Source: an uncultured Nanoarchaeota archaeon (GTDB lineage: Archaea; Nanobdellota; Nanobdellia; Pacearchaeales; GW2011-AR1). Taken from it: a stretch of 52,757 nt of DNA. A program made the translations under genes and the position numbers. The DNA lies in the NCBI GenBank assembly GCA_963779925.1, contig CAVZZS010000007.1, positions 1-52,757 on the forward strand, given 5' to 3'. The notes below the pieces were generated by a model. It ran no database searches and was not told the origin of the DNA. It saw only the letters and a list, made by a program, of their open reading frames with translations. Below are positions 1 through 52,757 of the stretch, one piece after another; position 1 is the stretch's first letter; each line of letters opens with the position of its first letter.

Positions 1-52
1 ATAATACCGGCTATCTTTCTTCCCGGCTAACTCGTTCATTTTTACGTATTGC

Positions 53-352
53 TCATATATCGCATCCATTATGGTTGTGTCTCTGAAAATCTTTGGCAAG
101 TTCTCTTATTGGAATTAAAAAGTTTTGGGTGAGACCTTCATTTTTTTTATAGAAGTGCAATCTTCCATCTTTGCTTTTGGTTATTCCATACGATTCTATC
201 CAATCTTGTTGTTCATCTATAACAATTCTTACAATATTTAATCCTTCTTCAGAAATTGTGTCATTCCATAAATAGGAATGTTGCTCCGCAGCTTTTCTAA
301 TTGCTGAAAAAATTTCTATATACCTATTTAGTGAATATTTATTTTCAGGCAT
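53..352 (-). CDS. hypothetical protein (99 aa)
   Basis: Intact ORF in an otherwise unoccupied slot downstream of alaS on the same strand. No motif recognised. Confidence 0.45.
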   Translation of the reverse strand: MPENKYSLNRYIEIFSAIRKAAEQHSYLWNDTISEEGLNIVRIVIDEQQDWIESYGITKSKDGRLHFYKKNEGLTQNFLIPIRELAKDFQRHNHNGCDI

Positions 353-396
353 ATTTTATTTTGCTAAGAAGAGTATTTATAATTAATTATAGAAAG

Positions 397-2175
397 TTAT
401 ATATTTTTAAGAATTGCTTTTATTCTTCTGATACCTGAAGAACTTGATTCTTCTTTTGTTATCTTGAATTTTCCAAGCTCTTTTGTATTATTTACGTGTG
501 GTCCTGTGCAAATCTCTTTGCTGAAATAACCTTTTTTTTCAGATGGGTCTAGAATGGTGTAAACTGAAACTTTTTCGGGATATTTAGCTCCGAATTCTCC
601 AGCAGCACCAGATTTGAATGCCTCTTTTATTGGCATTTCCTCGCGGATGATCTTCAATTCTGACTTAATCTTTTTATTGATTATATCTTCGATTTCTTTT
701 ATTTCTTCATCTGTTAATTTTCTTGGAAAGGTGAAATCAAATCTTAATCTTTCGGGTGTTATGTTTGAACCTTTTTGATGTATCTCTGAACTTTTCAAGA
801 CTATTTTCAATGCTGCATTGAGAAGATGAGCTGCAGTATGCAATTTGACTGTTTCATCAGAGTGGTCAGCTAATCCTGATTTGAATTGTCCTGCCGAAGC
901 CGTTCGAGACAGCTCCTGATGTTTTTTCAATTCTTCTTTGAAATCTTTTCTACTGATTTTTATATTATGACTTTTGAACTCTTCTTCAATCATCTCAATC
1001 GGAAATCCATAAGATTGGTAAAGTAAGAAAAGATCTTTCCTTGATACTTGTTTTATCTTTTTTAATTCAATTTCTCTGATGATTTTTTGTGCGTAATTAA
1101 TACCTCTTTCTAATGTTTGCTTAAACTTTTCCTCTTCTTTTCCCAAAGTTTCCAAAATTCTCTTTTTTTCTTGTCTTAGAATATCATAATCTTTGTATAT
1201 CTCAAATACTGGCTCGGCAATTTTTGAAGTAAAATTATTCATTCCAAGAATTCTTCCATATCTAACTGCCCTTCGGATTAATCTTCGCAAAACATATCCT
1301 TGCTCTGAATTTGACGGATTTACACCATCTGCGATAATAAACACCGCAGCTTTGATATGGTCTGCAATTATTCTCATGGCTTTTTTATTTTCTTCAACAT
1401 ATTCTTTTTTGGAAATTTCTTCTATTTTCTGGATTATCGGCAAAAAACAATCTGTGAGATAATTATCGTGCAGACTATTCAAAACAGCTATTGTTCTTTC
1501 CACTCCTCCTCCAAAATCAATGTTCTTTTGCTCTGCAACTCTAAACTCCCCATTCCCATTTTTCACATATTGCATGATAACGTCATTTCCGATTTCAACC
1601 CACTTTTTGTCTTTAGGATTAAATTTTACTGGAGACTTTTGTCCCGTCCAAAAGAACATCTCTGTATCCGGCCCACAAGGTCCAGTATTTCCGGCGGGAC
1701 CCCACCAATTATCGCCTAAATAAGCAATTCTATTCTTTGAAATCCCCAATGATGTCCAACTTTTCGCAGACTCTTCATCTATTTGGGCATTTTTATTTCC
1801 TGCAAAAACGGTTACTGCATACTTTTCAAGAGGAATTTTTAATACCTTATTATGGAATTCAAAAGTGTATTCTATTGCTTCTTTTTTGAAATAATCTCCC
1901 AGACTCCAATTTCCAAGCATCTCGAAAAAAGTATGATGAATATCGTCACCAACCTCATCTATATCAACAGTTCTTATACATCTTTGAACATTGCATAACC
2001 TCTTTCCGAGAGGGTGCGATTGGTTTAATAAATAAGGAACCAGGGGATGCATTCCCGCTGTAGTGAATAATACCGTGGGATCATTTTTAGGAATTAAACT
2101 TGCATTTGGAATTTCTTTATGTCCCTTAGATTTAAAGAAAGATAAATATTTTTCAATTAATTCTTTTCTATTCAT
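397..2175 (-). CDS. alaS: alanyl-tRNA synthetase, compact bacterial-type form without C-Ala domain
   Basis: Core motifs KYLSFFKSKGHKEIPNASLIPKNDPTVLFTTAGM, WWGPAGNTGPCGPDTEMF and GYVLRRLIRRA. Editing-domain zinc motifs HTAAHLL and CTGPHV. Only 592 aa. Confidence 0.93.
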   Translation of the reverse strand: MNRKELIEKYLSFFKSKGHKEIPNASLIPKNDPTVLFTTAGMHPLVPYLLNQSHPLGKRLCNVQRCIRTVDIDEVGDDIHHTFFEMLGNWSLGDYFKKEAIEYTFEFHNKVLKIPLEKYAVTVFAGNKNAQIDEESAKSWTSLGISKNRIAYLGDNWWGPAGNTGPCGPDTEMFFWTGQKSPVKFNPKDKKWVEIGNDVIMQYVKNGNGEFRVAEQKNIDFGGGVERTIAVLNSLHDNYLTDCFLPIIQKIEEISKKEYVEENKKAMRIIADHIKAAVFIIADGVNPSNSEQGYVLRRLIRRAVRYGRILGMNNFTSKIAEPVFEIYKDYDILRQEKKRILETLGKEEEKFKQTLERGINYAQKIIREIELKKIKQVSRKDLFLLYQSYGFPIEMIEEEFKSHNIKISRKDFKEELKKHQELSRTASAGQFKSGLADHSDETVKLHTAAHLLNAALKIVLKSSEIHQKGSNITPERLRFDFTFPRKLTDEEIKEIEDIINKKIKSELKIIREEMPIKEAFKSGAAGEFGAKYPEKVSVYTILDPSEKKGYFSKEICTGPHVNNTKELGKFKITKEESSSSGIRRIKAILKNI

Positions 2176-2231
2176 ATCTGAAAAAGAAAATTGAATTTTA
2201 AAAAATTATGCTAAACAGAACATTTTGAGGA

Positions 2232-2585
2232 TTAATAGGAAAGTTCTTTTAATCTTCTTTGAATATCTGCCAATTGTTTTTCAAGCTCGTCGCCGCCTTT
2301 AGTTTTAGCCACTTCTATAGGTTTTACTTCTAAATGCTTTAATGGCTTGGGCATTTCAATTTGAGGCATATTTGCTTCAAGTAGTCTTATTTCAATTGCG
2401 ATTTTTTTAATCTCCCTATAAAATTTTGACTTTAATCCTAACTCAATATTTCTAATAGCTACATATCTATTCATTGACTGAATAATATTTATTATATCTG
2501 CTTCTGATGCAAGAAGATCCCTTTTGGACTGTTTTGCTTCAGGGTATTCAAGCCTTATATGAATAAAGCTATCTTTTTTTTTCAT
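2232..2585 (-). CDS. hypothetical coiled-coil protein (117 aa)
   Basis: ORF one nt downstream of the 2587-3174 gene (operon-like). Short beta-like segment FIHIRLEY followed by long predicted helix. No known motif. Confidence 0.5.
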   Translation of the reverse strand: MKKKDSFIHIRLEYPEAKQSKRDLLASEADIINIIQSMNRYVAIRNIELGLKSKFYREIKKIAIEIRLLEANMPQIEMPKPLKHLEVKPIEVAKTKGGDELEKQLADIQRRLKELSY

Positions 2586-2586
2586 T

Positions 2587-3174
2587 TTATTCTACCTTAG
2601 AAAAAATATCTTTGTCTATTTTCTCAACTTGCTCTTTCATTGTCTGTAGTTTTGCCTGCCAATCTCCTAATTCTTTATCTTCTTGTTCTTTTGTTCTTTT
2701 TATATCATCAAGAATTTTTTCAACACCTACCAATTGTCTTTTTATTTTGTCAAAAACTTCTATATTCTCTTCAAATTTATCTAATCTTACATACATCGGA
2801 CCGGTTTTTGATTCAGATAGACCCATTGAATATCCCCCCCTTTGCTGAGCCGGTTTTTCTACTGGCGATTCTTTCATAATTGATGAAGAAACTTCCTTAG
2901 TCAAAGGACCCGCAGGAAGTTTTGGCATTGTCTGAATTTCATCAGATTCATTTGCTAGTTCTTCATCATCCTCTTTTTCCCCGGATATAGCGTCTTTTAT
3001 CGTGTTTTGAGAAAATTTGTCACCTAATGCACTTGAGGGAAATCGTGGCAATGCATTTGGTTTGAATTGCATACTATCAGATGAGAAGTCAGGAAGTTTT
3101 GGAAGCTGTGGAAGCGCAGGAAGATCTGCTAGTTCTGGAGCATCCTCTTTTTTATTTTTATTAAACCAAACCAT
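2587..3174 (-). CDS. hypothetical protein, Pro-rich N-terminus and C-terminal coiled coil (195 aa)
   Basis: N-terminal LPALPQLPKLP repeats, low-complexity acidic middle. C-terminal PMYVRLDKF followed by a heptad-like K/E-rich helix. Confidence 0.5.
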   Translation of the reverse strand: MVWFNKNKKEDAPELADLPALPQLPKLPDFSSDSMQFKPNALPRFPSSALGDKFSQNTIKDAISGEKEDDEELANESDEIQTMPKLPAGPLTKEVSSSIMKESPVEKPAQQRGGYSMGLSESKTGPMYVRLDKFEENIEVFDKIKRQLVGVEKILDDIKRTKEQEDKELGDWQAKLQTMKEQVEKIDKDIFSKVE

Positions 3175-3279
3175 TTTATCTATACTCTTTAATATATTAA
3201 TCAGACCATATAGGTTTAAAAACTTTTCATTGTTTTATCAAGAATAAAGAATATTTATTTACATTTTAATAAAAATAAC

Positions 3280-3984
3280 ATGGACAAAAAATTAATCAGA
3301 GAAGCTTTTGTAGAAGTTGCAGGAAAGCAAGCGGAGCCGCTTATCGATTTTCTTGATGGAAAAAAATATATGAATGAATTTTTGATAGCAAAAAAATTAG
3401 ACCTCCCCATAAATCAAACAAGAAATATTTTATACAAAATTTCTGATTTTGGATTAGTTTCTTCTACGAGAAAAAAAGATAAGAAAAAAGGATGGTATAC
3501 TTATTCTTGGAAGATTGAAGAATTAAAATGCTTAGAATTTCTAAAAACGATGTTGCAAAAAAAGATGGAACAATTAAAAAATCAAATTAAAAATAGAGAG
3601 TCTAGAGAATTTTATGTTTGCGAGAGATGTCATGTTGAATTTAATGAAGAGAATGCACTTATTCATGATTTCACCTGCCCTGAATGCGGAAATATTCTGG
3701 AAAGAAAAGACAACACCAAGGTTCTAAAGGAATTCAGAAAAAATCTCGAGAATTATGAAGAAATTCTAAAAATTGTTGATAGCGAAATTGATAAAGAAGA
3801 GATAATCGATGCAAAAAAGATCAGAGTCAAAGATGCTGCTGTCAAAAGAGCAAAAGCAAAAGAAAGGGCGATCACAAGAGAGAAGACGAAAAAAGCTAAA
3901 TTAAAAGAACTAAAGAGCGAGAATAAAAAAACAAAAACTAAAACAATTAAAAAATCTAACAATTTAAAGAAGAAAAAGAAGTAA
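3280..3984 (+). CDS. tfe: transcription factor E (TFIIE-alpha homologue) with Lys-rich C-terminal tail
   Basis: N-terminal winged helix (FLIAKKLDLPINQTRNILYKISDFGLV) followed by zinc ribbon CERC...CPEC. About 55-aa K-rich tail. Confidence 0.8.
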   Translation: MDKKLIREAFVEVAGKQAEPLIDFLDGKKYMNEFLIAKKLDLPINQTRNILYKISDFGLVSSTRKKDKKKGWYTYSWKIEELKCLEFLKTMLQKKMEQLKNQIKNRESREFYVCERCHVEFNEENALIHDFTCPECGNILERKDNTKVLKEFRKNLENYEEILKIVDSEIDKEEIIDAKKIRVKDAAVKRAKAKERAITREKTKKAKLKELKSENKKTKTKTIKKSNNLKKKKK

Positions 3985-3986
3985 TT

Positions 3987-4823
3987 ATGAATTACGGATT
4001 TATCTCTAGAAGAAATTTTCATCTAAGCATTAATACTATCTTGATATTGGTTAATGTTTTTATGTTCATACTTTTATCAATATTAATTTCTATTAATCCT
4101 AATTTCATAAACTATTTTACTATTAATCCTTCAAATATTTTACACGGGCAATATCTTTGGACATTTTTGACAAGCATGTTCTCACATGTTTATTTCTGGC
4201 ATCTTGCCTTTAACATGATTTCACTCTTTTTTGTTGGAATTTTGATAGAGAGAATTATTGGACCTAAGAGGTATTTGTTATTTTACCTTGCAGCAGGTTT
4301 ATTTGCGGGACTTGTCTTTGTACTTCTTGCAGGATTTTTTGGTTCAAGCCAACTTGGTGCAAGTCTCTTTGGCAGTCCAAACATATCTGGACTTGGTGCA
4401 TCTGGGGCCATATTTGGACTGGTAGGGCTACTAGCGGTTTTAACACCGAAGAATAGGGTATACCTTATTGTAGGGCCCTTAATAGCTATAATTCTTGAAT
4501 CGGTCTTAGTTAATTTTTTGTCTCCATCATTGTCTAATTCTATAGACTTAATTGTTACAGTTTACGTATTTTTTTCGATATTTGCAATGTTCTCTTCTAA
4601 TAAGTTACTTAGAAAATTAGTTATTCCCTTAGATATGCCTTTTTGGGTTTTGCCTATTGTATCAATACTTCCATTAATCATTATTGGATTGTTTTTGCCG
4701 TTGCCCATCGCAAATTCGGCGCATCTTGGGGGCTTAATATTTGGTCTTGCCTATGGACTATACCTAAAACAGAAATTTCCTAAAAAAACTCAAATGATTT
4801 CCAAAATTTTTACAAGACAATGA
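3987..4823 (+). CDS. rhomboid-family intramembrane serine protease
   Basis: Multi-TM protein with GASGAIFGLVG (GxSG catalytic Ser) and late-TM AHLGGLIFG (catalytic His). Confidence 0.85.
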   Translation: MNYGFISRRNFHLSINTILILVNVFMFILLSILISINPNFINYFTINPSNILHGQYLWTFLTSMFSHVYFWHLAFNMISLFFVGILIERIIGPKRYLLFYLAAGLFAGLVFVLLAGFFGSSQLGASLFGSPNISGLGASGAIFGLVGLLAVLTPKNRVYLIVGPLIAIILESVLVNFLSPSLSNSIDLIVTVYVFFSIFAMFSSNKLLRKLVIPLDMPFWVLPIVSILPLIIIGLFLPLPIANSAHLGGLIFGLAYGLYLKQKFPKKTQMISKIFTRQ

Positions 4824-5419
4824 TATCTAAAAAGACTAAGATAAAAAAGAGCGTATTTGCGGAGAACTATAAGAAAAGTTGGGAATATATCAAAGAGTCA
4901 AAAAAATTTATTTTGATAATTGTAGGGATATTTTTTATATTTGCTTTAGTCGGATTTTTTGTTCCTGCTCCTAATTATGTCTCTGGGTTAATCTCTAGTT
5001 ATGTCAAAGAGATTGTTAATGAGGCTTCGGGATTATCTTGGTTACAATTGGTGTCTTTCATCTTTTTTAATAATTTGAAAAGCAGCTTTTTCGGTTTAGT
5101 TTTCGGAATATTTTTTGGAATTCTCCCCTCGCTTTTAGCTCTTGCTAATGGTTATATCCTTGGATTTGTTTCAAATGAAAGTGTAAAAACAAATGGCCTT
5201 CTGATTTTGTGGAAACTCTTTCCCCATGGAATATTTGAACTTCCAGCAGTATTTATCTCTCTTGGCTTAGGACTTAAACTTGCAAGCAAGTTATTTGAAA
5301 AAAAAGGCAAATTCGGAGAAAATTTTCTAAAGGCATTGAGAGTATTTTTGTTTGTAGTTGCTCCGCTGCTGATTATTGCCGCGATTATAGAAGGCAGTCT
5401 TATTCTCTTAGTTCATTAA
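4820..5419 (+). CDS. SpoIIM/DUF95-family membrane protein
   Basis: Several TM helices. LFPHGIFELPAVFISLGLG matches the family signature. 4-nt overlap with the rhomboid gene. Confidence 0.7.
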   Translation: MISKKTKIKKSVFAENYKKSWEYIKESKKFILIIVGIFFIFALVGFFVPAPNYVSGLISSYVKEIVNEASGLSWLQLVSFIFFNNLKSSFFGLVFGIFFGILPSLLALANGYILGFVSNESVKTNGLLILWKLFPHGIFELPAVFISLGLGLKLASKLFEKKGKFGENFLKALRVFLFVVAPLLIIAAIIEGSLILLVH

Positions 5420-5619
5420 TTGCTTCTTAAATCGTTAATTCCTAAGATAATGAATATCAATCCAATTAATGATACAAACCACACAAATCCTCCCTTCAGA
5501 AATTCCCATGCGGCATGTTTAAAGTCCCAAAATGTCCCGAAATTTGGTGAGAACCAAGCCAATAAAATTATCCCTAACAATAAAACTAACCCGATTAATA
5601 ATTCAACCCATTTATTCAT
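5416..5619 (-). CDS. small membrane protein (67 aa, 2 predicted TM)
   Basis: Two hydrophobic helices. Convergent 4-nt overlap with the SpoIIM-like gene. The antisense ORF 5420-5707 looks non-coding. Confidence 0.4.
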   Translation of the reverse strand: MNKWVELLIGLVLLLGIILLAWFSPNFGTFWDFKHAAWEFLKGGFVWFVSLIGLIFIILGINDLRSN

Positions 5620-5665
5620 TTCGATTATAGAAGATTCTTATTTAAAAATATTTTTGTGCTGGATT

Positions 5666-6211
5666 TTATGGGAGCAAAACTGCTACTGCGATGACTGTTG
5701 TCCATAAACCATCTTTATTGCCTTCTGCAGATTGCGTATAGTTCATCGTCTTGAAAATCTGCCCGCTTGCCTTGTATACATCTTCTCTTTCTTCCCAAGC
5801 AGTATCGGGGTTAAATTCTATTCCCAAAGTACTTGCTAACATTGTTGCAGCAAGATCCTCTGCATATTCCCCCGCTTTTTTTGCAGTCTCACCAAAACCA
5901 TGATGCTCTGATAGATATCCATAATGATTGTTTGAGTCCTTAGGCAAAGCAACACCTATTGAAGTAGAGATTAATCTATTCGGTTCATTTGTCTCAGATC
6001 TTGCCATGACACAAAAAGTAATCTGTCCCGGAGAAAGCAGTTTTACTCCTTCTTCTTTTGTGATGACTTTACAGTTTGGTGGCAGAATGCTTGAAACATA
6101 GACTAAGTTGCATTTTTCAATTCCAGCATCTCTTAGAGATGCTTCAAAATTTGCAAGTTTATCTTTATGAACACCCACGCCTTTTGCAAAGAAAATTTTG
6201 GTTGGTATCAT
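5666..6211 (-). CDS. pdaD: pyruvoyl-dependent arginine decarboxylase
   Basis: [18 protein letters not shown] and [11 protein letters not shown] (Ser-Ser self-processing site). Start trimmed to Met25 of the ORF because a tttaaaaa box lies about 24 nt upstream of 6211. Confidence 0.88.
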
Positions 6212-6288
6212 TTTTATTACTCTACCTATTTTTCTTTTTAAACTTTCTTTTTTGGAAATTTTTATCGTCGAAAACCATTTCAAAAATC

Positions 6289-6296
6289 TTTTAAAC
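6289..6296 (+). promoter_or_regulatory. TATA-like box (ttttaaac) for dys
   Basis: The 8-mer ends exactly 22 nt before the ATG at 6318. Five other operon-first genes in the window show the same offset. Confidence 0.4.
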
Positions 6297-6317
6297 CCTT
6301 AATATCTCTCCTTTTTC

Positions 6318-7238
6318 ATGAAAGCTGTTAAACCTATAAAAATAAGACAAAATATGAAAATTTCTGAATTAGTTGACGAAATGCAAGATTCTGGATTTGG
6401 AGCAGGAAAAATAAATCATGCTTCTGTAATCATGAGCAAAATGTTTTCTGATTCAAAATGCAAGACTTTTTTAGGATTAGCTGGTGCAATGGTTCCTGCT
6501 GGAATGAAATTTGTTGTTCTAGACCTTCTGGATAACATCAATGTATTGGTCGTTACAGGTGCTACGTTAACTCATGATTTAATAGAAGCCTTGGGGGATG
6601 AACATTACCTTATAGAAGAACCTTTTGATGATAAATCTCTAAATCGAAAAGGTTTGGATAGGATATATAATGTAGTCATGAAAAATAAAGTCTATGAAAA
6701 ACTAGAGAATTTTTTTAATTTAAATTGGGAAAAATTCAAAGATTGCAAGACTATAAAAGAGCTGATATGGAAAATAGGCGAATTATGCCCAGGCACTTCA
6801 GAAAATTGTATTCTTAAGAAATGTTATGAAAAAAGGATTCCCTTATTTTGTCCTGCCCTTGCAGATTCAGGCATAGGGTTGATGATTTGGGGCGAAAGAG
6901 CGGCGGGAAAAGAAATTTTTATTGATGCCTTTGAAGACATGAAAGAGATCATTGATATTGCATGGACGTCAAGCAAAAGCGGAATAATTTATATTGGCGG
7001 CGGAGTTCCAAAAAACTTTATTCAGCAAGCACTTCAATTTTCAAAAGGCGCAGATTACGGGATACAGATTACAACTGACTCACCTGAACCTGGAGGGAGT
7101 AGCGGAGCTCCATTAAAGGAAGGAATATCTTGGGGGAAACTAAAGAAGAATGCAGATTTTGTTGATGTAAGATGCGATGCAACAATTGCCCTACCACTGA
7201 TACTTGGTGCTGTCAGAGACAAAAGCAAAAAGTCTTAA
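6318..7238 (+). CDS. dys: deoxyhypusine synthase
   Basis: Motifs GLAGAMVPAGM, VTGATLTHD, YIGGGVPKNF and ISWGK. Confidence 0.9.
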   Translation: MKAVKPIKIRQNMKISELVDEMQDSGFGAGKINHASVIMSKMFSDSKCKTFLGLAGAMVPAGMKFVVLDLLDNINVLVVTGATLTHDLIEALGDEHYLIEEPFDDKSLNRKGLDRIYNVVMKNKVYEKLENFFNLNWEKFKDCKTIKELIWKIGELCPGTSENCILKKCYEKRIPLFCPALADSGIGLMIWGERAAGKEIFIDAFEDMKEIIDIAWTSSKSGIIYIGGGVPKNFIQQALQFSKGADYGIQITTDSPEPGGSSGAPLKEGISWGKLKKNADFVDVRCDATIALPLILGAVRDKSKKS

Positions 7239-7260
7239 ATCTGCTCTTTCTTGTTTATTA

Positions 7261-8301
7261 ATGCTGACGAAGAAACAAGTTATTGAAATCAGAGACAAGC
7301 TCAATAGTTCCAATAACCCCCTATTTCTTTTCGACAATGATCCTGATGGATTATGCAGTTTCTTGTTACTCCAAAAATACACAAAAAAAGGAAAAGGATT
7401 TCCGATTAAATCTTTTCCAGAATTAAGCGAAAATTATTTCAGGAAAATTTTGGAGTTAAATCCGGATTGCTTGTTTATATTGGACAAGCCTCTTATTTCG
7501 AAAGAATTTTTCAAAAAAGTCGAAGAAGTAAATTTGCCTGTTGTTTGGATAGACCATCATGAAATTGACAGATCAGAAATTCCTGACTTTGTAGATTATT
7601 ATAATCCTTTATATAACCGAAAGAAAACAGAAGAACCAGTCACGACTTTGTGCTATCAGGTTAATGGCGATGAAAATCTTGCATGGCTTGCAATTGCCGG
7701 AAGCATTTCAGATAAATTTCTTCCGGATTTTTATGAAAAATTTAGGAAGAAAAATCCCGATTTGGCTATTGAAACAAAAGAAGCATTTGATGTTTTTTAC
7801 AATTCGCAAATCGGCAAGATTGCGAGAATTTTTAGTTTTGCATTAAAAGACCGGACAACAAATGTTATCAGCATGATGAAATTTCTAATGAAAGCAAATA
7901 CTCCTTATGAAGTTCTAGAGGATTCATCTCTGAACCATATGATGCATTACCGCTTTGAACAGATAGAAAAGAAATATCAAAAACTCTTAAATAAAGCAGT
8001 CAAGATCGGAGAAAAGTCAGATAAACTTTTATTCTTTCAGTATGGCGGAGAATTAAGCATAAGCTCAGACTTGTCAAATCATTTAATCTACCAATTTCCA
8101 AACAAGGTCATAGTTGTAGTTTATGTCACCGGAATAAAGGCAAATATCTCTGTAAGAGGAAAAAATATCAGGGAGAAAGTTATCGAAGCACTGAATGGAC
8201 TAGAAGGAGCTACAGGCGGGGGGCATGAAGATGCCGTTGGCGGACAAATGCGGGTAGATGACATTGACCCCTTTAAAGTTAGACTCAAGGAATTAATATA
8301 G
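7261..8301 (+). CDS. DHH/DHHA1-family phosphoesterase (RecJ/NrnA-like)
   Basis: DNDPDGLCS, WIDHHE (DHH motif) and GGGHEDAVGG (DHHA1 GGGH). Start placed at the ATG at 7261 to avoid a 35-nt overlap with dys. Confidence 0.8.
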   Translation: MLTKKQVIEIRDKLNSSNNPLFLFDNDPDGLCSFLLLQKYTKKGKGFPIKSFPELSENYFRKILELNPDCLFILDKPLISKEFFKKVEEVNLPVVWIDHHEIDRSEIPDFVDYYNPLYNRKKTEEPVTTLCYQVNGDENLAWLAIAGSISDKFLPDFYEKFRKKNPDLAIETKEAFDVFYNSQIGKIARIFSFALKDRTTNVISMMKFLMKANTPYEVLEDSSLNHMMHYRFEQIEKKYQKLLNKAVKIGEKSDKLLFFQYGGELSISSDLSNHLIYQFPNKVIVVVYVTGIKANISVRGKNIREKVIEALNGLEGATGGGHEDAVGGQMRVDDIDPFKVRLKELI

Positions 8302-8656
8302 ACAAAAACTAAAGAAATCTTTATAAATATCTTATTCTAAATTTAACTATGAGTGAACTAAGATTTGGTCATTTTAATTGCTCCATCTTAGTCTACACAC
8401 CAATTAAAAACTCAATTTAATCCGGCTTTCTTCGTGCGGGTTGAGTTGGGATTTATTATTCTTATTTAACTCAGCCGAGGAACACCAGCGGATTTTGAAA
8501 AATGAGTCCGAGAAACAAAATGGAACAAGAATCGGTGGAAAGAGAGTTGAGCTCTTTATTAGAGCGGACATTGAAATTAGAAGACGAAGTTAACTCTTTT
8601 GTTCGCCCAAGGAATGATTAGCGCAATTTTCTGTTAGAAAATGATTTTTGTAGATA

Positions 8657-10105
8657 TTAATAGCTTCTACCAATATAGACCCAATAATCTGCAGGTTTTC
8701 CCGAAATTATGCACTTTTTACCCTTTACGGATAAATTCTCCGGAGAAATAAAAAGAGTTTTTGCTCCTCCTGTATCTGCTTTTAACTGCTCTTCGACTTT
8801 TTCGGAATTTGAAAGAGGAACAATTACCATATTTTTTTCTTTTACTAATTTTATCATCTCTTTTTTATTTTCTGTTTTTTTAATAGAACCATTTAGTAAT
8901 TTCTTTGCGTTTTCAAATAACTCTTCATGCATTTGATTAAGTAGCCTTGGAATCTCTCTTTTCAAATCAATGATTTTAACGGATATCTTATTTAGGTTAT
9001 TCCTCTTTACTATTATGACAGATTTCTTTTCAAGCTCTTTAGGGCCAATTTCTATTCTCAAGGGTATACCTTTAAGTTCCCATTCTGAATATTTTCTTCC
9101 GGGAGAGTATTCTTCGCGAGAATCTAGAATCGGATTAAATTCATTTAATATCTTTTTAATCTTCTCTGATTCATCTAAAACTTTCTTCTTTGTTTCATCA
9201 AATAATATTGGGACTATCACAATTTTATTCTCTGCAATTCTAGGCGGTATTACAAGACCCTTGTTATCAGAGTGCATTGCAAACATTGTTCCAAGCATTC
9301 TTGTTGATATCGCAAAAGTATTTTGCCATGCATATTCTTCTTTTCCCTGTTGATTAAGGAATTTGATATTGTAAGCTTTTGCAAAATTTTGTCCATCATG
9401 GTGGAAACAAGGCCCCTCTATTACTCTTCCATTTGGAATTATATAATGTAATTTTTCAGAAAAGACACCGCCCGCAAATTTTTCACTTTCTGTTTTTCTC
9501 CCATAAATACCCGGCAGAGCCATAAGCTCTTCGCAGACTTCTTCATATGCTTTTCTAATTTTTGGCCCTTCTTCCAATGCCTCTTTCTCCGTCGCAAAAA
9601 CGGTATGTCCCTCATTCCAAAGAAATTCTCGTGTTCTGAAAAACGGAACAGGGTTATTAAATTCCCATCTTACAACATTATTCCATTGATTTAATTTTAG
9701 AGGCAAATCTCTCCAACTTCGGATCCATTTAGAGTAAGATTCGTACATGATAGTTTCACTTGTTGGTCTTATAGCTAGTCTTTCACTCAGTTTCATATTG
9801 CCTGCTTCTGTAACCCAAGCTACTTCTGGCGCAAACCCCTTTACATGCTCAGCTTCTTTAGAAAGTAGTTTCTCCGGGATAAATAATGGAAAATATGCAT
9901 TCTCTATATTCATTTTTTTAAATTCTATATTGCATTTTTCTTGAATTTTTTCCCACATTGCATAAGCTAAAGGTCTTAAGATAATACATCCAGAGACAGA
10001 ACTATAATCTGCTAATCCTGATTTTAACATCAATTGCTGATACCATTCAGAAAAGTCTTCCTCCTTCCTTATGGTTATTCCTTCTTCGGATTTTCTTTCT
10101 TTCAT
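8657..10105 (-). CDS. proS: prolyl-tRNA synthetase (archaeal/eukaryal type)
   Basis: FSEWYQQLMLKSGLADYSSVSGCIILRP, RPTSETIMY and FRTREFLWNEGHT. C-terminal ...IGRSY ends in Tyr, as in archaeal-type ProRS. Confidence 0.93.
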   Translation of the reverse strand: MKERKSEEGITIRKEEDFSEWYQQLMLKSGLADYSSVSGCIILRPLAYAMWEKIQEKCNIEFKKMNIENAYFPLFIPEKLLSKEAEHVKGFAPEVAWVTEAGNMKLSERLAIRPTSETIMYESYSKWIRSWRDLPLKLNQWNNVVRWEFNNPVPFFRTREFLWNEGHTVFATEKEALEEGPKIRKAYEEVCEELMALPGIYGRKTESEKFAGGVFSEKLHYIIPNGRVIEGPCFHHDGQNFAKAYNIKFLNQQGKEEYAWQNTFAISTRMLGTMFAMHSDNKGLVIPPRIAENKIVIVPILFDETKKKVLDESEKIKKILNEFNPILDSREEYSPGRKYSEWELKGIPLRIEIGPKELEKKSVIIVKRNNLNKISVKIIDLKREIPRLLNQMHEELFENAKKLLNGSIKKTENKKEMIKLVKEKNMVIVPLSNSEKVEEQLKADTGGAKTLFISPENLSVKGKKCIISGKPADYWVYIGRSY

Positions 10106-10109
10106 TTAT

Positions 10110-10979
10110 CTAATTTATCAGAGTCTGATTTAAATTTTGTTGTGAAATAGTATTTATAGCTTGTTTTACATAATTTGATTCAAGTGCAAATCCCAGATTT
10201 TCACCGCCGCTTATCTTGAAATTGTTTATCCCTATAACTTCCCCCTGTTTATCAATTAAAGGTCCTCCAGAATTTCCCGGATTTAATGAAGTATCTGTTT
10301 GTATATATGCATTTAATCCATTAGCTCCTTGCCTGTTTACTGCGGAAATAATCCCCTCTGAAACAGAGAACTGCAATCCAAGAGGATCCCCAATTGCAAT
10401 GACTTTATCTCCAATTTGAACATTGCTTGAATTTCCAAGTATTAATGCAGGATATTGCCCTGAAATCTTTAGTAGAGCAATATCAAGATTGGAATTATAT
10501 CCGATGAATTGCGCACTTATCACATTCTGGTTATTGGTCACTACTTGTATATTTGAAGCTAAATTCCCATTCGGATCTGCAAGTACATGAGCATTTGTTA
10601 CAATATATCCTTGAGAACTGATTACAAATCCTGTCCCTTGTGCAGAAGATGTTCTGACTGTTACAACTGACGACAAAGCTGTTTGAATTACTCCTGAAAA
10701 ATCATCACTTGTGCTTGCTTTAAGCAAACTTATTTGGCTCTGAACCTGTTGTTGGGTGCTTAAAGTATTATTTTGCAGCTGAAGCAAATTCGAGGCGAGA
10801 GAATTAATCTGGGCCTGATTATTAGTTTGTAATTCAGACAAGGTATCTTTCAAGCTACTATAATGTTGAGTTTCTTGAACATATAAAGAATAATTCATTA
10901 TCCCCAAAAGAATAATCATGGCAAGTATAATGAAGCTGAATCCTCCAATGAGGATTTTATGATGCCTCTTTAATGCCAT
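10110..10979 (-). CDS. membrane-anchored trypsin-like (S1C/HtrA-type) serine protease without PDZ domain
   Basis: N-terminal TM, Q/N/S-rich coil, then GTGFVISSQGYIVTNAHV (His), DIALLKI (Asp) and NPGNSGGPL (Ser). The protein ends right after the protease domain. Confidence 0.85.
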   Translation of the reverse strand: MALKRHHKILIGGFSFIILAMIILLGIMNYSLYVQETQHYSSLKDTLSELQTNNQAQINSLASNLLQLQNNTLSTQQQVQSQISLLKASTSDDFSGVIQTALSSVVTVRTSSAQGTGFVISSQGYIVTNAHVLADPNGNLASNIQVVTNNQNVISAQFIGYNSNLDIALLKISGQYPALILGNSSNVQIGDKVIAIGDPLGLQFSVSEGIISAVNRQGANGLNAYIQTDTSLNPGNSGGPLIDKQGEVIGINNFKISGGENLGFALESNYVKQAINTISQQNLNQTLIN

Positions 10980-11029
10980 GCTTTTATTATATAAATAACA
11001 TATAAAAACTTAACTTGCCTCGAATTTTT

Positions 11030-11101
11030 AGGCTTGTGGTGCAATGGATAGCACAACCGGCTTCGGACCGGTTAATCGGGGTTCGAATCCTCGCAGGCCT
11101 A
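11030..11101 (+). tRNA. tRNA-Arg (anticodon TCG at 11063-11065)
   Basis: Hand-folded cloverleaf. Acceptor AGGCTTG/CAGGCCT, D stem GTGC/GCAC, anticodon stem ACCGG/CCGGT with loop CTTCGGA, T arm CGGGG-TTCGAAT-CCTCG. No encoded CCA. Confidence 0.85.
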
Positions 11102-11154
11102 TTTTCTTTTGATAAAATTTATAAAGTATTCTATATTAATTATTAAAAGAGGAA

Positions 11155-11892
11155 ATGGAAAGTAATAAGATTGTTACAATTGTTCTATCTGTTATTTTAG
11201 CTCTTGTTGTAATTATTGCCATAATTCTTTATTCTTCATCCCAGTCTCAAGTCTCTAATTTAAATTCTCAACTTCAAACGTCTCAATCTCAAATTACAAA
11301 TCTACAATCTCAACTTCGACAGGCTTCCTTGAATGTTAATAGCTCGGCCAGTATTTTTGATTCTGATTTTCATGATTTATTGCAAGCGCACACTTTTCTA
11401 TTAACTGAAACTGCTCGTCGTTCACCTTCGAATGTCGCCTCAAATGCAGCATTTAATGCTTCTTTAGCTCAGCTTCAGCATAATATAAACGAAGTCGGGG
11501 CCCTTTTAACACCGATATATGGATCTAATTCTCAACAATTAGTCAATTTGTGGAATCAAAAAGCAAATATTTTTATTAATTATAGCACTTCAGTTCAAAA
11601 TAATGATCCAAATGCAATGGTCTACTATAATGCAGCAGTTGCATCATATATTCCTCAAGTTGTAACCTTTTGGACAACTACAAGTAATTCCTATCCCATA
11701 CTGGATCAAGCCACAGCAATGCAATTGGCAACCCAGCATATGACAGATGTAAAAACAACTATAGATGCTTGGCTTGCAGGAAATTATACCCTTTACTATA
11801 ACGACTTGGAGGCTGCTTATTTCCAAATTGGGACATATGCAGATACTATTGCACAGGGAATTATTCAACAGAATCCTCAAAATTTCCAGTAA
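11155..11892 (+). CDS. hypothetical membrane-anchored protein with Q/S-rich coil (245 aa)
   Basis: N-terminal TM (IVTIVLSVILALVVIIAIILY), SQLQTSQSQITNLQSQL coil, then a helical C-terminal domain of unknown family. Confidence 0.55.
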   Translation: MESNKIVTIVLSVILALVVIIAIILYSSSQSQVSNLNSQLQTSQSQITNLQSQLRQASLNVNSSASIFDSDFHDLLQAHTFLLTETARRSPSNVASNAAFNASLAQLQHNINEVGALLTPIYGSNSQQLVNLWNQKANIFINYSTSVQNNDPNAMVYYNAAVASYIPQVVTFWTTTSNSYPILDQATAMQLATQHMTDVKTTIDAWLAGNYTLYYNDLEAAYFQIGTYADTIAQGIIQQNPQNFQ

Positions 11893-11914
11893 ATTTTTTA
11901 GAATTAATTAAATC

Positions 11915-13282
11915 TCAGATTATTCGTCTTTTCAAAATATCTTTTGTAATTTTCGAATCCGCTCTTCCTTTTGATTCTTTCATAACTTGCCCTATGAGGA
12001 AGTTTAATGCAGATTCTTCACCATGCTTAAAGTCTTCAGCAGCTTTTTTATTTTCGCCTATTACCTTGTCAACAACTTTTTCGATTTCTTTAATATCCGT
12101 AATTCTTTCTTTTCCCGCAAACTCATTTCCTGGCGAGAAGGATTTTGGGACGAATTTGTTTAGTGTTTTTTTGGCTTGCTCTTCAGTTATTTTCTTTTGC
12201 TGAAGCAATTTCAAGAGCTCAACAAAATGCTCTGGCTTAATGTCTATTTCAGGAGAATCTAGCGATGTTTTATTATAGTTCAAAACCCTTAATAATTCAA
12301 CAGTTACCCATGGTACTGCTAGCCTTGGATACACTTTATCGATTATCTTTTCGAAGAATTCTGCGATTTCAAGCTTCTTTGAGAGAACCTCTGCATATTT
12401 CTCTCCAATATTATATTTTTTAATTAGTTTTTGTAATTTTTCTTGGGGTGTTTCTGGGAGGGATTTTTTTATTTTTTCTATTCTAGAATTTTCAAGAAGA
12501 ATCATTGGCAAATCCGGATCAGAGATAAATTTGTAATCCTGTTCCGCTTCTTTTTCACGCATTTTCTTTGTAATACCCTTAGATTCATCAAACATCCTTG
12601 TTTCTTTAGACTTGGGAACACCTTCTTTTTTCTGCCGTAATTCTTCATACTCAATTGCAGATTTTATATTTTTCAGGCTATTTACATTCTTTACTTCTAT
12701 CCTTTCTCCCTTAAGTTCTGGAAGAGAAATGTTTACATCCGCTTTTAATCCAAGATTCTTATCTACAGACTTTATGTAACCTAAAGTTATTATTATCTGC
12801 TTCAGCCAGTCATAAACCTGCTCTGAAGATTTGAAATCTGGTTCAGTAACAATCTCAATTAAAGGGCTTCCGGATTTATTATAATCAATTTCTCCAGTTT
12901 TTGGGTTCCATGATGCGGGATCCTCTTCAAGATGAACTTCTCTGATTCTTATCCCTAAAAATTTCCCCCCAATACCTACAGGAAAAGCATGCGCTCCCGA
13001 AATTGTATTTTGATACCCTTTTGGCAGATCCGGCCAATCATAATGCTTTCTTTGCCATGCAAGCTCTTTGTTTATTTTGCATCCTAAAATCAAAGCAGTC
13101 TGAATTGTTTTATCTATTGCCTCTCTATTCGGAAGCATGGGCTTTGATCCGGGCTGTCCTGTGCATATAGGGCAAATATAAGTATTTGGTTTAGTTAACT
13201 TTGCTCCATGAATTGATTTGCATTTACAGAATAGCTTCTCTTTTGTTGCAAGATATCCGTGAATTTCCAAGCCAACAATCAT
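11915..13282 (-). CDS. gatB: aspartyl/glutamyl-tRNA amidotransferase subunit B
   Basis: GLEIHGYL, CPICTGQPGSKPMLPN, QRKHYDWPDLPKGYQNT and HLEEDPA. YqeY-like tail ALNFLIGQVMKESKGRAD. Confidence 0.9.
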   Translation of the reverse strand: MIVGLEIHGYLATKEKLFCKCKSIHGAKLTKPNTYICPICTGQPGSKPMLPNREAIDKTIQTALILGCKINKELAWQRKHYDWPDLPKGYQNTISGAHAFPVGIGGKFLGIRIREVHLEEDPASWNPKTGEIDYNKSGSPLIEIVTEPDFKSSEQVYDWLKQIIITLGYIKSVDKNLGLKADVNISLPELKGERIEVKNVNSLKNIKSAIEYEELRQKKEGVPKSKETRMFDESKGITKKMREKEAEQDYKFISDPDLPMILLENSRIEKIKKSLPETPQEKLQKLIKKYNIGEKYAEVLSKKLEIAEFFEKIIDKVYPRLAVPWVTVELLRVLNYNKTSLDSPEIDIKPEHFVELLKLLQQKKITEEQAKKTLNKFVPKSFSPGNEFAGKERITDIKEIEKVVDKVIGENKKAAEDFKHGEESALNFLIGQVMKESKGRADSKITKDILKRRII

Positions 13283-13370
13283 AATTAAAACATAAAATTA
13301 TAATTTATTAATTTATGGATAATTAAACAGAAGACAATAGTTTTTTATATTATTTAATGATTCTTTAGAT

Positions 13371-14660
13371 ATGGAAACAAAGGCTCAGCCTGGCGATAAT
13401 GTTGAAATTTTATTGATGAAGGATTCTTACAAAGGAACATTATTGCAAAGCCCCGAATCTGAAAAAGGAATTATTCTTTTAAAATTAAACTCAGGTTATA
13501 ATCTAGGACTGAACCGAAAAGACATTCGTGAAATTAAAATCCTAAAAAAATTCCATGAAGGAACAAAAGAAGATGTTGAGATTAAAAAAGACAAGGAAAA
13601 ACCAAATATTGCGGTGATAATTACCGGGGGGACAATTGCCTCAAAACTAGATCCAAAAACGGGGGGGGTTGATCCTTTAACCAAGCCCGAAGACTTTTTC
13701 AAATCCTATCCTGAGATCTTTGAAAAGGTTAATGTTCTAAAAATTGAGACTCCTTTTATGAAAGCTTCTGAAGACATGGATCCTTCCGACTGGCAGAAGA
13801 TTGCACGAACTGCAGAAAATTTGCTTAATGATGGAAATATTAAGGGGATAATAATTGCTCATGGAACAGATACTTTGCATTATACTTCTGCGGCATTATC
13901 TTTCTTTTTGAGAAATTTGAACAAGCCCGTTGTTTTGACTTATAGCCAGAGAAGTATTGATCGAGCTTCAAGCGATGCGAGATTAAATTTACAATGTGCA
14001 GCATTAGCAGCAATTTCAGACATAGCTGAGGTTATGCTTGTCGGACATGGAAGCACAAATGATGATTTCTGCTATGCAATACCAGGAACTAAGGTCAGAA
14101 AGTTGCATACTTCAAGGAGAGATGCATTTAAGGCAGTCAATTCAGAGCCTTTTGCTAAAATTTTTCCGGATAAAATAATCAAAATGTCGGATTATAGAAT
14201 GAGAGATGGCAACAAGATAAAATTAGATACAAAACTTGAAGAAAAAGTTGCTCTAATTCGCATTTACCCTGGACAAGATCCGGATATTCTGGATTACTAT
14301 TTGAAAAATAAATATAAAGGCGTCATTTTGGAGATGACTGGACTTGGACATGTTCCTACGAGCAAAGCAAAAAAATCATGGCTGAAAAAACTCAAGGAAG
14401 TTCAGAATAAAGGCATGATTGTTTGTGCAACGGCGCAGACTATTTTTGGAAGACTTGACCCTTATGTTTACTCTAATGGAAGAGACATCCTCGAAACAGG
14501 AGTTATTTATCTTGAGGATATGCTTTCTGAAGTTGCACTTGTAAAATTAGAATGGGTTTTGGGACATGAAGAATGGAGAAAAAGCAAGGAAATTGTAAAA
14601 GAAAAGATGCTTCAGAATTTCTCACATGAAATCAATAAGCGTTTAGAATTTGAAGAGTAG
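13371..14660 (+). CDS. gatD: glutamyl-tRNA(Gln) amidotransferase subunit D
   Basis: Asparaginase-like motifs ITGGTIAS, AHGTDTLHYT and MTGLGHV, with the archaeal GatD N-terminal extension. Confidence 0.92.
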   Translation: METKAQPGDNVEILLMKDSYKGTLLQSPESEKGIILLKLNSGYNLGLNRKDIREIKILKKFHEGTKEDVEIKKDKEKPNIAVIITGGTIASKLDPKTGGVDPLTKPEDFFKSYPEIFEKVNVLKIETPFMKASEDMDPSDWQKIARTAENLLNDGNIKGIIIAHGTDTLHYTSAALSFFLRNLNKPVVLTYSQRSIDRASSDARLNLQCAALAAISDIAEVMLVGHGSTNDDFCYAIPGTKVRKLHTSRRDAFKAVNSEPFAKIFPDKIIKMSDYRMRDGNKIKLDTKLEEKVALIRIYPGQDPDILDYYLKNKYKGVILEMTGLGHVPTSKAKKSWLKKLKEVQNKGMIVCATAQTIFGRLDPYVYSNGRDILETGVIYLEDMLSEVALVKLEWVLGHEEWRKSKEIVKEKMLQNFSHEINKRLEFEE

Positions 14661-14694
14661 TTGTAATAACTGTATAGGAGTTACATTCGTAAGA

Positions 14695-14702
14695 TTTAAA
14701 TA
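14695..14702 (+). promoter_or_regulatory. TATA-like box (tttaaata) for the NTase/phosphoesterase cassette
   Basis: The 8-mer ends 22 nt before the ATG at 14724. Identical box and offset occur at gatE, aspS and the 19230 gene. Confidence 0.45.
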
Positions 14703-14723
14703 GGAATTTTAGTTCTAGTTTTA

Positions 14724-15509
14724 ATGGCCAATATTGAAGAGATGGAATTAGTGCTTCTTTGTAATAGCAATTATGATAGTTATAACCGACTTGCTTCTTC
14801 ATTAGATAACTATGATCCTTTAAGGTACATGATGGCAATTTCTAATTCTGCTAATGAATCAGGAGCATCAGAAAAGATAGCATTTATAGGCGGTTTAGGT
14901 GTTTTAGGTAATCTTGTTAGAATCGTAGGGAATAAGGCGATTTTTCAATGGAGAGAATTTCATGATGTTGATTTACTATTAAAAGATAGAATTTATGAAG
15001 TGGCAATAAAAAGCGTTTTTGATAATATTGATGTTTATGAGCCCTCTAAATCTATTAGAAATAAACTGACTTTAAGAGGAAAGTCTACTGATTCAGAAAA
15101 ACGTACCCTTGAATCTGTGGCTGTAGATATATATCATCCTAATGGGAACCCCCGAAATGGTATAAATGTTGCTGGATTAAGAATTGATTCTGAATTTTGG
15201 GATAGATCCTTAACTACTCCTTTTTATGGAATTCCTGTTAGGTTTTTGGATCCTATTGATATTCTCAATCTTAAACTTAAAATCATTTGCGGAAATGATG
15301 GTCATCCTAGAACAAAAGATATCCAGGATATATATCATCTTCTTTCAGTAGCGGATAGTATTGGGTATGACCCACGAAAAGTTAAAGATAAAATTAGTAA
15401 AACTTATTCATGTCAAAGTTTAGACGATATATCATCTTTGCTTGATGCTGAAGAATTTATTCCTATAATTAAACTTGATTCTAAATATAAGAATAAAGCA
15501 TTAAAATGA
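14724..15509 (+). CDS. nucleotidyltransferase-fold protein, AbiEii/MenT (DUF1814)-like (261 aa)
   Basis: IAFIGGLGV...WREFHDVDLL fits the GG...R-x-x-x-D-x-D NTase pattern. Further acidic strand VAVDIYH. C-terminal RTKDIQDIYHLL resembles the AbiEii K/RDxxDl motif. Assignment is by eye only. Confidence 0.55.
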   Translation: MANIEEMELVLLCNSNYDSYNRLASSLDNYDPLRYMMAISNSANESGASEKIAFIGGLGVLGNLVRIVGNKAIFQWREFHDVDLLLKDRIYEVAIKSVFDNIDVYEPSKSIRNKLTLRGKSTDSEKRTLESVAVDIYHPNGNPRNGINVAGLRIDSEFWDRSLTTPFYGIPVRFLDPIDILNLKLKIICGNDGHPRTKDIQDIYHLLSVADSIGYDPRKVKDKISKTYSCQSLDDISSLLDAEEFIPIIKLDSKYKNKALK

Positions 15510-16126
15510 AGATTTTATTACTATCTGATATTCATCAGGATTATTTCTCAGCAGAAAATGCGGGATTAGTTGAAAATCCTGATCTTGTTCTAGATTGTGG
15601 GGACCATCATGAATTAATGACTTTATTTGAGCTTACTCCCCATTATTTTGTTCATGGGAATCATGAGCCTTTTAATATTACCTTAAATGAAGAAGGTTTT
15701 CCTTTGCCTTATAAAATCGATTCAAATGTTATTTATACTTTCAAGAAGGGGAAGATTTCATTAAACTTCGCCGGAATAGGCGGTAATTATTCTTCTCGTT
15801 TAGAAGATAAAAGCGTAAATGACTCTGATGTAATAAAATTGAATAGATTTGCTCCCGGGAGTATAAATGTATTGCTGCTTCATGAATCTCCTCTTAATGT
15901 TTCTCACTCCCAAGGGGGTTATAATCTGGCTCAAAAAGTTATAAAAGAAATAAAACGTATAAAACCAGAATATGTCTTTTCTGGACATTCTGGACGATTT
16001 AGTAAAAGAGATTTAGGCCCAATTAAGTTTATTAATTTGGATGATATCGCTCAAGGGTATGGCAGATTAGAAAGTACTCAAGAATCCTCTTTCCATTTTA
16101 GCAGAGTTCTTTCTAAATATCGTTAA
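15506..16126 (+). CDS. calcineurin-like metallophosphoesterase (206 aa)
   Basis: Ordered motifs LLSDIH (DxH), CGDHH (GD), HGNHEP (GNHE), LLHESP and SGHSG (GH). Its start overlaps the upstream stop (ATGA), implying translational coupling. Confidence 0.8.
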   Translation: MKILLLSDIHQDYFSAENAGLVENPDLVLDCGDHHELMTLFELTPHYFVHGNHEPFNITLNEEGFPLPYKIDSNVIYTFKKGKISLNFAGIGGNYSSRLEDKSVNDSDVIKLNRFAPGSINVLLLHESPLNVSHSQGGYNLAQKVIKEIKRIKPEYVFSGHSGRFSKRDLGPIKFINLDDIAQGYGRLESTQESSFHFSRVLSKYR

Positions 16127-16128
16127 AA

Positions 16129-16136
16129 TTTAAATA
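16129..16136 (+). promoter_or_regulatory. TATA-like box (tttaaata) for gatE
   Basis: Ends 22 nt before the ATG at 16158. Confidence 0.45.
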
Positions 16137-16157
16137 ATCCTTTTCTTTTTCTATTTT

Positions 16158-17600
16158 ATGTTTAAAAAATCTGAATTAAAATGCGGTCTGGAAATTCACC
16201 AGCAGCTTAATACAAAAAAGCTATTCTGTGAATGTCCCTCTATCTTAAGAAGTGAAGAACCTGATTTTACAATAAAAAGAAAATTGCATGCTGTTGCGGG
16301 TGAAAGCGGAGAAGTGGATATTGCTGCTAAGTATCAGGCTAGTCTGAATAAGCATTTTATTTATCAGGGATATGAAGATACAACTTGTTTGATTGAATTG
16401 GATGAATCTCCCCCTAGAGAAATTAATGTTGATGCTTTGAGAATTGCAACTCAAGTTGCTTTACTCCTTAATTGCAAGATAATTCCGATAACTCAAATAA
16501 TGAGAAAAACAGTCATTGATGGGAGTAATACTTCTGGATTTCAGAGAACCGTTTTGATTGCGCATGGGGGATATGTTGATACTATTCATGGGAGAATTGG
16601 AATTAGTAGTATTTGCCTTGAAGAAGATTCTGCTAGAATTATTTCTGAAAAAAATAATGAAGTGACCTATCGACTTGATAGGTTAGGAATACCGTTGATA
16701 GAAATTGCAACATCTCCCGATATTTCAGATTCGGAACAAGCTAAAGAAGTTGCTTTGTATATAGGAAATGTACTGAGAAGTTGCGATGTAAAAAGAGGAA
16801 TAGGAACAATAAGACAAGACGTCAATATGTCTATTTCAGAATCCAATTGGACAAGAATCGAAATCAAGGGAGTTCAGGAACCTGCTCTTATAATCAAGAC
16901 TATAAATTCTGAGATTGAAAGAGAAAAAGAATTAATAGACAAAAATAAAATAATTGAACCTCAGGTAAGAAAGGCTATTCCAGATGGTTCTACAGAATTT
17001 TTGAGACCAATGTCTGGAGCCTCTAGAATGTATCCTGAGACAGATTTGCCTTTGTTAAAAATAAAAAAAGACTTTATTGACGAAGTTAAAAGGAATCTTC
17101 CAAAGCTTTCTTCTGAATTGGTAAGTGAACTTAAAAGATTTGGATTACATGAAGAATTAATTAGTTTAATTCTAAAAGACAAGAGAATTGAAGAATTCAA
17201 GGAACTTATGCAGATAATAAAAAATCCGGAATTGGTTGCTAAAGTTCTTGTTCTTTATCCTAGAGAATTGGCTTCTAAGAATGATTTAAGTGAAGAAAAA
17301 ATTAAAGACATTCTTAATAAAGACATTCTTTCCGGAATATTGGAAGCTGTTCAAAGGAAGAAAATAACTGATAGGCAAGTTAGAGAAACAATGGAACGAA
17401 TAATCAAAGGAATTGAATTTTCTGATGCTCTTAAATTTGAAGAACATGATTCTGGAAAAGTTGAAGAAAAAATTATTAATCTTCTCAAAGAAAAGCCCGG
17501 ACTTTCGGATAATGCATATATGGGTTTGCTCATGAAAGAATTCAAGGGAAAAATTGACGCCAAAAACTTGATTGATATTATCAAGAGATATAAAGCATGA
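16158..17600 (+). CDS. gatE: glutamyl-tRNA(Gln) amidotransferase subunit E (compact, 480 aa)
   Basis: GLEIHQQLNTKKLFCEC, RKTVIDGSNTSGFQRT, IEIKGVQ and RMYPETDLP. YqeY-like tail AYMGLLMKEFKGKIDAK. Confidence 0.9.
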   Translation: MFKKSELKCGLEIHQQLNTKKLFCECPSILRSEEPDFTIKRKLHAVAGESGEVDIAAKYQASLNKHFIYQGYEDTTCLIELDESPPREINVDALRIATQVALLLNCKIIPITQIMRKTVIDGSNTSGFQRTVLIAHGGYVDTIHGRIGISSICLEEDSARIISEKNNEVTYRLDRLGIPLIEIATSPDISDSEQAKEVALYIGNVLRSCDVKRGIGTIRQDVNMSISESNWTRIEIKGVQEPALIIKTINSEIEREKELIDKNKIIEPQVRKAIPDGSTEFLRPMSGASRMYPETDLPLLKIKKDFIDEVKRNLPKLSSELVSELKRFGLHEELISLILKDKRIEEFKELMQIIKNPELVAKVLVLYPRELASKNDLSEEKIKDILNKDILSGILEAVQRKKITDRQVRETMERIIKGIEFSDALKFEEHDSGKVEEKIINLLKEKPGLSDNAYMGLLMKEFKGKIDAKNLIDIIKRYKA

Positions 17601-17605
17601 TTAAT

Positions 17606-17613
17606 TTTAAATA
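17606..17613 (+). promoter_or_regulatory. TATA-like box (tttaaata) for aspS
   Basis: Ends 22 nt before the ATG at 17635. Confidence 0.45.
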
Positions 17614-17634
17614 TAGTTATTATCTGTAATTGAA

Positions 17635-18933
17635 ATGGATTTAGAAAAACTGGAGAAGGAAATCAGCCCAATTGAAGATATTTTTAAAAAGAATCTTAAG
17701 GAAGTTTCATGCGCCGGTTGGGTAAGTAATACAAGAGAACTCGGAAAGATAAAATTCCTCCTGCTTAGAGATATTACGGGGATCATTCAAGTTACCGCAG
17801 TAAAAGAAAAAACGGATAATAAAATTTTTAGTTTAATTGATAAGATCTCGAGGGAATCCGTTATTTATGTTAAAGGGACAGTCAAAGAATCAAAACAAGC
17901 ACCGGGAGGGAAGGAAATTATCCCGGAAAAAATTGAAGTTATTAATTCTGCAGAGAATCTTCCCATTGATATCTCCGATTTCTCAAAGACTGAACTTTCA
18001 AAGAGATTGGATTACAGATTTTTAGATTTTCATAGGAAAAGAATACAGGCAATTTTTAGAATACAAAATGTTATTGCTAATTCATTCAGAGAGCATTTCT
18101 ATAATAAAGGATTTTTGGAAATGCAACCTCCTTGTGTAATCAGTGCGGCAAGTGAAGGCGGGACTGAATTATTCCCTGTCCAATATTTTGAAAAGAAAGC
18201 ATATCTTGCACAATCTCCCCAATTGTATAAGCAAATGATTGCATGTTCAATGGAAAAAACTTTCATGATAACTCCCGTATGGAGAGCTGAAAAACATAAT
18301 ACTCCGCGTCATATAAATGAAATAAGGCAAATGGATATTGAAGTTGCATTTAAAGATCAAATGGGCATTATGAAAGAACTTGAAGAAGTTGTCCAATTTG
18401 TCGTTAAGAAAGTTTTGGAAAAATGCAAAGAAGAATTAGAAACTCTCGATATTAAAGATTTGAAAGTTCCGAAGGGAGTTTATCTTAACTATGAAGATGC
18501 GATAAAGAAAGTTGGGGGAAAAATCGGGGAAGACTTTACTCCAGAAGAAGAAAGAAAACTTTGCAATATGTACAAAGGAGATGTAGTATTTACACATTCC
18601 TGGCCTTCGGCGATTAAGCCCTTTTATATCATGCCAAAAGATGAGAAAGCCGATTCCAAAATAAGTGAGGGCTTTGATGCTCTTTATTTGGGCGTTGAGA
18701 TTTCTAGCGGGGGGCAAAGAATACATTTACCAGAATTATTAACAAAAAGAATTAAAGCAAAAGGATTGAATCCAACCAATTTCAAAGATTACATTGATAG
18801 TTTCAGATATGGGGCTCCACCTCATGCAGGATGGAGTATCGGTCTGGAAAGATTAACCCAAATGATTTGTGGTTTGGATAATGTAAAGGAAGCAACCATG
18901 TTTCCAAGAGATAGGGACAGATTAACCCCTTAA
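17635..18933 (+). CDS. aspS: aspartyl-tRNA synthetase (archaeal type, presumably non-discriminating)
   Basis: N-terminal OB domain. Class II motifs FREHFYNKGFLEMQPP, VWRAEKHNTPRHINE and GAPPHAGWSIGLERL. Archaeal C-terminus FPRDRDRLTP. Confidence 0.93.
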   Translation: MDLEKLEKEISPIEDIFKKNLKEVSCAGWVSNTRELGKIKFLLLRDITGIIQVTAVKEKTDNKIFSLIDKISRESVIYVKGTVKESKQAPGGKEIIPEKIEVINSAENLPIDISDFSKTELSKRLDYRFLDFHRKRIQAIFRIQNVIANSFREHFYNKGFLEMQPPCVISAASEGGTELFPVQYFEKKAYLAQSPQLYKQMIACSMEKTFMITPVWRAEKHNTPRHINEIRQMDIEVAFKDQMGIMKELEEVVQFVVKKVLEKCKEELETLDIKDLKVPKGVYLNYEDAIKKVGGKIGEDFTPEEERKLCNMYKGDVVFTHSWPSAIKPFYIMPKDEKADSKISEGFDALYLGVEISSGGQRIHLPELLTKRIKAKGLNPTNFKDYIDSFRYGAPPHAGWSIGLERLTQMICGLDNVKEATMFPRDRDRLTP

Positions 18934-19000
18934 TTATTATAAAAAAATTTAAAAAGGTTAATAATTAGTAGCATTAATCCTTAAAGGAGGAGGAGTTGCA

Positions 19001-19138
19001 ATGAAAAATAACAAAAAACTTGAAGAAGATGAAGATCAAGACAAGACTGATGACGAAGTAACTGAAGATGAAGAAGATATGGAAGATGAAGAAGAGGAAG
19101 ACAGTTCTTCAGATGAAAGCGACGATTACGGTTACTAG
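19001..19138 (+). CDS. hyper-acidic 45-aa peptide (below ORF-track cutoff)
   Basis: ATG preceded by ggaggaggag (18986-18995) at about 5-nt spacing. Translation is MKNNKKLEEDEDQDKTDDEVTEDEEDMEDEEEEDSSSDESDDYGY. T-rich tract follows the stop. Confidence 0.5.
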   Translation: MKNNKKLEEDEDQDKTDDEVTEDEEDMEDEEEEDSSSDESDDYGY

Positions 19139-19200
19139 GTCTTTTTTATTTTATTTTTTACTATAGTGGGGTTTTTCAATTTTTATTTATTATAATTAAT

Positions 19201-19208
19201 TTTAAATA
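19201..19208 (+). promoter_or_regulatory. TATA-like box (tttaaata) for the 19230 gene
   Basis: Ends 22 nt before the ATG at 19230. Confidence 0.45.
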
Positions 19209-19229
19209 GAACCTATTTTTTCTGAGATT

Positions 19230-19670
19230 ATGGCAGATATTGAAACAACATTAAAGCATTGGCATACTTTATCTGAAGAAGAAAAAAATGCAATTCGAGA
19301 CAAAAGAGATTATCCTATTTTATGCGTAATAGATGGCTTATCTCCAGATGAGAGAAAAAGAATTTATGATACAATTCAAATACACCCTACCAGTCTTCCC
19401 AGTTTCATGGTAAAACAAAAAGAATGGCTTTCTGATTTTGTTTATTATTTGGATGAGAATCTTAAAAGACGAAATTTGGCCCACAGTCCCGAGGTTATAA
19501 ATGACTTGGTTTTAGATGAGATAATTAATGGTTCAATGCATGAGAGATTCAGATTATATTGGGCAGCAAGGAATCGATCTGAGATTATGCCTTCTGATAG
19601 TCAAGAACTTACAGATTACTTGACCGAAGTTGACAAGGCAATTGAACTTTTAAGAGTTAAATCTGCTTAA
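19230..19670 (+). CDS. hypothetical protein (146 aa) embedded between aspS and gatC
   Basis: Intact ORF with its own promoter-like box. No recognisable motif. Confidence 0.55.
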   Translation: MADIETTLKHWHTLSEEEKNAIRDKRDYPILCVIDGLSPDERKRIYDTIQIHPTSLPSFMVKQKEWLSDFVYYLDENLKRRNLAHSPEVINDLVLDEIINGSMHERFRLYWAARNRSEIMPSDSQELTDYLTEVDKAIELLRVKSA

Positions 19671-19710
19671 TCTTAATTAATCTTATAAATATCAAATAAC
19701 TGATTTAATC

Positions 19711-19974
19711 ATGGAAGACTTTTTATTTCATAATATTTCTGAAGATGAAAAAGAACGTATAAGAAGAGATGCAAAAAAAATAATTGATTCCTTTTCTGAG
19801 AAAATTTCTAAAATAAAAGTACCTGATGAAGAACCTATTGTAAAAAGAAAAGAGTTTGAGAGAATTGAAGGAAATGGTGAAGAATGCGATAATGATTTCA
19901 AAAAAATCATGTTTGAAAATGCGCCAAATAAAAGTGGAGATTTTATTCTGGCAGAAAAGAAAAAATGGGAATAA
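19711..19974 (+). CDS. gatC: aspartyl/glutamyl-tRNA amidotransferase subunit C (probable)
   Basis: 87 aa, overlaps the gatA start by 10 nt. C-terminal ...FENAPNKSGDFILAEK resembles the GatC NAP...g.f.vP tail. Called mainly from position and size. Confidence 0.6.
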   Translation: MEDFLFHNISEDEKERIRRDAKKIIDSFSEKISKIKVPDEEPIVKRKEFERIEGNGEECDNDFKKIMFENAPNKSGDFILAEKKKWE

Positions 19975-21293
19975 CTACTATTGAAAAGCTCAGAAAATAT
20001 CTAGAAGAAATAAAGAAAAATGATCAGCAAGGCAAAAAAATCAACGCCTTTATTCATGTTAGAAATGAGAAAGAACTCTTAAAAGAAGCAGAAGAAGTTG
20101 ATAGAAAAATTAAATCTGGAAAGTCAGGAAAACTTGCAGGTAAAATCATCGCTGTAAAATCCTGCATTAATGTCAAAGGAGAAATTGTCTCTTGTGGATC
20201 AAAGACTCTTGAAGATTATCGCGCATCATATAATGCAACTGTTATTGAGAAAATCAGGAAAGAAGATGGTATTATAATCGGCATGACAAATATGGATGAA
20301 TTTGCATCTGGAAGTAGCGGTGAAACAAGTGCATTCGGACCTACCAAAAACCCAAGGAATTTAGAATTAATTCCCGGAGGTTCTTCTAGCGGTAGTGCTG
20401 TTTCTGTAGCAGCTGGTTTTTGTGATATGGCTCTTGGAACAGATACTGGTGGTAGCATAAGGAATCCTGCTTCACATTGTGGTATTGTTGGAATAAAGCC
20501 CACTTATTCTTCTGTCTCAAGATACGGTTTGATTGATTTGTCTATGAGTTTAGATCAAATTGGAACTCTTGCGAATAATGTTGAAGATGCTGGATTATTA
20601 TTAAGCATTATAAAGGGAAAAGATGAAAAAGATTCAATCTCACAACATTCTGAAGAAATAAATCTTAATGAGATTCAAAAAATACCAAAAAATTTTACTA
20701 TAGGAATATTAAACTTTGAGATTCAAAATAAAGAAATACAGAATATAATAAAAAAAAGAATAGATGAAATTGCAAAAAAATATAATCTAAAAATTGAAAA
20801 TATCAAAATTAAAAATATTGATTTGGCTATTGAAACATATTACCCTCTTGTCTATGTTGAATTCTTTTCTGGTACGAGAAAGTTTGATGGCAGAAGATAT
20901 GGAAAAAGAATTGAGAATGCGGCCGGAGAAGAAGTTCTCAGAAGGATATTGGGTGGAAGTGAAATTTCTAGAGCAGAGTATGGAGGACGATATTATCACC
21001 AGGCATTAAAAATAAAGAATCTTATAGAGAAAGATTTTTCAGAGATATTCAAAAAAGTCGATTGTATAATTTCTGCAACTGTTCCAAAATTGCCTCATAA
21101 AATTGGCACTAAAATTTCAGTAAAAGAAATGTATGAATATGACGCTTTAACTGCCCCTTCAAATCTTGCGGGAAACTGTTCAATTAGTATTCCTGTTGGA
21201 GAAATTGGCGGAATTCCTATCGGAATGCAGATAATGTGCGATAAATTCCAAGAACAAAAAATGTTACAAATTGCAAGAGCATTTGAGAAATAA
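19965..21293 (+). CDS. gatA: glutamyl-tRNA(Gln)/aspartyl-tRNA(Asn) amidotransferase subunit A
   Basis: Amidase signature GGSSSGSAVSVAAG and GTDTGGSIRNPAS. Confidence 0.92.
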   Translation: MGITTIEKLRKYLEEIKKNDQQGKKINAFIHVRNEKELLKEAEEVDRKIKSGKSGKLAGKIIAVKSCINVKGEIVSCGSKTLEDYRASYNATVIEKIRKEDGIIIGMTNMDEFASGSSGETSAFGPTKNPRNLELIPGGSSSGSAVSVAAGFCDMALGTDTGGSIRNPASHCGIVGIKPTYSSVSRYGLIDLSMSLDQIGTLANNVEDAGLLLSIIKGKDEKDSISQHSEEINLNEIQKIPKNFTIGILNFEIQNKEIQNIIKKRIDEIAKKYNLKIENIKIKNIDLAIETYYPLVYVEFFSGTRKFDGRRYGKRIENAAGEEVLRRILGGSEISRAEYGGRYYHQALKIKNLIEKDFSEIFKKVDCIISATVPKLPHKIGTKISVKEMYEYDALTAPSNLAGNCSISIPVGEIGGIPIGMQIMCDKFQEQKMLQIARAFEK

Positions 21294-21333
21294 TAACTAT
21301 TCTGAAAAAGATAATAATCTTTAAAAATGAATA

Positions 21334-22026
21334 TTGGTTTTTTCGAAGATGAAAATTGGCAAGGTGATTCTCGAATGGCTTGGACATGCTAGCTTTATGA
21401 TTAAGACTTCTGAAAATAAATTAATCTATATAGACCCTTATTCGCTAAATTCTGAAAAATTAGAAAAAGCAGATTTAATTTTGATAACACATAGTCACCC
21501 AGATCATTGCAGCACTGCTGACTTAAATAAGATAATCAAACCAAACTCTAGAATTGTCGTGACTGCAGATTGCCAAAGTAAGATTGTAAGGACCAACATT
21601 CCTATAAAAATAGAAATTATTGAACCTGGGCATGAATTTGATTTTGGTAATATAAGAATCTCCGCAATTCCCGCCTATAACATTGATAAATCTTTTCATC
21701 CAAAAGATGAAGCTTGGGTCGGATATGTAATAAAAGTCGATGATGTTGTAATTTATCATGCAGGAGACACCGATGTTATTCCCGAGATGCAAAAACTTAC
21801 CGGGCACAAAAAACAAGGAACAGAATTTGTTGCACTTATTCCTGTTGGTGGGAAATACACTATGAATCCAGAAGAAGCGCTTGAAGCCGTTAAAATAATA
21901 AAGCCTAATCTTGCAATTCCTATGCATTATGGTGGTTTAATAGGCTCAAAAAATGATGCTGAAGAGTTTGTAAGACTTTGTGAAGAAGAGGGAATAAACG
22001 CAAAAATTATTGAACCTTTTATTTAA
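21334..22026 (+). CDS. metallo-beta-lactamase-fold hydrolase (UPF0173-like)
   Basis: LEWLGHASFMI, ILITHSHPDH (HxHxDH) and a late HYG motif. Confidence 0.8.
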   Translation: MVFSKMKIGKVILEWLGHASFMIKTSENKLIYIDPYSLNSEKLEKADLILITHSHPDHCSTADLNKIIKPNSRIVVTADCQSKIVRTNIPIKIEIIEPGHEFDFGNIRISAIPAYNIDKSFHPKDEAWVGYVIKVDDVVIYHAGDTDVIPEMQKLTGHKKQGTEFVALIPVGGKYTMNPEEALEAVKIIKPNLAIPMHYGGLIGSKNDAEEFVRLCEEEGINAKIIEPFI

Positions 22027-22062
22027 TTCTATCAAATTATCACAGAAGAATTTAAAAATAAT

Positions 22063-22138
22063 GAGTGCCTCATTTCTTTAATATTAATTCAAACATCAAG
22101 TAGATTGGATTAACATTAATTTGTGAGGCGCTCTTTTT
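22063..22138 (+). other. long imperfect hairpin plus T5 between the MBL gene and ftsZ
   Basis: gagtgcctca (22063-22072) pairs with tgaggcgctc (22124-22133): 9 WC pairs plus 1 GU. AT-rich inner arms also pair partly. ttttt follows immediately. Confidence 0.4.
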
Positions 22139-22219
22139 CTATAAATAGCTGGAAATGTGCGAAATATATAAACTTTTCGTAAATCCGGCAAAAATTATTG
22201 AAAGGAGGACAAAAAAGAA

Positions 22220-23302
22220 ATGGTCTTAGATTTTGCAAAAGAAGCAATAGAAAATGCATCGACTCACTCTATTAACTTTGATGAGTTAAAGGCTGGAAAG
22301 GCTAACATTAAGGTTATCGGGGTTGGCGGATGTGGTTGTAACGCAGTAACATGGCTTTTTAACAAAGGAATTAATGGAGCAACAGTTTATGGGGCAAATA
22401 CTGATGCTTTACACCTAAGTGTTACAAAGGCTGATGAAAAAGTTCTTATTGGAAAGGAATTGACAAGAGGACTTGGTGCTGGTGGTATGCCACAAAAAGC
22501 AAGAGAAGCTGCAAAAGAAGCTATTGTTGATTTGAAGAAAGCTGTATCTGGAGCAGATATGGTGTTTATTCTTGCAGGAATGGGCGGCGGTACTGGAACA
22601 GGCGCTGCACCGGTTGTTGCGCAACTTGCTAAAGAAACAGGGGCTGTTGTTATTGGGGTTGTTACAATGCCTTTTGAATCTGAAAAAGCAAGAATTGACA
22701 AAGCCGAATTTGGATTGCAGGAACTTAGAGAAGTTACAGATACAACAATTGTTCTTGATAACAACAGACTTGTAGACATTGCAGGGCAACTTCCAATTGA
22801 AGCTGCTTTCGCAGTTGCTAATGAGCTTGTAAGTACAATGGTAAAGGGAATTGTTGAAACAATTACTCTTCCAAGCTTAATCAACCTTGACTATGCAGAT
22901 GTTTCTGCTATTATGAAAAATGGCGGCGTTGCAGTTATAGGAATTGGTGAAAGCGATTCTTCATCCCATAGAGTTACTGAAGCTGTTCAGCAAGCACTTA
23001 CGAACCCTCTACTTGATGTGGATTACAAGGGTGCTACCGGAGCATTAATTCACGTAACCTGCGGGCCTGATTTGAAATTGGAAGAATTCGATACCATTGG
23101 TAGAACTGTTTCAGAAAATCTGAATGCAGATGCAAACGTTATTATCGGAGCAAGAATCAACAAAGAATTCCAGGGAAAAGTCAGAGTTATTACTATTATG
23201 ACCGGCGTTAAGTCACCTTACGTACTCGGAAGAGATTCAGAAGAGACTTCAATGCCTGCTGTAAAAGAAATGTCTGATCTTGGAATAGAAATGTGGAGAT
23301 AA
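22220..23302 (+). CDS. ftsZ: cell division GTPase FtsZ
   Basis: GVGGCGCNAV and tubulin signature GMGGGTGTGAAPVVA. SD-like ggagg at 22204-22208. About 190-nt leader/intergenic region. Confidence 0.95.
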   Translation: MVLDFAKEAIENASTHSINFDELKAGKANIKVIGVGGCGCNAVTWLFNKGINGATVYGANTDALHLSVTKADEKVLIGKELTRGLGAGGMPQKAREAAKEAIVDLKKAVSGADMVFILAGMGGGTGTGAAPVVAQLAKETGAVVIGVVTMPFESEKARIDKAEFGLQELREVTDTTIVLDNNRLVDIAGQLPIEAAFAVANELVSTMVKGIVETITLPSLINLDYADVSAIMKNGGVAVIGIGESDSSSHRVTEAVQQALTNPLLDVDYKGATGALIHVTCGPDLKLEEFDTIGRTVSENLNADANVIIGARINKEFQGKVRVITIMTGVKSPYVLGRDSEETSMPAVKEMSDLGIEMWR

Positions 23303-23336
23303 ACTGAAATCGTTTAATCTAAATTTTTTTAACTCG

Positions 23337-23365
23337 ACTCCGGAGAAATCCGGAGTTTTTATTTT
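23337..23365 (+). terminator. stem-loop plus T-tract downstream of ftsZ
   Basis: actccgga-gaaa-tccggagt is a perfect 8-bp stem with a GAAA loop, followed by tttttatttt. Confidence 0.5.
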
Positions 23366-23410
23366 ATTCGAAGGATATTTAAACTATAATTTTTTATTTA
23401 ATGGAAAGAG

Positions 23411-23707
23411 ATGGTAGAAGAAGAACCGATAGAAGCAGTTAAAATTAAAAGAATTGGAGTTTTATCCCTTGCAGGAACTTTTGCAATTGCCAATATTATT
23501 TCTGGATTTTTAATATCAATTATTTTGATTTTACTTATGCCATTAATTTCATCTTCATTTATACTGCCATTTCAAATGACTTCATTAACTATCATTTTTG
23601 TTGTAACTTTAGGCTTTGGATTAATTACTTTCATTTCTTTTATTATCGCAGGTCTCTTTTATAATCTGGCTGCATTAATAACCAAGGGAATAAAACTTTA
23701 TTCTTAA
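23411..23707 (+). CDS. hypothetical membrane protein (98 aa, about 3 TM)
   Basis: Hydrophobic throughout. No motif. Confidence 0.5.
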   Translation: MVEEEPIEAVKIKRIGVLSLAGTFAIANIISGFLISIILILLMPLISSSFILPFQMTSLTIIFVVTLGFGLITFISFIIAGLFYNLAALITKGIKLYS

Positions 23708-23740
23708 ATTGCCAGTAGATTTCTAAAACTATTATCTTAA

Positions 23741-24292
23741 TTATTCGGGCTTTTCAGGAGTGTTCATCTTCTTCGTGCCGTGTGCATTGAAATAAAGAAT
23801 TGTATCAAGATTTATTCTATTCCTTTTGGCTGTTTTTCCAGATTCATACCCTATAGGAAATACTGCTTCAATTTCCATTTTTGCAGGAATTTTTAATTCT
23901 TTTTTTATCATCCCTTCATCAAAATGTCCAACCCAGCATGTTGAAAGGCCCTTATCTTCTATTGAAAGTAGAAAATTCTCAATTGCAGCGCCTGCTTGCT
24001 GTCTTGAGTATATTTTACCATTATTTTCAAAAAGAGCTATAAGGCGTGAAGGATCAGAATAAATAACAACAACATAATGAGCTTGCGCAATAAATGGTTG
24101 CTCTGCTGCATTTGCAATTTTTTGTATCTTACTTTTATCATTTATAAGAACTAATTTTATTGTGAAATTCTTTCCTGCTGAAGGAGCAAATCTTACAGAG
24201 TCTATACATTCAATAATATCCCTCCAATCTGGCTTTTTGTCTTTGAAATTTCTCACGCTCTTTCTGGACTTTATCGCTGCTTCTACATTCAT
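23741..24292 (-). CDS. nitroreductase-family protein
   Basis: AIKSRKSVRNF and RFAPSAGKNF N-terminal motifs. Typical size of 183 aa. Confidence 0.85.
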   Translation of the reverse strand: MNVEAAIKSRKSVRNFKDKKPDWRDIIECIDSVRFAPSAGKNFTIKLVLINDKSKIQKIANAAEQPFIAQAHYVVVIYSDPSRLIALFENNGKIYSRQQAGAAIENFLLSIEDKGLSTCWVGHFDEGMIKKELKIPAKMEIEAVFPIGYESGKTAKRNRINLDTILYFNAHGTKKMNTPEKPE

Positions 24293-24331
24293 ATTATTAA
24301 TAAAAAATTGAAGTTTATAATAATTACTAAT

Positions 24332-25432
24332 TTAGAAATTTATTACTCCTCCTCCAAGAACTTCTTTTCCTTTATAGAGCACTATTGCTTGCCCTTCTGA
24401 AACCCCCGTAATTGATTTATTCAAAATAACTTCAAATCTTTTCTTGTTTTTGTTATAAAATAATTTGGATGGAATTAATTCTCCTACTTGACGGATTCTT
24501 GAATAAACCTTCATTTCCTTTTTTTTAATTGAGTTTATCCAATGTGGATCAGAAATAATGATATCTTTCCTATAAAGGATAGGATGGCCTTCTGGTGCTG
24601 CAATAATTATATTCCTCTTTGCATCTTTTTTTGCGACATACCATCTTTTTACTTGCTCATTTTCTTTATCTCTTTGGACATCAAAACCATATCTTGGACC
24701 GAGTCTTTGGCCGATTGTATAATAATAAATCCCATCATGTTCTCCGATAATTTTCCCATTCGGGTCAAGGATTTTTCCATTTTTGGCTTTCAATTTCTTT
24801 TGCAAGAAATCTTTTAGATTTATTTTCCCAATGAAACAAATTCCCACTGTTGATTTCTTATTGAAATTCGGAAAACCTGCTTTTTTTGCAATTTCTCTTA
24901 CTTCTTTTTTTGTATAATCTCCGATTGGAAAAAGAGAATGCCTTAATTCATCTTGGGTTAATCTGTATAAAAAATAAGACTGGTCTTTTGACTCATCTTT
25001 AGCTCTCAGCAATTTGTAACTTCCTCTTGCTTTTTTAATCCGAGAATAATGTCCGGTTACTATAAAATCAGCCCTCCTCTTTTTGGCTTCTTCTATCAAT
25101 TTTGGGAATTTTATCTTCTGATTGCAATCCACATCCGGATTTGGAGTTATCCCCATTTTATACTTTTTGAACATTTCATCAACAACATCTTTTTTGTATT
25201 CTTTTTCATAATCTAATGTTATTAACTGAATATCTAATGCAGAAGCGATTTGTGCTGCTATTCTTCTTTCTTCTCTCCAACTACATTCTCCAAGCTCATT
25301 TTTTGTATCACTCCAGTTTTTCATAAAAGCTCCAATTACTTCGTAGCCTTTATTTTTCATCATGAGTGCAGCTACACTAGAGTCTACTCCCCCAGACATT
25401 GCAACAAGGACTTTTAGTTTTTTCATATTCAT
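24332..25432 (-). CDS. mnmA: tRNA 2-thiouridine(34) synthase, bacterial MnmA type
   Basis: PP-loop VLVAMSGGVDSSVAA, CFIGK and C-terminal GQAIVLYKG..VLGGGVI. Start trimmed to Met28 (25432; Met30 at 25426 also possible) because the longer ORF runs into the tRNA-Asn gene. Confidence 0.88.
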   Translation of the reverse strand: MNMKKLKVLVAMSGGVDSSVAALMMKNKGYEVIGAFMKNWSDTKNELGECSWREERRIAAQIASALDIQLITLDYEKEYKKDVVDEMFKKYKMGITPNPDVDCNQKIKFPKLIEEAKKRRADFIVTGHYSRIKKARGSYKLLRAKDESKDQSYFLYRLTQDELRHSLFPIGDYTKKEVREIAKKAGFPNFNKKSTVGICFIGKINLKDFLQKKLKAKNGKILDPNGKIIGEHDGIYYYTIGQRLGPRYGFDVQRDKENEQVKRWYVAKKDAKRNIIIAAPEGHPILYRKDIIISDPHWINSIKKKEMKVYSRIRQVGELIPSKLFYNKNKKRFEVILNKSITGVSEGQAIVLYKGKEVLGGGVINF

Positions 25433-25455
25433 ATTATCTAAACAGAATTTAAAAA

Positions 25456-25528
25456 CGTCCCGGAGAGGACTCGGACCTCTGACCCCATGATTAACAGTCA
25501 TGTGCTCTACCAACTGAGCTACCGAGAC
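25456..25528 (-). tRNA. tRNA-Asn (anticodon GTT)
   Basis: Minus-strand cloverleaf. Acceptor GTCTCGG/CCGGGAC, D arm GCTC-AGTTGGTA-GAGC, anticodon stem CATGA/TCATG with loop CTGTTAA, T arm AGAGG-TCCGAGT-CCTCT. No CCA. Confidence 0.82.
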
Positions 25529-25564
25529 ATATTTTTAGGAATAAAGAAGGATATTTAAAAATGT

Positions 25565-26062
25565 TTATTTTAAGCCCAAATCAATAATTGGCTTGACTTG
25601 ATGCTTTTCTAGATACTTGTAAACATTTGCCTGTTTTGCGCCCCTTATCAGGTTTATGACTGCTTCCTGCGCGATTTTCATTCTTTCAGGATGTCCTATT
25701 ATTCCGACCTCATTATTATGGACTTCAAAGAAGCAATCGGTCAATTCTCCGAGCGTTTTCATTGTTTTTCCTTGTGTTCCAATAATTCTTGCCTTAATTA
25801 CAGCCATATCCTTTCTTTTCGTATAATCTTTTATGCTGAGAATATTAAATGAAAGTTCTTTTTCTTTGATCATCAATGCAATTTCTATTTTGAATCCGAA
25901 ATTCACGGCATTGATAACTTGCTCAGCTTCATACTCATCCAAGGGGTCTCCATCCAGATGAAACTCTTTTCCTCTATTTGAAATTTTTAAATGGAGTGCC
26001 TCTTCTAGTCTCGTTTTCTCTTTTACAAGATGTCCTACTTTTTCCGCTATTATTTTTTTCAT
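25565..26062 (-). CDS. KH-domain RNA-binding protein (archaeal Dim2/Pno1-like)
   Basis: Two KH-like modules (IIGTQGKTMKTLGELT). Sits in a typical archaeal neighbourhood with aIF-1A. Confidence 0.7.
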   Translation of the reverse strand: MKKIIAEKVGHLVKEKTRLEEALHLKISNRGKEFHLDGDPLDEYEAEQVINAVNFGFKIEIALMIKEKELSFNILSIKDYTKRKDMAVIKARIIGTQGKTMKTLGELTDCFFEVHNNEVGIIGHPERMKIAQEAVINLIRGAKQANVYKYLEKHQVKPIIDLGLK

Positions 26063-26508
26063 TTTAAAATTCCTTCTTCTTCCAAAATTTCTTTGTGATT
26101 ATATGCAAGTTTCATGTCTTTTATTTCCTTCGGTTTGAACCATTTAACTTCGGAAGTTTCATCTTTTGGCTTTGGCTCTCCGAAGATTTTGCAATAGACA
26201 GCAACGCTTAAACTTTGGGCAGGATATTCTTTTGTCGGCAAATTCATGAGGGGTTTTCCATATTTGATAAATTCTGAATTAACGCCCAACTCTTCTTTAA
26301 GTTCTCTTTTTATTGCTTCTTCAACTGTTTCTCCATACTCAATCAAGCCTCCTGGAAGCCCCCAAAAGTTAGGATAAGTGAAAGAAGCCTTGTCTCTTTT
26401 TCCTAAAAGTATTTCGCCTTTTGAATTTCTTATTATTGCAGGCACACCGGGAACTATGCGTTTACCGAATAAAAGTTGCATACCTAATCTTAAGATTCCT
26501 TTGGACAT
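26059..26508 (-). CDS. NUDIX hydrolase
   Basis: Nudix box GLPGGLIEYGETVEEAIKRELKEELGV. Confidence 0.87.
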   Translation of the reverse strand: MSKGILRLGMQLLFGKRIVPGVPAIIRNSKGEILLGKRDKASFTYPNFWGLPGGLIEYGETVEEAIKRELKEELGVNSEFIKYGKPLMNLPTKEYPAQSLSVAVYCKIFGEPKPKDETSEVKWFKPKEIKDMKLAYNHKEILEEEGILK

Positions 26509-26509
26509 T

Positions 26510-26848
26510 TTAGAATTCAGACTGCTCGTCTTTTAGATAACCCTCTTTTCTTAGCCAAGCAATTTGATTTGGACGATATTTTAGAAGGACATCTGCTTTG
26601 TCTTTATCGAATTCCCATGGCTTTACTATGACAACATCTCCAGGACGAAGCCAAAGTTCTCTTTTCAGCCTGCCTGGGACTCGGCAGTTTCTTGTTTTTC
26701 CATCAAGACAATTTACGAGCATTTTGTTTCCGCCTAGTCTTTGCTCTATAATTCCGATTATCTCATCGCCTTTGGGCAAGGGTGCACGGACTATGCTTTC
26801 CTGCTCTCCTTCCTGTTGTTGATGGTCAAATTTCTTTTTCTGTTGCAT
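26510..26848 (-). CDS. eif1a: translation initiation factor aIF-1A
   Basis: S1-like OB: GIIEQRLGGNKMLVNCLDGKTRNCRVPGRLKRELWLRPGDVVIVKPWEF. Confidence 0.9.
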   Translation of the reverse strand: MQQKKKFDHQQQEGEQESIVRAPLPKGDEIIGIIEQRLGGNKMLVNCLDGKTRNCRVPGRLKRELWLRPGDVVIVKPWEFDKDKADVLLKYRPNQIAWLRKEGYLKDEQSEF

Positions 26849-26888
26849 ACTAAATAAAAAATGTGGTGATTTATAAAATGTTTGAGAA

Positions 26889-27185
26889 TTACAACAAAAT
26901 CATAACAAAAGGAATATTTTGAATTCGCTTTATGCCCTCTTTAGCGACTAAACCAAGTTCAATCGCAAGAGAAACTGATTTTTCACCAACTATATTAAAC
27001 GTTGCATCTTCTACGGCTCTTCTTCTTATCAATTTTATTATTTCCTCTTCAGAGACTTCTTGCCCTTTGTAAAAACTCTCTTTTACGTCTAATTGAAATT
27101 TTCCTTCTTCAAAATATTTTCCGATTAGTTCAGAATCACAGATAGCAATTACTTCTCTGTAGGAGTTGTGTATCTTAAAAAACAT
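26889..27185 (-). CDS. DUF424-family archaeal protein
   Basis: AICDSELIGKYFEEGKFQLDVKESFYKGQEVSEEE pattern and 98-aa size typical of DUF424. Confidence 0.65.
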   Translation of the reverse strand: MFFKIHNSYREVIAICDSELIGKYFEEGKFQLDVKESFYKGQEVSEEEIIKLIRRRAVEDATFNIVGEKSVSLAIELGLVAKEGIKRIQNIPFVMILL

Positions 27186-27198
27186 GTACTAAAGGATT

Positions 27199-27369
27199 TC
27201 ATTTATTTTTTGCGGCGAAATCTTTTGAAACTACACGCCAGCATTCGTAACTACCCTGCTTCGACTTTGTTACGGCAAAGTTTCTTCCACTTTTATTAAC
27301 AATTTTGTAATCACTAGTTTTGAATTTACTCTTTGTCTTAACGTCAAAGAATTCAAGCTCTTCTTTCAT
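27199..27369 (-). CDS. small basic protein, 56 aa (below ORF-track cutoff), possible nucleic-acid binder
   Basis: Hand-translated codon by codon: MKEELEFFDVKTKSKFKTSDYKIVNKSGRNFAVTKSKQGSYECWRVVSKDFAAKNK. Perfect SD aaggaggt (plus 27376-27383) sits 6 nt upstream of the ATG. Confidence 0.55.
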   Translation of the reverse strand: MKEELEFFDVKTKSKFKTSDYKIVNKSGRNFAVTKSKQGSYECWRVVSKDFAAKNK

Positions 27370-27441
27370 TGTTTTACCTCCTTTAGTTTAATTATAAGCA
27401 TGGACTATTGAATATAACCTGCTTTTAAAACTTTTAGATTA

Positions 27442-27849
27442 TCAGATTTTGCTTACGGGATGTTTAGCCCCGCATGCTAAGCAGTGAATAAATGTTAATC
27501 TTTCATCTTTAATCAGTTCTGTATCTGGCTTGCCACATTCTTTGCAAAGCACAAATTCTTTTACATACTCTTCTATCTTTTGATTTATCTTTGCACTTGG
27601 AACTTTTTGATTTAGTATTAGTCTATCTCCATCAATTTCTCCGGAAGATGCCAATTGCTTCAATAAAAATTTCTGAAAATGTTCGGGGTTTCTTCTTAAG
27701 TAAGATACAATGTGGGAAAAATTTGTAATTATAGTTTTTTTCCCTTCAAATAGGCCCTGTGCTTTTGGAATTTCAAATCTCTCCCCATTTCCTTCAGGTG
27801 CCTTCAATTTCTTGTATGCTTCATTCAGCAATTCTTCATATGTTTCCAT
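27442..27849 (-). CDS. eif2b: translation initiation factor aIF-2 beta subunit
   Basis: eIF2beta/eIF5 core and C-terminal zinc ribbon CKECGKPDT...CLACGA. Confidence 0.9.
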   Translation of the reverse strand: METYEELLNEAYKKLKAPEGNGERFEIPKAQGLFEGKKTIITNFSHIVSYLRRNPEHFQKFLLKQLASSGEIDGDRLILNQKVPSAKINQKIEEYVKEFVLCKECGKPDTELIKDERLTFIHCLACGAKHPVSKI

Positions 27850-27909
27850 AAAATTTATTCTCGGTTTTAATATATAAATCTTTATAAAAGAAGAAAAAAA
27901 GAGACTTTA

Positions 27910-28185
27910 ATGGAAAAAGCTATTTCGGAAATTAAAGGTCTTGCAAGGCAAGTGTTTGACATAAACGGATTTGCAGGGAGAATAACCACTAATGGTGGAG
28001 GTTCAATGTTAATCTGGAGCAGGGGATTGATTCCGAAAGTTATTGCAAAAATTGTGCCGGATATAGACAAGATCTATGTAATGAGTAAAAGATATGAAGA
28101 AAAGGCCAAAGAATTTAGGAATCAATATCAATCAAGATTTCTACCAGAAGGAAAGAGCGCAACATTAGAAATAAGCTATGATTAA
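27910..28185 (+). CDS. hypothetical protein (91 aa)
   Basis: Fills an otherwise empty 330-nt slot. Competes with an antisense 62-aa ORF. No motif. Confidence 0.4.
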   Translation: MEKAISEIKGLARQVFDINGFAGRITTNGGGSMLIWSRGLIPKVIAKIVPDIDKIYVMSKRYEEKAKEFRNQYQSRFLPEGKSATLEISYD

Positions 28186-28802
28186 CCAAGCCAACGCACT
28201 TTTCCAGGACGAGGTTCAAATATAATTCCTTCTTCAAGAAGTTTTTGAATTTCCTGATTTATTATATCGGCGGATGTCTCTCTGTGAGCCATAATTATTT
28301 TATCAACATATACCCCTCCCTCTTCCTCAGAATTTTTTATGCTATTCAAAATATTGTCTCTTATTGCTCCTTTATCAGATGGGGCAATAATAACTGCAGG
28401 AGCCGCTTTTTCAAGTTCTATTTTTCTTATAAGAAGATATTTGGGGTCTTGGATCTTTATTATCTCTGGGGAAATATAAACTTCATTATTGAAACTTCTT
28501 AATACACCAATAACAATTACTGTCTGCCCTTGATTTAAATTTTCCAATTTATCCACGTCATCTCCGAATGATTTTAATTTTATCTGACCTGAGCCGTCAT
28601 CAATCGTCAGAAAAGAATATCTTTTTTCATTGGTGCTGTTATACTTTTCTATTATGTTGCCTACCAAATTTACTCTTACAATTTTTTTATCGCCTAATTC
28701 AAGAAAAATAAATTTTTCCCCCTCTAATACAGGCTTTCCTACTAATAAATCTCCGATTCTTAGTTTGTATGCAACATTCCTTTTGAAATCTTGTTGTGCC
28801 AT
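28182..28802 (-). CDS. OB-fold protein with C-terminal winged helix (RPA2/RPA32-like architecture)
   Basis: OB-like core (VRVNLVGNIIEKY...LTIDDGSGQIKLKSF...VIVIGVLRSF). C-terminal wH-like IINQEIQKLLEEGIIFEPRPGKVRW. Starts one nt after the MCM stop. Confidence 0.6.
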   Translation of the reverse strand: MAQQDFKRNVAYKLRIGDLLVGKPVLEGEKFIFLELGDKKIVRVNLVGNIIEKYNSTNEKRYSFLTIDDGSGQIKLKSFGDDVDKLENLNQGQTVIVIGVLRSFNNEVYISPEIIKIQDPKYLLIRKIELEKAAPAVIIAPSDKGAIRDNILNSIKNSEEEGGVYVDKIIMAHRETSADIINQEIQKLLEEGIIFEPRPGKVRWLG

Positions 28803-28803
28803 T

Positions 28804-30669
28804 TTACATCTTCTGGATAAATCCTGGCTTTGGTTTAAATATCATGCTTTCTCTTTCCAACTGAACAAGAGCATCATTTAATTCATCTTTTCCGACCCTT
28901 CCTTCCAGCTCTTTCTCTATTTCTTCTATAGGAATCATTTTTCCGATTTTTCCTTCCAGCTCAGAGATTATATCCCTTACCATGAAGATTTTATTCCTTT
29001 GTGATGATGTAATTCTGCTGCTGATTCTGTCAATATCAAAAGTTTTTGATTCATAATCATAACCAACCTGCATCAAATAGAATTTCATAATGTCTATAGC
29101 TCTTTTTGCATCTTCTTTTGTCGCAGTACTGCTAAGTCTCATTTTTGCAGAAGCCTCAGACATTCTTATTAAAGCTTCAAGCTGTCTTGCAGAAATTGGA
29201 ATAGGCCTCATAGCACTTTCTGTTGCAACAGGCATATTTCTTAAATCAACATAGAATTTTTCAATCTCTTTCATTGCCTCTTCATTCAGTAGGGGTTTAA
29301 ATCTTTGTCGGGCATATGCGATATACTTTCTTAAAATATTTGTTGGGATAAGAGCTTCTGATGCTTCATTTCTATTATGCTCATATAAAACGTGGGCTGC
29401 GATTCTTTGGTCTTTAACTTTGTCAGGAATATCTCTTAATGTGAAGATAATATCAAATCTGTTGATTAATGTTGGAGGCAAATCAATTTGCTGTGCAACT
29501 GGTTGGTAAGGATCGAATCTTCCAAATTTTGGATTTGCTGCCGCAAGAACAGAAGTCTCGCTTCTCAAAGTCGCCTGAACATTTGCTTTTGAAATCGTAA
29601 TTGTTTGCTGTTCCATCGCTTCATGCATGGCGCTTCTATCATTGGGATCCATTTTTTCTAATTCATCAATGCAAACAATTCCTTTATTTGCCAGAACCAT
29701 TGCCCCTGCTTCCAAACTCCAACCACGGAGATACTCATCTCTTACAACTGTTGCTGTAAGTCCTGCACCTGAAGCAGATTTTCCAACTACATATCTTCCT
29801 TTTGGAGAAATATCGGCAATGAAATTTAATGTAACCGATTTTGCTACTCCGGGGTCACCGATAAGAAGTATGTGAATATCCCCCCTTTTTTTCTGACCAT
29901 CTGCATAAACCTTTCTGACTCCGCTAAATAACTGGAGAATCAAAGATTTCTTTATTTCTTCATAACCCCAAACTCCCGGTGCAATGCTTTTTGCAAGATT
30001 GTCGAATAATGCCGGGTCTTGTGAAATTTCAATAATTTGTTTTTCATCTTCTTCTGAAATATCAAGCTCTTCAAAAGTTTCCTCCATTGAAATGATGTTG
30101 TTGGCCTCTATCGCTAATTCAAATCGTGTTGAAAGACCCCCCGATGGAAGAGGCACAGGAACTTCTTTTAAAACTCCAATGACCTTTATCCTGCTTCCAG
30201 GAGTTGTTTTTTCTTCCATTTTCGGTTCTACTAAATCTTCCTTTACGAAAACATTTATTTTCTTTGGCTGCTCTCCTCCGGTTAAAGATTCGGGGGTTTC
30301 TTCTAATACCAGTCTCTGAGTATCAACCATATCTTTTGATTTGAGATTGAAACCGCCTTTTCTTCCACATGAGCATCTTGTCGGTTCTCTAAATTTTCCT
30401 CCTAGCTGAAGGACAGAAAGGATTGTTCCGCATGAAGGGCATTCAAATTTTGCATTAACAACCTGAGGACGGACATCAGAAGACTGCCTAATTATCCCAT
30501 CAACAACTATCAATTCATTAAGATGCTTTGAACGCATATTTCTTATTTTCAGAAAGTAGTTTTCAGGAAGATTTGTAAGCCTGACTCTTGGTTTTGTCAG
30601 TAATCCTGATTCTTCAATTGCAACTTCTATCAAAGCGATAGTATCTTCAGGGAGCTGCAAGAATCTCAT
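28804..30669 (-). CDS. mcm: MCM replicative helicase, main reading frame (621 aa)
   Basis: Zinc finger CPSCG...CSCG, Walker A GDPGVAKS, Walker B VCIDELEKMD and arginine-finger region LINRFDIIF. C-terminal wH. Confidence 0.93.
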   Translation of the reverse strand: MRFLQLPEDTIALIEVAIEESGLLTKPRVRLTNLPENYFLKIRNMRSKHLNELIVVDGIIRQSSDVRPQVVNAKFECPSCGTILSVLQLGGKFREPTRCSCGRKGGFNLKSKDMVDTQRLVLEETPESLTGGEQPKKINVFVKEDLVEPKMEEKTTPGSRIKVIGVLKEVPVPLPSGGLSTRFELAIEANNIISMEETFEELDISEEDEKQIIEISQDPALFDNLAKSIAPGVWGYEEIKKSLILQLFSGVRKVYADGQKKRGDIHILLIGDPGVAKSVTLNFIADISPKGRYVVGKSASGAGLTATVVRDEYLRGWSLEAGAMVLANKGIVCIDELEKMDPNDRSAMHEAMEQQTITISKANVQATLRSETSVLAAANPKFGRFDPYQPVAQQIDLPPTLINRFDIIFTLRDIPDKVKDQRIAAHVLYEHNRNEASEALIPTNILRKYIAYARQRFKPLLNEEAMKEIEKFYVDLRNMPVATESAMRPIPISARQLEALIRMSEASAKMRLSSTATKEDAKRAIDIMKFYLMQVGYDYESKTFDIDRISSRITSSQRNKIFMVRDIISELEGKIGKMIPIEEIEKELEGRVGKDELNDALVQLERESMIFKPKPGFIQKM

Positions 30670-30838
30670 CAGATAGGCTATTAGAGAATTCTGTGATTTT
30701 CATAAAGTCCAAAAAAAGCACATTATTCCTTTTCCTTAAGGAATCTCCAAGTTCTTTCTTGTAGAAATCGAAAAAGTTCTTTGCTTCCATAACCAGGTCT
30801 TCTCTGGACCTTTTGGCCTCTATTTTTTCATCTGCCAT
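30647..30838 (-). CDS. mcm: MCM N-terminal segment in the 0 frame (63 aa), separated from the main frame by a +1 shift
   Basis: VLFLDFMKITEFSNSLSDEILAAP is the usual MCM N-terminal helical-bundle segment. It continues as EDTIALIEVAIEE in the main ORF after a +1 shift at CCC_TGA. Confidence 0.75.
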   Translation of the reverse strand: MADEKIEAKRSREDLVMEAKNFFDFYKKELGDSLRKRNNVLFLDFMKITEFSNSLSDEILAAP

Positions 30839-30860
30839 GCTTTTAGGAAAGCTTCTGGTT

Positions 30861-30868
30861 TTTATAAA
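30861..30868 (-). promoter_or_regulatory. TATA-like box (tttataaa) upstream of the MCM N-terminal ATG
   Basis: Palindromic 8-mer ending 23 nt upstream of the ATG at 30838 on the minus strand. Confidence 0.4.
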
Positions 30869-30991
30869 TTTGTATAGAAATATGTAAATAATAAGATATA
30901 ACTTTCTCTCTGCTGGATAAGAACTATAAGCGGTTTTATTCCTGAATAAAAGCTTTTAAATAAGTTTTATTCTTAAAAAAGATATAATAGT

Positions 30992-31113
30992 GAGCCTATA
31001 GCTCAGCCCGGTTAGAGCACCGCTCTTATATGAATGTGCTTCGTTAGGAGCATATCTTTCATGGTATAAACTAAGAAAGGCGGGGGTCCACGGTTCAAAT
31101 CCGTGTAGGCTCA
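30992..31113 (+). tRNA. tRNA-Ile (anticodon TAT at 31027-31029) with 47-nt intron (31031-31077) at canonical 37/38
   Basis: Acceptor GAGCCTA/TAGGCTC plus A73, D arm GCTC/GAGC, anticodon stem CCGCT/GGCGG, T arm CACGG-TTCAAAT-CCGTG. Exon CTTA pairs with intron taag, flanked by two 3-nt bulges that carry both splice sites. Confidence 0.75.
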
Positions 31114-31135
31114 TAGATGATGAAAGGAGGTTGAA

Positions 31136-31609
31136 ATGATAACAGGACATAGTATTTTGGGAATGATTCAGAATTATTCGGGAATGATGTGGCCTAATTT
31201 AAGTCAATGGGTAGGGCCCATTATAGGTGCAATGATCCTATTTGCAATTGTGTTTTTTGTTGGACTTTGGATTTACACATCTTTTGCTTATATGAAAATT
31301 GCAAAGAAGCTTAAATACAAGCATCCAGAACTCGCATGGATTCCTTTTGCAAGAGGCGCAATGATATTGCAACTAGGAGGATTTAACTGGGCTCTGATAT
31401 TTTTGGTTCTTATTCCGATAGTTGGATGGCTCGCTTTGGCTATTCTTTTCTATATCTCTAAATGGAGAATATTTGAGAAGAGAAAATATTCAGGATGGCT
31501 CGCTTTGATTCCAATAGCAGGGATGCTCCCATATTTATCTGTATTTGCAGGAATCGCTTTCCTAATAGTTTTGGGATACGTTGCATGGCAGGATAAGAAA
31601 GGAAGATAA
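31136..31609 (+). CDS. hypothetical membrane protein (157 aa, about 4 TM)
   Basis: SD ggagg at 31126-31130, 5 nt before the ATG. Hydrophobic helices. No motif. Confidence 0.6.
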   Translation: MITGHSILGMIQNYSGMMWPNLSQWVGPIIGAMILFAIVFFVGLWIYTSFAYMKIAKKLKYKHPELAWIPFARGAMILQLGGFNWALIFLVLIPIVGWLALAILFYISKWRIFEKRKYSGWLALIPIAGMLPYLSVFAGIAFLIVLGYVAWQDKKGR

Positions 31610-31674
31610 ACATAATTTATTTATTTTTTATTTTTAGGTATATTTAAAAATGAGGGACGCGGATTTCCCTTTAT

Positions 31675-31747
31675 GCCCCCATAGTTCAGAGGCCAAGAAT
31701 GCGGCCCTTTCACGGCCGTGACCCGGGTTCGAATCCCGGTAGGGGCA
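31675..31747 (+). tRNA. tRNA-Glu (anticodon TTC)
   Basis: Acceptor GCCCCCA/TAGGGGC (one C6-A67 mismatch), D arm GTTC/GAAT, anticodon stem CGGCC/GGCCG with loop CTTTCAC, T arm CCGGG-TTCGAAT-CCCGG. No CCA. Confidence 0.82.
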
Positions 31748-33097
31748 TTAAATTTTCTTTACCATATAAAATCCTTCCAAATCGTAGCCGAGTTTTCTGT
31801 AATACTCTCGCACGCCGATTCCTGAGATAATTGATAGTTTGTTGATATTGTGCTCTCTTGTAATCTTTTCTGCTTTTTCAAGAAGCTTTTTCCCAAGTCC
31901 GATATGTTGTGCTGCATCAACTTCTTTCTCTCCAATTTTGACACTGTGTCCGTAAATATGAAGTTCTCTAACTATCGCTTTTCCATTTGCAATTCTTAAT
32001 CTTAACAAGCCAAACAAAATATCTTCTTTATTCACGAATTGCAGAAAGAATTCTTTTCCGCCAGAAGCAGGGTATTCCATAACTTTCAAACTAACATTAG
32101 TATCCTCTGGTTTGTTGAAACCAACCTCTCTCATTCTGATTTCTTTTATCTCACTTTTGTCTTTCCTGAAATCATGTTCAATGTCTTTTCTCAAATCGAG
32201 CTTTTCCAAACCATCCACTAATTTTTCTTTGGGGAACTCCCTCATGATTCTCATCACTCTACAATATTCTGGAATAATTTTCATCATCTTTTCGATTATA
32301 TCTCTTGTCTGATTTTCATCGTACGGTTTGTATCCAATTATCTTGTGAGTTCTTGCAAGAGGGGAGTCTTCAATAACCTGACATGGATAGATCTTAATCT
32401 GATCTGGACGAAAACGCTCATCATCAAAAATCTTCTTGAACAATTCAATATCATTTTCTGGATTACTGTAAGGCAGCCCAGGCATGATATGATATCCCAG
32501 TTTGAATCCTGCATTTTTTAGATTCTTAGAAGCTTCAATAACATCTTTTACTTTGTGCCCACGATTTGTTCTTTTGTATAATTCATCATTTGGCATCTGA
32601 ACTCCAATTTCAACTCTTGTTGCCCCGAAATCAAGCATTCTTTCAATTTCTTCCTGAGAACAGTTATCAGGACGATTTTCAATGCACATTGCAATACACC
32701 TATGTTCTGCTGTTTCGTTTATTTTTTTTGCAGTTGCCAAATCTGGAGAATCAATTCCATTTAGAGCATCATAGCATCTTTTTATGAATTCATACTCGTA
32801 ATCTTTTGGGTATTGAAGAAAAGTTCCGCCCAGAATTATTAACTCGATCTTATCTGTGGGATGTCCCATCATATTCAAAACGTACAATCTATTTTTCACT
32901 TGAGCATAAGGGTCAAACTGCAAGGTCAAAGCTCTCATTATTGCAGGACTTTTATTTGTATAACTTTGTGGAACATACTCTCCTCCAGGACAGTAAATGC
33001 ATGTTCCATGGTTGCATTTTCTAGGTTTGAGAACAACAGTTAAAGGTGTGACTCCTGAAATTGTTCTTACTGGCTTCTTCAAAATGCCCGTTTCCAT
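31748..33097 (-). CDS. elp3: Elp3-type radical-SAM/GNAT tRNA uridine(34) modification enzyme
   Basis: Radical-SAM cluster site CNHGTCIYCPGG and TIM-like core. C-terminal GNAT motif QHIGLGKKLLEKAE. Confidence 0.88.
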   Translation of the reverse strand: METGILKKPVRTISGVTPLTVVLKPRKCNHGTCIYCPGGEYVPQSYTNKSPAIMRALTLQFDPYAQVKNRLYVLNMMGHPTDKIELIILGGTFLQYPKDYEYEFIKRCYDALNGIDSPDLATAKKINETAEHRCIAMCIENRPDNCSQEEIERMLDFGATRVEIGVQMPNDELYKRTNRGHKVKDVIEASKNLKNAGFKLGYHIMPGLPYSNPENDIELFKKIFDDERFRPDQIKIYPCQVIEDSPLARTHKIIGYKPYDENQTRDIIEKMMKIIPEYCRVMRIMREFPKEKLVDGLEKLDLRKDIEHDFRKDKSEIKEIRMREVGFNKPEDTNVSLKVMEYPASGGKEFFLQFVNKEDILFGLLRLRIANGKAIVRELHIYGHSVKIGEKEVDAAQHIGLGKKLLEKAEKITREHNINKLSIISGIGVREYYRKLGYDLEGFYMVKKI

Positions 33098-33147
33098 TAA
33101 ATTCGTTGTTAGGAAATTCTTTTAAACTTTTTTGATTTAATAAATTT

Positions 33148-33789
33148 ATGAAATCTAAAATTTCTCAGAACAAAATCTGGGAAGAGATTGCTGAACCCTG
33201 GAAAATCTTCAGAGTCAAGCCTGTTGAAGAAGTCATGGAATTTTTGAAAGACAAGAATGGCAAAGTTCTTGACTTAGGGTGTGGAAGCGGGAGAAATTTT
33301 ACGAAAACAAAAGGGAAAATCTATGGTGTTGATTTTTCCAACAATATGCTTAAGTTTGCAAAAATTCATGCAAAAAGAAAGAAAATTAATGTAATCCTGA
33401 AAAAAGCTGAAGTTAACAAACTTCCATTCAAAAATAATTTTTTCGATGCTGCAATTTTCATTGCTGTTTTGCATTGCGTCCCTGATGAAAATAAAAGAAA
33501 AAAAGCATTAAAAGAACTGTTTAGAGTCCTTAAGCCAAACTCTAAAGCTTTGATAACTGTTTGGGACAAAAATATAGAAAGATTCAGAAAATCTCCAAAA
33601 GAGTTGTTTCTTCCTTGGAAACATCTTGGAAAAGAATATCTCAGATATTATCATTTATATGACAAGAAAGAATTTCTCCATTTGCTCAGGGAAGTCGGAT
33701 TTGAAATAATTGAAGCATATGATTCCAAAAATCCTCATGGACTCTATTCTAAGAAAAATCTAGAAGTAATTGTCAGAAAGCTGGAATAA
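33148..33789 (+). CDS. class I SAM-dependent methyltransferase, Trm9-like
   Basis: SAM motif VLDLGCGSGRN. IAVLHCVPDENKRKKALKELFRVLKPNSKALITVWD resembles the Trm9/ALKBH8-MT signature (AVIHH...RR.A..EL.R.L.PGG..LI.VWA). Confidence 0.7.
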   Translation: MKSKISQNKIWEEIAEPWKIFRVKPVEEVMEFLKDKNGKVLDLGCGSGRNFTKTKGKIYGVDFSNNMLKFAKIHAKRKKINVILKKAEVNKLPFKNNFFDAAIFIAVLHCVPDENKRKKALKELFRVLKPNSKALITVWDKNIERFRKSPKELFLPWKHLGKEYLRYYHLYDKKEFLHLLREVGFEIIEAYDSKNPHGLYSKKNLEVIVRKLE

Positions 33790-34293
33790 TTACTTGCCTT
33801 TCTTGAATACGCTAACTAAATCAAAGAATGATTTTTTTTCAAAGTCGATTATTTTATTTGTCTTTAATTCTATGTTAACTTTTATCAAACCAAACATGGA
33901 AATGAAAACTGTTCCAGTTAGATAATCTTTATCTTCTAATTTTTGAAGTGAAAATATCAATTTTTGGATCCTGTTGGTTATTCCATGAGCTTTCATTTTT
34001 TCAATAATTTGTTTTTCAATTTCATCAAAATCAATATCAAAATCAAGCGAAATTTTTTCAGGAACTTTCTTTTCTAATAAATCTATAATAGTCATTTTAA
34101 TATTCTGTTCCATCTGGAAACTTGCCATACTTTCTTTTGAAGGGACAAAGAAATCTAAATGTTGCTTATTATCGCTTCCTTCTTTATCAATTGTAAAAAA
34201 TCCAGAACATAAAAATGCATCCGGGTTTTCTTTCATAAATTTTTTATAATTGCTATTTTCCTGAAGTTGTCGCAGATAATACTTGAAATTCAT
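33790..34293 (-). CDS. hypothetical protein (167 aa), two similar half-domains
   Basis: 4-nt overlap with the thrS stop (operon). Internal duplication suggested by FLCSGFFTIDKEG / YLTGTVFISMFGL. Confidence 0.5.
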   Translation of the reverse strand: MNFKYYLRQLQENSNYKKFMKENPDAFLCSGFFTIDKEGSDNKQHLDFFVPSKESMASFQMEQNIKMTIIDLLEKKVPEKISLDFDIDFDEIEKQIIEKMKAHGITNRIQKLIFSLQKLEDKDYLTGTVFISMFGLIKVNIELKTNKIIDFEKKSFFDLVSVFKKGK

Positions 34294-35990
34294 TTTCTTT
34301 CTCTAATCTCTTTGCTTAATTCTTCTATGAAACTTTCTAATCTTGATGATCTTATCTTGCTATTTCCTTTTTCTCTTATTGCGATAGAATTGTCTTTTTC
34401 TTCTTTGTCTCCAATAACAATGATATAAGGAATTCTCATTATTTCTGCTTCTTTGACTTTTGCAGGCACAGTTGTCTGCCTGAAATCTGCATCAAGCCTT
34501 ATGTTTGGAATCCTTTTTCCAATTTCTTCAACAACTTTCTTTGCATACTTTTCATTTCTATCTGTAAATGAGATTATTCTTACTTGCATTGGAGCAAGCC
34601 AAGTAGGTAAACGACCATTTGTATGCTCAAGATATATTCCTATGAATCTTTCTAAGCTCCCGTAAATTACCCTATGCAACATAACAGGACGTTTTCTACT
34701 ATTGTCGCTATCAACATATTCAAGTTCAAATCTTTCCGGCATTGAAAAATCAAGTTGAATTGTTGAAAGTTGCCATGTTCTTCCAAGAGAATCTTTGACA
34801 TGGAAATCAATCTTTGGCCCATAGAAAGCGCCATCTCCTTTATTGATTTTATATCTAAATTTTTTCTTTTTCAAGGAGTCTTCTAATAGCTTTTCAGCTT
34901 TATCCCACATTTCATTTGTTCCAATTCTCTTTTCGGGACGTGTTGAAAGTTCAATATGATCGAATTCTAATTTGAATTTTTTATAGAATATATCAATCAA
35001 ATCCATTATTGCGAAGATTTCTTTTTCTATTTGTGCTTCTGTGCAGAAGATATGTGCATCATCTTGGGTGAATTGTATAACTCTGAATAAACCCGCCAAA
35101 ACACCAGAAAGTTCAACTCTGTGAACAATCCCCATTTCTCCAACCCTTAATGGCAATTCTTTATAGGATTTTGGCCTATTTTTGTAAACCAGCATTCCTC
35201 CCGGGCAATTCATGGGTTTTACCAGAAATTTTCTTTTTTCATATTCTGTCGTGAAATTATTATCCTTGTATTTTTCCCAATGTCCCGAAATCTGCCAAAG
35301 CTTTTTATCCATAATTTGAGGAGTTGAAATTTCCTGATATCCAGAATTTTTATGGACTTCCCTCCAGAAATTTATCAATTCATTTCTTATTATCAAACCA
35401 TTATTGTGCCAGAAGACCATTCCAGGAGCTACTTCCGAAAAGGAAAACAAATCCATTTCATTTCCAATTATCCTATGGTCATTTTCTTTTAATTTAGAAG
35501 TATCAAGTTTTGATTTTGAAATCTCTCTTAAAAGTTGCTTTGGATCATACTCTTCAGATCTTTCTTTTCCCTGAAATTTGATTTCCCTTGATAATTCTGA
35601 TAAAGGATGCCCTTTCACTTTCAATTCAAATTCCTTGTAGTAGCCAAAAGGAGCTCTTACAACTTCAAACTTCTTTTTTTTGAGTTCTTTTTCGGCTTCT
35701 TCAAGAATTTTTATTGCTAATTCGGGATTCCCGAGATTTGAAGATAAGTGTGCATAGGGATATAGAACAATCTTTTTGTCATTAACTTGACTTGATATAT
35801 CCTCTATATTCTTTACGAGCTCTTTTACAGAGCCCATAGTGTCTGTTTTTTCAATAGCAGTAAGAATTACAAGCGGTTCCTTTACAATCTGCTCTTTTTT
35901 CCTTTCTTCGCTAAGCTCTTCCGGATTTTTCAGAGCCTTTTTTAGGGGCTTAAATTTTATATAATCACAGTGCAAACTTAGAATCTTCAT
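34290..35990 (-). CDS. thrS: threonyl-tRNA synthetase (archaeal type with N-terminal editing domain)
   Basis: MKILSLHCDYIKFKP archaeal editing-domain start. Class II core HRVELSGVLAGLFRVIQFTQDDAHIF. Anticodon-binding C-terminus. Confidence 0.92.
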   Translation of the reverse strand: MKILSLHCDYIKFKPLKKALKNPEELSEERKKEQIVKEPLVILTAIEKTDTMGSVKELVKNIEDISSQVNDKKIVLYPYAHLSSNLGNPELAIKILEEAEKELKKKKFEVVRAPFGYYKEFELKVKGHPLSELSREIKFQGKERSEEYDPKQLLREISKSKLDTSKLKENDHRIIGNEMDLFSFSEVAPGMVFWHNNGLIIRNELINFWREVHKNSGYQEISTPQIMDKKLWQISGHWEKYKDNNFTTEYEKRKFLVKPMNCPGGMLVYKNRPKSYKELPLRVGEMGIVHRVELSGVLAGLFRVIQFTQDDAHIFCTEAQIEKEIFAIMDLIDIFYKKFKLEFDHIELSTRPEKRIGTNEMWDKAEKLLEDSLKKKKFRYKINKGDGAFYGPKIDFHVKDSLGRTWQLSTIQLDFSMPERFELEYVDSDNSRKRPVMLHRVIYGSLERFIGIYLEHTNGRLPTWLAPMQVRIISFTDRNEKYAKKVVEEIGKRIPNIRLDADFRQTTVPAKVKEAEIMRIPYIIVIGDKEEKDNSIAIREKGNSKIRSSRLESFIEELSKEIRERK

Positions 35991-36039
35991 CTTGGAATTT
36001 AGAGATAGAAGAAGTTTATAAAATTAATTAAGAAGGAGA

Positions 36040-37155
36040 TTAATCTTTCAGCAAAAACTTCTCAATTTGTTTCTTTGCTTCCGCTTTTTTCTTTTTATGC
36101 TCTTCCAGAAAATCATTGATTCTGCTAATTAAAATCTCCTTAAGCTCAGAGGTTAGAAGTTCCCCTGATTTATAATCGTCATATATCTTTCGTAATTTTT
36201 TATCATCTGGTTCAAAAAACATTTTTAGATATTGGAATGAAACATCAATATCTGGGTCTCCCCCTAACTTTCTATGCTCTTCTATGCTTTTTTGCCCTCC
36301 CGAGAAGGCATATTTCTTTATTTTCTGTTCGACTGTTTTTTTGTCATCATCTAAAAAGATCACACTTAGCCCTGAGCTTGATGAAGACATTTTTATTTCA
36401 CCATAAAGAGAAGGCATAAATTTTGCATGAATCGCAGCAGGTTTTTCGAAATCAAACTGCTCTGCTATATCTCGGGTCAATCTTATGAAGGGATCTTGAT
36501 CTATTGCAACAGGAACAAGAGTCATTTGCTTTCCCTTATAAAATTGAGGAAATAATATGTGTGCTGCTTGCATTGCAGGATAAAAGCTCCAACCGATATT
36601 ATTTTCTGGCTTTAGGCCAAATGCCGCCTTTGCAGTTGAATAAGTTATTTTTTTTGCGACTTGCGCGGCATATCCATAAATCTTTGTGTAAGCAAAATCC
36701 TGAAATATGAATGTCTTGCCCGGCTTGAATCCTAATGCAATCAAATCAAGAATATTGTCCTCAGCATATTCAAAGCTTTTTTCATAGCTCAGACCTTCTT
36801 TTACAAAAAATTTCTCATCATCTGAAATCGGGATATAAACATCACAATCAAAAGTATCTTGAAGTGATTTTACAATTAAAAAAGGAACAAGATGTCCGAG
36901 ATGCATCCTTTCACTTGGACCTCTTCCAGTCAAAACAGAAACCTTATGGCCTTTCTTTGCTTCCGAAATCCATTTTTCAATATCTCTGTGCGCAAAATAG
37001 ATGTCTCTTTTTATTAGCGGATGGATATCTCCAATTGATTTCTTAATTTTTTCATCGATTTTACTGACGCCAAAATCTTTTATTAATCGATCATAATTTA
37101 TTTGCCCAGAAACTTCCCAAGGAGTAATGTGAAGCGTCTCTCTCTTTTTCCTCAT
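36040..37155 (-). CDS. trpS: tryptophanyl-tRNA synthetase (archaeal/eukaryal type)
   Basis: TGRGPSERMHLGHLVPF (HIGH region) and KMSSS. N-terminal PWEVSGQINYDRLIKDFG. Confidence 0.88.
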   Translation of the reverse strand: MRKKRETLHITPWEVSGQINYDRLIKDFGVSKIDEKIKKSIGDIHPLIKRDIYFAHRDIEKWISEAKKGHKVSVLTGRGPSERMHLGHLVPFLIVKSLQDTFDCDVYIPISDDEKFFVKEGLSYEKSFEYAEDNILDLIALGFKPGKTFIFQDFAYTKIYGYAAQVAKKITYSTAKAAFGLKPENNIGWSFYPAMQAAHILFPQFYKGKQMTLVPVAIDQDPFIRLTRDIAEQFDFEKPAAIHAKFMPSLYGEIKMSSSSSGLSVIFLDDDKKTVEQKIKKYAFSGGQKSIEEHRKLGGDPDIDVSFQYLKMFFEPDDKKLRKIYDDYKSGELLTSELKEILISRINDFLEEHKKKKAEAKKQIEKFLLKD

Positions 37156-37236
37156 TCCAATCTAAGATTGAATTTCTTTTTAAATATTATCTACTAAATA
37201 TTTATAAATATAAAATGGTATATAAAGAAGATAAAA

Positions 37237-39288
37237 ATGAGGAAGATAAATCTTAATTTAATAATAATTTTAGCATTTGTTTTTATGATTTCTTTTGTTT
37301 CCGCAGATTCCATGCTTCAGTGGAACTCGCAACCAAATATGCTATACAATCTAGGAGATGTTGTAAGCACTTCTGCAACTGTTAGCGGTACAAATTTTTC
37401 AGCTTTTTTAATTTGTAATGATATTGTTCAGAATACGCAATTTCCAACTTTCAATAACCTGCTTTTAACCAATTTTACTGTTCCACTTCAGTTCAGAGTG
37501 ACTCCTAATAGTGTCGGGGGATATACTGGAGCATGCCAAATAAGAGGGATTTTGGATGGCGCTACTTTTTATACTTCTCAATTTCAGATTTCAAATGCAG
37601 TAAATGTTACTGTTTCTTCATCTGAAAAAGAATTTCAACCAGGGAATCAAATTTCTCTTTCTGGAACTGCAATAAAGCAAAATGGTCAGAATATCAACGG
37701 AGTCACCAATATTAACATCAGTTTTGGAAATGGTTCTATTTATCAGAATTCAGCTCCGGTAAATAATGGAAATTTTTATTTCAATATTACTCTGCCACAG
37801 AATGCTGCAGCAGGCCAATATTTAGTAGATATAATCGCTTCTGAATTAGACTCTTCTAATCAAATTACAAATACAGGATATACCTCCTTCAATATTCTTA
37901 TTGATCAAGTACCAACAAGTTTGAATCTTGTACCTCAAAGCGATCAGAGTATCATGCCGGGACAAACTTATAGTATTAAAGCGATTTTGTATGATCAAAC
38001 AGGAGAAAAAATAGATTCTGCAGTTAATTTTACAATAAAGAATAGTCAAGGTGAAGTCATGGATCAGGAGACTACTCGTACTGATTCTGTTTTGGATGTG
38101 CCAATTAGTTATAATGATCTTCCTAACTCTTGGAGCATTTCTGCAACTTCAATGGGTTTAAATTCTCAGTCAAATTTTATCGTGTTAAAAAATGCGACTG
38201 TTTCTGCTACTTTAACTAATAGAACGCTTTTAGTTACTAATATTGGTAATGTCCCCTACAACAATCAGATTTTGGTAAAACTTGGTAATCAATCTGTTTT
38301 GTTTAATGTTTCTTTAGATGTCGGGCAAAGCCAAAAATATATTTTGAGTGCTCCAAATGGAGATTATTCTATTGAAGTTTTAAACTCTGAAGGTAATAAT
38401 TTATTTAATGGAGACGTCTCCTTAACAGGAGAAGCTGTTAATGTTCAACAAGCTTCAAAAAATGTTTTGAGTTTTCTTCAATATCCTTGGGTTTGGGTAG
38501 TTGTTCTGCTAATTTTGGTTTTTGTAATATTCTTCTTATTCAGAAGGTCACATAAAAAGAGATTCTCGAAAAGAATAGATTTGAACAGGAAGTTTAGACT
38601 TAAAGATGGCATTGTAGTTTCTGGTAGAAATAATGTTGCTTCTTCAAGAGATAGAATGGTAAAGAGCCGAAATGTTGCGGATTTTTCACCTTCAATACAA
38701 GGCGAGAAGCAGAGTTCAAGTATAGTCTGTATTAATATTAAGAATTTCGAAGAAGTCAGATCTGGGAAAGGAGGAATAATGGAAACAATGAACAGATTAA
38801 AGTATATAGCTGATGAATCAAAGGCAGTTGTATATGAAAATGGCAGTTATTTCTTCTTCATTTTTGCTCCGGTAAGAACAAAGACATTGAATAATGAATT
38901 GGTAGCTATAGAGAATGCAGAACAGATAAAAAGAATTTTGGACGATCACAATAGATTGTTAAAACAAAAGATAGATTTTGGAATCTCTATAAATTATGGT
39001 ATGATTATTGCGAAACAAGGAATAAATGGGCTGAAGTTCATGAGTCTTGGGAATTTGATTTCAATTGCAAAGAAATTAGCTTCTCTATCTAAAGGTGAAA
39101 TTGTATTGAGCAAAGAAGTAAGAAACAGAGTTGCAACAGATGTTAAAACAGACAAGCAATCAAGTGGAGATTTGGAATTTTACCCTTTGATTGAAGTTAG
39201 AAACAGAGAAAAAAGCCAGAGATTTATAAAAGAGTTTATGAGCAAGATGGAGAAAGAAGAACAAGAAAGCAATAAGAAATTTTTCTAA
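37237..39288 (+). CDS. single-pass surface protein: signal peptide, beta-rich ectodomain, TM, cytoplasmic cyclase-homology-like domain (683 aa)
   Basis: Signal peptide/anchor LIIILAFVFMISFVSA, many N-x-S/T sequons, TM WVWVVVLLILVFVIFFLF. C-terminal IVCINIKNF...NGSYFFFIFAP...FGISINYGMIIA...GNLISIAKKLASLSKGEIVLS follows the class III cyclase layout with altered catalytic residues. Confidence 0.7.
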   Translation: MRKINLNLIIILAFVFMISFVSADSMLQWNSQPNMLYNLGDVVSTSATVSGTNFSAFLICNDIVQNTQFPTFNNLLLTNFTVPLQFRVTPNSVGGYTGACQIRGILDGATFYTSQFQISNAVNVTVSSSEKEFQPGNQISLSGTAIKQNGQNINGVTNINISFGNGSIYQNSAPVNNGNFYFNITLPQNAAAGQYLVDIIASELDSSNQITNTGYTSFNILIDQVPTSLNLVPQSDQSIMPGQTYSIKAILYDQTGEKIDSAVNFTIKNSQGEVMDQETTRTDSVLDVPISYNDLPNSWSISATSMGLNSQSNFIVLKNATVSATLTNRTLLVTNIGNVPYNNQILVKLGNQSVLFNVSLDVGQSQKYILSAPNGDYSIEVLNSEGNNLFNGDVSLTGEAVNVQQASKNVLSFLQYPWVWVVVLLILVFVIFFLFRRSHKKRFSKRIDLNRKFRLKDGIVVSGRNNVASSRDRMVKSRNVADFSPSIQGEKQSSSIVCINIKNFEEVRSGKGGIMETMNRLKYIADESKAVVYENGSYFFFIFAPVRTKTLNNELVAIENAEQIKRILDDHNRLLKQKIDFGISINYGMIIAKQGINGLKFMSLGNLISIAKKLASLSKGEIVLSKEVRNRVATDVKTDKQSSGDLEFYPLIEVRNREKSQRFIKEFMSKMEKEEQESNKKFF

Positions 39289-40922
39289 TTATTCAAAATT
39301 TCATCAAAATCAATTTCTAATAATGCGACAGGCATTCTTATTTTCCAATTCCTTAAAATTCTAGGATGAACTTCTCCTATAAACCCAATCTTTTTATTTT
39401 TTAGAAATACTTCTGCAACTCTTCCTTGAATAAAGTAACTAGGACATTCTTTTGGCTCTTCAAGTTTAATTTCCAAATTTTGCATTTTGAATAGATAATT
39501 CAAGATTTGTTTTATCTCCGTGAAATTTCCCGGGGATATAGCTAAACTCAAATTTTCCTTCTCACAAGGGTAATTGTCCTTTAGAAAAAATACTTTTCCA
39601 ATTTCAAATATTCTCTGGGGGAATTCATTATTTACGTTCTCTGAAAATATCTTCAAAAGATAATGGGTTAAATTGTTTCTTAGAATATTATAATCTGTTT
39701 TTGAATTCTCTATTCCGATGTATCCAGATTCTTCTTTTAATCCCATCTTTTCATATTGATCTTTTATAGTGGTTAGATGATAATTAGATACTTCAAGTAT
39801 ATTCAAGCCGGTTAAGATTTCTGAAACTTTTCTTTTTATAGTCTCTTTTGGACTTTCCTGCCCGATAGTTGAGATTTCAGGAATTTCTGGGATAAATTTA
39901 TCATAGCCATAGGCAATTGCTATGTCTTCTATAATATCGACTTCATGAAGAATATCTATTCTCCAAGGAGGAATTTCAACAATATTTTTATTGCAGTCAA
40001 ATCCCATTTTTTCGAGCAATTTCTTTATATCTTTTTCTTTTAAATCTAATCCTAAAATTTTGTTAACCCTTTCAGGATTAATCTGAATTTTTTCGGCTTC
40101 AAAATTTGGCGTAATCTTTTTCTCTCTGCCATATTCTACTTCGATTTCAAATATCTCTCCGCCCATATCTGCCAAAACAGAAACTAGAATATTCAAGCAT
40201 TTATTCAAAACGTCTAAATTAAATCCGGAGCATTCTACAAACATGTCTCTAGTTTTTTCTGTTATTCTACCCGTGTCATGTGAATTAATTACTGGCGGCA
40301 TACTCAGTATTTTATCTTCATAATCTATGAAAACAGGAAATTTCGCCTTTCCTGCAAGCAAATGTGCATATTCTTTCCCGGCCTGATGCCGCTGCAATAT
40401 TTCAAGTCCGGACATTTCTTTTTCAGAATCCAGGGGCCTGAACTTTATTTTGTCTGGTTCAAGAGCCTTAAACGTAATCGGGAATTTTATTTTTTCTACA
40501 GGATATATGCCAATTGCAAGTTTTTTCCTTTTTCTTCCAAGAGTTGTATGCAATTTCTCCTGAATTTCAATTAATTCTTTTATCCTCTCAGAATCTAGTT
40601 TAACTCCTTTTATAACAGCACAAGCAGTATATGGGCGTATCTCTTTTAGAGAATTGTCTACAATTACCTTGTAATCTTCTTTTGATTTAGAAATTTTATA
40701 CTTTCTCATTCCTGCATTCTTTTCGAGAAATGTCAACAAAGCTCTTTTGAATCCATGATAAGACAGCAGGTCTGGACGATTCGGAAATACCTCGATTTGA
40801 AGTTCTTCTTTTGTTAGTTTTTCTATTGGAGTTCCAAGAAGGGCTATTTTCTCTTCCATTTTCTCATCTATCTTTCCTATTTCTTTTTCAAACTGGTTTC
40901 TATTTATTGAGACTATTGCCAT
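39285..40922 (-). CDS. pheT: phenylalanyl-tRNA synthetase beta subunit (archaeal type)
   Basis: N-terminal B3/4-type region ...EVFPNRPDLLSYHGFKRAL. 545 aa. One nt after the HIT gene stop. Confidence 0.9.
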   Translation of the reverse strand: MAIVSINRNQFEKEIGKIDEKMEEKIALLGTPIEKLTKEELQIEVFPNRPDLLSYHGFKRALLTFLEKNAGMRKYKISKSKEDYKVIVDNSLKEIRPYTACAVIKGVKLDSERIKELIEIQEKLHTTLGRKRKKLAIGIYPVEKIKFPITFKALEPDKIKFRPLDSEKEMSGLEILQRHQAGKEYAHLLAGKAKFPVFIDYEDKILSMPPVINSHDTGRITEKTRDMFVECSGFNLDVLNKCLNILVSVLADMGGEIFEIEVEYGREKKITPNFEAEKIQINPERVNKILGLDLKEKDIKKLLEKMGFDCNKNIVEIPPWRIDILHEVDIIEDIAIAYGYDKFIPEIPEISTIGQESPKETIKRKVSEILTGLNILEVSNYHLTTIKDQYEKMGLKEESGYIGIENSKTDYNILRNNLTHYLLKIFSENVNNEFPQRIFEIGKVFFLKDNYPCEKENLSLAISPGNFTEIKQILNYLFKMQNLEIKLEEPKECPSYFIQGRVAEVFLKNKKIGFIGEVHPRILRNWKIRMPVALLEIDFDEILNN

Positions 40923-40923
40923 T

Positions 40924-41310
40924 TTATTTTCTTAATCTTTCAGCCAATTTATTTAATTCCTCTTTGCTGGAGGGTTTTGCCCTTTCCGGATTTAGATCAT
41001 TTCCTTTTTCTACAGGAACGAGATGAACATGAATGTGGGGGACTCCAAATCCCTCTATTGCCATTCCTATTCTTTTTGAATTTAATTTTAATTTTAATGT
41101 TTTGGCCATCGCTTTTGCTTTTAACATTAATATATTGTATTCTTTATCATTTAAATCAAAGAGATAATCTGAATGTTTTTTAGGAATTAATAATACATGT
41201 CCCGGATTTATTGGATTAACATCTAAGAAGGCTAAATGATCTTTATCCTCCCAGATTTTTACAGCAGGAATTTCTCCTTTGATAATTTTACAAAATATAC
41301 AATTTTCCAT
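40924..41310 (-). CDS. HIT-family (Hint-like) nucleotide hydrolase
   Basis: CIFCKII N-terminus and histidine triad HVHVHLVP. Confidence 0.9.
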   Translation of the reverse strand: MENCIFCKIIKGEIPAVKIWEDKDHLAFLDVNPINPGHVLLIPKKHSDYLFDLNDKEYNILMLKAKAMAKTLKLKLNSKRIGMAIEGFGVPHIHVHLVPVEKGNDLNPERAKPSSKEELNKLAERLRK

Positions 41311-42828
41311 TTATGTTTTCATCCAGAATTTTATTTTTCTTAGCATGTTCAAATCATTTTTGTATACTTCTCTTAAGTCTTTTATCTCATAATAACTCAT
41401 TATCATTCTGTCGAATCCTGGACCCCAGGCTAAGACGGGAATATCTTCTCCTAATAATGGAATTGTTACCTCTGGTCTGAACATTCCGGCTCCTCCGAGT
41501 TCAAGCCATATTTTTCTCTCAGGATGCCAAACATCTATCTCAACACTTGGTTCTGTATAAGGAAAATAACTCGGCCTGAACCTTATTTTTTCAAAGCCCA
41601 TTTTCTCGAAGAATTGCTTGAGATATCCCAGAAGATGTCTGAAATTAGCATTTTTGTCGGCTACAATACCCTCTGTTTGATTAAACTCAAATCCGTGGCT
41701 CCAGTCTACAGTTTCATTTCGGAAGCATTTTCCAAGCGCATAGAATTTTTGTGGCAGTTCACCTATTTTTAATTTTGAGAGCGTTTGTGCAGACAAACTT
41801 GTTGTATGGGTTCGCAAAACAGATTTCCTTGCTTCCTCCTCACTCCATTGATATTGCCACCCTTTACTTTTATCCACCCCCTTTTCATGACTCTCTTTTA
41901 TTCTTTTGACTAATTCTTTTTCGGGAAGAGCGGATTTTTTATTTATGAAAAATGTATCTGCTAATTCCCGTGCAGGATGGTCTTGTGGCTGAAAGAGTGC
42001 ATCAAAATTCCAAAATGAACTTACAATCATATTCCCAGTCATCTCTTTGAAACCCATATCTGTCCATGCTCTTCTTGCATAATCTGCGGCTTGATTTACA
42101 AAATGTCTTTTCCCGCCGTTAATACTCGGTACAGAGGATAAAATATCATAAGTCCTAAACTTTTTACCTTTCCATAATTTTTCAGATTTTATAATATCGG
42201 GCGTTAACTGCTCAATTAAACTCTCGGATTTTATTCTAGAATTCATTAATGTTTTCCCTTTTTCCGTGACTTTTATCTTGATATGATTCTCCTCTGTAAT
42301 CTTTATTATATTACGTCTTTTCTGCAATTCTTTGAAAGTTTCACCTTCTTCTTTTGGTAGAGAATCTAAACCAAGAGGCATAGTCTCTATAAATATTTCT
42401 TCTGGCATTTTTCGTGCAATCTCGTGGCCTCCTAGACTGAGAATAATTCTCCCGTTCTTTATGTCAATTAAAGATTTTTTCTTCAGACTTCCTATTGAAG
42501 CACGAAATTCATCTTCAGATAATTTGCTTTGTTTTAGCGCGTCATCAAGCGTAATAATCCTCTTTTCTTCTAAAAGATTCAATAATCTTCTTTCAGGAAG
42601 ACCTTTCCTTTTGTATAATATGCCATTAACCCCCAAATCGATGGTTTTTTCTTTATTATAAGAGAGATCTACGATATCTTTATTTTTAAGAAACTCAAGA
42701 GCCCGTATAACTGAGGTTTTATCTAAATTTGACTTTTTGCAAATTGAAACCAGATCTTTTTCTTCAATATAGGGCAGAATTTTAAGTTCATTTGGGCTTA
42801 AAGACTGCAAAATTCTTTTCACATCCAT
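41311..42828 (-). CDS. pheS: phenylalanyl-tRNA synthetase alpha subunit (archaeal type)
   Basis: N-terminal wH repeats. Class II motifs FRNETVDWSHGFEFNQTEG, GGAGMFRPEV and WGPGFDRM. Confidence 0.92.
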   Translation of the reverse strand: MDVKRILQSLSPNELKILPYIEEKDLVSICKKSNLDKTSVIRALEFLKNKDIVDLSYNKEKTIDLGVNGILYKRKGLPERRLLNLLEEKRIITLDDALKQSKLSEDEFRASIGSLKKKSLIDIKNGRIILSLGGHEIARKMPEEIFIETMPLGLDSLPKEEGETFKELQKRRNIIKITEENHIKIKVTEKGKTLMNSRIKSESLIEQLTPDIIKSEKLWKGKKFRTYDILSSVPSINGGKRHFVNQAADYARRAWTDMGFKEMTGNMIVSSFWNFDALFQPQDHPARELADTFFINKKSALPEKELVKRIKESHEKGVDKSKGWQYQWSEEEARKSVLRTHTTSLSAQTLSKLKIGELPQKFYALGKCFRNETVDWSHGFEFNQTEGIVADKNANFRHLLGYLKQFFEKMGFEKIRFRPSYFPYTEPSVEIDVWHPERKIWLELGGAGMFRPEVTIPLLGEDIPVLAWGPGFDRMIMSYYEIKDLREVYKNDLNMLRKIKFWMKT

Positions 42829-42853
42829 CTTGAATGTTAAAAAGGTTATTATT

Positions 42854-43306
42854 TTATAAATCTTTTATTGCCTGTGTAGACATTCCAAGACTTGAACCAA
42901 GAGCCTTCAAATCATAAATATCTCTTTTATTTTTTTCATTCAAAACAATAAATTTAATTTTCAGTTTTTCTTTATTGCAGAGTTTTATATTCTGTTCTAC
43001 TCTTGATAATATTTCTGTTTTTTCTTTTCCTTTACATTCTATTAGTTCATCAAAACAGATACCAATTATTATATTTTTCTTTTTTGCAATTTTTGACATT
43101 ACTGAGTTTAACCCTGAATTTCTCTGTTTTTGCCTATCTTTTCTTCCTCTCTGCTTGATCAATAATATACCTATAGTCTCTTTTTCAATTATTTTTCTGC
43201 TTATTTCATCATCACTGCTAGAAAATATTATTTCCGCATCTTTACTTTCTCTTATCTTTTTTCGCGCTTTATCAAAATTAGTCTCTTCTATAAAAACAGA
43301 ATTCAT
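42854..43306 (-). CDS. possible minimal RNase P protein subunit Rpp30/Rnp3-like (150 aa)
   Basis: IIIGICFDELI...ILSRVEQNIKLCNKEKLKIKFI...RDIYDLKALGSSLGMS resembles the C-terminal half of archaeal Rpp30. Weak by-eye call. Confidence 0.4.
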   Translation of the reverse strand: MNSVFIEETNFDKARKKIRESKDAEIIFSSSDDEISRKIIEKETIGILLIKQRGRKDRQKQRNSGLNSVMSKIAKKKNIIIGICFDELIECKGKEKTEILSRVEQNIKLCNKEKLKIKFIVLNEKNKRDIYDLKALGSSLGMSTQAIKDL

Positions 43307-44097
43307 TTCTTTTTATCTTTTTGAGGTTTTATTTTATCATCAGAGTCCGTCTCACCTACTCTAGAAAACATATTATAAATTTTGAATCCTGCCCTAAATA
43401 ATTCCACAAGCAATCCGGCAAAGACTAATATTATGCCTGCAATAAGCAGCCTTACAAATACAAAATTGGATTGGGAAAAGAAGAGCAGCAGCATATCTGA
43501 AATAATTTGATTAGAAAATGTTACCAGTAACTTCTCTATCCCAAGGATTACTAGAGAAGATACAATGATGGCTCCTCCTGAAAGGAATAACAAATCATAT
43601 TTCCTTTTGAACAAAAAGAATAATATAATCCCCGATAAGATTGCAACTGCCAAAGAAACATAAAATAGACTATTCCAATAACTCTGCGATTTATCTGAAA
43701 TCAGAAAGATAGGGGGGGAATACTTGTTGAAACAGTCCCAGTAATTGCAATTGTATTGCTTATAGTATGAATCACTTACAAAGTTATTTATTGTATCATT
43801 GATAATTAGGGAAGTACTGTTTACATCTTGACAGGAGAAATGAAAAGCATAATTTTGATAACTGAAAACATAATCTGAATTTGTTTTGCAATATGCTTCT
43901 ATCAGACCCAGATTTGAATCTATTTGCTGTGTCAAATTTAATTGTTCTGATAAAAGCTGAACAATATTGGTTGCCTGTTTTTGTACTACTTCATATTTTA
44001 AAGAAGAAGATACGGTAAACAAGATACTTGAAGATAAAACAGATAGAAGAAGTATTATTGAAACTAATACAAATAATATGCCTCTTACAAAGCCCAT
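43303..44097 (-). CDS. hypothetical membrane protein (264 aa)
   Basis: N-terminal TM, Cys/Tyr/Asn-rich extracytoplasmic segment, then 3 C-terminal TMs. 4-nt overlap with the downstream gene. Confidence 0.55.
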   Translation of the reverse strand: MGFVRGILFVLVSIILLLSVLSSSILFTVSSSLKYEVVQKQATNIVQLLSEQLNLTQQIDSNLGLIEAYCKTNSDYVFSYQNYAFHFSCQDVNSTSLIINDTINNFVSDSYYKQYNCNYWDCFNKYSPPIFLISDKSQSYWNSLFYVSLAVAILSGIILFFLFKRKYDLLFLSGGAIIVSSLVILGIEKLLVTFSNQIISDMLLLFFSQSNFVFVRLLIAGIILVFAGLLVELFRAGFKIYNMFSRVGETDSDDKIKPQKDKKK

Positions 44098-44134
44098 TAA
44101 TCAAACAGATAAGAGAACTTTATAAATCTAATTT

Positions 44135-45052
44135 CTACATTCTCTCTAAAACTTCTATTCTTTTTTCTATTGGAGGATGAGTAGATGTTAAATTGCTTCT
44201 TAATGGATTTGAGAAGAACAAAGGAGCGATTGCTTTAGCGACTTTTTTCTCTGGCTGATTTTCCTTTTGGATTTTCTTTAATGCTTCTATTAACCCTCTT
44301 GGATAACGCGTGAATTTTACAGCGGATGCATCTGCAGTATATTCTCTTCTTCGTGAAATAGCTAATTGAACAAACCATACAATAATAGGGGCAATTATTG
44401 CTAGAAGAATCCCAATTATAATAAATATCCCCCCATTTTTTTTATTATCTCCTCCCCCCTGAAACCATAAACTCCTAAGGAATATTTCTGAAATTATAGC
44501 AATTATTCCGACCATTACTGTTGCTAAGGTCATGTATCTTATATCATAATTTGCAACATGAGACAATTCATGGGCTAAAACTCCTTCCATTTCTTTTTTA
44601 TCCAATTTTTCAAGAGCACCATGGGTTACACAAACTACTGCATGTTTCGGATCACGACCCGAAGCAAATGCATTTATCTGGGGAGATTCCATAATGTAAA
44701 GTTTTGGCATAGGAAGGCCGCTTGCTATCGTAAGTGATTCAACGACATCATAAAATTGTTTATACTTTTCTCTGTCTGCTTCTTTTGCACCGACACTGGA
44801 AAGTGCAATCTTATCTGAATTGTAAAAATTTACCATTATGTAAAACATTGAAAACATTATTGCAATTATCATTATAAAGAAGAAATAGCCGGGGTCAAAA
44901 GCAAGAGAGATTACATATCCCAACAAAACCATTAGTATAAACATTGAAAACATTAGAAAGAAGGATTTTCTCTTATTTTTTGAAATCTGATCCCTAAAGT
45001 CGATATGTTCCATACCTAAAAATTGCAGATGCAATTTATTAAGGTTTTGCAT
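44135..45052 (-). CDS. htpX: M48-family zinc metalloprotease HtpX
   Basis: HELSHV (HExxH) between TM pairs. REYTADASAV downstream motif. Confidence 0.9.
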   Translation of the reverse strand: MQNLNKLHLQFLGMEHIDFRDQISKNKRKSFFLMFSMFILMVLLGYVISLAFDPGYFFFIMIIAIMFSMFYIMVNFYNSDKIALSSVGAKEADREKYKQFYDVVESLTIASGLPMPKLYIMESPQINAFASGRDPKHAVVCVTHGALEKLDKKEMEGVLAHELSHVANYDIRYMTLATVMVGIIAIISEIFLRSLWFQGGGDNKKNGGIFIIIGILLAIIAPIIVWFVQLAISRRREYTADASAVKFTRYPRGLIEALKKIQKENQPEKKVAKAIAPLFFSNPLRSNLTSTHPPIEKRIEVLERM

Positions 45053-45088
45053 AGGTAGTTTTAATAATATAATTCTCTTTTTTGTAAG

Positions 45089-45523
45089 ATGAAACTAAAG
45101 AGCATTTTTAGTGATGGTGGAAAGATTCCTTCAAAATATACATGTGAAGGAGCGGATGTAAATCCCCCATTAGAATTTATAGAAATCCCTGAAAATGCGA
45201 AAAGCTTAGTTTTGATTATTGATGATCCTGACTCTCCCCTAAAAACGTGGGGCCATTGGATTTTATGGAACATCTCTCCGGGTGTAAAAAGTATCAGAGA
45301 AAATTCGATACCTTCTGGTGCAATAGAAGGAGATAATGATTTTGGAAATATTGGCTATGGCGGACCATGCCCTAATTCAGGAGAACATAGATACCAGTTT
45401 AAGCTATATGCCTTAGATACTAAACTTAATTTACCTCGCGGTTCTGCAAAAAATGAGGTTGAAAAGTCAATAAAAGGCCATATTATTGATAAAACTGTTT
45501 TAACAGGATTATATCAAAAATAA
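45089..45523 (+). CDS. PEBP/YbhB-family protein
   Basis: IIDDPDSP, WGHWILWNI and GYGGPCPNSGEHRYQFKLYALD. Confidence 0.88.
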   Translation: MKLKSIFSDGGKIPSKYTCEGADVNPPLEFIEIPENAKSLVLIIDDPDSPLKTWGHWILWNISPGVKSIRENSIPSGAIEGDNDFGNIGYGGPCPNSGEHRYQFKLYALDTKLNLPRGSAKNEVEKSIKGHIIDKTVLTGLYQK

Positions 45524-45562
45524 CACGGAAACTTTATAAACCGAAATTCAAATTCTATTAAC

Positions 45563-45679
45563 ATGAAACGTTCAAGTCGTAGATGGAAGAAAAAAAGGCA
45601 AATGCGCTGGAAATGGCAAAGAAAAAGACTTAGAAAAGAAAAGCGCAAACGTAAGATGAAGAGAGAAAGAGCTAAATAA
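45563..45679 (+). CDS. rpl41e: 50S ribosomal protein L41e (38 aa, below ORF-track cutoff)
   Basis: Hand-translated MKRSSRRWKKKRQMRWKWQRKRLRKEKRKRKMKRERAK, the archaeal L41e RRWKKK-MRWKW-KRLR pattern. tttataaa box ends 23 nt upstream. Confidence 0.8.
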   Translation: MKRSSRRWKKKRQMRWKWQRKRLRKEKRKRKMKRERAK

Positions 45680-45729
45680 GAATAATTTCTCAATATAATC
45701 AGTTATAGAGTCAAATTAACACAATAATC

Positions 45730-45737
45730 TTTATAAG
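45730..45737 (+). promoter_or_regulatory. TATA-like box (tttataag) for rfcS
   Basis: Ends 22 nt before the ATG at 45759. Confidence 0.35.
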
Positions 45738-45758
45738 TTTCTTTTAAAAAGTTATATA

Positions 45759-46721
45759 ATGGTCAGCGAAATCTGGACTGAAAAATATAGACCTGTAAGA
45801 TTCTCTGAAATGGTGGGTCAAGAGAATGTTCTCAAAAGAGTAGAATCTCTTACAAGATCGATGAACATACCCCATTTGCTTTTTGCGGGTCCTGCTGGAA
45901 CGGGTAAATCTACTCTTGCTTTAATAACAGTTAAAGAACTTTTCAGAGATGACTGGAGAGAAAATTATTTGGAATTGAATGCTTCTGATGAAAGAGGAAT
46001 AAATGTTGTAAGAGACAAAGTAAAGAATTTTGCAAGAACAAAATCTTTGGGTTCTGTTCCATTTAAAGTAATCTTTTTGGATGAGGCAGATGCTTTGACA
46101 CCCGAAGCTCAACAGGCCTTGAGAAGAACAATGGAGAATTATTCATCTACCTGTCGATTTATTCTTTCCTGCAATTATTCAACCAAAATCATAGATCCGA
46201 TTCAGTCTAGATGTGCTATCTTCAGATTTAAATTATTAGAAAAAAAAGATATAGAAAAAGTTATCCAAAAGATTGCAGAACGTGAGAAACTTACTCTAAC
46301 TCCCGAAGTCATAGAAATGCTTTATGAAGGAAGTGAAGGGGATTGCAGACGCTGCATAAATTTATTGCAAGCCACCGCAGCAATTTCTCCATCTATAAAT
46401 GCTGATCTTGTATCTACAATAATCTCGAATACAAAGCCGAAAGACATCAAAATTGTTTTGGATTATGCCATTGCAGGAGATTTCCAGAGATCAAAAGACA
46501 AGCTTTTTGATATCATGCTTAAAGAATCTATTTCAGGACAGGATGTTATAAAATCAATACAGAAAGAGATATGGAATCTTCCGGTTGAACCTGAAATAAA
46601 AGTAAAGCTAACCGAAAAAACAGGCGAAGCCGAGTTTAGAATTGTTGAGGGAAGTGATCCTTTCATACAGCTCCAGGCTCTTATTGCAAGTTTTGTCTTA
46701 GCTGGTTTAGGGAAGGGATAA
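45759..46721 (+). CDS. rfcS: replication factor C small subunit
   Basis: WTEKYRP, GPAGTGKST, FLDEADALT and SRCAIFRF. Confidence 0.93.
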   Translation: MVSEIWTEKYRPVRFSEMVGQENVLKRVESLTRSMNIPHLLFAGPAGTGKSTLALITVKELFRDDWRENYLELNASDERGINVVRDKVKNFARTKSLGSVPFKVIFLDEADALTPEAQQALRRTMENYSSTCRFILSCNYSTKIIDPIQSRCAIFRFKLLEKKDIEKVIQKIAEREKLTLTPEVIEMLYEGSEGDCRRCINLLQATAAISPSINADLVSTIISNTKPKDIKIVLDYAIAGDFQRSKDKLFDIMLKESISGQDVIKSIQKEIWNLPVEPEIKVKLTEKTGEAEFRIVEGSDPFIQLQALIASFVLAGLGKG

Positions 46722-46722
46722 A

Positions 46723-47895
46723 ATGCCCTGGGTTGAGATTTATAGACCAAAGAAATTCTCGGAAATAAAAGGGCAAACTGATGCAATTGAAAAAATTAAG
46801 ATTTTTCTCAAGAATTTTGAAAAAGGGAAAAAAGCTTTATTGCTTTATGGGCCTCCGGGGGTAGGAAAGACAACTCTTGCTTATGTTGCTGCTAATGAGA
46901 CCAATTCAGAGATATTCGAATTGAATGCATCTGATTTAAGAAACAAAGACAAACTAAGAGAAATCCTCAAGCCCGCCCTTGAACAGCAATCCCTTACAAA
47001 TGATAATAAAATAATCCTTGTTGATGAAGTAGACGGAATTTCCAAAGAAGATTGGGGAGGATTGCCTGAGCTTACTGGTTTTATTGAGTCTGCAAATTGG
47101 CCAATAATAATAACTGCAAATGATGTCTGGGATAAAAGTTTTAGCTCGCTAAGAAAAGAATCCGAACTTGTTCAACTTAAAGAAATTGATTATAAGACCA
47201 TAAAAGATGTTTTGGCTTCTATATTGAAGAAAGAAAATAAAGTTATTGACAATAATATTTTAACAGGAATTTCTGTGAAAGCAAAAGGAGATTTGCGAGC
47301 GGCTATAAATGATCTGCAAATTGCATCGGGAATGGAAGATCCTTTTGAAATATTGGAAAATGACAGAAATAAAGAAATTGATATATTCAATGCACTGAGA
47401 TTAATCTTCAAAGAAAAACCTAGCGATAATACTCTCAGAATTTTTGACTCTGTTAATATGCCTATCGACCAGATAATGCTATGGATTGAGGAAAATATAC
47501 CCACAGAATATAAAGGCATTGAACTGCAAAAGGCATATGACGCTTTGAGTATGGCTGACGTATTCAAAGGAAGAATCTACAAGCAACAATATTGGAGATT
47601 TCTTGTTTATGAAAACATACTTCTCAGTTATGGGATTGCTTCCGCAAAAGACGGAATCAAGAAAGGGTTTACTAATTACAAAAAACCGGAAAGAATTCTG
47701 AAGATATGGCTAAATAATCAGAGAACAGCCAAAAAAGTTTCAATCGCAAGGAAATATGCAGAATATGTACATATTGGTCAAAAACGTGCAATGTTTGAAT
47801 TTCCCCTATTGAGGCTTATTTTGAAAAATCCAAATGCCAGGAAAGAACTGAAGCTTGAAAAGGAAGAAGAAGAATATCTTGATAAATTAGCATAA
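46723..47895 (+). CDS. rfcL: replication factor C large subunit (compact, 390 aa)
   Basis: WVEIYRPKKF, GPPGVGKTT and LVDEVDGI. Starts one nt after the rfcS stop. Confidence 0.88.
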   Translation: MPWVEIYRPKKFSEIKGQTDAIEKIKIFLKNFEKGKKALLLYGPPGVGKTTLAYVAANETNSEIFELNASDLRNKDKLREILKPALEQQSLTNDNKIILVDEVDGISKEDWGGLPELTGFIESANWPIIITANDVWDKSFSSLRKESELVQLKEIDYKTIKDVLASILKKENKVIDNNILTGISVKAKGDLRAAINDLQIASGMEDPFEILENDRNKEIDIFNALRLIFKEKPSDNTLRIFDSVNMPIDQIMLWIEENIPTEYKGIELQKAYDALSMADVFKGRIYKQQYWRFLVYENILLSYGIASAKDGIKKGFTNYKKPERILKIWLNNQRTAKKVSIARKYAEYVHIGQKRAMFEFPLLRLILKNPNARKELKLEKEEEEYLDKLA

Positions 47896-47925
47896 TTTTT
47901 TATATTTAGGATTACTCTGTTTATT

Positions 47926-48966
47926 ATGGGTTTGAATATAAGCGACATCCTCCCAAGGGAAGAAATAAAAATTTCTGATTTAAAAGGCAAGACTCTTTGC
48001 ATTGATGCATTTAATACCTTATATCAATTTTTGTCAACCATCAGACAACCAGATGGAACTCCCTTAATGGACAACAAAGGCAGAATCACAAGCCATTTGT
48101 CAGGAATTTTCTATAGAAATATTAGCCTTCTCTCTGAAGGAATTAAGCTTATTTATGCATTTGACGGGAAACCTCCAGACTTGAAGTATAAAACTCATGA
48201 AAAACGACATGAGAATAGAGAAGTTTCTAAAGAGAGATATGAAGAGGCAAAGCAAGAAGAAGATTTGTCTGCAATGAGAAAATATGGGAGCCAATTGGTA
48301 AGGCTCAATGATGAAATGATTGAAGAAAGTAAAGAACTTCTTAGTGCAATGGGAATAGCAGTAGTGCAGGCTCCTGGAGAAGGAGAAGCTGAGGCAGCTT
48401 ATCTTGCCCGAATAAAAGAGAGCATTTATGCAAGTGTCAGTCAGGATTATGATAGCCTTTTATTTGGAGCCCCTAAGTTGATAAGGAATCTTACTTTATC
48501 TAAAAGGAGGAAAACTTTTAGGGGATGGGTTGAAGTAAGCCCAGAAATTATTGAACTCGAAAAGGTACTGAATTCTTTAAACCTTAATCTTGATCAGCTT
48601 ATCTGCTTAGGGATTCTTGTAGGGACCGATTACAATCCAAAAGGAATTCCTGGAATCGGGCAAAAGAAAGCATTGCAAATTGTCCAACGATATAAACAGC
48701 CTATCATGATATTCAAGAGTGTTGAAGAGCAAATGAATAAATTAGATGAAAGAGACCAATTTGATTGGAAAGAAATCTTTGCCTTATTTCATAAGCCCAA
48801 CGTCCTAAATTCTGATTTAAAGTTTAATAAATTTGATAAAAGTAAGATAAAAAGGATTTTGGTGGATAAGCATGATTTCTCTGAAGAAAGGGTAGATAGG
48901 CAAATTGAAAAATTGGAAGAATTAGAAGAACACAACAAACAAAAAGATTTGAATAAATGGTTTTGA
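47926..48966 (+). CDS. fen: flap endonuclease 1
   Basis: MGLNISDIL N-domain, GEGEAEAAYL, SQDYDSLLFGAP and LGILVGTDYNP. C-terminal PIP-like QKDLNKWF. Confidence 0.93.
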   Translation: MGLNISDILPREEIKISDLKGKTLCIDAFNTLYQFLSTIRQPDGTPLMDNKGRITSHLSGIFYRNISLLSEGIKLIYAFDGKPPDLKYKTHEKRHENREVSKERYEEAKQEEDLSAMRKYGSQLVRLNDEMIEESKELLSAMGIAVVQAPGEGEAEAAYLARIKESIYASVSQDYDSLLFGAPKLIRNLTLSKRRKTFRGWVEVSPEIIELEKVLNSLNLNLDQLICLGILVGTDYNPKGIPGIGQKKALQIVQRYKQPIMIFKSVEEQMNKLDERDQFDWKEIFALFHKPNVLNSDLKFNKFDKSKIKRILVDKHDFSEERVDRQIEKLEELEEHNKQKDLNKWF

Positions 48967-49911
48967 TTATCTTTGACCTCTTTTTATTCTGATCATCTCA
49001 TCTCTTATACGAATCATATCATTCATCAAATCTCTTAATTTAGGATCACTTGGATTTCTGTTATAGATTTCATTATAAGTTTGATTAAGCGCGTTATAAC
49101 TTCTCATTAAAGAATTTATATCTGTACTGATAAGACTTGTCTCCTTCTGTTCTATTTGTTGTTCTGCTCTCTTTTCTTGAGCAATCATCTGTTGTTGTTG
49201 CTGTTCTTCCCTTCTTTCTTCCTGACGAGCCATTTCTTCATCATTTCTGCTTTTATTTTTCAAATTTGCAATCTCTTTTTCTCTATTCCTTTCTTTATCT
49301 TCTTCGGCTCTTTTTTCCTGTCTTACTTGATTATAGATATTACGAGTATTATACTTATTCTTAATTATGTTCTTACTTGGAGTTATGCCCTGTGATGTGG
49401 CGCCTGAATGTTTTTTTTTAATAGCTAGAATTATTGCTACAACCCCCAATAAAATCCCAATAGCTAAAGCAGCAGTTGTTTCATATACTAAATTTGTAAC
49501 TCCTGCAATTATGAAAATTCCACTTAATATAAACAATGCTTTTGATTTAAGTTTAATAAATAGGAAAATTAGAAATACAATTAGGAGCACTGAACCTAGA
49601 GTATACAAAGTGTCTCCGGAAATCCCTAACCCTGCAAATAAACCGCCAATGTCTGCAGATTGATTAACCCAATAAACAATAAGCAAAGACAGTGCAAGAG
49701 AGATTACTGCAGCTATGGTCTTATTGCCTTTGAACATTTTTGACGTAGAAAAATATAATACCGCAAAGAAAATAACGAAAAGAATTGCTAGAGTTATAAG
49801 AGTCGGATCAATTCCTGAAAAAATGTCGCTTAAAGTCGATTGAGCCTTTACGAATCCGACTAATGAGATCAAAGATAAAAATGCACCAAAAAATAACCCC
49901 TCTTTTTTCAT
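48967..49911 (-). CDS. hypothetical membrane protein with C-terminal E/R/Q-rich coiled coil (314 aa)
   Basis: Signal-like N-terminus, about 5 TM helices, then QEKRAEEDKERNREKE...EERREEQQQQQMIAQEKRAEQQ. Confidence 0.55.
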   Translation of the reverse strand: MKKEGLFFGAFLSLISLVGFVKAQSTLSDIFSGIDPTLITLAILFVIFFAVLYFSTSKMFKGNKTIAAVISLALSLLIVYWVNQSADIGGLFAGLGISGDTLYTLGSVLLIVFLIFLFIKLKSKALFILSGIFIIAGVTNLVYETTAALAIGILLGVVAIILAIKKKHSGATSQGITPSKNIIKNKYNTRNIYNQVRQEKRAEEDKERNREKEIANLKNKSRNDEEMARQEERREEQQQQQMIAQEKRAEQQIEQKETSLISTDINSLMRSYNALNQTYNEIYNRNPSDPKLRDLMNDMIRIRDEMIRIKRGQR

Positions 49912-49996
49912 TTATCTTTAACTTATGCAGTTTTTATAAATTTATCCTGTTTTAGGTGTTGGATAGTTTTTTAAGAATTAGTTTATTCATGTCATT

Positions 49997-50773
49997 ATGA
50001 TTAAAGGTTCTTTTGATAGTCTCGGAAATATAGCGATAGTGAAATTTCAAAAAGAAGCTAGCTTTAGAGATAAGACCGAATTTGCAAAAGAATTGCTAAG
50101 AAAAAATAAATCTATTAAAACAGTTTTGGAAAAAACAGGCAAATTCAAGGGCAGATTAAGAAAACAGACGACGAAGTATCTTGCAGGTGAAAAAACTAAG
50201 GAAGTATTATACAGAGAGAATGGATGCGTGTTTAGATTTAATATTGATGAAACTTATTTTTCTCCTAGACTAAGCAATGAAAGAAAAGAAATTGCAAATA
50301 AAATAAAAAAAGGAGATAAGGTTTTGGTCATGTTTGCCGGAATCTCTCCCTATTCAATTGTAATAGCCAAACTTTCAAAAGCCGAAATTGTTTATTCCAA
50401 TGAGATCAATAGAAAAGCAAATGAATACGCAAAATTGAACATTGAACTAAATAAACTAAAGAATAAGGTAATTTTAATTCCAGGAGACATAAAAAGAGTT
50501 GCAGAAAAACTGAAAGACAAATTTGATGTTATTGTCATGCCCCGTCCTCAATTAAAGGACAGTTTCCTCAAACAGGCATTTTCTTTATCCAAATTGGGAA
50601 CACGGATTTATTACTATGATTTTTGCAAAAGCAATGAGATTAATCTGATTAAGGATAAAGTTTTAAATGAAGCGAGAAAAAACAAGAAAAAAATTCAAAT
50701 ATTAAAGATAAAAAAAGCAGGAGAGATTTCTCCGTATAAATACAGAATCAGAATAGACTTGAAAGTTTTATAA
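49997..50773 (+). CDS. trm5: Trm5/Taw22-family (Met-10+ like) tRNA methyltransferase
   Basis: YRENGCVFRFNIDETYFSPRLSNERKEI and VLVMFAGISPYSIVIAK (SAM motif). Confidence 0.8.
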   Translation: MIKGSFDSLGNIAIVKFQKEASFRDKTEFAKELLRKNKSIKTVLEKTGKFKGRLRKQTTKYLAGEKTKEVLYRENGCVFRFNIDETYFSPRLSNERKEIANKIKKGDKVLVMFAGISPYSIVIAKLSKAEIVYSNEINRKANEYAKLNIELNKLKNKVILIPGDIKRVAEKLKDKFDVIVMPRPQLKDSFLKQAFSLSKLGTRIYYYDFCKSNEINLIKDKVLNEARKNKKKIQILKIKKAGEISPYKYRIRIDLKVL

Positions 50774-52075
50774 TTATTTTTCAATGCCTATTGCTGTCGG
50801 AGCTTCGCCTCCGTGCCAAGTAAATCTTGGACGAACTCTCATGGGATAAATTCTTTCAGAATTATCATCGAGAATAATTGCAGATCCTTTTAGGCTTGGC
50901 AAATCATTCATGTAATTTCTTATGCTTTCGCTGAGATAGGTCTGCATTATGTATCCCAATGCATCCAAATCGGGCTTTGATGTAACTCTATGTGAAATAA
51001 CAATGTCAGATTGTGTCATTACATCTCTATGGATTTGTCCCGGTTGCTGTGTCGCGAGAACAACGGATATTCCTGGTTGTCTTCCTTCTCTTAACAATTG
51101 AATTAAAGCGTCTGAGGCGGCTGTCTTTCCATTTAATGGGAGAAATTCATGGGCTTCATCTATGAAAAGCCAAGTCAAAGGAGTTTTTTTTATATCCATT
51201 GATGCGAGATAATTTGCCCCCTTTGAAATTGATTGCACTTCCTCTTTTTTTCTGGCATCCATTCTTTCATTGAAAATCTTTCTTGATATCAAACTTATTA
51301 CAAGTGCCCTAACATTAAAAGCACCGATTGAGTTGTACACGCTCAAGTCCAGCACTGAAGTTGTTCCTGCTGTAATCAAATCTTTTATCTGAGTTGCATC
51401 TTTTCCTTTCTCTGAGAAAACCCCCCAGGTTCTTGCAGCTTCAAACAAAGAAACGGCTGCATTTTTTGTTTCCTGAGAAGATTTTTCATCTTTTTCAAAT
51501 CTTTCAATAATATCTCCCAATCCAAATTTTCCTTTGGTTTTTAGTTCAGATATTGTTCTTTCAATCAATATCGAAGTTGAGCTTATCATATCCAAGCCAA
51601 AAGTTATAATCCAATCCTCCGGGTTTAATTCAGTTATATCAAGGGCAAATTTTTCGTCTACTGAAACACCCTTTTCTTGGTACTCATCAAAATGTCCGAA
51701 AGGAACAAAGATCTTTACAGGAAGATTTTTTGTTTTTAGCCCCCATTCCAAAAGTAAATCTCTTTCTTTTTCATTTCTGAATTTCATTGTCCAATAGATT
51801 CCCATCGTGTCAAAAATTAATGATGCTATATTTTGGCTGATATCTTTTGGGAGATTAGATAATTCTTCTGCAATTGCGCCGAGAGTATATGATTTACCGC
51901 TTCCCCTTTTTCCTGCAACTAAAACGACATGACTTCTTACGACATCCATTAGAATTCTATTGCTTAGGGAAGTATATTGCCCCATTTTTACATACCCCTT
52001 TCCTATGAAAATAAGCCCTCTTTCACCAAATTTTTCTTTATCTGAAGCATCCCTTCCAATCATAATATCATACAT
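50774..52075 (-). CDS. HerA/FtsK-like P-loop ATPase (DUF87-type)
   Basis: Walker A VLVAGKRGSGKSYTLG, Walker B TWLFIDEAHEFLP and QQPGQI/ISHRV downstream motifs. 433 aa. Confidence 0.8.
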   Translation of the reverse strand: MYDIMIGRDASDKEKFGERGLIFIGKGYVKMGQYTSLSNRILMDVVRSHVVLVAGKRGSGKSYTLGAIAEELSNLPKDISQNIASLIFDTMGIYWTMKFRNEKERDLLLEWGLKTKNLPVKIFVPFGHFDEYQEKGVSVDEKFALDITELNPEDWIITFGLDMISSTSILIERTISELKTKGKFGLGDIIERFEKDEKSSQETKNAAVSLFEAARTWGVFSEKGKDATQIKDLITAGTTSVLDLSVYNSIGAFNVRALVISLISRKIFNERMDARKKEEVQSISKGANYLASMDIKKTPLTWLFIDEAHEFLPLNGKTAASDALIQLLREGRQPGISVVLATQQPGQIHRDVMTQSDIVISHRVTSKPDLDALGYIMQTYLSESIRNYMNDLPSLKGSAIILDDNSERIYPMRVRPRFTWHGGEAPTAIGIEK

Positions 52076-52156
52076 AATATAAAATGCTAAGCAGAGTTTT
52101 AATATTTATTGTGTAAAAAGAAAATAATCCTGTTATTTTAACTACTTGAATGCAGT

Positions 52157-52492
52157 CTATATCTTATATTTAAGAAGTTGGCTAAAAAATGCTATTTTTT
52201 GAGGATCCGTTGTTTCTGCAATAGCCTGTTCTAGATAGCTACGGTCTTCGGATCTTTCTACAGGATTCAGATTATTAACCCTAGTTTCAGATGGAGTACT
52301 AAAGGGAATCAGGCCATATTTTCTCTCTTGGTCGGATACCCATCCCTCAATTTTTGCACAATCCTGAGATCCGGCTCTTCTAGATAATCTTGATATGAGA
52401 GAATTCAATTTATGTTGCCCTGGGTCTTTGTCTTCATCGTATTCCCTGTATTCTCTGATTAATTCTCTGTCGGATCTTGATAATTCTTCCAT
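52157..52492 (-). CDS. hypothetical charged protein (111 aa)
   Basis: Intact ORF upstream of, and co-oriented with, the HerA-like ATPase. No motif. Confidence 0.45.
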   Translation of the reverse strand: MEELSRSDRELIREYREYDEDKDPGQHKLNSLISRLSRRAGSQDCAKIEGWVSDQERKYGLIPFSTPSETRVNNLNPVERSEDRSYLEQAIAETTDPQKIAFFSQLLKYKI

Positions 52493-52542
52493 AAAAAATT
52501 ATCGAAAAAAAGGTATTTAAGCGTTATGAAACTCCTTTTTAT

Positions 52543-52757
52543 ATGAAACTGGACTTTATTCCTCTTGATTATGATTATTTTGATTTTGAAGGAAGAAACT
52601 ATGCAAAATTGATTGGTCGGGATGCAAAAGGAAAACGAGTTTGCGTAATTGATTCGTGTGATATCTATTTCTGGGCTATCCTAAAAGACAAAATTAACGA
52701 GAAACAAATTCAAAAATTAAAAGAAAAGATAGAGAAGATACAACTGGATGTAAAAGG
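52543..52757 (+). CDS. polB: family B DNA polymerase, N-terminal fragment (runs off the window)
   Basis: Hand-translated MKLDFIPLDYDYFDFEGRNYAKLIGRDAKGKRVCVIDSCDIYFWAIL..., the usual archaeal PolB start pattern (ildvDY...g.p.irlfg...G..v.v.d..f.pYFy). Open to the window end. Confidence 0.6.
   Translation, partial: MKLDFIPLDYDYFDFEGRNYAKLIGRDAKGKRVCVIDSCDIYFWAILKDKINEKQIQKLKEKIEKIQLDVK

What the first reader, a model, noticed from the sequence alone, without database searches (positions are those of the whole stretch)
14661..16157. NTase-fold (AbiEii/MenT-like) plus metallophosphoesterase cassette wedged between gatD and gatE
Seen: two ORFs (261 aa and 206 aa) interrupt gatD and gatE. They have their own tttaaata box 22 nt upstream of the first ATG, and gatE carries its own box too. 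They are translationally coupled through an ATGA stop/start overlap at 15506-15509. ORF1 shows a GG...R-E-F-H-D-V-D-L motif, a later VAVD acidic strand and a C-terminal KDIQDIYHLL motif, which matches the polymerase-beta-like NTase layout of the AbiEii/DUF1814/MenT family. ORF2 has all ordered calcineurin-like metallophosphoesterase motifs (DxH, GD, GNHE, H, GH). Established: AbiEii/MenT proteins are NTase toxins, and MenT members nucleotidylate tRNA 3' acceptor ends and block aminoacylation. They normally pair with AbiEi/MenA-type antitoxins, which are absent here. Inference: a phosphoesterase partner could hydrolytically reverse or trim a nucleotidyl modification. The cassette would then be either a new toxin/antidote (defence-like) pair or a tRNA 3'-end editing and repair module. 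Its position inside a tRNA-amidotransferase/AspRS cluster makes a tRNA substrate attractive. I know of no described NTase plus metallophosphoesterase pairing of this type.
Basis: partly seen in the sequence, partly recalled or inferred. Interest (0 to 1): 0.75.

Follow-up and report, generated by a model that had tools for sequence, protein, structure and literature searches.

The report
Conserved archaeal nucleotidyltransferase–phosphoesterase gene pair
Two overlapping genes between gatD and gatE encode a very divergent AbiEii-like nucleotidyltransferase and a small metallophosphoesterase; the pair is not an inserted toxin cassette but an old, vertically inherited and undescribed part of the tRNA-amidation gene cluster of Woese-/Pacearchaeota (DPANN archaea).

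Summary
ORF1 is 14724-15509 (261 aa) and ORF2 is 15506-16126 (206 aa), joined by an ATGA overlap. ORF1 and gatE each have a TATA box 29 nt before the ATG; ORF2 has none. All quoted motifs are present.

ORF1 matches no Pfam, NCBIfam or PADLOC model. An exhaustive profile search finds 113 family representatives, and an 81-sequence alignment gives a confident model (pLDDT 93). Its best PDB match is JHP933 (DUF1814/AbiEii as I recall). GG, DxD, a third Asp and a C-terminal K...DxxD are conserved. Distant members pass the PF08843 cut-off. ORF2 is a genuine calcineurin-like phosphoesterase.

The "wedged cassette" reading fails. In 11 independent loci the phosphoesterase gene directly follows the transferase gene, usually with the same 4-nt overlap. 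gatE follows in 7 of the 8 loci whose contig continues. Divergence tracks that of GatE, composition matches the flanks, and there are no close viral homologues or adjacent mobile genes. This favours a housekeeping module over a toxin-antitoxin or defence pair.

The mechanism is inferred: most likely 3'-end healing plus nucleotide addition on RNA, probably tRNA. A writer-eraser pair or a small-molecule substrate remain open. The acidic pI of both families argues weakly against RNA binding.

The parts
14695..14702 (+). TATA box (TTTAAATA) of the ORF1-ORF2 unit, starting 29 nt before the ORF1 ATG (leaderless-type promoter)
14724..15509 (+). ORF1, 261 aa: divergent AbiEii/DUF1814-superfamily nucleotidyltransferase. 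Layout: N-terminal helices 1-45, NTase core 52-175, C-terminal helical bundle 177-260. Catalytic D81, D83, D135; also G56 G57, K184, D199, D202.
15506..15509 (+). ATGA stop/start overlap (translational coupling). The same 4-nt overlap is found in 5 of the 7 gene-called loci tabulated; L001 reads the same ATGA at its frameshifted junction.
15506..16126 (+). ORF2, 206 aa: small calcineurin-like metallophosphoesterase (Metallophos / Metallophos_2). Ligand set D8, H10, D33, N52, H126, H161. The second His of the usual GHxH motif is absent.
16129..16136 (+). TATA box of gatE, starting 29 nt before its ATG and 3 nt after the ORF2 stop codon
13371..14660 (+). gatD (context, upstream neighbour)
16158..17600 (+). 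gatE, short form of 480 aa without the central insertion domain (context; the conserved downstream neighbour of the pair)
17635..18933 (+). aspS, non-discriminating Asp-tRNA(Asn) ligase (context)
11915..13282 (-). gatB (context; divergent from gatD)
19711..21293 (+). gatC-gatA (context; completes the tRNA-dependent amidation cluster). The GatC match is below the NCBIfam cut-offs.

Best explanation
**Shown**
- ORF1 and ORF2 form a two-gene, translationally coupled unit with its own promoter.
- ORF1 is a catalytically intact pol-beta-fold nucleotidyltransferase, from a family that is a far outlier of the AbiEii/DUF1814 superfamily.
- ORF2 is a small metallophosphoesterase that keeps a full six-ligand metal site.
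- The pair is a vertically inherited core-genome feature of Woese-/Pacearchaeota (DPANN). It nearly always sits directly in front of gatE, inside the cluster for tRNA-dependent Gln/Asn formation.

**Inferred**
- The two enzymes act in sequence on one substrate, as a 'heal-and-extend' module for RNA 3' ends, most likely tRNA.
- The phosphoesterase would remove a 2',3'-cyclic phosphate, a 3'-phosphate or a damaged terminal nucleotide.
- The nucleotidyltransferase would then add nucleotide(s) to the freed 3'-OH.
- This is the logic of the NTase plus phosphohydrolase combination in bacterial CCA enzymes (HD domain), PolX-PHP, LigD and Pnkp (from my own knowledge).
- It is not a mobile toxin-antitoxin or defence cassette.

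The confidence given (0.4) is for the whole statement including the inferred mechanism; the 'shown' part alone I would put at about 0.85.
For: **Fold and residues of ORF1**
- AF2 model from the 81-sequence alignment: pLDDT 93.2, pTM 0.92.
- Foldseek against PDB: top hits are JHP933 4o8s (E 4e-5), NTase-like 5uvd, Mimivirus poly(A) polymerase and TM1012, followed by pol mu/beta.
- D81, D83 and D135 are invariant; G56 G57 R77 K114 K184 D199 D202 are at least 90% conserved across 81 sequences.
- Bridge to AbiEii: P0082 scores 23.0 bits and P0093 27.6 bits against PF08843 (cut-off 22.5). hhalign of the 3-sequence core against a CPR protein that UniRef names AbiEii gives probability 97.4%.

**ORF2**
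- PF00149 41.9 bits (cut-off 21.5) and PF12850 37.2 bits (cut-off 27).
- Ligand residues are invariant or nearly invariant (H10) in 56 homologues.

**Linkage**
- ORF1 homologue directly followed by ORF2 homologue in 11 independent loci: window, L001, L002, L004, L005, L006, L007, L009, L011, L013, L014.
- Four more pairs of homologues share a contig length.
- The 4-nt overlap is shared by the window and 4 of the other 6 gene-called loci; L001 reads the same ATGA at its frameshifted junction.
- gatE follows directly in 7 of the 8 loci whose contig continues.

**Vertical inheritance**
- Pairwise identity is 32-53% for ORF1, 35-57% for ORF2 and 51-67% for GatE.
- ORF1 versus ORF2 divergence correlates at r = 0.77; ORF1 versus GatE at r = 0.63.
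- GC is 0.31-0.33, the same as the flanks.
- No close relatives on viral contigs.

**tRNA link**
- The cluster holds gatB, gatD, gatE, aspS, gatC and gatA.
- A distant family member sits directly after a non-orthologous, bacterial-type AspRS (L020).
- A second, canonical GHxH phosphoesterase lies next to, or 3 kb from, distant NTase members (L026, L022).
Against: - No biochemical evidence exists for any substrate.
- Both families are acidic (median pI 5.9), while most tRNA-binding proteins in the window have pI 8.3-9.3 (GatE and PheRS beta are about 6.5). This argues weakly against RNA binding.
- ORF1, gatE and aspS each have their own promoter, so co-transcription with gatE is not required.
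- Gene order in small genomes can persist without a functional link.
- One locus has the pair without gatE (L007).
- More distant family members have other partners and other neighbours: an r-protein operon, and orc1/DNA ligase.
- The closest characterised relatives are toxins.
- Pacearchaeota already carry a class-2 CCA-adding enzyme (bioRxiv 10.64898/2026.05.29.728689), so a CCA-repair role would be redundant or accessory.
Confidence: 0.4

Rival explanations
1. Writer-eraser pair. The NTase nucleotidylates a target and the phosphoesterase hydrolyses the phosphodiester to remove the mark. The target would be the tRNA 3' end, or a protein of the amidation or aminoacylation pathway such as GatDE or AspRS. 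The result would be reversible control of translation in a host-dependent symbiont.
For: - It uses the same enzymology as the best explanation.
- AbiEii/MenT relatives add nucleotides to tRNA acceptor ends (my own knowledge).
- The neighbourhood is gatDE/aspS.
- The acidic pI would fit a protein target.
Against: - Fixed 1:1 translational coupling of two opposing enzymes gives a futile cycle unless one of them is regulated.
- No sensor or regulatory domain is seen in either protein.
Confidence: 0.2
2. Toxin-antitoxin or defence module. ORF1 would be an AbiEii/MenT-like toxin that blocks tRNA charging. ORF2 would be an enzymatic antitoxin that reverses or prevents the modification, by analogy with DarT/DarG or toxSAS/SAH.
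For: - Superfamily kinship with AbiEii toxins.
- A compact two-gene unit with its own promoter and overlapping genes.
- A weak PADLOC hit of ORF2 to PDC-S10 (E 1.4e-5).
- Tandem NTase paralogues with a Fic gene nearby in L026.
Against: - Same genomic position and gene order in 7 or more lineages with GatE at 51-67% identity; divergence correlates with GatE.
- Host-like GC.
- No adjacent mobile-element genes in the window.
- No close viral homologues.
- No PADLOC hit for ORF1.
- No AbiEi/MenA-type gene seen next to it.
- The PDC-S10 hit is at the level of generic phosphoesterase similarity.
Confidence: 0.12
3. A small-molecule or signalling-nucleotide enzyme pair unrelated to tRNA. Examples: synthesis and hydrolysis of a nucleotide messenger, or nucleotidylation of a metabolite followed by phosphodiester cleavage. 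Its position next to gatE would be frozen gene order.
For: - Both proteins are acidic.
- Small Metallophos_2 enzymes (YfcE/MJ0936 type; weak TIGR00040 hit) are generic phosphodiesterases, and class III cNMP phosphodiesterases belong to the same superfamily (my own knowledge).
- The promoters are separate.
- L007 has the pair away from gatE.
Against: - The neighbourhood with gatE recurs, and a distant member sits next to a non-orthologous AspRS.
- All characterised enzymes of the AbiEii superfamily act on RNA ends (my own knowledge).
Confidence: 0.2
4. ORF1 is the organism's CCA-adding enzyme, replacing the canonical one, with ORF2 as its end-cleaning partner.
For: - None of the three tRNA genes in the window encodes CCA, so CCA addition is essential.
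- No canonical cca gene was found among the ten longest other ORFs of the window scanned against Pfam.
Against: - A survey of high-quality DPANN genomes reports class-2 CCA-adding enzymes in a monophyletic Pacearchaeota clade, and reports CCA1 or CCA2 across the set (bioRxiv 10.64898/2026.05.29.728689).
- ORF1 lacks the neck, body and tail domains and matches no CCA family.
- Only about 52 kb of this genome was visible.
Confidence: 0.03

Closest known systems
AbiEii / MenT (DUF1814, Pfam PF08843) nucleotidyltransferase toxins, including the solved JHP933 of H. pylori
   Same: - Pol-beta NTase core followed by a helical bundle.
- GG...DxD, a third Asp, and a C-terminal K...[KR]DxxD[IL] motif.
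- Best PDB fold match is JHP933.
- Distant family members reach the PF08843 cut-off.
   Different: - ORF1 itself matches no PF08843 model, and TM-scores are only about 0.45-0.5.
- The GG-to-DxD spacing is 23 residues, with an extra short helix.
- No AbiEi/MenA antitoxin gene is seen.
- The partner is a downstream metallophosphoesterase.
- The location is core-genome and syntenic.
- The protein is acidic.
DUF6036 (PF19502) and DUF2204 (PF09970; TM1012 structure 2fcl as I recall), uncharacterised NTases
   Same: - Weak HMM hits in a few family members (4 of 81 and 2 of 81).
- TM1012 is among the fold matches.
   Different: - All of these hits are weak and none was checked against the family cut-offs.
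- These families have no known function or partner to compare with.
NTase plus phosphohydrolase end-repair combinations: bacterial class II CCA enzyme with HD domain, PolX-PHP, LigD Pol-PE, Pnkp (my own knowledge)
   Same: - The same functional logic: a metal-dependent phosphoesterase that cleans a 3' end, linked to a nucleotidyl-transferring enzyme.
   Different: - Different folds and families.
- Those are fused domains, whereas here there are two coupled genes.
- No homology was shown.
Toxin-antitoxin pairs with an enzymatic, modification-reversing antitoxin: DarT/DarG, toxSAS/SAH, HepT/MntA (my own knowledge)
   Same: - A two-gene unit in which a hydrolase could undo a transferase's product.
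   Different: - Those pairs are patchy and mobile, whereas this pair is syntenic and vertically inherited.
- No toxicity data exist.
YfcE / MJ0936-type small metallophosphoesterases (Metallophos_2, TIGR00040)
   Same: - Size of about 200 aa, and the motif order DxH, GD, GNHE, H, GH.
   Different: - The second His of GHxH is missing (consensus GHxGxY).
- An invariant H34 follows GD.
- No PDB sequence match at E <= 0.01, even with a profile.

Membership tests
AbiEii/MenT (DUF1814, PF08843) | Match to the PF08843 profile above the gathering score | tested here: not met
   ORF1 has no Pfam hit at E <= 1 other than a spurious one. Only distant family members pass: P0082 at 23.0 bits and P0093 at 27.6 bits, against a cut-off of 22.5.
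AbiEii/MenT (DUF1814, PF08843) | Pol-beta-type NTase core plus C-terminal helical domain | tested here: met
   Model pLDDT 93.2. The top Foldseek PDB hits are JHP933 4o8s/4ok0, 5uvd and other NTases.
AbiEii/MenT (DUF1814, PF08843) | Motif I (GG ... DxD) and motif II (third acidic residue) | tested here: met
   G56 G57 are at least 90% conserved. D81, D83 and D135 are invariant in 81 sequences. The spacing is longer than the classic 9-13 residues.
AbiEii/MenT (DUF1814, PF08843) | C-terminal motifs III/IV (K ... [RK]DxxD[IL]) | tested here: met
   K184, D199, D202 and L206 are at least 90% conserved. The motif aligns to the same motif of MenT1 8an4, though the match is not significant (E 0.35).
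AbiEii/MenT (DUF1814, PF08843) | Cognate AbiEi/MenA-type antitoxin gene alongside | tested here: not met
   Where identified, the upstream neighbours are gatD, kae1/tsaD or DUF1003. The downstream neighbour is always the phosphoesterase.
AbiEii/MenT (DUF1814, PF08843) | Toxicity; NTP transfer to tRNA acceptor ends | not testable with these tools
   This needs expression and in-vitro assays.
Calcineurin-like metallophosphoesterase (PF00149 / PF12850) | Profile match above the gathering score | tested here: met
   PF00149 41.9 bits (cut-off 21.5) and PF12850 37.2 bits (cut-off 27).
Calcineurin-like metallophosphoesterase (PF00149 / PF12850) | Ordered metal-ligand motifs DxH, GD, GNH[DE], H, GH(xH) | tested here: met
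   D8, D33, N52, H53, H126 and H161 are invariant and H10 nearly invariant in 56 homologues. The second His of GHxH is absent, which leaves a PPP-like six-ligand set (the comparison with PPP enzymes is from my own knowledge).
Mobile toxin-antitoxin / defence module | Patchy, horizontally moving distribution in variable regions, with atypical composition or mobile-element and viral association | tested here: not met
   Synteny with gatE is conserved. Divergence correlates with GatE. GC equals that of the flanks. There are no close viral homologues. ORF1 has no PADLOC hit.
CCA-adding enzyme (class I or II) | Match to CCA-enzyme families and domain set (head, neck, body, tail) | tested here: not met
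   No such Pfam or NCBIfam hit. At 261 aa the protein is too short. Pacearchaeota are reported to carry CCA2.

The most novel reading that the evidence does not exclude
The NTase-phosphoesterase pair is a lineage-specific accessory of the GatDE/AspRS indirect aminoacylation machinery in Woese-/Pacearchaeota. It would edit or reversibly cap the 3' ends of tRNA(Gln)/tRNA(Asn), or modify GatDE itself. It may have co-evolved with the loss of the tRNA-binding insertion domain from GatE, which is about 480 aa in most linked loci (474-518 aa where full-length) against about 620-630 aa in the canonical form. That would be a domesticated AbiEii/MenT-type enzyme working as a housekeeping tRNA-end factor, with an enzymatic partner of a kind not described before.
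Probability: 0.12. Interest if true: 0.85.

Novelty: new variant of a known kind. Interest (0 to 1): 0.55.

Why it matters
- **A possible housekeeping AbiEii relative.** AbiEii/MenT nucleotidyltransferases are known only as toxins of mobile toxin-antitoxin and abortive-infection systems. Here a far relative is fixed in the core genome of some of the smallest archaeal genomes. It is co-translated with a phosphoesterase and embedded among the genes that make Gln-tRNA and Asn-tRNA. If it acts on tRNA ends, it would be a domesticated member of a toxin family and a new tRNA maintenance or control step in DPANN archaea.
- **An uncovered family.** The family has 113 clusters at 50% identity and no Pfam, NCBIfam or PADLOC model. 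A model built from it would annotate genes now labelled 'hypothetical' in many Woese-/Pacearchaeota genomes.

Tried and rejected
1. **Direct family searches with ORF1** (Pfam, NCBIfam, PADLOC, PDB sequences) gave nothing usable. The 'lysozyme' and Ubc12 hits are short low-complexity matches.
2. **Word-indexed homology search** found only 2 relatives of ORF1. The repeat with the 81-sequence profile found 6. Only the exhaustive profile search opened up the family.
3. **AF2 with 3 sequences** failed (pLDDT 36). With 81 sequences it succeeded.
4. **The search for related loci**: alignment A2 was too divergent to scan the metagenome collection. The ORF2 scan returned only 2 close loci and 3 generic phosphoesterases. 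The viral scan returned only relatives at 26-27% identity on very large contigs.
5. **ORF2 profile against PDB sequences** gave nothing at E <= 0.01. The best weak hit was the small phosphoesterase 2kkn.
6. **Horizontal-insert hypothesis** was rejected on composition and synteny.
7. **CCA-enzyme replacement** was judged unlikely from the literature.
8. **Literature searches** for the pairing and for DUF6036 found nothing relevant.
9. **Downstream partner of distant NTase members** (L018, 219 aa; L020, 128 aa). The two are homologous to each other but match no family. The only hit is a non-significant one to aminoglycoside 2''-adenylyltransferase.
Full report
**1. The observation**

The region holds two ORFs on the + strand: 14724..15509 (261 aa) and 15506..16126 (206 aa). 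They overlap in ATGA at 15506-15509.

NCBIfam scores the upstream protein as GatD (460 bits, cut-off 310) and the downstream protein as GatE (480 bits, cut-off 456). Around them lie gatB (divergent), non-discriminating aspS, gatC (below the cut-offs) and gatA. The neighbourhood therefore carries the complete set for tRNA-dependent Gln and Asn formation.

TTTAAATA starts exactly 29 nt before the ATG of ORF1, gatE, aspS and the ORF at 19230. The 8-mer is not enriched in the window as a whole (11 found, 14.8 expected). Its position is what matters: 16 of the 52 gene starts examined, including these four, have a TATA-like 8-mer at -28 to -32. That is the geometry of leaderless archaeal transcripts. 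ORF2 has no box and depends on coupling to ORF1.

**2. What ORF1 is**

ORF1 matches no model in Pfam, NCBIfam or PADLOC. It has no meaningful PDB sequence match. The word-indexed search of 5.8 billion proteins found only two relatives.

An exhaustive profile search of 1.84 billion representatives found 113 proteins at E <= 0.001. Of these, 72 are at E <= 1e-10, and almost all are 250-300 aa long. In an alignment of 81 of them, D81, D83 and D135 are invariant. G56, G57, R77, K114, K184, D199, D202 and L206 are at least 90% conserved.

With that alignment AlphaFold gives a confident model (pLDDT 93.2, pTM 0.92). It shows N-terminal helices, an alpha/beta core with D81/D83 and D135 on neighbouring strands, and a C-terminal helical bundle.

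Foldseek against the PDB returns, in order:
- JHP933 of H. pylori (4o8s/4ok0), a DUF1814/AbiEii-family NTase by my own knowledge
- the NTase-like 5uvd
- Mimivirus poly(A) polymerase
- TM1012
- FKRP and polymerases mu and beta

TM-scores are modest, at 0.45-0.5.

The link to AbiEii also holds by sequence, transitively:
- The 3-sequence core profile reaches P0082 and P0093. These pass the PF08843 gathering score, at 23.0 and 27.6 bits against 22.5.
- hhalign of the core against P0085 gives probability 97.4%. P0085 is a Woesebacteria protein that UniRef names AbiEii.

ORF1 is therefore a catalytically intact nucleotidyltransferase from a far, uncovered branch of the AbiEii/DUF1814/DUF6036 superfamily. 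By profile it is not a member of PF08843.

**3. What ORF2 is**

ORF2 passes the cut-offs of PF00149 and PF12850. It has 56 homologues at 40-57% identity, all 201-225 aa apart from one 154-aa fragment. The few that carry names are called metallophosphoesterase or phosphodiesterase from Pacearchaeota or Nanoarchaeia.

D8, D33, N52, H53, H126 and H161 are invariant and H10 is nearly so. The second His of the usual GHxH motif is missing. This leaves a six-ligand site like that of PPP phosphatases (my own knowledge).

The family is far from every solved phosphoesterase at the sequence level. The PADLOC hit to PDC-S10 (E 1.4e-5) is at the level of generic superfamily similarity.

**4. The pair is conserved, not inserted**

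Wherever a close ORF2 or ORF1 relative could be placed on a contig, the two genes are adjacent and in the same order. This holds for 11 independent loci. Four further pairs share contig lengths. The same 4-nt overlap is found in 5 of the 7 gene-called loci tabulated. L001 reads the same ATGA at its frameshifted junction.

gatE follows directly in 7 of the 8 loci whose contig continues. The exception is L007.

gatD lies upstream as follows:
- directly in the window, L009 and L014
- with one gene in between in L004
- with five genes in between in L011
- in L001 the upstream gene is kae1/tsaD instead

The proteins have diverged deeply: 32-53% identity for ORF1, 35-57% for ORF2 and 51-67% for GatE. 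The divergences correlate, at r = 0.77 for ORF1 against ORF2 and r = 0.63 for ORF1 against GatE.

The GC content of the two genes (0.31-0.33) equals that of the flanks. No close homologue lies on a viral contig. Named members come from Woesearchaeota, Pacearchaeota and Nanoarchaeia, with CPR bacteria at the far edge.

This is the signature of a vertically inherited core module, not of a mobile toxin-antitoxin or defence cassette.

**5. The wider family**

More distant NTase members lack the ORF2-type partner but keep suggestive neighbours:
- In L020 the NTase directly follows a bacterial-type AspRS with a GAD domain. This AspRS is not orthologous to the window's aspS. The NTase is followed by a 128-aa protein.
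- In L018 the NTase is followed by a 219-aa homologue of that protein and lies beside the ribosomal-protein operon.
- In L026 two tandem NTase paralogues are followed by a convergent, canonical GHxH phosphoesterase.
- In L022 the orthologue of that phosphoesterase lies 3 kb from the NTase, which sits between orc1/cdc6 and DNA ligase.

The association of the NTase with a phosphoesterase, and with Asp-tRNA synthesis, therefore recurs in independent forms.

**6. Mechanism**

No result here shows a substrate. I commit to a sequential 'heal-and-extend' module for RNA 3' ends, most likely tRNA. The phosphoesterase would clear a 2',3'-cyclic phosphate, a 3'-phosphate or a damaged terminal nucleotide. 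The NTase would then add nucleotide(s).

Reasons for this choice:
- The characterised relatives of ORF1 act on tRNA 3' ends (my own knowledge).
- Fixed translational coupling suits two steps of one pathway better than two opposing activities.
- The combination of a nucleotidyl-transferring enzyme with a metal phosphohydrolase recurs in the CCA enzyme (HD domain), PolX-PHP, LigD and Pnkp (my own knowledge).
- The neighbourhood is tRNA-centred.

Evidence against:
- Both families are acidic, with median pI 5.9, in a window where most tRNA-binding proteins have pI 8.3-9.3.
- The promoters are separate.
- Gene order in small genomes can be inert.

A role as the sole CCA-adding enzyme is unlikely. 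The window's tRNA genes do lack an encoded CCA. However, a Pacearchaeota clade is reported to carry class-2 CCA enzymes (bioRxiv 10.64898/2026.05.29.728689).

The rivals are a writer-eraser pair, a small-molecule or messenger pair, and a TA module. They are ranked in the report sections.

**7. Novelty and verdict**

I found no description of this pairing, or of this NTase family, in the paper library. No curated model covers ORF1.

Its 'wedged cassette / toxin-antidote' framing is not supported.

I rate the finding as a new variant of a known kind, of moderate interest. It is a conserved, uncharacterised enzyme pair in a clear biological context, and it can be tested directly by simple biochemistry.

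Noticed in passing
window 16158-17600; also L001 11445-12890, L005 2009-3565, L009 10671-12140, L011 10654-12078: GatE is only 474-518 aa in all these genomes, against a 630-position NCBIfam model. The match comes in two stretches, the first covering model positions 6-268. Pfam shows GatB_N, with or without GatB_Yqey, but no GAD-like insertion domain. These DPANN GatE proteins therefore appear to lack the insertion domain.
   Followed up: partly
window 11915-21293: All genes of the indirect Gln/Asn-tRNA pathway sit within 9.4 kb: gatB, gatD, gatE, non-discriminating aspS, gatC and gatA. The window also encodes AlaRS, ProRS, ThrRS and PheRS alpha and beta, as well as MCM and an RFC-like ATPase.
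   Followed up: partly
window, gene starts throughout (e.g. 14724, 16158, 17635, 19230, 26848, 27849, 37155, 44097, 49911): A TATA-like 8-mer starts 28-32 nt (mostly exactly 29 nt) before the start codon of many genes, and likewise about 29 nt before the 5' end of tRNA-Asn. This implies mostly leaderless mRNAs.
   Followed up: partly
window 11029-11102, 25455-25529 (-), 31674-31748: None of the three tRNA genes (Arg-TCG, Asn-GTT, Glu-TTC) encodes the 3' CCA. The mechanically listed ORF 24332..25513 (TTG start) overlaps tRNA-Asn, so its true start must lie further downstream.
   Followed up: partly
L001 10001-10783: In the Pacearchaeota MAG GCA_046705325.1 the ORF1 homologue is split into two frames (10001-10480 and 10520-10783). 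This is either a frameshift pseudogene or an assembly error. The ORF2 homologue and gatE behind it are intact.
   Followed up: no
window 19230-19670: A 146-aa ORF with its own -29 TATA box lies between aspS and gatC. It matches no Pfam or NCBIfam model.
   Followed up: no
L018 7850-8509 and L020 7753-8139: Distant NTase family members are followed by a different small partner protein (219 aa and 128 aa). The two partners are homologous to each other (E 2e-8) but match no family. The only hit is a non-significant one to aminoglycoside 2''-adenylyltransferase.
   Followed up: partly
L026 71-2447 and 4412-7186: Two tandem, 4-nt-overlapping NTase paralogues (292 and 300 aa) are followed by a convergent canonical phosphoesterase. 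A Fic-domain gene and a YbaK/tRNA_edit gene lie within 5 kb.
   Followed up: partly
L004 1268-1648 (-), L011 8607-9005 (-): A DUF1003 gene on the opposite strand sits directly upstream of the NTase in two loci.
   Followed up: no
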